Part shown: in pieces, positions 1 to 51,043 of the stretch
Layout: the number at the start of each line of letters is the position of its first letter
How positions within the stretch are numbered: position 1 is the first letter of the stretch
Assembly (NCBI GenBank): GCA_002104905.1
Contig: MCFE01000635.1
Coordinates: forward strand, 1 to 51,043
Length of the DNA stretch: 51,043 nucleotides
Reading direction: 5' to 3'
Source of the DNA: Basidiobolus meristosporus CBS 931.73
Lineage: Eukaryota; Fungi; Basidiobolomycota
Translations under genes and position numbers: made by a program
The notes under the pieces: generated by a model
What the model was told of the DNA's origin: nothing
What the model saw: the letters and a program-made list of their open reading frames with translations, nothing else
The model's database searches: none

Positions 1-289
1 AGGATTCCCATGCTGCTTTGGAAGTATTTGAGGCATGGATTTGTCCAATGAAGGACTATTGCACATTGATGCATAGGCATTAAAGGCCTTTCTCTCCTTC
101 TCTTGAAGCTTCTCCACATCTTCTGCTGTTCCCCTGGGCTCAATTTCCTTTCCTGTTATTATGTTCCAAAGCTTTCTTTCCTCAAGATGGATCTGCATCT
201 TGATTCTTCAAAGTCTGTAGTTCTTCCCATCAAACCTCTCCTTTACAGGGAAGATGTTGGTATTGCTTTGTTTGCTAGTAGAAGTCATC
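1..289 (-). pseudogene. Ty1/Copia (family B) gag 5' end, decayed
   Basis: Minus-strand translation MTSTSKQSNTNIFPVKERFDGKNYRL*RIKMQIHLEEKKAL matches the Copia gag N-terminal F-x-G-x-NY-x-x-W-x-x-KM pattern; lies directly after PBS and LTR; homologous to 5590-5870. Confidence 0.8.
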
Positions 290-312
290 TTTAGAATAGA
301 TTAAGGCAATTG

Positions 313-324
313 GGGCTCATAACC
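313..324 (-). promoter_or_regulatory. Copia primer-binding site GGTTATGAGCCC (tRNAi-Met anticodon-arm type)
   Basis: Exact 12-mer abutting the LTR end at 325; same site at 5890-5901 and 21607-21618, and with one mismatch at 43044-43055. Confidence 0.85.
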
Positions 325-692
325 TGTTGCAATTTAAGAAGTGATTTGGATATAAGTAACTTATCAAGAAATAGTGATAATAGTTGAACTGTTTTTCATT
401 CATAAAGAAGCTCAGTATTTATACCTTTGTAGAAGTAATACAGCTGCAACACTAAGTAGGGAGGGTGTCTCAATATTTAGGAGCATTCTGTAACAGTTTC
501 AGGGTTAGTACATAATGTTTGGTAATAGTGCTAATTTGATCCTGACTTTAGGGGAATAATCATAAGATCATATATCCAGAGTAAGTGGCAAAGTTAAGGC
601 AGTAAATTAGTCCTACAGTGACCAAGACTAGTCCACAATTGTTAAGTAAATTTTTAGCTGCTGAATGATACCAAATAGTCCAATATTTCAAA
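325..692 (-). repeat. Copia family B 5' LTR (~365 bp); contains the empty MITE target site AAT at 514-516
   Basis: Homologous end to end with 5902-7005 once the MITE is removed, and with 7836-8012; TGTTG terminus next to the PBS. Confidence 0.75.
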
Positions 693-1019
693 TGTATACT
701 AATGGTATTTTGCTAGTATTCAGCTGGTGTTTTAGATTCAAAATTTCAAATGCAACTTCTGATGGAAGTAATGGGCAGCTAATTACCAAATTTTGAATCA
801 ATGCTAGCCTAGTCTCCTCCTGGAGAACTTGTTTGCTTGCCTGCCCATCAGCTAAGAACAGAGATATTGAGAGTTGTCAATTCTGAGAAACTTGGGATTC
901 AGCTGAGACTATGATGGTATTTAGCTGGCCTATTCTCAATTTTTTTTCTTAAGGCAAGTTGGTATTGGTGATCTGCTTCTGGATAAATATTCCTAAAATG
1001 CCCGCATTTGACCCCCAGT

Positions 1020-1780
1020 ATCTCCAATGAACTCTTAGTGTCAATGGCTTCAGAAGGCCACCTGAATCAAAACATATTAAGTACATCCAGTGTTTGCATT
1101 TGTATTGTTGCATATGCATATGAATATTAATCAGAGCCTGTGAGAGTACTTAGGGTAGCAGACACTCTGTAATATCTTGCCAATTCTTTCTAATTTCTTT
1201 GGTATCTCATAGGGCTCATTTAGCTTGAAATGCCCCATGTACAACTTGGACACTGTCATGTTTTTCAACTTTATTTGGTAGTAAAATTAGCCAAACAATA
1301 TTGTGATCCCATCATCAGACTGTGTAAAGGGTCATTGATTTCAAGCTGCCAGTATTATAGCAGTCTCCTGACAGCTGATCTTGATTGGATCCACCCACAA
1401 GAACAAACTATTATTCATCAGGCAGATGTGCTGGGAGATTGGAAGACAAGTCAAGTTGCAGGTACTACCATATTCCAATCTCATCAACAATGTTACCTTC
1501 AAGCTCATCATGGATATGATAGCCCTAACACGCAGGTAATCAGTTAAGTAATCCAAAGTGGGTTAGGTGCAACAAGCAGCAAATTCTTGTTAGGAATACA
1601 CTACCAAGGATTCCAGATTTCCCTTTGTCAAATACAAAATTCCAACATTATTCAGTATGAAATTCACACAAACAAGAGCCATAATCCACCTTTACGGGGG
1701 TTGAGAAGGGAGCAGGAAGTAGTAATATACTGGCTAAATGCCAAGAAGCTCTTTGCTGAGATTCAGGAGATACTATCTAA
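1020..1780. pseudogene. Scrambled CACTA transposase fragments (~1020-1260 minus, ~1425-1780 plus) with a Copia gag scrap (~1260-1420 minus)
   Basis: GGAAGACAAGTCAAGTTGCAGGTACTACC and neighbours match 27610-27640 and 41495-41525; 1260-1420 matches 42490-42610. Confidence 0.65.
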
Positions 1781-1784
1781 CAGA

Positions 1785-2091
1785 AAAAGTTTATTTTGTG
1801 GTATTCACCTAATAATTGATCAAATGTGAAAGTATAAATCAAGCTTTTTCATATTATTGGCAGGACCAGCATGTAGAATGTATCTGGAAAGGACCCAAGA
1901 ATATTTGTTCAGAGTTTGGGGTTGTGTAGACTACTATGAGAGTTTTCATGTTTTGGGTCCTAGGTGTTTTGATGAAAGTTTTTTTAGTCAATGCCACAAG
2001 GAACTTGTTTTGTGTCCCTAAGATTTGTAGGTAGTGGCTTAAGTGACTACACTTGGTGAATATTTAGGTGGAATTACAAACTTTTACAACA
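1785..2091 (-). repeat. Decayed Copia family A LTR
   Basis: Ends GGTGAATATTTAGGTGGAATTACAAACTTTTACAACA, as in 44775-45122; left boundary approximate. Confidence 0.7.
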
Positions 2092-2515
2092 CCAAGTATC
2101 AAAAAGTTCTTTGCACATATTTTTGAGGCATTCATGTCAAAAGTGGTGGCTACAGTTATTTATTTGTAGAATATATATGTTATGAGCTATACAAGGTATA
2201 TGGTAACTCAGCATATATAACACTGAAAGGATGTAAAGTCCAGTTAATAGAAGTGTGTAAATAACAGTAAGTGTGCATATGTAGAGGTTAGTAGGCAGGA
2301 TACCATAGTTATTTTTGATTCAAACTATATATGGAATACCCAAGGTGATAGTAGGTCAACACATACAGAGGGGTGATTATACAGTGGAATTTTTGAATGG
2401 TGCAAGGGGAGGTAGAAAAAGAAAATGCCATTTGATAAGCTGGCATGACATCATTTTACAGTGCTAACTGTAGGCTGCCTTATTGCCAATGGCCAATGAC
2501 TTGAGTGGCTTTCTC
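2092..2515 (+). pseudogene. CACTA 3' fragment
   Basis: Homologous to 39815-40220 and 41890-42290. Confidence 0.6.
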
Positions 2516-2519
2516 ATTG

Positions 2520-3312
2520 GAAATCTCACCAAATTTGGCATCCCAGCTTTTGATCAGCATCTGACTTTTGCCATCATACACTCTGTGCCCTTTAGTATCT
2601 CAACACTTCCCAAGAAGGATGCCTTTTCTACTCTTTGTTTCCAGAACTGAGTGTTGCTTGTCAGGTAAGTCACAAAAAACATCACTGCCAAAGATCCCAG
2701 GATGCTGTGATCTGGTTTGTTGTCTATATATGCTTTAAAATTGTATAGTGGTGTTATTGGGCATTAATTCTTGATATATACTGTAGTAGCAACAGATTCA
2801 GCCCAACACTTGTAGCACATTCCCTTATCATGTAGCATAAATCTTCCCATCTCTGCAATTACTCTATTTGCACATTCTGCTGATCCATTTTGCTGTGGGC
2901 CATGTGGAATAGTAGTCTGTTGAAGTATAACAGTCAATGAGCAGTACTTTACAAACTTCTTTGGGCAGTATTCCACCTCCCCATTGTGACTTTGAAGTAC
3001 CTTCAATCTACACCCAGTTTGCATTTCTTCCATGCTCATGAAGTTTTTAGACATTCTCAGAGCTTCATCCTTTGTCTTGAGGAAGTATACCCATGTATAT
3101 CTTGTCTTGTCATCAATAAACATTATCAAGTATCTTGTGGCACTAAAGGACAGTGCTTTTATAGGCCCAGTTATATATGAGTGCCAAACCAAAATCATCT
3201 AATGTTAATAACAATGTGCCAACTGATTTGGGTGTTAAACATCTTGGTAGTGTTAACATTAAATACAAATAACTCAAACAACCCTTTTCTATTCCTACCT
3301 CTGATACCAGGC
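2520..3312 (-). pseudogene. Ty1/Copia integrase fragment (gag-pre-integrase to post-integrase)
   Basis: ORF 2764-3198: YLIMFIDDKTRYTWVYFLKTK...QSHNGE...PQQNGSAECANR...WAESVATTVYIKN = rve core; downstream TKGHRVYD motif. Confidence 0.85.
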
Positions 3313-3811
3313 CTTTATCTTTGCCAACACCCCAAGCTTTGATTTTACACCTTTAGTCAACAAACTTTCCAGAATTGCTTATAACAAAGATGACTTTCTA
3401 AAATCTGCTTTTAACAGTTTAAATATTTTTTAGGTTGGTCAAACAAATGCATATCAAGAACTTTGCAACAGTGTTATTGTTTTAACTAAATACATTTCTG
3501 ACTTGGCTAATTAGGTAAATGCCATTTCAACTACTCCACCAGTTGTAAGCATTAGTGCTCCTTCATCATTGGCTCCCATTGAAACTGCTCCAGTTAATAA
3601 GGAACCTGGAGAAACTATTATCAAGGAAGTGGACCAAGTATTGGGTGATAAGAATGTTGTCATGATTATTTGTAAGAATGGCAAGCAAGACTTTGATAAA
3701 TTGGACAAGGAAGATATCCAAAAGATTATGGAAACTATTGGCAAAGATGACGTTTATGTTGCAAACTCTTTGTTTAGTGCTGTTACAAACGTTGCTGCCT
3801 TAAATAAATAA
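3311..3811 (+). pseudogene. Orphan ORF X (~165 codons, two in-frame TAG, 5'-truncated by Copia)
   Basis: The frame of track ORF 3569-3811 stays open upstream to ~3311 except TAG at 3431-3433 and 3512-3514: AFIFANTPSFDFTPLVNKLSRIAYNKDDFLKSAFNSLNIF*VGQTNAYQELCNSVIVLTKYISDLAN*VNAISTTPPVV...VAALNK. No recognisable domain. Confidence 0.55.
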
Positions 3812-3884
3812 TTGTTGTGTGCATGATCATATCAACTTTTGATTATTAGACTTTGTAAAAAGTGTTTTTTATCAGATGTTAATA

Positions 3885-4240
3885 TTTTAGATCAAACATA
3901 TCTTATATTAAACTTGAGTGTAAAAAACTTTTTTAAAACAAACTTATCTTGGATCAAACCTCAACGTCTAAACCTGTTTTAAAACAAACTTATCTTGGAT
4001 CAAACCTAAATGTCTAAACCTGTTTTAAAACAAACTAACTTATCTTAGATATAACTCATCTTGGATCGAACTAACTAACTTATCTCATACTAAACTTAAG
4101 CGTATAAAACATTTTTAAAACTAACTAACTCATCTCATATTAAACTTAAGCGTTTAAAGCTAACTAACTCATCTCATATTAAACTTGAGCGTATAAAACT
4201 TTTTAAAACTAACTAACTTATCTTGGATCAAACCTAAACT
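3885..4240. repeat. Modular AT-rich tandem repeat
   Basis: 46-bp unit twice (3931-3976, 3977-4022; 2 mismatches), then shuffled modules AACTAACT, TTATCTTGGATCAAACCT and CTCATATTAAACTTRAGCGTATAAAAC. Confidence 0.9.
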
Positions 4241-4319
4241 TCAACACCTAAAATACTTCTGTCTTCCATGCCCACACCTTTTAAAAAATAACTTCTTACC
4301 TTCTTCAACCATTCCCCAT

Positions 4320-5027
4320 TTAGGGATACCACATTATTGGCATTGTCTCCACCTCATATACCAACATCTCATTCATCCTTATAAATATATTCTCCTCCTC
4401 AAACTTTTTATCCAACCCATTCATATCCCCTATCTTCCCCACTTTTATCAAATACTTTGACCCTATGCAATCTGCTAAATTTATTGCATCCTTCCCTATT
4501 AATATTGTTACTATTCTCCCTCCCCTCTTCACATATATATACTTTAACAGCTCCCTTGTAAACTCTTCCCACAATATTCTATGATTTGCCAAAAATTTAT
4601 CACAATTCACCCCCATCGTAAATCCTACGTTTATCATAAACACCCACTGTGATACCCATTGTCTTAACATCTCTTTTGGCTATGGCATATCTACCTCATA
4701 CTCTAACCCTACTTTCTTTGCCATTAATATTGCCTCCATTGGATTCTTCCTACACTCCAATGACGGTATTAACTCTATCCCTGACGCATACTCTACCCCT
4801 GTCACATTACACACACTATTATACTGCTCTTTACACACTATTACCACCTTTATCTTATCCGGTTCCATCAGTCTTAACATCCTAAACACATTTTTCTTCT
4901 TTGGCAACACTTCCAATTTTGACTCTTTTAACATCTTTAATACTCTCCTCAGTATATCCATGTTCTTCTCAAAAGATTCTTCCCACCTTTTTATCATCAT
5001 GAATATTTCACCTACCAAATCTTCCAT
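4320..5027 (-). pseudogene. Uracil-DNA glycosylase (family 1 UNG)-fold gene, catalytic residues replaced, one premature TAG
   Basis: Track ORFs 4680-5048 and 4320-4670 are in the same frame, separated only by TAG 4682-4680 plus 3 codons; ATG at 5027 gives ~235 codons. UNG motifs in order: VLPKKKNVFRML, IKVVIVCKEQY, TGVEYAS, IPSL, QWVSQWVFMIN, NHRILWEEFTRELL, ILIGKDA, FIRMNEML..PIMW. Confidence 0.8.
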
Positions 5028-5148
5028 CCTTGATGACAAATATACCAAGCTTTACCTCTAAAAACTTATCAATAATGAGAATACCTCCGTTCTTGTTAAA
5101 AATAATATTATTTCTACCAACAAACAAAATCAAAACCTTTTTTATATA
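5008..5148 (-). CDS. 3' end of an orphan ORF Y overlapping the UNG-like start, 5'-truncated
   Basis: 46 open codons YIKKVLILFVGRNNIIFNKNGGILIIDKFLEVKLGIFVIKDGRFGR*; its TGA (5010-5008) lies just downstream of the UNG-like ATG; composition similar to that gene. Below the ORF-track length cut-off. Confidence 0.4.
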   Translation of the reverse strand, partial: YIKKVLILFVGRNNIIFNKNGGILIIDKFLEVKLGIFVIKDGRFGR

Positions 5149-5889
5149 CTAAATTCTGTCAAAAATTCCTTTATGCCAGCTCCTGAAATGTTGCCTAGCT
5201 TTTTTGCTATATGCACAACCCTTACATACATTCAATATGATTGAAACTGAGTAATATAAGCCAAGACAAATTGCTTTTTCACCAAATAGCTCATTTTCTA
5301 TCCCCCAATGCGTCTTAGCCTTCTATGGCATGTCTCCCTGTTTGTTTCCTCAGTTTCAGCAATGTAGACATACACAGGTACAATGATCTTGCATTGTAAC
5401 CTATGTATCTTTTCTTCATCATTTACACCAGCATTAATAAAGTAAAGTTCTTCTGGTAGTGGCTCCAATTGGGTAATAAGTGGTAGCATGTCATCATTTG
5501 GCTTCTTCCTCATGCTGAAGAACTTTTATTTCAATTAAAGCTTGCTTGATACTGACTTTGCTCTAAAGATCTACTTCAAGGACTCACATTTTGCGTTGGC
5601 AGTATTTGAAACATGGATTTATCCAATGAAGGGATCTTTCACATTGATACAAATGGCATTAAAGACCTTTCGCTCCTTCTCTTAAAACTTCTCCACTTCT
5701 TCTGCTGTTTCTATGGGCTTAACTTCTTTTCCTGCTACTATATTCTAAGTGTCCTTTCCTCAAGGTCAATCTGCATCCTAATTCTCCAAAGTCTGTAGTT
5801 CTTCTCATCAAACCTCTCCTTCACAGGGAAGGTGATTGCTTATTCTGTTTGCTGGTAGAAGCCATCTTTAGATTAGGCTAAGGCAATCA
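5149..5889 (-). pseudogene. Copia family B gag / gag-pre-integrase remnant with internal deletion
   Basis: Decayed KVFNAICINVKD...KFFSMRKKPNDDM (gag) joined to CHRRLRRIGG...GCAYSKKARQHF (WHRRLGH...CxxC). Confidence 0.7.
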
Positions 5890-5901
5890 GGGCTCATAAC
5901 C
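5890..5901 (-). promoter_or_regulatory. Copia PBS GGTTATGAGCCC
   Basis: Exact 12-mer abutting the LTR at 5902. Confidence 0.85.
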
Positions 5902-7005
5902 TGTTGCAATTTAAGAATTAATTTGCATAAAAGGAACTCATTAAGAAATATTGATAATAGTTGAACTGTTGTTTATCAATAAAGAAGCCCAGTATTTATA
6001 CCTTTGTTAGGGTAAAATCAATCCAACACTAAGTAAAGAGGGTTTCTCAATATTCCGTAGCATTCTGCAACAATTTCAGGGTTAGTACATAATAGACTTG
6101 TTCCGTTGGATGGTGCCACATTGAGCCATGAGTGCCAAATGATGCCATAGTGTGCCAGGGAGGCCAAATGAGCCTATACTTGGCCACTGAGTGTGAAACA
6201 GAGCTCAGCATCTTCATGCAAAGCTGCCCCTGTGTTTCACTCATGATGTAGCAGAAAATCCATTTTTTGACCTTTTTTTTTAGGTCAATGTAGTGCAGGA
6301 TGTGTAAGAGCACAGAAGAACTGAAGATATGCATCAGGTACGCAATACCCATGGCACTCTGAATCTAGCTCCTGTGGCTTGTAGCATGTCACAAAAATGC
6401 ATGGCACTATCTTGGTCCACTGGTACTATCTGGCACTCTATTTAATTATTAGCCCTAAAGTAAGATCTATACAAAGCAATTATAGTGCCAGCTAGTACCA
6501 GTGGACCAAGATAGTGCCATGCATTTTTGTGACATGCCACAAGCCACAGGAGCTAGATTCAGAGTGCCATGGGTATTGCGTACCTGATGCATGTCTTCAG
6601 TTCTTCTGTGCTCTTTCACATCTTGCACAACATTGATCCACAAAAAAACATCAAAAAATGGATTTTCTGCTACATCATAGGTGAAACACAGGGGCAGCTT
6701 TGCATGAAGATGCTAAGCTCTGTTTCACACTCTGTGGCCAAGTATAGGCTCATTTGGCCTCCCTGGCACACTATGGCATTATTTGGCACTCATGGCTCAA
6801 TGTGGCACTATCCAACAGAACAAGTCTAATGCTTGGTAAAAGTGCTAGTTCAATCTTGACCGTAGGCAACTAACAATACAACAATAGACTTGAAGAAAGT
6901 AGCAAAGTTAGGGCTGTAAGTTAGTCCTAATGTGAACATGACTAGTGCAAGTTTATTAAGTAAATTTAGATGCCAAATGATACCAAATAGTCCAATATTT
7001 CTACA
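5902..7005 (-). repeat. Copia family B LTR interrupted by a MITE; has a PPT upstream and a PBS downstream
   Basis: TG...CA ends; matches 325-692; preceded on the minus strand by RNase H end and purine tract (7016-7006), followed by PBS and gag. Confidence 0.75.
6094..6827. mobile_element. 734-bp palindromic MITE of the AGACTTGTTC (PHIS) family, TSD AAT
   Basis: AAT|AGACTTGTTC...GAACAAGTCT|AAT (6091-6093, 6828-6830); empty paralogous site with a single AAT at 514-516; ~345-bp inverted arms. Confidence 0.92.
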
Positions 7006-7300
7006 CTCTGCTCAACAAATAATTTCCTAATCCTAATTCCTCTTGGAGATTTTTACATTGTGGTCTGGCTAGTGGTTTTGTCAATATATCTGCCACCATT
7101 TTGTTGGTTGGGCAGTAACCTAACTCTACTGAGTTATTTTCTACAGCTTCCCTCACAAAGTGGTGCTGTATATGCATGCACTTAGTTCTGGCATGATTGG
7201 TAGGATTCCTGGTTATTGAGATACAACTTTGAATATCCTTGTAATTACACGATGGTTCATCTGAATTAAGTGATTTCTAAGAGCTGCTTATCCAAGACTA
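7006..7300 (-). pseudogene. Copia RNase H C-terminus plus decayed PPT
   Basis: RNPTNHARTKCMHIQHHFVREAVENNSVELGYCPTNKMVADILTKPLA. Confidence 0.85.
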
Positions 7301-7835
7301 ATTCAGGCAGCAGTAAGCAGTAGACAAAGGATAACTGAATATCTGGAAAGTTAGAGTGTGAGCATTAACATGAAGGATACAAGCTATGAGTAACTCCGTC
7401 TTGATTTTGCTGGTATACTTCACTGATGTCATTACCATTTCTACAACTCCAGCATGTCAGCACACCTCCACACAAACTACGCTAACCTCCTTCATAATAG
7501 CACCACACACCAAATCAACATACTCAGCTCAAAGTAAAGCTATCAGAATTCATCAAACTGCACATTTACACACTGGTCCCCTGAAGAGTCCCAGGTCACA
7601 TTTGCATATGGCATCCCGGCAGAGTTAGCAAAGGGCCATGCCCAAATATCATGTTGTTCCTGCACATGCTGTTACACCAGACCATCAGCATGTTGCTTCT
7701 GGTAAGCTTACTGATCAAGGCACATCCAAGAACCTTAACTGCAGGAGCCTTTAGTAGGAACAGAAACTCATCAGCAAGTGACACTCCAGGCTGGATCTAT
7801 AAATCATTTGGTTCAGTCCAGCATGATCAAGATTT

Positions 7836-8012
7836 TGTTGAAATATTGGACTATATGGTATTATTCAGCAGCTAAAAATATATTTAACAATTCAGGACTA
7901 GTCTTATTCACCGCAGGACACATTTGCATCCATAACTTTGCCACTCTCTCAGATCTATGATCTTATGATTATTCCCCAATTGTCTAAAGCAAATTAGCAA
8001 TTTTCAAACAAT
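7836..8012 (+). repeat. Partial Copia family B LTR
   Basis: TGTTGAAATATTGGACTA... is the reverse complement of the 325-692 and 6828-7005 LTR end. Confidence 0.75.
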
Positions 8013-8118
8013 AGACATGTTCTGTTGGATAGTGCCACATTGGGCCATGACTTCCAAGTAGCGCCATTGTGAGCCAAAAAGGCGTAGCAGATCTAAACTT
8101 GGTCTCAGAATGTGAGTT
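8013..8118 (+). mobile_element. AGACTTGTTC-family MITE end, truncated by the old Gypsy LTR
   Basis: AAT|AGACATGTTCTGTTGGATAGTGCCAC; closer to the 20420-20524 arm than to the 6720-6827 arm. Confidence 0.8.
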
Positions 8119-9360
8119 TGTTTTGATCTACCACTTGAATGTTTAAGTTAGATTTGTTTTTAGTCAAAAGGACAATGATACACTCAAATAAGTCATCAGC
8201 CACAGCCTACATCAGGAAATACAATTAATTGGCAATTGATCTGGCAAAATGTATATAAGGAGCTGCTGGAACCTCAATAAAAATCAGTTCAAGTTTTAGT
8301 GAATACAATACTAGCTAAGCTCTCTATGCCTCTACAACTCTTATATCAAGACTTGTAACATTGATAGCAGCAATAACCAGAAACCTTCTCCTGAAGTAAG
8401 AAGAAGCCTCCCTCAAGATGTCCAAAAATCAAGAATGAAAGAGTCCTATGCAACAAATCCTGGCTCAGCAGCAACAGCTACTCCAGATCCTTAGCCAGCA
8501 GCAACAAGGAATGACTACCATGGCCCAAAGCCAGCAAAATCCTGTCAAGTGCAACATTAGTGTGAAGGTCAACCAGTATCATGGTGGAGTCAACAAAAAT
8601 CTGGGAACTTGGCTCTTCCAGATTGAAGACACTTCTGAGGCTAAGGGAATTGCTCCAGAAAGCAAGTTATATTATGCAGCCTCTTACCTGGCAGATGCAG
8701 CTTTTCAGTGGTACCATAACAAGATCAGTTTGGCCACCTTAATGCAATGCTCTACAATCTCTACCTGGGATGAGTTTATGTTGGAAATTCAAGATGCCTT
8801 TAAGCCCCCTCACCAACAGACACTACTAAGAAGAAAGTTGAAGACAGTAAGGATGAAGTTCAATGACTATGAAGAAGATCTACAGGCCTATATATTTGGA
8901 AACTACAGTATGACCTTGTACTTAGGAAAACCTTGCTATTTGTTGTAATCCATTAATTAACTGGAGAACCCATGCTACTCAGATCCAGAAGGACAACAAG
9001 ACCTATGAGCTATTACCTGCCAGGCTGGATTTTAACTTGATCAATTCCAGTGTGTGTGAAACAAGTGAGCATAGTAAGACACAGTTCTGTAGTGCACTAC
9101 GAAAAGGCACCCAGATGTTCCTCATGGCAGTATAACAGGAGGTTCCTCTACTCTAGCACCCCAGAAGGTCCAGACTCTTTTGAAGGAATATTCAGATGTA
9201 TTTCCTGATAAGCTTGTAAGCCTGTTACCAGTCAGGGGCAAAGATCATGCCATTGAAACAGGAGATAGCCCTCCAGTAAGTAAAATATCTTACAGAGAGA
9301 GTCCATTGCATTGGAAGAGATGAAGAGACAAATAGATCAGTTACTGGTGCAAGGATATAT

Positions 9361-9728
9361 TGTTATGATCTGCCGCTTGAATGTTTAAGTTAGATCAGTT
9401 TTTAGTCAAATCAATTAGTATATGTTTAGGTTATCAGTATATCAGTATTATCTATGAAATCAGTAGCATTAGTCAGCAAATGAATCAGCAGATCCTTATC
9501 AGACAGAAAAAGATATATTAAGTAGGATCTTATTGGGTGATGATGATGCAATCAAATGAGTCATCAGCCACAACCTACATTAGGAAATACAATTAGTCAG
9601 CAATTGATCTGGCAAAATGTATATAAGGAGCTGCTGGAACCTCAATAAAAATCAGTTCAAGTTTTAGTGAATACAATACTAGCTAAACTCCCTATTCCTC
9701 TACAACTCTTATACCAAGACTTGTAACA
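9361..9728 (+). repeat. Gypsy 5' LTR (TGTTA...TAACA); TATA and AATAAA present
   Basis: Appears identical to 13931-14298. Confidence 0.97.
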
Positions 9729-9729
9729 T

Positions 9730-9740
9730 TGGTAGCAGCG
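9730..9740 (+). promoter_or_regulatory. Gypsy PBS TGGTAGCAGCG (3' end of tRNAi-Met type)
   Basis: TGG 1 nt after the LTR; TGGTAGC is the Ty3-type initiator-Met PBS start. Confidence 0.8.
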
Positions 9741-9786
9741 ATAACCAGAAACCTCCCTCCTGAAGAAAGAAGAAACCACCCTCAAG

Positions 9787-12700
9787 ATGTCGGACAATCA
9801 AGAATGGAAGAATGCCATGCAGCAAATCCTGGCCCAACAGCAACAGCTACTCCAGATCCTCAGCCAACAGCAACAAGGAATGACTACCATGGCTCAGAGC
9901 CAGCAAAGCCCTGTCAAGAGCAACTTTAGTGTGAAGGTCAACCGGTACCATGGCAGAGTCAATGAAAACCTGGGAACTTGGCTCTTTCAGATTGAAGAAG
10001 CTTTTAAAGCTAAAGGAATTGCTCCAGAGAGCAAGTTGCATTATGCAGCTTCTTACCTGGCAGATGCAGCTTTACAGTGGTACCACAACAAGATCAGGTC
10101 AGCTACTATGATGGGATGCTCTACAATCTCTACCTGGGATGAGTTTGTGTCGGAAATTCAGGATGCTTTTGAACCTCCACACCAGCAGACACTACTAAGA
10201 AGGAAGTTAAAGACACTCAGACAGAAAGGAATGGTGCAAGAATACATCTATGAGTACAGATGTCTACTTGGACAAATTGAAAGAATGGACCCCTTGGATC
10301 AAGTTGAATACTTTATTGATGGGTTGAAAGAAAGAACTCGCAAGGAAGTCAATTACCGAAGACCTCAGACTATTGAAGAAGCCATCAAGATTGCCATTGA
10401 CTATGACTCAGCTATGTTTGGAGTTGGGAAGCCTACAGTGACTAGTCAGAAAGGCTATAATCATTATGAAAGAAGACAATCAGAAGCAGTACCAATGGAA
10501 ATAGACGCTATGCAGAAGAATCCCTCCTCAGAAGAATGCAAGAAGAGAGGACTTTGCTTCAATTGCCACCAGCAGGGACATATTGCAAAGTACTGCCCTC
10601 AGAGAAAAAATGGACACCAGCCAACAAGAACCTTCAACCATATTGAGTCCCATGAACACAGTAATGTGGAAGATGAGCTTGAAGAAGACTCGGAACTCAC
10701 CTTCCATATGACAGAAGAGTACTTGTCCCAAATGACTTCAAACTCAGGGAAGTTATTGTACCTGAATGGAGCAATCAATGGAGTACCTGCCAAGATCATG
10801 ATTGACTCAGGAGCATCGCATGAGTACATGTCAGAGCAATTTGCTTTGAAAGCTGGAATCAATTCGGAACCTACCAAATCAACTTCAGTCTCCACAGCTG
10901 ATGGGAACTCCCACATAATCAACCGTATTACCCAGCCAGTAAGAATGAAGATCAATGACTATGAAGAAGACCTACAGGCTTATATATTTGGGAACTGCAA
11001 GTTTGACCTTGTACTTGGGAAAACCTGGCTATTTTGTCGTAATCCATCAATCAACTGGAGAACCCATGCTACTCAGATCCAAAAAGACAACAAGACCTAT
11101 GAGCTATTACCTGCCAGGCTGGATTTCAACTTGGTCAATTCCAGTGTGTGTGAGACAAGTGAACTTAGCAAGACCCAGTTCTGTAGAGCACTTAGAAAAG
11201 GTACCCAGATGTTCCTCATGGCGGTATTACAGGAGGATTCCTCTATCCCAGCACCCCAGCAGGTCCAGACTCTCTTGAAGAAATATTCAGACGTGTTTCC
11301 AGATGAGCTTGTAAGCCTACCACCAGTCAGAGACGTGGATCATGCCATTGACACAGGAGATAGCCCTCCAGTGAGCAAGACACCTTACAGAATGAGTCCA
11401 TTGGAATTGGAGGAAATGAAGAAACAAATTGATCAGCTATTGGAGCAAGGATACATCAGGCCCAGCAAGTCACCTTGGGGAGCACCAGTGCTTTTTGTGA
11501 AAAAGAAGGATGGAACACTTAGGATGTGCATTGACTACAGAGCCCTGAACTCAGTTACCGTCAAGAATAAGTACCCCATACCTCGGATTGATGAGCTTTT
11601 GGACCAACTTAATGGAGCCACTATTTTCAGCAAGATCGACCTCATGTCAGGATACAACCAGATTAGGGTGAAACCAGAAGATATCCCTAAGACAGCATTC
11701 AGGACCAGATATGGACATTACGAGTACTTAGTCATGAGTTTTGGCCTCACTAATGCCCCTGCAACATTCATGACGCTGATGCAGACTGTCTTTCAGGAGT
11801 ACTTAGACAAGTTTGTGATAATCTACCTGGATGACATATTGATATACAGCAAGACAGAAAAGGATCACATGGTGCACATTGAAAAGGTCTTGAAGAAACT
11901 AAGAGAGAACAAGCTATACGGCAAGCTAGCCAAGTGTGAATTCTTCAAGGAACACGTAGAATATCTGGGACACATAGTGACTAGCACAGGAGTAACCTTA
12001 GACCCCAAGAAGGTGGAAGTAATCAAGAATTTGAAGCAGCCCCATAGCATATCAGAACTCAGATCCTTCCTTGGGATGGTTTCCTATTATCGGAGATTTG
12101 TCAAGTCATTTGCAAGTATTGCAGCCCCTTTAACTGATATCCTCAAGAAAGACAATACCTACAAGTGGGACATAGCTTGTGAGACTGCCTTCCAGACACT
12201 AAAGAATGAACTTGCTAAGCTGCCAAGCTTAAGAATACCTGACTTCAGAAAAGAGTTCACTCTGTGCACAGATGCTTCAGATTATGCAATTGGTGGAGTG
12301 CTGAGCCAAGAACACGAGGGAAAGGACTACCCTGTTGCCTTTGAATCCAAGAAACTGAACTCAGCAGAACAAAACTATCCAGTTCATGAGAAGGAGATGC
12401 TTGCTATAATACACTGTTTGAAGACATGGAGATGCTATATTGAAGGAGTCAAATGCACTGTGAAGACTGATCATGCCTCCCTCAAGTATATATTTACTCA
12501 GAAGGTACTCTCTAGAAGAATGACAAGATGGAGTGAGTACATTCAGCAATTTGACCTGGAGATTGTCTACTGTCCTGGAAAAAACAACACGGTTGCTGAT
12601 GCCTTATCAAGATTAGATCAAGTTGCACAACTCAACTTGGTGCATGAATCAGATTGGCCTAGCCTATTACCAAAGTACTTGGAGGACCAAGCCATTCCTA

Positions 12701-13920
12701 ATGAGGTGGATGAAGATATCAAGAAGATAATCCGTGATGAGGCCAGCAAATTTGTTGTACAGAATGAAACACTCTACCAAATTGTTGATGGAAGCCCTAT
12801 TGCCTATTGTCCTTATGTTGCTCGCCTGGATTTAATACATAAGCTACACAATGGATATGGACATCTTGGGATTGAAGGAACCTATAGCCTTGTAAAAGCC
12901 AGAGCATGGTGGCCCAGAATGAAACAAGACATTGAGAAGCTAGTAAAAACATGCCCAAACTGCCAAATCAATCAAGGCCAGCCACAAAGAATTGCCGAAC
13001 TCTTCCCTTTGGAGCCTGTAAGACCATTTGAGAGATGGGGAATTGACTTTATTGGAAGACTGCCAACTACCAGGAAATGCAACCGTTGGATCCTAGTAGC
13101 AATTGACCATGCCACTAAATGGCCAGTTGCTAAAGCTGTACCAATAGCCAGTGAACAAGAAGTTGCAAGTTTCATTTACCATGAGATCCTGATGAAGTTT
13201 GGATGCCCTGTGGAGATCTTATCCGATAGAGGTGCAAACTTTATGGCAAAGACATTAGAGGCTTACCTGGAAATGCAGCAGATCAGACACTTGAAAACCT
13301 CGGCATATCACCCCAGAACTAATGGAGTCACTGAGCGGTTTAATGGATTATTTGGAAAAATGCTGACCAAGTATGCAAATGGAGTTGTCAGTAGATGGGA
13401 TGAGTATATAGACCAAGCACTCTTTGCATGCAGAGTCAGAGTACACAACACCACCCAGCAATCACCATTTTACTTAGTTTATGGATGTGAACCAAGGATT
13501 CCAGGAGATCTCACACAACCAAAGCTTACAGACACCTTAGAAGATGAACTCAGTCAGCCAAGTAGACACCAGCAACTGGAACAAAGACGTCAAGAGGCAC
13601 AGACCAAAGTATCTCAAAGTGCAGAAAAGATGAAGCAGAGATTTGATAAGACTATAGCACCAGAAGCATTGACAGTTGGGAACTTTGTATTGCTAAGAAA
13701 CAACACTCGGAAGAAGTTTGAGCCACAATGGACAGGACCATTCAAGATCATCAGAGAATGTCCATTTGCAACTTACCAACTGGTGGACAAGCAAGGTAAT
13801 ATCCGGGAAGACTTAGTGCATAGGGACAGACTCAAGCTTGCAAGACTTGCTGATAATACTGAACCATCAAGATATTGGTATCACAAGAAAAGAGATTCAG
13901 GAGAACCCTCTCAACTTTAG
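9787..13920 (+). CDS. gag-pol: Gag-Pol polyprotein, 1377 aa, single ORF (capsid, CCHC knuckle, PR, RT, RNase H, IN with GPY/F; no chromodomain)
   Basis: [14 protein letters not shown]; MIDSGAS; [11 protein letters not shown] and YLDDILI; [12 protein letters not shown]; H..GH...CPNC, IDFIG, SDRG, ERFN; WTGPFKI. Confidence 0.97.
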
Positions 13921-13921
13921 T

Positions 13922-13930
13922 AGGGGAGAA
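13922..13930 (+). promoter_or_regulatory. Gypsy polypurine tract AGGGGAGAA
   Basis: Immediately 5' of the 3' LTR. Confidence 0.9.
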
Positions 13931-14298
13931 TGTTATGATCTGCCGCTTGAATGTTTAAGTTAGATCAGTTTTTAGTCAAATCAATTAGTATATGTTTAGG
14001 TTATCAGTATATCAGTATTATCTATGAAATCAGTAGCATTAGTCAGCAAATGAATCAGCAGATCCTTATCAGACAGAAAAAGATATATTAAGTAGGATCT
14101 TATTGGGTGATGATGATGCAATCAAATGAGTCATCAGCCACAACCTACATTAGGAAATACAATTAGTCAGCAATTGATCTGGCAAAATGTATATAAGGAG
14201 CTGCTGGAACCTCAATAAAAATCAGTTCAAGTTTTAGTGAATACAATACTAGCTAAACTCCCTATTCCTCTACAACTCTTATACCAAGACTTGTAACA
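13931..14298 (+). repeat. Gypsy 3' LTR
   Basis: Appears identical to 9361-9728. Confidence 0.97.
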
Positions 14299-16255
14299 AT
14301 ATCAGACCCAGCAAGTCACTGGAGGAGCACCAGTACCTTTTGTGAAGAAGAAGGATGGAACACTTAGGATGTGCATTGACTACAGACCCCTCAACTCAGT
14401 TACTGTGAAGAATATGTACCCCATACCTTGGATTCATGCACTTTTGTACCAACTCAATGGAGCCACTATTTTCAGCAAGATTGACCTCATGTCAGGATAC
14501 AACCAAATTAGGGTGAAACCAGAAGACATCCCTAGCACAGCATTCAGGACAAGATATGGACATTACAAGTAATTAGTCATGAGTTCTGGGCTCACCAATG
14601 CCCCTGCAACATTCATGACCCTGATGTATACTGTGTTCAAGGAGTACTCAGACAAGTTTGTGATAATCTAACTTGATGATATATTGATATACAGCCAGAC
14701 AGAAGAGGATCATTTGGTGGACATTGAAAAAGGCCTTGAAGAAGCTAAGAGAGAACAAGCATTATGGCAAGCTACCCAAGTGTGAATTCTTTGAGGAACA
14801 CATTAAATAACTGGGACACATAGTGAATAGAACAGGAGTAGCCGTAAACCCTAAGAAGGCTGAACGTATCAAGAATCTGAAGCAGCCCCATGGCATATCC
14901 AAGATTGGATCATTCCTTGTAATAGTTTCCTATTATTGGAGATTTGTCAAGTCCTTTGCAAGTATTGCAGCCCCATTAACTGATATCCTCAAGAGAGGCA
15001 ATACCTACAAGTGGGACATTGCTGGTGAGACTGCCTTCCAGACACTCAAGAATGAACATGCTAAGCCGCTTAGCTTAAAAATACCTGACTTCAGAAAAGA
15101 GCTTACTCCTGGCACAAATGCTTCAGATTATGCAATTCGTGAAGTGTTGAGCCAAGAACATGAGGGAAAGGACTACCCCATTGCCTTAGAATCCAGGAAA
15201 CTGAACTCAGCAAAACAAAACTATCCAGTGCATGAGAAGGAGATGATTGCTATAGTACACTGTTTGAAGACATGGAGATGCTATATTGAAAGAGTCAAAT
15301 GCACCATGAAGACTGATCATGCATCCCTCAAGTATGTATTTACTCGGAAGGTACTCTCTAGAAGAATGACAAGATGTAGTGGATACATTCAGCAATTTGA
15401 CTTGGAGATTGTCTACTGCCCTGGAAAAAACAACACGGTTGCTGATGCCTTATCAAGATTAGAACAAGTTGCACAACTCAACTTGGTGTATGAATCAAAT
15501 TGGCCTAGCCTATTACCAAAGTACTTGGAGGACCAAGCCATTCCTAATGAAAAGGATGAAGATATCAAGAAGTTGATCCAGGATAAAGGCAGCAAATTTG
15601 TAGTACAGGATGAAACACTCTACCAAATTGTTGATGGAAGCCCTATTGCTTATTGCCTGTATGTTTCTTGCCTGGATTAAACACATAAGCTACACAATGG
15701 ATATGGACATCTTGGAATTGAAAGAACCTATAGCCTTGTAAAAGCCAGCGCATGGTGACCCAGAATAAAACTTGACATTAAGAAGCTAGTGAAAAATACC
15801 CAAATTGCCAAATCAACCAAGGCCAACTGCAGAGAATTGCTGAACTCTTTCCCTTGAAGCCTGTAAGGCCATATGAAAGATGGGGAATTGACTTTATTGG
15901 AAGACTGCCAACTACCAGGAAATGCAACCATTGGATCCTAGTAGCAATTGTCAACGCCACTAAATGGCCAGTGGCTAAAGCTGTACCTATAGCCAGTGAA
16001 CAAGAAGTTGCAAGTTTCATCTACCAGGAAATCCTTATGATGTTTGGATGCCCTGTAGAGATTCTATCCAATAGACAATCATATTAGTCATCAGCCACAG
16101 CCTACATTAGGAAACACAATTAGTCAGCAATTGATCTGGCAAAATATATACAAGGAACTGCTGGAATTTCAATAAAGATCAGTTCAAGTTTTAGTGAATA
16201 CAATACTAGCTAAACTCCCAATTCCTCTATAACTTATATACCAAGACTTGTAACA

Positions 16256-19120
16256 GCAAACGGAATTTTGCTGGGCTCATGCAGTGTACTATTGTTAGGG
16301 GTGATAGGCTCACAATCCATCAGTGGGCCTTCTCCTTCAGAGCTATAACTCTGCATACCATACTCAACATGCTGAGGTGCACTCAATGTGTCATAAATAC
16401 ACCTGACTCAGTCAGGGCAAGGTGACCTGTATAACTAGGTGCCAATATAGAAGTATCAAGAGGCTTGCAAGATATTGTTGGTACACTTGTGACTGATGAA
16501 TGGTAATATTGGTCTTGTGTGGCAAAACACATGCTGTGATCATTGTATTACTTCCTATGCTGTATGTGTGCTTTATGGCTGAGAAACCTGTTACAATAGC
16601 CACATGATCTTTTTTTGCTTCTCTTATGACATTGATTCAAAGTGGTGATCATGATGGGGCAAACAGTCTGGCATTCAGCAATGAAATACTATTATGTCAC
16701 TTTTTGTCAATACTCATATAACATAAGACAGTTCTGTAAATGCAACATTGTACCTACATAAATGTAGGATCAAATTATGCTCCCCATAGTAAGAATATAA
16801 ATAAAGTTGCACCACTACAAACACAGGTTTAGGTAGTACTATTTCCCCTTTGGTTTGACTTACTTCAGTATATATTCTGCCAAAAATAAAGCGAAGTTGT
16901 CTGGTTCCCAATTAAACCCTACTGTTGATTGTTGCAGAAGAACAGTTGGACAACTGCTTGCTTTGGCATTCCTTTCAATAGACAAGACTATACCCAAAAA
17001 AGGCCATGTTTGCAGTGTGCCCTCCAAAGGTAAAAATGCAGACTTCTCAGGTTATCAGTCAAGTAGGCAAATGAGAATCTCTGCAGCACCACAAGCTGAC
17101 CATTATGCACATACATACAAAAATGCAGCAATTGGAGTACCCTTGGCTGAAGACCACCAAGTGGCTGCAATAATTTCACCACCACCCATATTAGTAAGTT
17201 TGTTGTCAGCTCAGGCCAAAGCATTAATGAGGCAATTAGGTGCAGTGGCTGATAACATAGATGCAATAGCCTAGAGAAACAAGCAAATAGTCTTAAACAG
17301 GATGAGTGTACAATACATGTAGAGCAGTCAATATCTCAGGCAGAGAACACAGTACATTGGCTACAATGAAGCAACTCAAATAGCTCACTGCTACAGCCAA
17401 GAGTTAAGCCATTTCCCAATGTAACAGCGGAGAAGTACAGCACAATCTTTGGAGCTCAACAATAGTGCCAAAAGATGGAACTCCCAAACAACCTATCACA
17501 ACACGGGAAGGTGAGACTGTAATATGAATACCAGAACATAAAAATCAAAAGTCATTGGAGATCCATGAAGCCATAGAGTGCCACACTGCCAAGTGGCCTA
17601 AAATTTCAGAGGCCACATGTAGGGCTAGCCTGACATCTTCTTCAGGTCAGCATACCATAGAATCATCAGGAACCCAAGGCCAAACATAATGTGCATGAGC
17701 TACTCTATAAGCATTATCCTGGATTCAAGCAAGCAAACAGATCTTGTGCTACCACTGGTATGCTAAGAGAGTATCTCAAGAATAGCAGAAGCAATCAAAG
17801 AAAGAGGAACAAGGATGCTACAGCTCAAAACTGGTGGCCTTCTCAAGAGCTTGTCACAGGCAAGGCTGAAGTTCCCAACAAGTGGCAGTGAAATGTCAGG
17901 TTGCCAGGAGAGTGCTAGCAAGGGACAAGCTGGCAAAAACAAATGCACTGGTGCAGCATGCATCAAGGAGAAAACAAAGTGCAATACAAGTTGCACTCAG
18001 CCAAAGTAGCAGTGCAAGACTTGGCAGAAATAAAGGTTAAGGTAAAGAGAAAGACTCTACCCAAGCCAGAGGCAGGGAAGCATGAGAAAAAAGCTGCAAT
18101 CTTCACCTATTGATGCCACCAGCCTAGACCAGGGTGACTCCCATTGTAGGTAAGAAGAATTGCAAACAAAGCATAATCTGTGTTTTCAAGAGTTGGAAGT
18201 GAAGCTACTTGAGCTCTACTCCAGTAACGTAGATGAGTTTGCAGACAAAGGTAACTTGTCTAACATAGCCTCTATGTACTCCATTGTAGACAGAGTGGAG
18301 ATTTAGCTGACACACTAAGCAAAGTCATTTAAAACTCAAAAGACTATCAAAATGCCTATAGTGGAATTTAGTACATTGATATACATACCAAGGGGTTGCA
18401 GTGCTAAATATCAGCTTATGCACGTAAATATTTCACAAATGTATGAACTAAACCTCATGGTTGCTAATCCTATATTTATAAACAAAAAAAATTCAAACTT
18501 GTCTTAAATGTATCTTTTTTTTTAATTTAAATTGGAGCTAAAAACCAACTTACAGTGCTGGCTGAAGACCATGATATATGGGAACCAGTGAATGCACAGT
18601 GGCATAAAGCTGCAGGGTTCCCACTAAAGTCATAGGAGGAGTGCATCACAGCAGAAGTACTTATTGAATAGTGAAATTTAATGGAGTTATTTGATGAGTA
18701 TTGAGTTAGGCTTAATGTTAGTGGTGGGTACCTGTGCTTGTATAGGTCAATTTAATTTGCAATTGAGGTGCAGCTGAAGTTTCAGCAGAAATCAAACAGT
18801 TTGTATGCATGAGAAGTAAGACAATTGGTTGAGTTGGGAAGTATGGAGTATGAAAAGGGGTAACAATCAATCAATATGCACAATATAGGAGGTGCATGAG
18901 TGTCTGGTATCAGAAAGTGAGAGAATTGGCAGCAGACCAGTCAAAAGCCACTTACGTATTGTTGTGATGAGAAACTTTCACTAAGCTTTTTGTGAAATCT
19001 GGGGTGAGATTTTTTTCAGTGATCTTTTCACAGTGTCCTGATGGGATCATTTCCTCTTTGTTACATGACTTTAATTTTGTAATGGCCATGTGATGGGATC
19101 ATCACAATTTCTTCTCATTG
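16256..19120 (+). mobile_element. Decayed CACTA element, orphan-ORF arm (inverted paralog of ~23780-26130)
   Basis: Colinear reverse-complement homology, e.g. 16290-16340 with 26040-26100, 16880-17080 with 25430-25630, 18550-18620 with 24260-24330, 18900-19050 with 23840-23990. Confidence 0.7.
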
Positions 19121-19551
19121 CACTTGCTGATCCACACTTATATCCTTTTCTGGTCCTGCCTTGACAAACTCTACTCTCCTGTCTTGTGTCTGTTCATAAC
19201 AGTTTATTCAGCCTGCTCCTGACTTACCCATGAAATACTGCCTTCTACCCAAGGTTCTTGAGTAGAAATTGCAAGGGAATACCTACTATAAGTACACCCT
19301 GAGTCTTTCCCTAGTCCTGTCCCATAAAGGCAAAGATAAAGCATCTTTGCCAAATATTGGCCAAGGCTGCATTGACTTTATTACCCAGCTGGTGTATCTT
19401 ACACTGTTACACTGTTGGAAGCTTTAGTACAAAACTCCATCAAAGATGTCAGAGCCAATACCATCTAAAGTGACACTAACCTATCCAAAGCTGGGATTTT
19501 GGCTCAATTATTGTACTCATGACAAACCAATGGCTTCACAACCCACATATT

Positions 19552-20524
19552 AGATTTGTTCTGTTGGATAGGGCCACATTGAGCCATGAGTGCCAAGTGG
19601 TGCCATATTGTGCCAAGGAGGCCAGTTGAGCCTATACTTGGCCACAGAGTGTGAAACATACCTCTGCATCTTCATACAAAGTGGCCCCTGTGTTTCACCC
19701 ACTGTGCCAGACAAAATCCACTTTTTGACTTTTTTTGAATCAATGTTATGCATGATGTATAAGAGCACAAAAAGGACTTGTTCCATCATTCCAGCTGATC
19801 ATGGTGCCCAATAGTGCCATAGCATGCCAGATGGTGCCTGGTCATGCCACAGAGTGCCAGATGGTGTCATATAGTGCCAATTTAGGATCAAAATTGACAT
19901 GCATATGACCCTGAATATCAAATTAATAACAAAATATACAGCACTTTTTGGCACTATGATCAATGGCACAATGGAACAAGTCTAAAGATTAAAGATATGC
20001 ATTGGGTACTCAGTACCCATAGCACTCTGAATCTAGCTCCTGTGGCTTGTATCATGTCACAAAAATGCATGGCACTCTCTTAGTCCACTGGTACCATCAG
20101 GCTCTATATTTAAACATTAGCCCTTAAGTAAAACTATACTTAAATATTAGCCCTAAAGTAAGACCTATATAAAGCACTTATAGTGCCAGATAGTACCAGT
20201 GGACTAAGATAGTGCCACGCGTTTTTGTGACATTATACAAGCCACAGGAGCTAGATTCAGAGTGCCATGGGTATTGAGCATCAGATGCATGTCTTCAGTC
20301 CTTCTGTGCTCTCACACATTCAGAACAATTTTGATCCAAAAAAAAGGTCAAAAAATGGATTTTCTCCAGCACAATGTGTGAAACCCAAGGGCTGCTTTGC
20401 ATGAAGATGAAGAGTCATGTTTCACACTCTGTGACCAAGTTTAGGTCTGCTATACCATTCTGGCACGCAATGGCACTATTTGGCACCAACGGCTCAATAT
20501 GGTACTATCTAACAGAACAAGTTT
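19552..20524. mobile_element. AGACTTGTTC-family palindromic MITE, TSD ATT
   Basis: ATT|AGATTTGTTCTGTTGG ... AACAGAACAAGTTT|ATT (19549-19551, 20525-20527); arms homologous to 6094-6827. Confidence 0.85.
19774..19983. mobile_element. 210-bp mini-MITE nested in the larger MITE, 3-bp TSD AAA
   Basis: AAA|GGACTTGTTCCAT...ATGGAACAAGTCT|AAA; removing it plus 3 bp restores the length of the uninterrupted arm at ~6305-6330. Confidence 0.75.
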
Positions 20525-20591
20525 ATTGGCTGAAAATATACAGTATTCCTAAATAAGTCCAGGAGACTTCTCTGCCTCCTACTACCCTGTA

Positions 20592-21232
20592 ATGTCCGCC
20601 CCTGAGTACAACCTTGCAGGCCTTATGGTTGCCTTTTCCAAGCTTCAACAGAACTTTGCAGACCTCAGAAATCTCATTGCTTAACCTCAAAGTCAAAATT
20701 CCCAACAGCCTATCCAAACTCTTTCCAAACACAATCCCAGATTACTCCCACTACCAAGCTCAGTGGCTCCTGGAATGAATCCCAAGGCTTCATCAATATA
20801 TTGAAACACCACTTGTTGCTGCAACCCAATTGGTCCCCGACAGATCAACCAGAAGTTGTAATATCTCCAACCTGCCAACTGTAACTACCTAGAAAAGGTT
20901 TTTCCCTTTGGTGAATCCAACTACCTTCTACTAAGTAACTACCATGCCTTCCACACAGGAGCAAAGTAGACACTTGGCAACATTGACTAAGCCAGCCCTG
21001 CTGCTAACAAGATCAAGAACTTGAAGCAAGGAAACAGACCTGTATCTGTGTATGCACTGAATACAGGCTACTATCCTGTGATTTAAGCCTATGGGATGAT
21101 GCTGCCCTAGTTAGCCAGTTGCAGGATGGACTCAATGATGAAGTCAGTGACCCACTACTCACACTCCCTGACCCAACTACTTTGTGTGAAGCTATACATT
21201 AAGCAGTCTATTGTAACAATTGGCTTTTCAGA
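20592..21232 (+). pseudogene. Ty3/Gypsy gag (retrotransposon-gag, Sushi-like), decayed
   Basis: Across frameshifts: AANKIKNLKQGNRPVSVYA..YRLLSCDLSLWDDAALVSQLQDGLNDEVSDPLL..PTTLCEAI matches the LxQGxxSVxxY...W...L...GL...VKD pattern. Confidence 0.7.
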
Positions 21233-21258
21233 ATAAGTAAAAATCCAAACATACTTAT

Positions 21259-23760
21259 TATTGTAAAAATTTGTAATTATACCTAAGTATTTGCCTAACC
21301 TAGTGATATATATCATTACCTACAAATCTCATAGAATAACTGACCAAATTTCTTGTTGGAACTTACTTGGAATACTTTCACCAATATATTATATACCCAG
21401 AACATGAGGATTCTCAGAGTTGTCAAACAGCCCCAAACTTTGCATACATGCCCTTGGGACCTTCCCAAACCTATTCTCTGTGCTTTTAAGCCAAGACCAT
21501 GTAAAAGTATAAATTCTACTTTTACATCTGATAAAGCATTGAGTGAAAACTACATAATCTACTTGCTCTCCCAGTCACTTCTAGTATATCAAAGACTCTT
21601 ACAACAGGTTATGAGCCCCAAGCTGTCACTCCCTGCAATATCTGCTACTACTACTACTGGAACTTTTCCTACTGCTAAAAAGCTGGATGGGTTTAACTAC
21701 AAAGTGTGTGGGCAAAGATGAAGATGCTACTTCAAGAAAGAGGCCTTTGGGATATTGTCATGGGGGACAAATGCCCTTGCAAAGTGTGGGAGATGTGGCC
21801 TTAAGGCACCAGAATAAAGGACAACATGCCTTAAACTGTGTTTGCCTCAATGTTAAATACAAATTCCTAATTCAATGCACAAGAGTAAAAACAGTAAAGA
21901 ATACCTGGAAGGCATTGGAAAATATCTACCAGCCATGCTCAACCACTAAGAGAATGTATCTTAGGCAGAAATTCTTTACTAAAGAGATGCTGCCAGGAGA
22001 AGTAATGAAAAAAATGATCATCAGAAAAGCACTACTGACAGATGAGATGGAATCTTTTGGTGCACCAACTACTGATGAAAGTGTGATAGTTATAATCCAG
22101 AAAAGCATGAACAACAGGCTTTAGGGCCTTGTACCAGCACCAGAACTGAATATTTGACCTTGCATTACATATATGGAAGGCTCCTGGATGTATAATCAAG
22201 AAAACCAAGTGCATACAAGATGAAAGAAGAAATACTTTAATAAGCAATATAACCAACAAAGAAGGTACTCAAGCCCCTTTAAAGGCAACAGCTATCTGTT
22301 TAGCCACTACCGCAATAGGAAAGGACACACTTCAGACCAATGCCTCAAAAAGAGAGATAATCCGCAGAAAAAGCCTGAATATGCAAATGCTACAACAGCT
22401 GATGATACATTTCCACATCTCCACTGAATATGACCACAAACAAGGAGTCTCAGACATAGTATAACTATTCTAGAGTATCTCAGCACTTTACACACTGAAA
22501 GGATCTTTTTACTCCATATCAAGAAACTCCAATCAAGAAAGTTTCATTGGTGCCAATAGTACACTTGATGCAGCAGGAAAAAGGAACTATCAAGTAAGCC
22601 TTAGAAGCAGTGAAGGAGGCCACACATATACCTTCAGAGAAGTGCTCTATGTACCAGAAATGACCAAGAACCTACTATTAGTAAACAAGGCCTCTGCATA
22701 AAAACTTGGTATCAGCTCTGACAATTTTGGATGCAGGATTACTGATCAAAATGGTGACCATATTACTTTGAGTATTAAAGATCAGAGTGTATACAGGTAG
22801 ACTTATAATCCATCATATCTGGAAGCCTATACAAGTAGCCTAGTCTGAGATGCACCAATGCATTAGCACAGGATATTTTGACATAGCAATTTTGATTATT
22901 TGCACAAAATGCTCAAAGCTCAGCTGACTTCAGTAGCCAAAATTAATTCTCCTGCTAATCTGGAGTACTGTGAGGCCAGCATATATGGGAAACAAGCCAG
23001 ACAACCACTTAAGGCCTCTGGGCTGATAAAATCAAGAAAAAATAAAATCTAACTGTTTCATATCTGTCTGGACATATGCAGAGTTTAGCTGTGGGTGGGA
23101 CAAAGTATTTAGTTAATTTTATTGATATTTGTACAATATATATGTGGGTCTCTCTCATGGAAAGAAAGGAACAAGAAATGTCTAAGTTTAGGGAGCTCAA
23201 AGACATGGTGGGGAGAGAAAAAGGTGAAAAAATGAAAATATGCTCCTACAATGGTGGAGAGTATACCTCAAAGCTCTTTATCCACTTTTGCAAAGTTCAT
23301 GGGACCAAGCAAGAGACTGCTGTACCATACTTGACAGTGCAATGTGGAGTGGTAGAGCTTACAAACAGACCAATAATTGATACAGCAAGATCTATTATTT
23401 TTGATTACATATTCTTCTATGATTTTTAAGCAGAATCAGTTGCCACAGCTATATGCCCTATACACAGGAGTTTAACAGAACACTTTGTGATTCAACTCCA
23501 TTTGAAGCAAAGCATGGTTACAGATCAAGCACAGAACATCTAACAGTGTTTGGGTGCACACCATATGCCAGTAAACTGCCTCTAAATCAGTCAAAATATG
23601 AGACAAAAAGCATACAATGCATATATTTAGGCTATTACAATGAGGGTAAAGCATACAGACTCTGCAATGCAAAAGCAAAGAAGCTGATCAAGTACAGGGA
23701 TGTGTTGATTGATAAAAATTTAAAACTTTTATTTCTTTATAGTGACATTTGAAGATTACA
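21259..23760 (+). mobile_element. Decayed Copia family A, 5' half (LTR 21259-21606, PBS 21607-21618, gag-PR-IN), 3'-truncated
   Basis: LTR matches 44775-45122; GGTTATGAGCCC; KLDGFNYKV, RMYLRQKFF, NGGEYTSK and QCGVVE motifs with many stops. Confidence 0.88.
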
Positions 23761-23779
23761 AATTCTGATGAGAATCCCT

Positions 23780-25740
23780 ATGAAAAATTATTATGATGAT
23801 GCATTCAAAAGGCTGTCACAGATTCTAAGTCCTGTGACTAAGAGGTATTGATTCCATCAGGACAAAGTGCGAAGACCGTCAAAAAATAATTGCATCCCAG
23901 ATATCATAAAAAACTTCAAAATTTTTCATCACTACAATACAAAAGTGCCAATTGATTGGTTCTCTGCCAATTTCTCACTTTTTAATCCCAGACTCCTCAT
24001 CACCCACTACATTTGTGTGCATTGATTGGCTATTGCTTATTTGTCATACTCCTTACTACCTGACTAAACCATTTCTCCTATTTTTCATGTATAAAAATTG
24101 ATTTATTTATGTTGAAACTTCAGTTGTACCTCAATTGCCAATTTTATAGACCTATATAAATATCTGTACCTTACACTTGCACTAAGCTCAACCCCAGACT
24201 CAACAAGTAACTCCATTCAATTCCACCACTTGATCAGTATTTCAGCTGTATTGCCATGTTTCCACAACTTTGGCAGGAACTCTGTGGCTGTATGCTGTTG
24301 TTCATTTGCTGGTTCCCATACATCCTGTTCTTCAGCCCACACTGCAAGGTCTTGCACCTTATCTGCTAGCCTTTGCAATAAGTCCTTTCAATCTTCAAGT
24401 GCATTTTCTTGAGCACTGCCCTCAAAGAAGTGCTGCAACCTTGTGTTGTACCTATTAATATTCCAGAATTGTGCCAAAGGCATTGTGGGAACCTTTTGAG
24501 TTCTTGACATGGCTACATTGTCTGTCAGTGTGATCTACACTCTGTCAAGAATAGAGGACATGGAGACTGTGGTACACAAAATGCCTTTCTCTGCACACCC
24601 ATCTACCTCACTGGAGTGTATCTCACCTGGCTGCACTTCCAACACTTGTGAAAGCAGCTGCTTTCTTGTTGGTAATTCTTCTTGGCTATACTGGGATTCA
24701 GTCTGTTCCGGGCTTACGGCATTAATTGGCAAGAGCTGCAGCTTTATCTTACACTTCCCTGTCTCTGGCTTGGGTTGACTTTTCCCCTTTACCTTTTCCT
24801 TTATCACTGCCTGGTCTTTCACTGCTACTTTGCCTGAATGCTTCTTGTATCAAACTGCATTTTCTGCTTGATTAATACTGCGCTGATGCACCTGTTTTGG
24901 CCTACTTGTCCCTTGCTGGCACTTGGCAAGCAACCTGATGCTTCTTTCTGGCTTGTTTTGAGCTCTCAGCCCATACTGTGCTTTGACTGAGTGCTTCTTG
25001 AGTAGAACTATGCTTGTTCCATAAATGCTATGCTGGTGCATCTATGTCTGCCTGCTCTTCCCTTATCAGTACTCTTCCAGCTACCTGAAGCCTCTTTGAT
25101 GCTTGTTTGGAGGTTGTGGCTCTGCTTGTAACACGGTCTTACGGAAGCAGCTGGTTTTTAGTCATTGCACACTTGTTCTTCTGCCTTTGATAGCTTTTGT
25201 TATTCTTGAGATACTTTCTTAGCATACCAATTCTTGCCCAAAAACTGTTTGCTTGTTTGAATCAAGGATAATACTCATAGAGCAACTCAGGCACATTCTG
25301 CTTAGCCTTGAGTTCCTGAGGGTCCCATGGTATACCGGCCTTAAGGTGTTAGCATGCTAGATTTCTAACAGCCAATAAAATATCAGCCCACCCTCAGCTT
25401 GCAGCTCTGTAGAGATTCCCAGTTGCCTACTTGACTGAGAGCCTGAGTAGTCTACATTATTCCCTTCATTGGGCACACTGTCCACAGGGCCTTTTTTGTT
25501 TGTAGCCCTGCTAGTTGCACTAAATGTCAAAGGAAGCTGTTTTCCAACCATTCTTCTGCTGCTGTCAGCAGTGGGGTTTGGTTGGGAACCAGGTAACTTT
25601 GCTTTATTGTTTAGTGGCATAAATATGGAAGAAAGTAAAACCAATGGGGATATGGTGTTACATATATGTGGGTATGTGGTGCCACAGCTTAGTTTATAAT
25701 GCTTACTGCGGTAGGTCTTGATTGAATCTTGCATTCATTT
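23780..25740 (-). pseudogene. CACTA-associated orphan ORF (Ala/Gln/Lys-rich, fragmented)
   Basis: Track ORFs 25357-25734, 24850-25041 and 24535-24822, plus DLLQRLADKVQDLAVWAEEQDVWEP near 24280-24380; second copy at 16850-18700. Confidence 0.5.
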
Positions 25741-26149
25741 AGGTGCAATTTCTCAAAAGCATGACTGACTTAAATTCACATGAGTATTCACAAAAAAGTG
25801 ATATAATAGTGTTACATTGTAGAGTGTCAAGCTGTTTGCCCCATGAACAACACTACTTTGATTCAGTGTTGATATTTGGCCATTCACCAGTTACTGCTGT
25901 ACCTACAATATCTTGCTGGCTACTTGATACTTCTATAGCAGCATCTAGCTGTACTTGTCACCTTGCACAAACCAAGTCAGGAGAGCTTGCAACTCCTTTA
26001 GGCTCACCCCAGCCTTCTGAATATAGCATGCAGAGTGAGAGCTCTGAAGAAGCAGGCTCACTGATGGATTGTAAGCCTATCTTCCCTGACAACAGTACCC
26101 TGCATGAGCCTGGCAAATACCATTATGCAATGAGACAGCACCTGTGAAA

Positions 26150-27998
26150 ACAAAATGCCAAGGATACTTGATGGAGTCAAGGTAGCTCAGTATTCCATCT
26201 GCTGCTGAATGATGTGATGTTGTGGCTTGAGGAGCAACATATTTCCACTTTTATCAGTAACAGGGGCTTTGAAGATTTACTGCTACTTCTTACCAAAATC
26301 ATTGCAGGATGCAACTTACCATGTACATGGTATAGATGGAAGCCATCACACAGCTGGCAATATATGACCCAGGGACTGTCCTGATACCAGCATATGTTCA
26401 CAGTTGCATGGCTTTCTCATCAGACAGTGCCACCATTGCAAGGTGTTCTACTTGTCAGGAATCCACCACCATTGGGGGAAAACATTGATCACACTTTGAT
26501 TATATTCCAACAATACCCTGTATAAAGAAGCTCATGCAGTCCAACAGATATTATGAAGCTATAAAGTACCGCACTCAGTATTCATCAAGCACAAACATAT
26601 CAGATATATTCAATGGCAACCATTACAAACAGGTAAGAAGCAAGGGCTACTTTGAAGGTATGTATGACCATGTCTTTGCCTTAGCACTTGATGGATTCTC
26701 ATTAAACAAGTACTCTACTAGCAAATCCTGCTGGCCACTGATTTGCATCAACCTGAATCTGACACCTATCTTATGATATTGGAGCCAAAATCTGATGATA
26801 GTCTCACTGGTATCTGGGCCTAAATCACTGTCCCACCCGGATAACTACCTGTATCCATTGCTGGATGTACCCTAACCCTTACTCCATTACTTGCCTATAT
26901 TATGATTACCAAAACACCAACACTAAGAACATCATCTTTCCACAGAGAGAATGTACAGAAGTCCACATGCAATTGCAGCAATGTTGGCAAGCTATAAGCC
27001 ATTGACCAGAATATGGAATTAATTGAAAGCCAGAGATACTCAAGATAGAGGGTGTCTGATGGAGCAAAAGCTTTCCACTGGGAGCAATGCATCTGCCTTC
27101 CAACAATATCCATATACTGGTGACCAAGTTGTACATGGGGCATTTCAACTAAATGAGCCCTTTGAGATACTGGAGAAATTTGGAAGAATTGGCAAGATAT
27201 TACAGAGTATCCACTACCCTATGTACTTCTCTCAGGCTCCAATCAACATTCAAATGAATATGCAACAACTCAAGTGCAAGAACCAGATGAGCTGTATGAG
27301 TATTTATTCAAGTGGCCTTCTGAAACCATATTTACCTTAAGTACATTGGAAGCATTGAGACTCATATGTGGTCATTGTAGGAATGCCTATCCTGAAGCAG
27401 ACCACCAATACCAACTTGACACATCTACAGCTTTTGTGCAAAAGTTTGTGATGGGATTTGAGCTGCTATACTACAAGAATAAAGCTGAACACATAGATCT
27501 CTGCCGCTACTGTATCCATTTGGTACTCCATTTTGCTTGGTGTGTTGAAAATATTGGACCTTGCTTCACCTTTTGGGAGTCTCCTATGGAGCAGATGTGT
27601 GGGGATATAGGAAGACAAGTCAAGTTGCAGGTACTACCATATCCCAATCTCATCCAGATTATTACCTTTAAGTCTGTCATGGATATGATGAGTTGGCACA
27701 TGGAGGACAGCCAGGAAGAGTTGGAAAAAACTAAGGACAGATGTACACATGGAGACACCTATATCTATGGCATTAAGAACCTAAGCAGCCCCAACATGTG
27801 GGTAGTCAGCTAAATAATGCAAAGTTGGGTGCAGTGCAACAAGTAGCTAATTACCATTTGGAAAACCACACCATGGTATGTCAGATTTCTCTTGATGGCA
27901 AGCCAGCTTCTACACCATTCAATACTCAATTTACACAAGCAAGAGCCAGAATGCACCTATAAGAGGGACTAGAATCCAGAAGGGAGAAGTAATATATT
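26150..27998 (+). pseudogene. CACTA/En-Spm transposase (Transposase_21-like), decayed
   Basis: SDIFNGNHY...LALDGFS...SCWPLICINLNL; YCIHLVLHFAWCVENIGPCFTFWESPMEQMCGDIGRQVK...PYPNL. Confidence 0.88.
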
Positions 27999-28219
27999 AG
28001 ATTTGTTCCATTGTACTGTGCCAGGGCATGTGGCGCAAATTGGTTGTAAAGAACAATTGGGCGCAATATAATAGCTACCAGTAGGCAGGATTGTTCTTGG
28101 ACAATTTTGCACTATGTGGGACAATCTAAAACACTATGACACAATCTGACACAATGAGGTTGGCACAGATGATTGCGCCAACTTGTAATGTTTGCATCAT
28201 GTGCGCAATTGGATACCGC

Positions 28220-29292
28220 TGTAGTGGGGTGACAGTGACACCCACTGACAGATGTGCTCATTCCCTTATTTTCTACTTCCCTATATCTCTACTACACTTA
28301 TTTTAGTTTTATCCCATTTGTCTTACCCAATCAGTACTATCCCATAAGCCGGTTGACTATCACACCTGCTTACCTTATTGCATAAGTTACCCCTCACTTT
28401 ATGTAAGATTACTAGCTACAAGTGCTTCTATATTAGGCAAGTACCCACGCCAGTACCCGTGACACATGATCAACCTGTGTCACCATCCCTACCATTTCCA
28501 TACCGTATATGGTATCCCCATGTTACACAAGTTTCAGAATACTGATTCCTGATTGGTTGGATGTGCTGTGCCTCTTAGAACCTTCCGGCACCTACTTAGA
28601 ACATTCTTAGGTCATTCTGATGTCATTAAGATTTCTATTGATCTCTGGAACCTTCTGGAACACCATGATTAGTAATCACTTAGCCAGTGAAAAAAAAGTA
28701 TATAAGGGAGGCTATCCCTCAACAATAAATCATCATCCCTTTTATCAATATACCAACTTGTTGATTAGTGTGATCACTGCTACCTGCTGCTACCTGAACT
28801 TCCAACTCTAGACCACAGGACACTCCCAGGAAACCGCGCTGATAGCCAACTGACCTTGGAGGCACTACTTGTGAGGAATACTCAGAGTAGGTATCTTTTA
28901 TTATATTTGATTCTTTCCCAAGTTTGTTCTTGTACAGGCAAAGATACTTTTCTGTCTTTGTAATTATTGACCACAGCAGCATTCTTATCAAGTCCCTGCT
29001 GGTGGAGTTTACAGTTGTTTTGACTTTGGAAGCTTTAGTACATTGTCATCTCAAAGGATGCTGAACCCAGCACATACTTTTGTTAAGACGCCAACTAAGT
29101 TGGGGATTGTAGCTCAATAGTTTTCCCTTGACAAGCTTGTGGCTTTATTCCCCTTCACATTAGATTAGAAACAGAACCCAAGTATTCCTAGCAAGCTTTT
29201 GCCAGAGGTTATTGCACCCAGTGAACACCCTACACACAAAACACTTGAGAAGTGTTGGATGTATCTCTCCCTTGGACCTATACATCACCACA
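28220..29292 (+). mobile_element. Solo LTR, 1073 bp (TGTAGTGGGG...CACCACA), TSD CCGC
   Basis: CCGC at 28216-28219 and 29293-29296; uninterrupted paralog at ~36340-36365. Confidence 0.93.
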
Positions 29293-29815
29293 CCGCTATT
29301 ATGGCAGGTAAAATCTGGTATTTGGATATGTCTCTTTAATATAAATGGAAACAAATGTGTATAAAACTATAAACTACACTGATACTTACCATTTTGGTTA
29401 CCATCAATCCAATTGGACAGTATCTCAGTGATTAATTGGTCCAGAAGTATCCTGAAGCTGGCAGCCCCCAATTGCCTCATTGACTACTAAACAAGCTACC
29501 TGATTTGCCATGAAATATCCCATTTTGCCCATTGAGCAAGTAAATCAACGATCCTAGTGACTGGACAAGGTGTCATAGCTAGCACGCAAGCAATTGGGTA
29601 GGCGCAAAACAGATCCAATAGCTGCACTGGTATTACAGATGATGTATATATATGCAGGGTATTTATTTAAAGGGGTTCTGTCTCAAATGTGAGACAACCT
29701 TGATATTACTTATATCAAAAGTTTGATGATCACTGATATGTGATGGCTTGATTGGGATCCCAAAAATATGGGTTGTTTGGATCATTACAAATAACATCAA
29801 TTCAAAGCAATTGCA

Positions 29816-31076
29816 TCATCTTCTCCTGGGTTTTTTTCTTGCAGGGATTATGACTGAAGCATTTGGTAGTGACTCACTTTGTACACCTATACTACTTCCT
29901 GGCTGACTATCATCTTGGCTACTTGTGTATTTGTAGTCAGTATTTTGCCTCCTAGTAGATGAGTGCAATGCTGCAGCTTGGCCATAATGAATCACTCCAA
30001 CTGAACCAACTGAACCGGTCTGGGGTGCCACAGGCTTATGCGTTCTTTTACTTGCCAAGGGCTCTGGTGGTTGAGGCACTTCATGTTGGTCATCATCAGT
30101 CAGTTCACCAGATGTAACTTGCTGATGGTCAGGCAAAATGGCACGCGCAGGCGTGACTTGACAAGTTGAGATGGCCCTTGGCTGAGTTGGATGTGATGCT
30201 GCATGTTGACGCAACTCAGTCCGCTCCAATGGACTTGTGTCTAAATGAGAAGTTTGGCAAGTTCTGGTAGTTTTGCTCTGAAGCACACATTGACCCAACA
30301 TGCGTTGACTCAATGTGCGTTGACTTGACACGGGGTGTTCTGGTAAAGGGTGTTGGTGTAGTCTGGACTAACATGCACCGGCGCGCTGCAGTTGCAAGAG
30401 ATGGTACGGAATCCAGCAAGGTGTGCTGGCACAATCTGGACAATGTTGCTTGCGGTCTGTATTCTTCCTTGTGAAGCTCACCATCTGATTCCTCAAGGTA
30501 TTCACTTACCCTCTGTCTGATACTTTGGAGCTGTTGCTTGGATGAGTCCTGTGTATCTTGCTCTTGGAAGCCACTTAGCTCTACAAATATATCACATAGT
30601 ACATTAGTCATATGAGGGAAAAACTCATTCAAAATCTCTTTGGTTCCCAAAGTTGAGGCATGAACAGACACGTCCAGCCCATACTGTGCAAATTGCGTAC
30701 AAAATTGCTCCTGCGCAGCTTTTTCATCAAATCCCCTCACTCTCAGCTCATTCTTGATTTCAATACTTGTCTTGTAATATATCTTCTTACATTCATTGGC
30801 TGGCATCTTGATTTAGAACTCATGCCACAGCTTTCTACTCAAATTCTTCCATCTTTGTTAACTCTCTGAGGTATCTAGTTCTGCTAGATTAATCAGTGGT
30901 GCCCAAATATCTGTATAAAGAATCATCATAGACACTTGGGCCATTCTAAAATCATTTGACAAGAACGCAAACGGATCCAACATCAACTTTTCCGGTCCGG
31001 ACCGCGCTTGTGAGCTGAGGGATGGGTTTTGTCTGGGTTGTACTAAAGAAGAGTTGAGACTTGGTATGGGGACCAT
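29816..31076 (-). pseudogene. PHIS second ORF (putative Myb/SANT-like DNA-binding protein), copy P1
   Basis: Track ORFs 30858-31076 and 30216-30806 are in frame through two TAA: ...IWAPLINLAELDTSES*QRWKNLSRKLWHEF*IKMPANECKKIYYK...; head-to-head with the transposase in P2. The Myb/SANT call is by eye. Confidence 0.55.
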
Positions 31077-31381
31077 AGCAACTGATTTGGATACTTCAAC
31101 AGCAGTATATTGGCATCAACCTGGTCTTATATGAAATATATATGAAAACTAATGTGATTGTTGAGTTTTCCATATATTAGACTTGTTCTGTTGGATAGTG
31201 CCATAAAGTGCCAGCCTGTTTATAATGCCGGACCAATCTGGCACTCTACGGCATTATCTGGCATTCTATGGCATTATCTGGCACTATAATTTCTACCATG
31301 ATGCCAGTGTTATGATGCAGTTACTGGTAATTTTACTCAATCTTACTTATGTTACTCAGAATAGTGCTTTCCTTGCTTTAT

Positions 31382-32200
31382 TTATGCTTCATGATGCTCC
31401 AGACACATTTCTCTCAGTGGATGGCTTCTTGTATGAGCATACTGTGCATTAATAAGTATCTTAACTATTTTACCAATTCTGCTGTTTTCTCCTATAAATG
31501 ACTTTTCTCTGTATTTACCTGCCAATATGCTGAATCTCTTCAGATATCCAAATGTGTGCTCCACCCTCACTATGAAATGATTAAATATCTCATTGTAGGG
31601 CTTCTGCTTCCTGCTAAGCACACCGTTCCTTGGCTTCCTATAAGCTGTAATACATCTTAATCTGTGAAAATCCTCTCCTATATAGGCTAAGTCTGACATA
31701 CATTTCTCCCCTCTACTGAATTCAGGATGATTCTCTACCCAGAGTGCTTTGTCATGCCTACTTCCAGCATATGGCCCACTAAACCAGATGATGTTACCGT
31801 CAATGTCAGACAGTGCTTGAAACTTCACACAGTGTGCCTTGTACTTGCCGGAATAAAAGTGCCTCTGCCCTCTAGAAGGTCTGTTGATCCTCACTGGGAA
31901 GGTATCCAAAATACTCCTGATATGAAACCTGTTGCTGAACACTCTGGGATATGGAAGTCTATTGGAGCTTCTGAACCTAGTATTCCAAGCTTGCTCCAAG
32001 TCATTCATACACTCTGCAAGGTGGTTCTCCATTGCTGTCAGCTAGGAATGAAAACTTCTAGGACTTTTGTTGACATGGATGGTGGGATAAAACCTTGTAG
32101 GGCAATAGTTCTTGTAATAGCAGAGAAGCTTAACAAGGGATCTCCTTGAGTAGATTGGGGTAGATGGTCCACAGCACTTGGATTAGATCTCCTCTAGTGT
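31382..32200 (-). pseudogene. DDE_Tnp_4 (PHIS / IS5-like) transposase
   Basis: ILDTFPVRINRP, FYSGKYKAHCVKFQALSDIDG, YAGSRHDK, SDLAYIG, RVEHTFGYLKRFSIL (D-D-E triad). The frame extends upstream past a TAG at 32044-32042 into an HTH-like LVKLLCYYKNY segment. Confidence 0.88.
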
Positions 32201-32988
32201 GTCAAAAGGAAATCCAGTGGTAGTGATGGGATTGATGAGAAAAGACCATTCAGATGAGTAAGTCATATTAAAATTGGTGGATGATTGTATGGAGGTGGTT
32301 TGAATTGATTTGGTGCAATCTGCGTTATTAATCTGATTTTTATTGCATTATGATTAAATCTCCATCAGTTGCCATGTATCCCATCATTATGTTGCAAAAA
32401 TTATCCGCAAACAATGCCTGGTACTTTTATTGATGCCTTACTCATAGGTCTATAATAAAATAGGAAATCTGCAATTGATGTGATCTGATCCATGTCAATG
32501 CAATCCAAGATGCATCATGCATAATATATTGAAAATTCAACAATCACATTAGTTTTCATATATATTTCATATAAGACCAGGTTGATGCCAACATAGTGCT
32601 GTTGAAGTATCCAAATCAGTTGCTATGGTCCCCATAACAAGTCTCAACTCTTCTTTAGTACAACCCAGACAAAACCCATCCCCCAGCTCACAAGCGCGGT
32701 CCAGACTGGAAAAGTTGATGTTGGATCCGTTTGAGTTCTTGCCAAATGATTTTAGTATGGCCCAAGTGTCTATGATGAGCCTTTATACAGATATTTGGGC
32801 ACCACTGCTTAATCTAGCAGAACTAGATACCTCAGAGAGTTAACAAAGATGGAAGAATTTGAGTAGAAAGCTGTGGCATGAGTTCTAAATCAAGATGCCA
32901 GCCAATGTATGTAAGAAGATATATAACAAGACAAGTATTGAAATCAAGAATGAGCTGAGAGTGAGGGGATTTGATGAAGAAGCCACAC

Positions 32989-34064
32989 TGTAGTGGGGTC
33001 ACAGTGACACCCACAGGCAGAGGTGCTCATTCCAATATGTTCACTTCCCTAAAAAGGATTACCCCCCGAATTTAGTATCCTCCCAAATTGCAATATTTTC
33101 TATCTATCTATGTGATTATTACTATGCAACATGGCAAACTATTTGTCACTATTGAACCATTGCACAAGCTATTCCTATTCCTTGCCAAAATGCCAAGATA
33201 AGATAGTTACCATATAAGGCAAGTACCTCCAACAGTGCCCATGTCATGTGACCATCTTGGTTTCATAAACCTCCTATTCTACTACCATATGAGGTAGCTA
33301 CATGACACAGAGGTTTCATATTACCACTATCTGATTGGCTAGGTGCTACTATGTCTCATGGTACAATCCGCCAAGAATTTGAGCTATTTTTAGTACACAA
33401 TGACATGATTGGCTGTCTACTACCTTCTTGAAACTTCCAGGAAGTATTTCTAGCAAGAATTTGAGCGGTAAAAAGTATATAAGGGAGGCTATCCCTTAAA
33501 ATAAATCATCCCCTCTTCCAATATTCCAACTTATTGATTAGTGAGATCACCACTACCTATTACCACTACTTTCTGACTCAGACCTGACAATACTCCCAGG
33601 AAACTGCACTGACAGCCAACTGACCTTGGAGGCACTACTTGTGAGGAATACTCAGAGTAGGTATATTTTATTATATTTGATTGTTTTCCCAAATTTGTTC
33701 TTGTACAGGCAAAGATACTTTTCAGTCTTTGTAACTAGTGGTCAAAGCTGCATTCTTATCAAGTCCCTGTTGGTGGAGTTAACAGTTGTTCTGACTTTGG
33801 AAGCTTTAGTACATTGTCATCTCAAAGGATGTCAAAGCCATTATAAACTTTTGTTAAGACACCAACTAAGTTGGGGATTATAGTTCAATAGTTTTCCCTT
33901 GACAAGCTTGAGGCTTTATCCCCCTTCACATTAGATTAGACAAAAGACCCAGTATTCCTAACAAGCTTTTGCCAGAGGTTATTGCACCAAGTGAACACCC
34001 CACACACATTCACACTTGTGAAGTGTTGGCCATATTTTGCCCTTTGAACTTATACACCACCACA
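32989..34064 (+). mobile_element. Older solo LTR of the 1073-bp family; decayed TSD ACAC/GCAT
   Basis: TGTAGTGGGG...CACCACA; the uninterrupted P1 site reads GCGC (30713-30716). Confidence 0.85.
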
Positions 34065-34470
34065 GCATGGGAACAATTTTGCACGTAATTTGCACAGTAT
34101 GGGCTGGACATGTCTGTTTGTGCCTCAACTTTGGGAACCAAAGAGATTCTGAATGAGTTTTTCCCTCAAATGACTAATGTACCATGTGATATATTAGTAG
34201 AGCTAAGTGGCTTCCAAGAGCAAGATACACAGGACTCATCCAGGCAACAGCTCCAAAGTATCAGACAGAGGGTAAGTGAATACCTTGAGGAATCAGATGG
34301 TGAGCTTCAGGAGAAAGAATACAGACCGCGAGTTACTTCTGATGAACTGACTGATGATGACCAACATGAAGTGCCTCAACCACCAGAGCCCTTGGCAAGT
34401 AAAAGAACATGTAAGCACGTGGCACTCCAGACCGGTTTAGTTGGTTCAGTTGGAGTGATTCAGCAAGGCC

Positions 34471-35658
34471 TGTAGTAATGGAAAGTATTCCATTACTACA
34501 ACATCTCTAAACCAATAATGCACTCATTTCTTTATTTGCTTTTTGCTATCACAACACACAAGTGAAAGACCAAGAATTTCCAACTTTGAAGAACAAATGC
34601 TCCAGACTCTGACAAGCAATCCACCCAAGAATATTATGTCATACAGAAAACGTAGTAGCCAACACATGTTTCAAATTACAGCTCATTTGAAGCAGTACTT
34701 AAGGAGTTATGACCAAATGAGTCCAATTATTATATATACTATGCCTTTTTGCTAGGTTTACTAGGGTGACTTTGATCACGTGAAACTTTTTAACCAGCCA
34801 TTCCAATCACGTGATATTTTCACAGGTGCTGCGCCCATGTCCGATCTGTGCCACTGCGCAATTTTAGCTTTGTATCACGTGTATTGCTTGCGCAATTGCC
34901 CAAAAACTTGGATCCTTCAAAATTTTCATATATATGACTTCCCCAGCTGAAAAATAAAGGGAAAGCCTCTCTTTCTAGAATCTCCACACTACAATTACAA
35001 GTTTAAAGGTTATAAGACTTCCCCTGCATCACTTGCACTGTTGAGTATTCTGACTTTGATCAGTACTACATCAGTAAAGAGACTGCAAAGCTCACAAGAA
35101 TTCAATCTAAGTTCTACAAGAAACTACCACTTTTCTGTGGGAAAAGTCCCCTCTAAAAAACCCCTTTACTCTAAAGACACCCCTTTAGACACCCCTTTAG
35201 TCTAAAGACCCCTTTAGAGACCCCTTTAAGAAACCCCTTTACTCTAAAGAAGCCCCTTTAGGCACCCCTTTACTCCAAAGACACCCCTTTAGGTCTAAAG
35301 ACCCCTTTAGAGACTTCTACAACACTCCCCTTTAGGTTAAAGGGGAGTTCAGAATTTCCATATTAGAAAATACTTTCTTGGAAAGGAAAGTGACTTCCAA
35401 ATAAGGAAAAGTTACTATAAAAGTAAATAAGCCCATTAGTCAACAGAAGGTCAGAACACTGCTGTAGAAGTGATGAACACTGCCTACAGTATATTTTGAG
35501 CCTAAGATTGAGGAAATTAGTGAAAGTTAAATCTTCTATTGTTATGTCAAACTCCCAATAAACTATTTCAGTATTAGCATACTGGAAGTTGTTGTATATT
35601 GTTGATTAGCCTCTACATTGTAGAACAAGCCCCAAACTAATCATAATACAACATAACA
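34471..35658 (+). mobile_element. 1188-bp solo-LTR-like insertion, TG...CA, TSD GGCC
   Basis: GGCC at 34467-34470 and 35659-35662; single GGCC in the P1 paralog (~29980); promoter-like motifs and TATA inside. Orientation inferred. Confidence 0.8.
35148..35348. repeat. CCCCTTTA array (~11 direct copies) closed by an 11-bp hairpin
   Basis: Repeated CCCCTTTA interleaved with CTAAAG; ACTCCCCTTTA-GGT-TAAAGGGGAGT at 35324-35348. Confidence 0.9.
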
Positions 35659-36570
35659 GGCCAAGTTGCAGCATTGCACTCATCAACTAGGAGGCAAAAT
35701 ACTGACTACAAATACACAAGTAGCCAAGATGATAGTCAGCCAGGAAGTAGTATAGGTGTGCAAAGTGAGTCACTACCAAATGCTTCAGTAGTAATCACTG
35801 TGAGAAAAAAACCCAGGAGAAGATGATGCAATCACTTTGAATTGCTATTATTTGTAATGATCCCAACAACCCATTTTTTTTGCAATCCAAATCAAGCCGT
35901 TGCAAATCAGTGATCATCAATTTTTTGATATAAGTAATATCAAGGTTTTTCTCACATTTGAGACAAAACCCCTATAAATAAACACCCTGCATATATATAC
36001 ATTATCTGTAATACCAGTGCAGCTATTGGATCTGTTTTGCACCTACCCAATTGCTTGTGTGCTAGCTATGACACCTTGTCCAATCACTAGGATCAGGGAT
36101 TTACTTGCTCAATGGGCAAAATGGGATATTTGATGGCAAATCAGGTAGCTTGTTTAGTAGTCAATGAGCCACTTGGGGGCTGCCAACTTCAGGATACTTT
36201 GGGACCAATTAACCACTGAGGTACCATCCAATTGGAGTGATGGTAACCAAAATGGTAAGTATCAGTGTAGTTTATAGTGTGATTTACATTTATTTCCATA
36301 TACATCAAAGAAACATATCCAAATACCAGATTTTGCCTGCCATAATAGCCATATCCAATTGTGCATGTGATGCAAACATTACCAGTTGGCGCAATCATCC
36401 ATGCCAACCTCATCATGTCAGATTGTGCCATAGTCTACAAGATTGTGCCACATAGTGCAAAATTGTCCAAGAACAAATGTGCCTTCTGGTAGCTATAATA
36501 TTGCGCCCAATTGTTCTTTACAACCACAGATTATGCTGCATGCCCTGGCAAGGTACAATGGAACAAGTCT

Positions 36571-36778
36571 AATATATTCCTTCTCCCTTCTGGATTCTAG
36601 TCCCTCTTATAGGTGCATTCTGGCTCTTGTTTGTGCAAATTGACTATTGAATGGTGCAGGAACTGGCTTGCAATCAAGAGAAATCTGACATACCATGATG
36701 TGGTTTTCCTAATGATAATTAGCTACTTGTTGCACTGCACCCAACTTTGCATTACTTAGCTGAATACCCACATGTTGA
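36571..36778 (-). other. Inverted duplicate of the CACTA flank of P1 (27790-27998), carried with P2
   Basis: Reverse complement of 27790-27998 with the same TIR junction; then joins an ORF2 fragment (36779-36935, paralog of 30817-30974). Confidence 0.85.
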
Positions 36779-36935
36779 ACTCATGCCACAGCTTTCTACT
36801 CAAATACTTCCATCTTTGTCAACTCTCTGAGGTATCTAGTTCTGCTAGATTAATCAGTAGTGCCCAAATATCTGTATGAAGGCTCATCATAGACACTTGG
36901 GCCATACTAAAATCATTTGGCAAGAACTCAAACGG

Positions 36936-38008
36936 TGTGGTGGTGTATAGGTCCAAGGGAGAGATACATCCAACACTTCTCAAGTGTTTTGTGTGTGGGG
37001 TGTTCACTGGGTGCAATAACCTCTGGCAAAAGCTTGCTAGGAATACTTGGGTTCTGTTTCTAATCTAATGTGAAGGGGGATAAAGCCACAAGCTTGTCAA
37101 GGGAAAACTATTGAGCTACAATCCCCAACTTAGTTGGCGTCTTAACAAAAGTATGTGCTGGGTTCAGCATCCTTTGAGATGACAATGTACTAAAGCTTCC
37201 AAAGTCAAAACAACTGTAAACTCCACCAGCAGGGACTTGATAAGAATGCAGCTGTGGTCAATAGTTACAAAGACAGAAAAGTATCTTTGCCTGTACAAGA
37301 ACAAACTTAGGAAAGAATCAAATATAATAAAAGATACCTACTCTGAGTATTCCTCACAAGTAGTGCCTCCAAGGTCAGTTGGCTGTCAGTGTGGTTTCCT
37401 GGGAGTGTCCTGTGGTCTGGGGTTGGAAGTTCAGGTAGCAGCAGGTAGCAGTGATCACACTAATCAACAAGTCGGTATATTGATAAAAGGGATGATGATT
37501 TATTGTTGAGGGATAGCCTCCCTTATATACTTTTTTCTCACTGGCTAAGTGATTACTAATCATGGTGTTCCAGAAGGTTCCGGAGATCAATAGAAATCTT
37601 AATGACATCAGAATGACCTAAGAATGTTCTAAGTAGGTGCCGGAAGGTTCTAAGAGGCACAGCACATCCAACCAATCAGGAATCAGTATTCTGAAACTTG
37701 TGTAACATGGGGATACCATATATGGTATGGAAATGGTAGGGATGGTGACACAGGTTGATTGTGTGTCACAGGTACTGGCGTGGGTACTTGCCTAATATAG
37801 AAGTACTTATAGCTAGTAATCTTACATAAAGTGAGGGGTAACTTATGCAATAAGGTAAGCAGGTGTGATAGTCAACTGGCTTATGGGATAGTACTGATTG
37901 GGTAAGACAAATGGGATAAAACTAAAATAAGTGTAGTAGAGATATAGGGAAGTAGAAAATAAGGGAATGAGCACATCTGTCAGTGGGTGTCACTGTCACC
38001 CCACTACA
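36936..38008 (-). mobile_element. 1073-bp family solo LTR, reverse orientation, non-matching flanks (ACGG / CCGG)
   Basis: Reverse complement of 28220-29292; left flank is PHIS ORF2, right flank is the interior of another LTR copy. Confidence 0.9.
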
Positions 38009-38716
38009 CCGGCACCTACTTAGAACATTCTTAGGTCATTCTGATGTCATTAAGATTTCTATTGATCTCCGAAACCTTCTGGAACACCATGATTAGTAAT
38101 CACTTAGCCAGTGAAAAAAAAGTATATAAGGGAGGCTATCCCTCAACAATAAATCATCATCCCTTTTATCAATATACCAACTTGTTGATTAGTGTGATCA
38201 CTGCTACCTGCTGCTACCTGAACTTCCAACTCTAGACCACAGGACACTCCCAGGAAACCGCGCTGATAGCCAACTGACCTTGGAGGCACTACTTGTGAGG
38301 AATACTCAGAGTAGGTATCTTTTACTATATTTGATTCTTTCCCAAGTTTGTTCTTGTACAGGCAAAGATACTTTTCTGTCTTTGTAACTATTGACCAAAG
38401 CAGCATTCTTATCAAGTCCCTGCTGGTGGAGTTTACAGTTGTTTTGACTTTGGAAGCTTTAGTACATTGTCATCTCAAAGGATGCTGAACCCAGCACATA
38501 CTTTTGTTAAGACGCCAACTAAGTTGGGGATTGTAGCTCAATAGTTTTCCCTTGACAAGCTTGTGGCTTTATTCCCCTTCACATTAGATTAGAGACAGAA
38601 CCCAAGTATTCCTAGCAAGCTTTTGCCAGAGGTTATTGCACTCAGTGAACACCCCACACACAAAACACTTGAGAAGTGTTGGACATATCTCTCCCTTGGA
38701 CTTATACACCACCACA
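38009..38716 (+). repeat. 5'-truncated 1073-bp family LTR (equivalent to 28585-29292)
   Basis: Begins at the internal CCGG; ends CACCACA|GTGC. Confidence 0.9.
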
Positions 38717-38849
38717 GTGCCAAATCAATTCAAACCACCTCCATACAATCATCCACCAATTTTAATATGACTTACTCATCTGAATGATCTTTTCTCATCA
38801 ATCCCATCACTACCACTGGATTTCCTTTTGACACACTAGAGGAGATCTA

Positions 38850-39649
38850 TTCCAAGTGCTGTGGACCATCTACCCCAATCTACTCAAGGAGATCCCTTGT
38901 TAAGCTTCTCTGCTATTACAAGAACTATTGCCCTACAAGGTTTTATCCCACCATCCATGTCAACAAAAGTCCTAGAAGTTTTCATTCCTAGCTGACAGCA
39001 ATGGAGAACCACCTTGCAGAGTGTATGAATGACATGGAGCAAGCTTGGAATACTAGGTTCAGAAGCTCCAATAGACTTCCATATCCCAGAGTGTTCAGCA
39101 ACAGGTTCCATTTCAGGAGTATTATAGATACCTTCACATGAGGATTACAGACCTTCTAGAGGGCAGAGGCACTTTTATTCTGGCAAGTACAAGGCACACT
39201 GTGTGAAGTTTCAAGCACTGTCTGACATTGAGGGTAACATCATCTGGTTTAGTGGGCCATATGCTGGAAGTAGGCATGACAAAGCACTCTGGGTAGAGAA
39301 TTATCCTGAACTCAGTAGAGGGAAGAAATGTATGTCAGACTTAGCCTATATAGGAGAGGATTGTCACAGATTTGGATGTATTACAGCTTATAGGAAGCCA
39401 AGGAATGGTGCACTTAGCAGGAAGCAGAGGCTCTACAATGAGATATTTAATCATTTCAGAGTGGGGGTAGAGCACACACTGGGATATCTGAAGAGATTCA
39501 GCATATTGGCAGGTAAACACAGAGGAAAGTCATATATAGGAGAAAACAGCAGAATTGGTAAAATAGTTAAGATACTTATTAATGCACAGTATGCTCATAG
39601 AAGAAGACCTCCACTGAGAGAAATGTGTCTGGAGCATTATGAAGAGTAA
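38850..39649 (+). pseudogene. DDE_Tnp_4 transposase, copy P1 (frameshifted near 39140)
   Basis: Paralog of 31382-32200; track ORF 39203-39649. Confidence 0.88.
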
Positions 39650-39812
39650 ATACAGAAAGGAAAGCACTATTCTGAGTAACATAAGTAAGATTGAGTAAAA
39701 TTACCAGTAACTGTATCATACCACTGGCATCATGGTAGAAATTATAGTGCCAGATAAATACGGCACTATAAATAGGCTGGCACTATGTGGCACTATCCAA
39801 CAGAACAAGTCT

Positions 39813-40330
39813 AATGGCCAAATACCAAAAAGTTCTTTGTGCATATTCAGGAAATATTCATGGCAGAAGTGGTGGCAACCAAGTATTTGCTTGCAGGATA
39901 TATATGTTACCAGCAATACATGGTACGGCAGCTTTTCAAGCATCACACCAAAAAGCCATAAAGCTGAGGTGATAGAAGTATGTCAATTGCAGCATGTGTG
40001 CATATTTGTAGAGGTTAGTAAGCTGGAGGCCATAGTATTTCTTGGTTCAAGCTATATATGGAACATTCAAGGTAGTAGTGGGTAAGCAAATAAAGAGGTG
40101 TAATTCTACAGTGGAATATATGAATTGGGTAAGGGGAGGTAGAAAAGGGAAATACCATTTGGTACACTGGTACAGTAGCATCATACAGACCTAGCTGTAG
40201 GCTGCCATACTGCCAGAATAGTGCCATCAGAGGCTTGCAAAGCAGCTGTCAAAATACCATCAGGTTTTTAGGCGTATAAGGCAACTGCATGTACTGGCCC
40301 ATTAGATCCACTCAAGTAGTTGTAAAGCAC
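39813..40330 (+). pseudogene. CACTA 3' continuation after the PHIS insertion
   Basis: Matches 41881-42400. Confidence 0.75.
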
Positions 40331-40386
40331 ATTTAGACTACAACATTACTATGCAACCCTTGCCAAAATACTGCACAAACAAAACA

Positions 40387-42470
40387 AGCAAGGGCTATTT
40401 TGAAGGTATGTATGACCATGCCTTTGCCTTAGCACTTGATGGATTCTCATTAAATAAGTACTCTACCAGCAAATCCTGCTGGCCACTGATTCTCATCAAT
40501 CTGAATCTGCCACCCATCTCACAGTATCAGAGAAATAATCTGATGGTTGTCTCACTTGTATATGGGCCTAAATCACTGTCCAACCTGGATAGCTACCTGT
40601 ATCCATTGCTTGATGCATTTTGTATGCTATCCAGCAGGATAACAGCAAATGGCTGTTATGTAAAAGGCATATCATTATCTGCATTGGAGATACCCCAGCC
40701 ATCAGCAAGATAGTAGGTTTGTCCAGGCACAATGGATGGTATTGCTGTCAAATGTGTGAGATCCAGGGGTTTACTCCATAACTCACACACATTATCATTA
40801 ACCAAGCACCAGCACTAAAAACATCATCTTTCCACAGAGAGAACATACAGAAGTTAGCATGCAACTGCAGCAAAGTTGGCAAGTTATACGCTATTGGCCA
40901 GAATATGGAATCAATTGGAAACCAGAGATACTTAAGATAGAGGGTATCTGTTGGAGCAAAGGTTTTCCACTAGGAGCAATGCATTTGCTTTTCAACAATA
41001 TTCCTATACTGATGACCAAGTTGTATAGGGGACATTTCAAGCTAAATGAGCCCTTTGAGATACCAGAGAAATTTGAAAGAATTGGCAAGATATTGCAGAG
41101 TATCCACTACCCTAAGTGCTCCATACAGGCTCCAATTAATATTCATATGCATATGCAACAATACAAATGCAAAGACTTGGTGATCTGGATATGTATTTAT
41201 TCAAGTGGTGCTCTGAAGCCATTCCTACCAAGAGTACATTGGGAGTCATATGTGGAGGTTGTAGGAATATCTATCCAGAAGCGGATCACCAATGCCAACT
41301 TGACACATTTACAGCTGTTGTGCAAGGAGTTTGTGACAGGATTTGAGTGGCTATACTACAAACTTAAAGCTGAACACATAGATCTCTGCTGCTACTGTAT
41401 CCATTCTTTACTCCATCTTGCATGGTGTGTGGAGAATATTGGGCCTTGCTTCACCATTTGGGAGTTTCCCATGGAGTGGATGTGTGAGCAGATAGGAAGA
41501 CAAGTCAAGTTGCAGGTGCTACCATTTCCCAATCTCATCAATAATATTCCCTTCAAGTCCATCATGAATGTGATGAGTTGGCACATGGAGGACAGCCAGG
41601 AAGAGTTGGAAAATACTTAGGACAAATGTGCACATGGAGACACCTATGCCTATGGCATTAAGAAGCTAATCAGCCCCAATGCATGGGTAATCAGTTAAGT
41701 AATGCAAAGTTGGGTGCAGTGCAACAAGCAACTAATATTTATTAGGAAAACCCTACCAAGGTATGCCAGATTTCTCATGGTTGCAAGCCAACTTTTACAT
41801 CATTCAATATGGAATTCACACAAACAAAAGCCAGAGCGCACCTATAAGGGGGACTAGAATTCAACAGGGAGAAGGAATATATTGGCTAAATACCAAGAAG
41901 TTCTTTGTGGATATTCAGGAGGTATTCATGGCAGAAGTTGCAACAGCCAAATATATGTTTGCAAGATGTATATGTTACCAGCAGTACAAGGTATATGGCA
42001 ACTTTGCAAGTATCACACTAAAATGTTGTAAAGTTGAGGTGATAGAAGTATGTCAATTGTGGCAGGTGTGTGCATTTGTAGAGGTTAGTAAGCAGGAGGC
42101 TGTAGTTTTTTTTGATTTGAGCTATATGGGGAATACCCAAGGCTGTAGTTGGTAAGCAAATAAGGAGGGGTGATTCTACAGTGGAATATATGAAGTGCAC
42201 AAGGGGGGCAGTAGGAAAAGGAAATACCATCTGGTATATTGGTAAGGTAGCAGTATACAGAACCAGCTCTGGGCCATCACACTGCCAATGTAATACCATC
42301 AGAGTCTTCCTGTGAGACCGTCAAAATACCATCCAGTTTCTTGCCATATAAGGCAATTGGATGTAATGGCTGGTTGCATCCACTTAAAATAGTTGTAGAG
42401 CACTAAAAGACTGTAACAATACCATGCAATTATTGTCACAGCACCAATAAAATCTTATCAAGTTTTATCC
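40387..42470 (+). pseudogene. Second CACTA transposase copy, decayed; contains the empty PHIS site
   Basis: ALDGFSLNKYSTSKSCWPLILINLNLPP...GPKS...LDSYLYPLLD; LGAMHLLFNNI; CIHSLLHLAWCVENIGPCFTIWEFPME. Confidence 0.88.
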
Positions 42471-42479
42471 CTTTATTTG

Positions 42480-43402
42480 GCTGCAAAATTTGCAAAACAC
42501 CATTGTGATCCCATCATAAGATTGTTAAGCAGGTCACTAATTCCAAGCTGCTGGTATTATGATGGACTCTAAACAGGATCCTGACAGCTGATCTGGATTG
42601 GATCCACCTGCGGGACCAAATTATTTCCATGGGGTCTGTTAATTAGATTTATCATTTTTTCTTCTAGCTGCATCTTCATAGTGAGGAATTTTTGTCTCGG
42701 ATACATTTTCTTAGCTGCTGAACATGACTGTTAGGTGTCTTCTAATACCTTCCAGATATTCTTTGCTGTTTTAGCTCTTGAGCATTGAATCAGCAACTTG
42801 CCTGTAACATTAAGGCAAGTGCATTTAAAGGCACTTTGTTCTTTCTTCTGGTACTTTAACACTTCCTCTCCCATGTTGTTAAGGGGGCATTCTTCTCCCA
42901 TGACAATATCCTAAACATCTCTTTCTTGTAACAGCTTCTTCATCTTTACCTTCCACACTTGGTTGTTAGATCCATCCAACTTTTCAGCAAAGGGAAAAGT
43001 TCCAGTAATAGCAATAGTAGACATTGCAGGGAGTGACAGCTTGGGGCTCATAGCCTGTTGTAAGAGTTTTGGAGATATTTGAAGTATCTGGGAGGACAAA
43101 TAGATTATGAGATTTTTACTTAATGACTTATTGAATGTAAAATAGTATTTATACTTTTACCTAGTCTTGATATTGCAAACATATAAAATAGGCTAAGGAA
43201 GGTCCCAAGAACATGTGTGCAATGCTTGGGGCTGTTTGGACAACTTTGAGAACTTTCATGTTCTGGGTACCTGATATTTTGGTGAAGATATTCTAAGTGA
43301 ATCCCAACAAGGAGTTTGGCCAGTATTCCCTATGATTTGAAGGCAATAATATAAGTGACTAAGTAAGGTGAATACATTGGTGGAATTACAAACTTTACAA
43401 CA
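42480..43402 (-). mobile_element. Copia family A 5' fragment: LTR 43056-43402, PBS 43044-43055, gag
   Basis: GGCTATGAGCCC after the LTR; EKLDGSNNQVWKVKMKKLLQERDV. Confidence 0.85.
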
Positions 43403-43419
43403 GATATGAATAGCTTGTA

Positions 43420-44490
43420 TAAAGAAACACTAATGCTTTGGTACATGAGATTTTGATTATTTGCACAAAATTATCAAAGATCAGTTAATTTCCAGAGTAA
43501 AAATTGATTCCCCTGCTAGTTTGGGGCACTGTGATGACTGCATATATAGGAAACAAGTTAGTCAACTATTCCAGAGCTCTGAGCCAATCAAAACTAAGAA
43601 AAATTAGACCTAATTCACTCAGATATGTGTGGACCTATGCAAAATTTATCCTAATGCAGGATGAAGTATTTAATCACTTTTGTTGATTATTGCACTAGAT
43701 ACATGTGGGTCTACTTCATGGAAAGCAAGGAAGAAGTTCTGTAAAAGTTTGGGGAGCTCAAAGCTATGGTGGAGAGAGAAACTGGTGAAAAAATCAAGAA
43801 AATACGCTCTGACATTGATGTAGAATATACCTCAAACCCTTCATCAACTTGCGTAAAATTCATGGGATAAAGCAAGAGACTATTTACCATACTGCCCATT
43901 GCAAAATGGAGTAGCAGATTATGCAAACCAATCAATAATTGATATGGCAAATATATGAACTATGATCAAATATTATACTATGATTTTGGGCGGAATTAGT
44001 TGCCACAGCTGTATGCCTTAAAAATAGGAGTATACCAGAGCACTTTGTCATTGTACTCCATCTGAAGCATGTTATAGACACAGACCAAGTGCAAAACAGT
44101 GTATTTGGGTGTACAGCATTGCCAAGAAACTGCCCCAAAATCAGATTTTTGAGCTACTGCAATGAGAGTAAGACATACAGACTCTACAATACAAAATCAA
44201 AGAAGCTAATCAAGTCTTGGGATGTGTTGTTTGATGAAATTTCAAAATTTTCACAAAAAATGACATCAGATGATGACAAAAACTGACTGCAAGTCTACCA
44301 ATAGTCAGGATTGAATCAGAAGAGAACAATGAGAATTTTTTCACTCCAGAGGACCCTAGAGTGGGGTTCAGCCTGAATAAGTGCCCAGGAATATCCCAGA
44401 GGGGATCATTCCAGCATCAAATGCAAGAAGATCCAACAGGAAAAGAAATGGCCAAAATTACTATATGAATGAGGGTACAGTTGTGCATCA
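43420..44490 (+). pseudogene. Copia family A integrase-region remnant
   Basis: Homologous to the reverse complement of ~46730-47830; TYRLYNTKSKKLIKSWDVLFDE. Confidence 0.75.
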
Positions 44491-44774
44491 ATAATTAAAA
44501 CTTGGCCAATTTCACTCTGTTACAGAATCTAGTACCCTGACTGATTTTCCCTAACCCAAGCATAACTAATCCCTGTTATGGTTGATTTTATCACTTCTCA
44601 GAATCTATTTTTAGCTGTGACACCTGAACAATTTTTATGTGGGCATTACGTCCTCAACTGATCTGCTAAGCCTTTCCAAGTGATAAGTCATCTGGGATTT
44701 ATCCAACCACTTAGCAGTTGCCAAGACATCAGCTGATTAATGATGCAATTTTTCATTTATCTTATGCACCTATC

Positions 44775-47700
44775 TGTTGTAAGAGTCTTGGAGATATTGG
44801 AAGTGATTGGGAGAACAAGTATATTATGTGGTTTTCACTTAATGATTTATTGAATGTAAAAGTAGTATTTATACTTTTACCTAGTCTTAGCATTACAAAC
44901 ACATAGAATAGGTTACAAAAGGTCCCAAGAGCATGTGTGCAAAGTTTGGGGCTGTTTGGACAACTTTGAGAATTTTCATGTTCTGGGTACCTGATTTTTG
45001 GTGAAAATATTCTAAGTAAATCCCAACAAGGAATTTGGTCAGTATTCTCTAGGATTTAAGGGTAATGATCTGAGTGACTAAGTTAGGTGAATATTTAGGT
45101 GGAATTACAAATTTTTACAACACTCCCACTCAGCTAAATGTTCATACTGACTAGTCCTAATTTTGACCTAAGATATTCAAACTTGTCGCTAGCTAATGGT
45201 TTGGTGAATATGTCTGCAATCATTTCATCTGTGGGACAGTAAACTAAGCTAACTAAGTTATTCTCTATAGCTTCACGTATGAAATGATGTCTAATATCTA
45301 TGTGCTTGGTTCTAGCATGAAAAGTTGGATATCTACCTAGTTGTATACATCCTTGATTATCTTGAAATAAAGTAATAGGTGTTTTGTGACATAGGCCTAA
45401 ATCTGTAAAAAGCTTTCTTAACCACATTGCTTCTTTTGTAGCTTCACAGGCTGCTATATACTCTGCCTCTGTGGTGGAAAGTGCTATGGTTTGTTGCATT
45501 CTTGAGTTCCATGAAATTGCTCCTTGACAGTAAAGAAAAGTTTATCCCATGGTGGATCTTCTGTCTTCTAAATTTTGTCCCCAATCTGCATCAGAGTATC
45601 CCACAAGATCTTGTTCTGAGTTCTTGTAAGTGTATCTTAAGCAAATATCAGCAGTTCCTTTTAGGTATCTAAAAATCCGCTTAACTGCTGCAATATGATC
45701 AGATCCATAGTTCTGATTATGTTGGCTGACAACTCCCACTGAATATGAGATATCTGGACGTGTTCCAAGCATGATATACACCAGACTGATGACCATAGAT
45801 TGATAAGGAAAGTTAGGGCTTTCAGATGGCACCAAGCTCTCTTGATTTGGTTGAGTTTTGACCAAGTTAAGGTTTGTCTCCATTGGGGTAGCTGCTGGTT
45901 TACAGTCTTCCATTTTGTACTTATTTAGTATATCTTGAATATACTGGGACTGACTTAGGGTGATAGTCTGGGTACTTCTGTCTATGGAGAACTTAATCCC
46001 TAAGTAGTAACTAAGTTCTCCTAGATCAGACATCTTGAACTCCTTAGATAGGCTGGATTTAGTCTCTTCCAATGTTTCTAGGTTATTGGCAGCTATAATA
46101 AGATCATCCACATATAGAGCTAATAGAACTGGATTTGCTCTACCTGGCTTATAGTGTATACTATAGTCAGCATTACTTCTTTTTAAACTAAAGGATTACA
46201 AATAAGAATCTATCTTGCAATTCCTGGCTCTTGGTGATTGATTGAGACCATATAGTGACTTTTTAAGCTTGCAGACCAAATGGGGGTTATCTTGGTCAAC
46301 AAACCCATCAGGCTGGTCCATATACACATCCTCATCAAGTTCTCCATTCAAAATGCAGTTTTTACATCCATTTGATGAATAAAAAACTTATTTTTGGCTG
46401 CAATAGCCAATATTAATCTGATGGAATTAAACTTGGCTACTGGTGCAAAGGTCTCAGTATAGTCAAGTCCTTTTGTTTGAGAGTATCCATTGGCCACAAG
46501 TCTTGCTTTGTATCTTTCAATTGTACCATCAGCCTTGTATTTTGTCTTGAAGACCCATCTGCATCCAATTGATTTTTGGTTGATTGGTAATTTGACTAAG
46601 TCCCAAGTTTGATTTTCCATCAGGGCCTGATATTCCTCAATCATTGCAGATCTCCAAAACTTTGTCTGAGGGCTATTTAGGGCCTCTTTTACAGTCTGGG
46701 GTTCATCAATATGGACTGAATAGGCATAGGCTAAGTTTGTACCCTCATTGATATAGTAATTTGGGCTATTTCTTGTCCAATTGGATCTCCGGGCATTTGA
46801 TACTGGAATGATCACTTCTGGGATATTCCTGGGCACTAATTCTGGCTGAACCATGGTTGTAGAGTCCTCTGGAGTGAAAAATTTTCATTGTTTTTCCTTG
46901 ATTCAATCCTGACAATTGGTGGACTTAAGATCAGATTTTTGTCATCATCTGATGGCATTTCTTGTGAAAATTTTGAATTTTCATCAATCAACACATCCCT
47001 GGACTTGATCAGCTTCTTTGCTTTTGTATTGTAGAGTCTGTATGCCTTACTCTCATTGTAGTAGCCCAAAAATATGCATTTTACACTTTTTGGCTCAAAT
47101 TTTGACTGATTTCCAGCCAGTTTTTTGGCATATGCTGTACACCCAGATATTCTTAGATGTTCTGCACTTGGTCTGTATCCATACCATGCTTCAAGTGGAG
47201 TAGAATCACAAAGTATTCTGTTATAACTCCTATTTTTAAGGTATACAGCAGTGGCAACTGATTCCGCCCAAAAATCATGGGATAATCTTTGATCATGGAT
47301 CATAGATTTTGCCACATCAATGATTGATCTGTTAGCTCATTCTGCTACTCCATTTTGCTGTGGGGAGTATGGTACAGTGGTCTCTTGCTTTATCCCATGA
47401 ATTTTGCAGAAGTGGATGAAGAGTTTTGAGGTATACTCTCCACCATTGTCAAAGCATATTTTCTTGATTTTTTCACCAGTTTCTCCCTCCACCATGGCTT
47501 TAAACTCCCTGAGCTTAGACAGAGCTTCTTCCTTTCTCTCCATGAAGTAGGCCCATGTGTATCTTGTATTATCATCAATAAAAGTGATTAAATACTTCAT
47601 CCTGCCTAAGGATAAATTTTGCATAGGTCCACAGAGATCTGAGTGAATTAGATATAATATTTTCTTAGTTTTGATTAACTCAGAGCTCTTGAACGGCTGT

Positions 47701-49610
47701 CTGGCTTGTTTCCCATATATGCAGGCTTCACAGTGCCCCAAATTAGCTGGGGGATCAATTTTCACTCCAGAAATTAGCTGATCTTTGATCATTTTATGCA
47801 AATAATCAAAATTGATGTGTCCAAATCTCCTGTGCCAAAGCATTCGTGTTTCTTCATTTAAGTTACTTATATTGGCTTCCAGATATGATGGAATATAAGA
47901 CAACTTGTATAGATTCTGATCTCTGATGCCCAAAGCAATACGGGCACCATTTTGATCAGTGATCCTGCATCCAGAATTGTCAAAACTGAAACTGAGTCCT
48001 TCTGTTGTGGCCTTGCTTACAGATAGTAGGTTCTTGGCTATTTCTGGTATATAGAGTACTTCTTTAAAGGTCAGTGTATGGCTTCCTTTACTGCTTCTAA
48101 GGTTTACTTGGATAGTTCCTTCTCCCACTGCATCAAGTGCTCTATTGTCACCCATGAAAACCTTCTTAATTGGAATTTCTTGATATTGGGTAAAAAGTTC
48201 TTGTTGGTGTGTAAAGTGTTGAGATGCTGGAGAGTCAGTATACCATGTCTGAGAATCCTTCTTTGTGGTCATATTTAGTGCAGATATGAATAGTCTATCT
48301 TCAGTTGTTGCAGCATTTCCATATTCAGGCTTCTTTTGCTGATTATCTTTCTTTTTGAGACACCGGTCTGATGTGTGTCCTTTCCTTTTGCAGTAGTTGC
48401 AAAATAGGTTGCTGTTGCCTTTGTAGGGTCTTGGGTACCTCCTCTGTTGGCTATCATTGCCTATTAAAGCATTTTCTTCTTCCTTCTTATTGGCGCTGTA
48501 GTGGGGTGACAGTGACACCCACTGACAGATGTGCTCATTCCCTTATTTTCCACTTCCCTATATCTCTACTACACTTATTTTAGTTTTATTCCATTTGTCT
48601 TACCCAATCAGTACTATCCCATAAGCCGGTTGACTATCACACCTGCTTACCTTATTGCATAAGTTACCCCTCACTTTATGTAAGATTACTAGCTACAAGT
48701 GCTTCTATATTAGGCAAGTACCCGCGCCAGTACCCGTGACACATGATCAACCTGTGTCACCATCCCTACCATTTCCATACCATATATGGTATCCCCATGT
48801 TACACAGGTTTCAGAATACTGATTCCTGATTGGTTGGATGTGCTGTGCCTCTTAGAACCTTCCGGCACCTACTTAGAACATTCTTAGGTCATTCTGATGT
48901 CATTGAGATTTCTATTGATATCCGGAACCTTCTGGAACACCATGATTAGTAATCACTTAGCCAGTGAAGAAAAAGTATATAAGGGAGGCTATCACTCAAC
49001 AATAAATCATCATCCCTTTTATCAATATACCGACTTGTTGATTAGTGTGATCACTGCTACCTGCTGCTACCTGAACTTCCAACCCTAGACCACAGGACAC
49101 TCCCAGGAAACCGCGCTGACAGCCAACTGACCTTGGAGGCACTACTTGTGAGGAATACTCAGAGTAGGTATCTTTTATTATATTTGATTCTTTCCCAAGT
49201 TTGTTCTTGTACAGGCAAAGATACTTTTCTGTCTTTGTAACTATTGACCACAGCTGCATTCTTATCAAGTCCCTGCTGGTGGAGTTTACAGTTGTTTTGA
49301 CTTTGGAAGCTTTAGTACATTGTCATCTCAAAGGACGCTGAACCCAGCACATACTTTTGTTAAGACGCCAACTAAGTTGGGGATTGTAGCTCAATAGTTT
49401 TCCCTTGACAAGCTTGTGGCTTTATTCCCCTTCACATTAGATTAGAGACAGAACCCAAGTATTCCTAGCAAGCTTTTGCCAGAGGTTATCGCACCCAGTG
49501 AACACCCCACACACAAAACACTTGAGAAGTGTTGGACGTATCTCTCCCTTGGACTTATACACCACCACAGCGCTTGATTTTCTTAATTCTTCATCCAGGA
49601 GCCTTCCATA
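44775..49610 (-). mobile_element. Copia family A element (3' LTR 44775-45122, PPT 45123-45134; RH, RT, IN, PR, gag 3' part), frameshifted
   Basis: CNYCKRKGHTSDRC; WYTDSPASQH (DSG altered); LWHRRFGH; HSDLCGP..DNGGEY..QQNGVAE; YKARLVANGY..QMDVKTAF; DADWG; ALSTTEAEY..RTKHIDIRHHF..ADIFTKPL. Confidence 0.95.
48497..49569 (+). mobile_element. Solo LTR, 1073 bp, TSD GCGC, inserted in Copia gag
   Basis: GCGC at 48493-48496 and 49570-49573; near-identical to 28220-29292. Confidence 0.95.
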
Positions 49611-51043
49611 TGTTGTAAGAGTCTTGGAGATATTGGAAGTGATTGGGAGAACAAGTAGATTATGTGGTTTTCACTTAATGATTTATTGAATGTAAAAGTG
49701 GTATTTATACTTTTACCTGGTCTTGTCATTACAAACACGTAGAATAGGTTAAGGAAGGTCCCAAGAACATGTGTGCAAAGTTTGGGGCTGTTTGGACAAC
49801 TTTGAGAATTTTCATGATCTGGGTACCTGGTATTTTGGTGAAAATATTCTAAGTAAATCCCAACAAGGAATTTGGTCAGTATTCTCTAGGATTTGAAGGT
49901 GATGATCTAAGTGACTAAGTTAGGTGAATATTTAGGTGGAAATATGAATTTTTACAACACTCCCACTCAGCTAAATATTCATACTGACTAGTCCTAATTT
50001 TGAACCTAAGATATTCAAACTTGTCTCTAGCTAATGGTTTAGTAAATATGTCTGCAATCATTTCATCTGTAGAGCAGTAAACTAAGCTAACTAAGTTATT
50101 CTCTATAGCTTCACGTATGAAATGATGTCTAATATCTATGTGCTTGGTTCTAGCATGAAAAGTTGGATTTCTACCTAGTTGTATACATCCTTGATTATCT
50201 TGAAATAAAGTAATAGGCGTTTTTTGACATAGGCCTAAATCTGCAAAGAGCTTTCTTAACCACATTGCTTCTTTTGTAGCTTCACAGGCTGCCATATACT
50301 CTGCCTCTGTAGGTAGAAAGTGCTACGGTTGGTTGCTTTCTTGAATTCCATGAAATGGCTCCTTTACAATAAAGAAAGGTGTATCCTGTGGTGGATCTTC
50401 TGTCTTCTAAATTTCGTCCCCAATCAGCATCAAAGTATCCCACAAGATCCTGTTCTGAATCCTTATAAGTGTATCTTAAGCAGATATCAGCAGTTCCTTT
50501 TAGGTATCTAAAAATCCGCTTAACTGCTGCAATATGATCAGATCCATAATTCTGATTATGCTGGCTGACAACTCCCACTGAATATGAGATATCTGGACGT
50601 GTTCCAAGCATGATATACATCAGACTGCCGACCATAGATTGATAAGGAAAGTCAGGGCTTTCAGATGGCACCAAGCTCTCTTGATTTGGTTGAGTTTTGA
50701 CCAAGTTAAGGTTTGTCTCCATTGGGGTGGCTGCCGGTTTACAGTCTTCCATTTTGTACTTCTTTAGTATATCTTGAATATACTTGGATTGGCTTAGGGT
50801 AATAGTCTGGGTACTTCTGTCTATGGAGAACTTAATCCCTAAGTAGTAACTAAGTTCTCCTAGATTGGACATCTTGAACTCCTTAGATAGGCTGGATTTA
50901 GTCTCTTCCAATGTTTCTAGGTTATTGGTGGCTATAATAAGATCATCCACATATAAAGCTAATAGAACTGGATTTGCTCTATCTGGCTTATAGTATATAC
51001 TATAGTCAGCATTACTCCTTTTGAAACTCAAAGATTCCAAATA
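49611..51043 (-). mobile_element. Second Copia family A element, 3' end (LTR 49611-49959, PPT, RH, RT), nested in gag of the first; runs off the window
   Basis: LTR and RT/RH nearly identical to 44775-46200; YVDD at LALYVDDLII. Confidence 0.93.

Follow-up and report, generated by a model that had tools for sequence, protein, structure and literature searches.

A decayed gene cluster inside a split Copia element of Basidiobolus meristosporus, likely derived from a fundsalphavirus-type DNA replicon

A small cluster of apparently intron-free, closely packed genes lies between Copia sequences in a 51,043-nt contig of Basidiobolus meristosporus CBS 931.73 (the whole of this stretch is called the window here), and it raises the question of whether a piece of a foreign, compact genome has been captured in a fungal chromosome. 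The window itself is a transposon-filled, CpG-depleted eukaryotic stretch (CpG o/e 0.00-0.43 per kb). Our preferred answer, to which we give a probability of about 0.85, is that positions 3195-5165 are a decayed internal fragment that interrupts one Copia element and has its origin in a fundsalphavirus-type element; we understand such elements as small DNA replicons, related to Pithovirus, that live in early-diverging fungi. The features on which this reading rests are as follows.

2500..3194, minus strand: 3' half of a Copia element, integrase core and downstream part, degenerate (tblastn; Pfam rve, E 0.0011)
3195..5165, no strand: the island, a likely internal fragment of a fundsalphavirus-type element; no terminal inverted repeat (TIR) or target-site duplication (TSD) of its own found
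3305..3811, plus strand: ORF X, an orphan gene of the element, with in-frame TAGs at 3431 and 3512
3885..4257, no strand: modular intergenic repeat of 39-50-nt units, in the spacer on which ORF X and the glycosylase gene converge with their 3' ends
4320..5000, minus strand: family-1 uracil-DNA glycosylase (UDG) pseudogene, with a TAG at 4680-4682
4999..5172, plus strand: likely 5' half of a TFIIS-like gene, head-to-head with the UDG, with a TAA at 5059
5008..5148, minus strand: "ORF Y", antisense shadow of the TFIIS-like gene
5166..5950 (outer limit approximate), minus strand: 5' half of the Copia element, with gag and the GAG-pre-integrase motif (tblastn)

The island and the Copia element around it

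Copia sequence does flank the island on both sides, as the original prediction held, but the two "fragments" are halves of one element. Using a fuller window Copia protein, tblastn placed gag at 5672-5394 and the GAG-pre-integrase/Cys motif at 5235-5179 (residues 268-286), and the integrase resumes from 3198, where residues 295-401 match 3198-2875 and further pieces reach 2501. Since residues 286 and 295 border the island on the same strand, the flanks represent a single Copia split in pol. Island-free Copia copies among the contigs of run X1 join 3188 to 5178 via 33 other letters, and the loss of Copia sequence at the insertion was at most 33 nt.

Summed depth in X1, which may be the source sample and not independent, was 136-598 inside the island versus 3,472-314,271 in the Copia flanks. 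X1 contig 1 matches 4911-5165 and then continues for 626 unaligned letters. In addition, run X5, from another study, contains contigs over 3195-3290, 3277-3897 and 4318-5133 at a depth of 12-15 that are 83-92% alike, and these continue beyond 3195 on the left and beyond 5133 on the right with letters that do not align. X1 holds several copies, and X5 two or more at low depth; no listed contig spans either junction. Because the X1 and X5 contigs run past both ends, the island is a low-copy, internal piece of something longer, as had been anticipated, with bounds of about 3195-5165 by homology to the other copies and not 3311-5148 as first proposed.

Both ends of the island fall inside genes. 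We found no end-to-end inverted repeat, and the island has neither an integrase nor a TIR or TSD of its own. The label "giant mobile element" in the original prediction is therefore not supported. An 8-nt target duplication at 3217/5174 was considered and rejected: a 7-of-8 match is expected by chance over so many positions, and the left word belongs to the element because a low-depth X5 contig matches from 3195. Similarly, TGGTATCAGAG at 3310-3300 was rejected as a Copia primer-binding site, as it is positioned inside the island.

Genes, repeat and base composition of the fragment

The frame of the UDG is open from 5051 to 4320 except for one TAG, and homologues suggest a start at 5000 or 4997. 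The gene is intron-free, as predicted, yet the in-frame stop makes it a pseudogene. In active family-1 UNGs, GQDPY forms the water-activating loop and the His of HPSP belongs to the catalytic motif. The window UDG has neither of these motifs nor an open frame: CKEQY stands in place of GQD/SPY and the HP motif is absent, and we expect the product to be inactive. At the TAG, and at the fourth codon of the catalytic motif, other copies carry different letters; part of the damage is therefore private to the window copy.

Likeness to family-1 UNGs (mimiviral, bacterial and herpesviral enzymes, and vaccinia D4) remains clear in sequence and fold. A phmmer search of the PDB at E up to 1 gave 27 solved relatives, among which the mimivirus UDG came first (E 4e-11), with bacterial and herpesviral UDGs behind it at about 1e-5. 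A model built with a 32-row alignment reached pLDDT 92 and has the UNG fold (TM about 0.8 to family-1 UNGs), its best viral structure matches being Solivirus and Pithovirus LCPAC102/101; folding of the single sequence gave a pLDDT of only 32. Neither Pfam, applied to the window protein and to each of its halves, nor a word-seeded search recognised a UDG, whereas HMMER run without an index detected it. Among 1.84 billion representatives the best matches were environmental proteins, from E 2.5e-35 down. No close relative of the UDG was found in viral or metagenome contigs, and the clade alignment retrieved none from prokaryote genomes.

The UDG and the TFIIS-like frame share the CATG at 4998-5001 as overlapping starts. 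From its ATG at 4999, the plus-strand frame scored 44 against the N-terminus of the TFIIS at locus L076, compared with 21.8 +/- 3.8 for shuffled sequences (none of 1000 as good). This protein was also the best match among 33 proteins of relatives (z 5.4, 0/300 shuffles), followed by the TFIIS of L161 (z 2.5). The likeness was significant against one of the three TFIIS proteins tested, marginal for another (equalled by 31 of 1000 shuffles, out of register) and absent for the last (117 of 1000); the codon-position and silent-site pattern fits the plus strand. TFIIS lies head-to-head with the UDG, with overlapping starts, in relatives L001, L002 and L076, and a UDG next to TFIIS, a trait of several described fundsalphavirus loci, is thus found here too, on the strength of that one significant comparison. 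It is likely that the right junction cut the gene before its zinc ribbon.

The minus-strand ORF Y had been taken for a gene overlapping the UNG-like one. We regard it as the in-register antisense shadow of the TFIIS-like gene, in view of the head-to-head TFIIS in relatives, the plus-frame alignment and the silent sites. ORF Y shows no likeness to the three TFIIS proteins (206-721 of 1000 shuffles as good), and its fourfold sites (A3 T6 C2) run contrary to the minus-strand purine bias. Its TGA does lie just past the UNG-like ATG as described, but other copies differ at both codons; they differ at the TFIIS TAA, the ORF Y TGA and the ATG at 5027. The GAGGT once offered as a ribosome-binding site occurs four times in 891 nt versus 2.3 expected from composition, and we put it down to chance.

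ORF X was correctly placed on the plus strand, though two TAGs interrupt its frame, and in-frame stops are present in all three island genes (ORF X, UDG and TFIIS-like). With stops read as X, it finds one match among 21 candidates, ORX94369.1 of Basidiobolus meristosporus, at 82% identity over 133 aa. No Pfam family was found for ORX94369.1, no usable match for this homologue in the ESM Atlas, no counterpart of ORF X among the 33 proteins of relatives and no close relative in viral contigs. A 156-aa gene of L076 was rejected as a homologue, since it falls outside the top six. To judge from the codon-position pattern, the start of ORF X probably lay left of 3305, beyond a frameshift, and the left junction cut the gene at its 5' end.

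The modular repeat of the original prediction is confirmed as seven copies of a 49-nt unit at 3889-4257; tandem-repeat (TRF) arrays were detected as well, and the units could be parsed. It folds no better than shuffled sequence (z 0.22) and has no Rfam match, and a role as structured RNA or DNA was rejected on these grounds. Nor is it a sequence homologue of the repeats in relatives, to which no match was found. Elsewhere in the window, a modular array of ACCCCTTTA-type units with a telomere-like look occupies 35148-35310.

Strong strand skew, the other compositional claim made for the island, is borne out. G makes up 6.1% of the plus strand at 4250-5140, compared with a lowest G or C of 13.4-13.9% in other 891-nt stretches of the window, and the skew is -0.65 versus -0.28 to +0.26 elsewhere. 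At fourfold sites of the UDG coding strand (A31 G28 T2 C1), 59 of 62 are purines (p 2e-12 against 0.55), and the corresponding counts are T34 A17 C11 G1 for ORF X and T9 C7 A1 G0 for TFIIS. Because these three oppositely facing genes are all pyrimidine-rich and nearly G-free on the plus strand, the bias follows the DNA strand and not the message; purine loading of mRNA was rejected as its cause, the silent sites of ORF X and TFIIS being pyrimidine-rich. A bias of the DNA strand points to asymmetric replication in this lineage. Neither the transposons of the window (0.51-0.59 purine) nor 25 genes of L161, L164 and L076 (0.26-0.59 purine) show it. Post-integration CpG decay likely adds to it, Met making up 7.7% here versus 3.4% in 22 relatives. 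CpG o/e is 0.27 in the island versus 0.77-1.41 in the genes of relatives.

Relatives and known systems

In a UDG tree of 84 rows, comprising 69 rows (the clade of a first tree plus NCBI-sourced members) and 15 outgroup rows, the window UDG groups with P0002 and P0006 (SH-aLRT 97). A 57-row clade (SH-aLRT 92) contains these three and the UDGs of L001 and L002, and a 69-row clade (SH-aLRT 91) adds the UDG of L076 (P0007). This was a quick IQ-TREE run with SH-aLRT only, midpoint-rooted, on rows that include no named reference, be it a moss, Pithovirus or Basidiobolus host UNG. A 30-row UDG subclade sits on contigs of 60-124 kb. In a rough census of 68 clade rows, GQSPY occurs in 35, AQSPY in 8 and GQDPY in 7, and the HP motif in 61; most members (P0002-P0320) therefore carry Ser for the catalytic Asp (GQSPY/AQSPY, 43/68), with HPVxR for HPSPL. 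Vaccinia D4 is a UDG that acts as a polymerase cofactor, and it is tempting to speculate that the Ser-for-Asp UDG of this clade might do likewise.

The loci of UDG-clade members hold what the 2-kb fragment lacks, namely D5, the D6/D11 helicase, RPB2, RPB5 and a split RPB1. The L001 record (17,169 bp) encodes PolB, a capping enzyme, the D6/D11 helicase, a lectin-like secreted protein, the N-half of RPB1, primase, UDG and TFIIS, and has 127-bp inverted ends that are partly repeated inside; the 127-bp inverted end of L075 was rejected as a proven terminus because 57 nt of it recur internally. The L002 record (35,106 bp, 33.6 kb of it read) adds the C-half of RPB1, RPB5, DUF5757, RPB2 and D5, together with what is presumably an SSB-like gene, labelled by position. 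A modular repeat family occupies most spacers of this 35,106-bp record (L161 + L164), which also encodes two large secreted proteins. The L161/L164 record is a near-complete fundsalphavirus-type genome with no match to a capsid family, and L075 shares gene blocks with it at about 86% in inverted order. The best solved relatives of the L075 PolB (Pfam DNA_pol_B) are Pol delta and archaeal PolB.

Locus L076 (19.6 of 27.9 kb read) has the same gene set plus a flap nuclease, and since it ends at a fungal VID27 gene we consider it integrated; its positions 1-19602 are not CpG-depleted. A 51,666-bp record (L167 + L170), found by its helicase and RPB2, carries local tandem repeats, a DNA ligase, a second helicase, a peptidoglycan-binding lysozyme and a GNAT gene; 38 kb of it were read, with 9.8 kb in the middle unread, and the read part contains no UDG. 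A cap methyltransferase family match was found in L167 only, and L158, L159, L162 and L168 gave weak matches. A metagenome scan for the clade covered 3 of 64 parts and yielded 80 loci, among which L076 alone was accepted into the clade and the other top scorers were ordinary UNGs.

The original prediction had named PolB, packaging ATPase, capsid and integrase as genes to seek in longer copies. PolB is present in the relatives, whereas Pfam matched no capsid, A32 ATPase or VLTF3 family in 57 proteins (31 + 26) from four relative loci, and no integrase or recombinase was found among them. These 57 include one host VID27 gene and come from incomplete records; the PF04451 control matched nowhere, and divergent capsids can escape Pfam.

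Fundsalphaviruses were described by Gong, Zhang and Han in 2020 from PolB relics in fungi, Basidiobolus meristosporus included, among retrotransposons (PMC7017919). With these relics and those of a moss (PMC4083422) already known, the source is not an undescribed virus, contrary to the original prediction. The window fragment resembles them in being endogenous, decayed and beside a retrotransposon in Basidiobolus (PMC7017919), as attested here by the stops, the Copia flanks and the ORX94369.1 homologue. The relatives share with them D5, the D6/D11 helicase, cap methyltransferase, RPB2, RPB5, split RPB1 and a B-lectin, and in the available supplement UDG appears in 11 places, including beside ZnF_C2C2/TFIIS in Mortierella and moss (PMC7017919). 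On the other hand, the group is defined by PolB, which is absent from the fragment, and no UDG appears at the five Basidiobolus loci that the paper draws; its available parts do not mention modular repeats, strand bias, ORF X or a possible high-copy form (PMC7017919).

The NCLDV-like regions of the moss Physcomitrella patens (Maumus 2014) have the same core of PolB, D5, SNF2, split RP1, RPB2, RPB5, TFIIS, UDG, SSB, FLAP and U10, and are likewise methylated nuclear fragments with no capsid or packaging ATPase (PMC4083422). By eye, the moss U10 resembles the DUF5757 gene. They differ in their plant host, in UDGs that look more canonical by eye (GQEPY, HPSP) than those of the window clade, and in that LTR elements insert into the viral regions, whereas here a viral piece sits in an LTR element (PMC4083422).

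The virus-like elements (VLEs) of yeasts and zygomycetes, the zymocin-type killer plasmids, are also capsid-less cytoplasmic DNA replicons with secreted accessory proteins, an NCLDV-derived RNA polymerase, helicase and capping enzyme, and high read depth (PMC13348850, as far as accessible), and by analogy they may serve as a model for how the parent element works. Membership was rejected because VLEs have a protein-primed PolB and measure 9-13 kb in yeast according to the same accessible text, unlike the relatives here, with a delta-like PolB (L075), D5, primase, UDG and TFIIS on 35-52 kb or more. Mycodnaviridae are large-DNA-virus sequences in early-diverging fungi too; in the available part of their description, they were found by major capsid protein, are kin of Algavirales/Imitervirales and form 200-290-kb bins, and earlier fungal endogenous elements fall in clades distinct from them (PMC13533422). 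On that comparison the island is unlikely to be one of them, and the Asfuvirales-like Rhizophagus region was rejected as the same thing on the accessible part of PMC10640383. The available part of PMC12142844 holds nothing specific to this element. Our search for later accounts of the group, of Basidiobolus giant viruses and of capsid-less relatives returned only these papers; subscription papers and bioRxiv supplements may bear on the point. The element most likely belongs to the fundsalphavirus group and works like its members. The lack of capsid and ATPase matches among the 57 proteins, the modular intergenic repeats, the strand base bias and the deep X5 contigs described below are offered as new leads.

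Origin of the fragment and a deep relative

The UDG clade and the gene content of its loci support the central claim of the original prediction, a fragment of a foreign, compact genome of large-DNA-virus type. The parent would have carried its own RNA polymerase, capping enzyme, TFIIS, PolB, D5 primase-helicase and UDG, and with such a gene set we infer that it would replicate and transcribe in the cytoplasm from intron-less, tightly packed genes. It is likely that a chromosome which broke within Copia captured a stretch of the element, or of a nuclear copy that predated this one, in the manner of NUMTs or nuclear plasmid copies: the stretch is cut inside genes, 33 nt or less of Copia was lost and there is no TSD. 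After insertion this stretch was likely methylated like its neighbours and then decayed by CpG loss and stops, leaving a fragment that would be unable to move or replicate.

Another explanation is that the island comes from an ordinary capsid-forming giant virus of hundreds of kb (Pimascovirales/Mycodnaviridae), of which the small relatives would be only fragments. The Pithovirus and Solivirus fold matches, the 60-124-kb contigs of some clade UDGs and the incomplete records, searched by a method that can miss capsids and whose control matched nowhere, fit this idea. We nevertheless think it unlikely, as none of the 57 proteins matches capsid, A32 or VLTF3, 33.6 of 35.1 kb of one record was read, and the moss regions were likewise reported to lack capsid and packaging ATPase (PMC4083422). 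Less probable still is an origin as cargo or as a component of a giant nuclear transposon with viral genes (Starship-, Polinton- or Teratorn-like): several diverged nuclear copies in a TE-dense setting would suit it, but the island ends inside genes and lacks terminal inverted repeats, its copies continue past both ends, and the 57 proteins of relatives include no integrase or recombinase; in the absence of such enzymes, termini or a target duplication, membership of these families was rejected. Least credible is a paralogue of the host UNG, whether processed or captured, or else a chimera made in assembly, which the unbridged junctions and the other letter shown by the sole X1 contig at the UDG stop would allow, but against which stand the viral clade of the nearest UDGs, the recurrence of ORF X, UDG and the TFIIS start at equal low depth (12-15) in the run of another study, and Copia halves that resume within 33 nt, improbable for a random misjoin.

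The relic itself adds a further fragment to a group of small relatives of giant viruses that is already described, though poorly understood. Its value is as a handle on a question that dates from 2014: relics of the group in moss and fungi never show a capsid, and the donor has never been seen. Public data now include near-complete 35-52-kb relatives and, in X5, two UDG contigs of 632 and 300 nt (about 80% and 87% alike, matching window positions 4349-4670 and 4821-4932) at depths of 6,622 and 8,474, which is 540-700-fold above the low-depth copies, the run type being a guess and contig depth not being copy number. Four loose ends assigned to these contigs by length, and selected for differing from the window, keep the UDG frame, are G-poor (13 G, 42 C) and contain 6 CpG in 112 nt (counted by eye) versus 5 in 708 nt here. 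As only the UDG matched, the deep form is a cousin and not the donor. It is possibly a live episome, although amplification of a repeat, a library made from RNA or a second organism in the sample would give the same picture.

From the great depth of this relative comes a hint that extrachromosomal multiplication of such elements may continue today. We tentatively propose, as an idea that is more doubtful than probable, that fundsalphaviruses are not fossils of lost giant viruses but exist today as a class of DNA replicons of 35-60 kb, without capsids, in the cytoplasm of early-diverging fungi. Their PolB would be primed by RNA, and they would have their own transcription machinery, secreted cargo and modular repeats between genes. 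In the X5 organism one would still be multiplying, with hundreds of copies for each genome, and shedding pieces into the nucleus, and in the present lineage asymmetric replication would have nearly removed silent-site G from one strand. If the X5 form is an episome, a minimal capsid-less relative of giant viruses could be isolated from a culturable fungus, and both the Ser-for-Asp UDG and strand-biased replication would be directly testable.

The remainder of the window is rich in other repeats. A 738-bp near-perfect palindromic element (92%) lies at 6093-6828, with relatives at 19545-20528. Positions 9745-13920 hold an uninterrupted 1,391-codon Ty3/Gypsy gag-pol frame, likely young, with decayed copies at 8439-8948 and 14811-16087. 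The frames at 31382-32041 and 39128-39649, and at 27166-27813 and 40306-41620, are putative Harbinger/DDE-type and Plavaka-like transposases. Finally, a 108-codon frame described as "thrice-repeated" occurs at 28719, 37183, 38143 and 48996.

Follow-up and report, generated by a model that had tools for sequence, protein, structure and literature searches.

Fundsalphaviruses are endogenous, Pithovirus-related NCLDVs described from 14 fungal species (Gong, Zhang and Han 2020, PMC7017919). In the gene maps of that paper's supplement, UDG labels occur in 11 rows, once beside TFIIS and once in the order RPB2-D5-ZnF_C2C2-UDG...HET, and PCNA is labeled a single time, in a row whose gene names are of baculovirus type (PMC7017919). 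NCLDV pseudogenes in fungi are already known (PMC13348850, PMC13533422). Two viral uracil-DNA glycosylases (UNGs) are described as having work beyond uracil removal: vaccinia D4 binds A20 and confers polymerase processivity without a need for glycosylase activity (PMC4450493), and the MHV68 UNG binds the polymerase and the processivity factor with no requirement for its catalytic residues (bioRxiv 2023.05.19.541466). For the human enzyme, published activities relative to wild type are 0.04% for D145N and 0.32% for H268L (PMC1919486, Table 1).

We analyzed a 51,043-nt stretch of DNA, referred to as the window, in which a UNG-like gene lies on the minus strand. The gene and the sites discussed below are as follows:

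4320..5000, minus strand: family-1 UNG homolog of a fundsalphavirus-like clade, very probably a pseudogene in the window copy; open frame from 5027
4821..4835, minus strand: motif 1 site (GQDPY in canonical UNG), here CKEQY; Glu replaces the catalytic Asp, and the fourth position is Pro in other copies
4422..4445, minus strand: His-loop site (HPSP in canonical UNG, HPVxR in most clade members); His absent, also in a stop-free sister
4969..5148, minus strand: remnant (C-terminus) of a same-strand ORF lying upstream and overlapping the start of the UNG, with one TGA missing from other copies

Positions 5027-4320 comprise 235 codons with a single TAG at codon 116 (counted from 5027). The initial annotation had joined two ORFs across this TAG into a UNG-like protein of about 235 aa, a reading borne out by translation, phmmer, and NCBIfam. 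The motifs are as it had read them, with CKEQY at codons 65-69, FMIN at 130-133, KVGKIG at 195-200, and PIMW at 230-233. Homology of the predicted read-through protein to UNG is far above chance. When we searched PDB with phmmer, UDGs accounted for 26 of the 28 sequences listed to E 10, the best being mimivirus UNG (E 3.8e-11), and the window protein matched the NCBIfam ung profile at E 2.1e-18, with 67 bits against a cut-off of 185.75. A search of 1.84 billion representatives returned 869 proteins at E<=0.001, the top match being P0002 (36% identity, E 2.5e-35). Pfam assigned no family to the read-through protein, and none of 108 candidates from a word-index homolog search reached E<=0.1.

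The structure model built with a 33-row alignment (A1) had a pLDDT of 92; a single-sequence model (pLDDT 32) was unusable. As far as a model resting on A1 can tell, the window protein has the UDG alpha/beta fold and the UNG motif order. The UDG fold that had been claimed from the letters also emerged from Foldseek, where the PDB rows listed for the model were UNGs only (E 1e-11, TM about 0.75). The first four rows of a BFVD fold search were Solivirus and Pithovirus UNGs. Ranks 29-30 of the same search went to nimavirus proteins resembling wsv427; these matches are weak (E 0.06, prob about 0.9), and the proteins may have a UDG fold that has diverged further. The likely start codon of the UNG is Met10 or Met11 (5000 or 4997), because the ATG at codon 1 is absent from other copies and the first codons are part of the overlapping upstream frame. 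Third codon positions of window 4323-5027 (minus) were 2% C and 79% purine, a stronger skew than in the five clade genes that we checked (12-25% C).

We placed the window protein in a 63-row tree (LG+G4) made up of 29 near relatives including the window protein, five UNGs from viral contigs, and 29 others, the latter including named bacterial UNGs and canonical GQDPY/HPSP types. Clade membership was preselected from a quick tree, and the remaining UNG-like matches lie outside these 63 rows; the letter composition of the window protein row was unusual. The 34 clade rows, window protein included, fell on one side of a branch with support of 100/97. Comparison with other UNGs in a tree had been proposed as a check, and the window protein grouped with virus-contig UNGs, apart from the 29 other rows.

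The clade differs from the other rows in its catalytic residues. Asp is kept in 7 of the 34 clade rows versus 28 of the 29 others, and His in 26 of 34 versus 27 of 29. Seven clade rows have lost both residues and six have kept both. Because of those six rows and the 26 that keep His, part of the clade is probably still enzymatic. The state at the His site needed five changes on the tree, and the window lineage lost its His independently of the L086/L089 group, because the window's nearest rows (P0002 and P0006) retain His. Among 150 matches listed from a wider set, Asp was present in 10 of 35 clade members versus 99 of 115 others, counts in which relatives are not independent. All 48 rows of alignment A6 share the pocket Asn and the P-Y pair.

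Pattern scans yielded ten clade-level loci (two of four in viral contigs and eight of 12 in metagenome contigs); the scan with alignment A2 gave 79 loci, of which the top two only were clade-level. With the window protein, P0002, or P0004 as the query, viral contigs yielded no relatives. At nine of the ten clade-level loci, Pfam-confirmed NCLDV-type core genes lay beside the UNG; the tenth, L085, is 2.3 kb long and has one neighbor. These core genes were PolB, a two-piece RPB1, RPB2, RPB5, TFIIS, D5, DUF5757 (which we take to be the early transcription factor large subunit), an SF2 helicase, and FEN1, and the UNG was head-to-head with TFIIS in L080, L081, L086, and L090. Matches to capping enzyme and methyltransferase in the relatives' contigs were weak (E 0.02-0.07). 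With the gene grouped with virus-contig UNGs (100/97) and its relatives found among NCLDV core genes, the virus-encoded origin that had been proposed was borne out, and we have hardly any doubt that the window gene came from a virus.

As to the kind of virus, the shared fundsalphavirus set (D5, D6/D11 helicase, methyltransferase, RPB2, RPB5, and split RPB1) was present in the relatives' contigs and not in the window. The window holds no PolB or other core gene, and its family is assigned, provisionally, via the UNG tree only. Among the matches listed from an RPB2 scan, there were only general giant-virus RPB2s, at 26-42% identity. We set aside Mycodnaviridae as the first-choice family because the gene set fits fundsalphaviruses better. 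HET genes were present at four of the ten clade-level loci. We infer a fungal host for the virus lineage, and given the fungal HET genes of the relatives and the literature, that host was likely an early-diverging fungus.

The relatives' contigs carried further genes of note. L086, L087, L089, and L091 each had one to four or more HET-domain genes interspersed with core genes. Large proteins with hydrophobic N-termini, one of them with B-lectin, were encoded in the viral core cluster at L081:13967-17737, L080:4231-7647, and L081:6009-8123 (all minus), and these are possible secreted host-interaction proteins. Head-to-head with RPB2 was a conserved gene of 226-259 aa (L177:18963-19640, L090:6990-7730, L087:1918-2646, and L089:2755-3531) that had no credible Pfam match and, among proteins of 226-266 aa compared with PDB, no relative there; it is a candidate single-stranded DNA-binding, clamp, or bridging protein. 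L176 (G001, 17169 nt) encodes PolB (801 aa), a capping enzyme, an SF2 helicase, the N-terminal half of RPB1, a primase-like ORF, UNG, and TFIIS, and in this one searchable 17 kb record we found no capsid or PCNA match. Its ends are 145 nt terminal inverted repeats, members of a dispersed family of intergenic AT-rich repeats, and may be either an assembly break or the true ends of a small linear segment.

We used the UNG genes that have lost both catalytic residues to ask how the protein is conserved. Six such genes, from L085-L089 and L091, are intact, with Ser at the Asp site and either Phe or Ile at the His site. Other intact homologs keep both residues, as P0003 does, or have lost Asp, as the L081 protein has. 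Their dN/dS was 0.036-0.19 in 14 of 15 pairs, with one pair saturated, and the D5 genes on five of the same contigs gave 0.08-0.125 in 8 of 10 pairs; dS was near saturation in many pairs, so these NG86 values are rough. The UNG dN of the double-loss copies (0.09-0.21) was not above the D5 dN. Because both residues are lost, because conservation is like that of the D5 helicase, and because single human mutants retain <0.4% activity, the double-loss protein would most simply be kept for a job other than uracil removal. It is quite likely that the protein of this lineage lacks useful glycosylase activity.

In the window protein, the catalytic Asp of GQDPY is absent, with Glu67 in its place, and so is the catalytic His of HPSP, where the window has Lys198. 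Codon 198 of the stop-free sister differs from the window only synonymously and encodes the same Lys, so the sister loop lacks His as well. Both Gly and Gln of motif 1 are likewise substituted in the window lineage. Tyr69 and Asn133 of the uracil pocket are present. The alignment column that we take to be the stacking Phe of that pocket, which is nearly invariant, holds Leu86. As to CKEQY, the initial annotation had the letters right, including Glu for Asp, and had overstated the rewriting, as other copies have Pro68 and the P-Y pair is kept in the lineage. Since none of the differences listed at codons 65-67 was common to the sister contigs (in tables that are partial and omit some differences near contig ends), Glu for Asp is likely shared by the sister copies. 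From these lost motifs and the published human UNG mutants, we infer that the protein of the window lineage would excise uracil little or not at all.

Other copies of the gene distinguish this older loss from the decay of the window copy. At the position of the TAG, run X1 has the window letter, and run X2 of the same sample and runs X5-X7 of one other sample have a sense codon; therefore, stop and stop-free forms both exist. We rejected recoding or read-through of the TAG, given the sense codon at that position in other copies. A gap-free 1096 nt contig of X5 covers the UNG gene, with 41 differences from the window over 4385-4940 (31 of them listed). This sister copy has Pro68 and Gly128, as do 35 of 35 and 33 of 35 clade representatives, respectively; the window has Gln68 and Trp128. 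Across codons 68-204, excluding the stop codon, the two copies differ by 14 synonymous and 15 nonsynonymous changes, for a dN/dS of about 0.26 (p 0.02 versus a transition-aware expectation). Therefore, the gene was under selection for most of the divergence between the two copies; loss of function in the window copy came later. The search for stop-free copies that had been suggested thus succeeded, in X2 and X5-X7. The idea that the window copy itself is a working pseudo-enzyme did not hold up. With its stop and the loss of two near-invariant residues that the sisters retain, it is a decaying fossil and very probably dead.

Judged by these copies, the catalytic loss predates the decay of the window copy, because the sister, under purifying selection, also lacks His. 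The view that the loss was long evolved, and not that of a rotting host ung, is upheld by this sister and by the six intact viral double-loss copies (dN/dS 0.04-0.19).

The initial annotation had described the surroundings as a pure transposon nest. Instead, the UNG gene lies within a low-depth island of about 2 kb (about 3189-5177), which contains other ORFs and a repeat array and is set inside a copia element. The remaining features of the island and its flanks are as follows:

3889..4257, no strand assigned: array immediately 3' of the UNG, made of about seven imperfect, AT-rich units of 39-50 nt
3308..3811, plus strand: second island ORF, 167 codons with two TAG stops, convergent with UNG; also in the other isolate
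5178..5900, minus strand: decayed region whose translation we take to be copia-like gag; island flank, with very high summed depth in X1 and X2
about 2764..3188, minus strand: decayed copia-like integrase region; island flank, Pfam rve E 0.0011 (under the cut-off)

In the two best runs, the summed depth of public contigs on 2600-6100 was about 130-680 across 3185-5173, compared with mostly 1e4-3e5 to both sides. Contigs from the same sample run straight from 3120 or 3188 to 5178 and lack the island. The gag-like flank has an 82.5% copy at window 1-516, and the integrase remnant is similar to copia pol at 47242-47582. Within the island, the array is likely a viral intergenic repeat spacer by analogy with a related virus record, which has AT-rich repeat arrays between genes whose sequence is unlike that of the window array. 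An X5 contig over 3277-3897 covers the second island ORF. The nine differences listed for the upstream ORF remnant at 5005-5116 fall at six third, three first, and no second codon positions (hand count). Neither of these two ORFs gave anything credible in Pfam or among the 95 loci compared.

Elsewhere in the window, 9787-13920 (plus) is an uninterrupted Ty3/gypsy gag-pol ORF of 1377 aa with all domains, likely a recent element. The Ty3 polymerase of the window matches those of many eukaryote elements (42-58% identity at >=97% coverage; Calcarisporiella, 56%). A 351 nt inverted repeat (6093-6443 and 6478-6828) has arms that are 94% complementary and 34 nt apart. Remnants of a DDE_Tnp_4 (Harbinger/IS5-like) transposase occur at 31385-32041 (minus), by scan, with a look-alike at 39128-39649 (minus). 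The CpG observed/expected ratio of the whole window is 0.12.

The sample of X5-X7 also contains a relative of the gene at high depth. A contig over 4821-4932, with 15 differences, had depths of 8474, 9190, and 3499 in X5, X6, and X7 (three runs, one sample), and the gene-spanning contig had depths of 12.2, 12.0, and 6.1 in the same runs. A second X5 piece, over 4440-4670, had a depth of 6622, and by eye its loose end puts a stop at the stop position of the window gene. The contigs of this relative, 13-20% different, were about 500-750 times as deep as the low-copy island contigs (one sample; contig depth is not copy number). Because the ratio was near 600-750 in all three runs, it suggests a free or amplified form. 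We also observed a third, low-depth variant over 4769-4853.

Our best explanation of these observations, to which as a whole we give an even chance, is that a viral UNG gene persists in the window as a decayed copy and that its product would be a non-catalytic replisome subunit in its lineage. A pithovirus-related, fundsalphavirus-like giant virus of early-diverging fungi would have left this UNG-family gene in the window, where integration would have been followed by copia-associated duplication and decay of the island. In the virus lineage, the UNG homolog would bind DNA without catalysis, as a subunit of the viral replication machinery. The least certain step is whether it would hold PolB on DNA, as D4 does via A20, or do some other non-enzymatic job. 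If the protein has no useful glycosylase activity, a replisome role seems to us reasonably likely by analogy, and we put it first because D4 and the MHV68 UNG have catalysis-independent roles there.

We found no A20-like partner for the clade UNG. We also found no PCNA, either in a 35.1 kb clade contig with PolB, D5, and FEN-free core genes, where the ORF scan covered 30.6 kb, or in G001, an absence that weighs little: the contigs are fragmentary, a capsid gene was equally unfound, and divergent clamps can escape Pfam. A PIP-box scan was uninformative, with a C-terminal match in only one of five control PolBs. A more specific version, which we regard as rather doubtful, would have PCNA-less pithovirus-related fungal viruses use the UNG as a pure pseudo-enzyme processivity factor, convergent with poxvirus D4 and with catalysis shed in several branches; one such member would still replicate in a sequenced fungal isolate, with hundreds of copies for each host genome.

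Three other readings share the viral origin. It is unlikely that the protein is a slow or re-specified glycosylase, in which Glu or Ser would serve for Asp, His would be dispensable, and weak repair would be selected. The invariant pocket Asn and P-Y pair are as compatible with weak catalysis or preserved uracil binding as with a role in the fold, and six of the 34 clade rows have both catalytic residues. A His mutant of human SMUG1 retains about 28% activity, so loss of His is not necessarily fatal to a UDG-fold enzyme, whereas each single loss in family-1 UNG brings activity below 0.4% (PMC1919486, Table 1). The window lineage has, in addition, other residues for the motif 1 Gly and Gln as well as Leu for the stacking Phe, and the His site is Lys, Phe, Ile, or a deletion in separate branches, which resembles released constraint and not new chemistry. 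Retention of the pocket Asn and Tyr with loss of the chemistry would also suit a non-catalytic shield or decoy that binds uracil or abasic sites and fends off host base-excision repair. This seems improbable: its place is in the conserved core of replication and transcription genes, with TFIIS, D5, and VETF-like genes, not among the variable HET and lectin genes; the uracil pocket of the window lineage has changed from Phe to Leu; and uracil-rich viral DNA is without support. Quite improbable as well is that a non-catalytic protein was exapted outside replication, for a transcription complex or a virion scaffold. Inactivated enzymes are reported to have been reused in poxvirus morphogenesis (PMC4304020), and the gene is head-to-head with TFIIS at four loci, but the upstream gene in the window is not TFIIS, and the published non-catalytic roles of viral UNGs considered here are in the replisome (PMC4450493, bioRxiv 2023.05.19.541466).

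A diverged retrocopy or domesticated paralog of the host ung would fit the retrotransposon-rich, CpG-depleted region and the gene's position inside a copia element. We rejected it on the 63-row tree, where the window protein stands apart from 29 of 29 other rows with the virus-contig UNGs. The nearest relatives lie among NCLDV core genes, and the gene is surrounded by compact overlapping ORFs and a repeat spacer and has a stop in this copy, leaving a host origin with only the slightest probability.

The window protein is like the family-1 UNGs of mimivirus (5x55/6lyd), E. coli, human, and herpesvirus in its fold, P-Y pair, pocket Asn, W..QG, H...W, and terminal W. It is unlike them in its Asp-to-Glu change, the replaced Gln and Gly of motif 1, Leu for the stacking Phe, the absence of His and the HPSP loop, and a score far under the NCBIfam cut-off. 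Poxvirus D4/A20 and the gammaherpesvirus UNG, with their essential role in DNA synthesis independent of catalysis, serve as a model for what the clade protein probably does. The relation to D4 is distant (E about 1e-13 versus 1e-40 for bacterial and mimivirus UNG), and the natural forms of D4 (PMC4450493) and herpes UNGs are active enzymes, whereas the clade has lost both residues in several branches.

Mycodnaviridae are, like the probable source of the window gene, giant viruses of fungi, both integrated and replicating (Myers et al. 2026, PMC13533422). They differ in being relatives of Imitervirales and Algavirales, of up to 350 kb, that were found by capsid genes in zoosporic fungi, and the main text of that paper contains neither 'uracil' nor 'glycosylase' (PMC13533422). 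The compact split-RPB1 clusters of the clade and the Pithovirus and Solivirus fold matches favor the other fungal group.

That group is the fundsalphaviruses. D5, a D6/D11-like helicase, capping enzyme and methyltransferase, RPB2, RPB5, split RPB1, PolB, TFIIS, FEN1, and HET in the relatives correspond to the mapped set, and premature stops and retrotransposon neighbors, both present at the window locus, have been described there too (PMC7017919). In contrast to that group, the window is without PolB, the group-defining marker. In the accessible parts of the published description, UDG is only a gene-map label, and neither the lost catalytic residues nor selection on the dead forms is mentioned (PMC7017919); nor did we find a publication on catalytically eroded UNGs in fundsalphaviruses, in a search that covered few subscription journals and no figures. 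By itself, the window copy is an ordinary viral fossil. The eroded UNG is apparently an undescribed, repeatedly evolved form of pseudo-enzyme in a known, little-studied virus group. It gives an entry to fungal giant-virus relatives known mainly as fossils, and the high-depth relative hints at a culture with a replicating member (one isolate). Compared with D4 and the herpes UNGs, the clade provides UNGs that grade in nature from intact to single-loss to double-loss, all under purifying selection, in which the second job could be studied alone.
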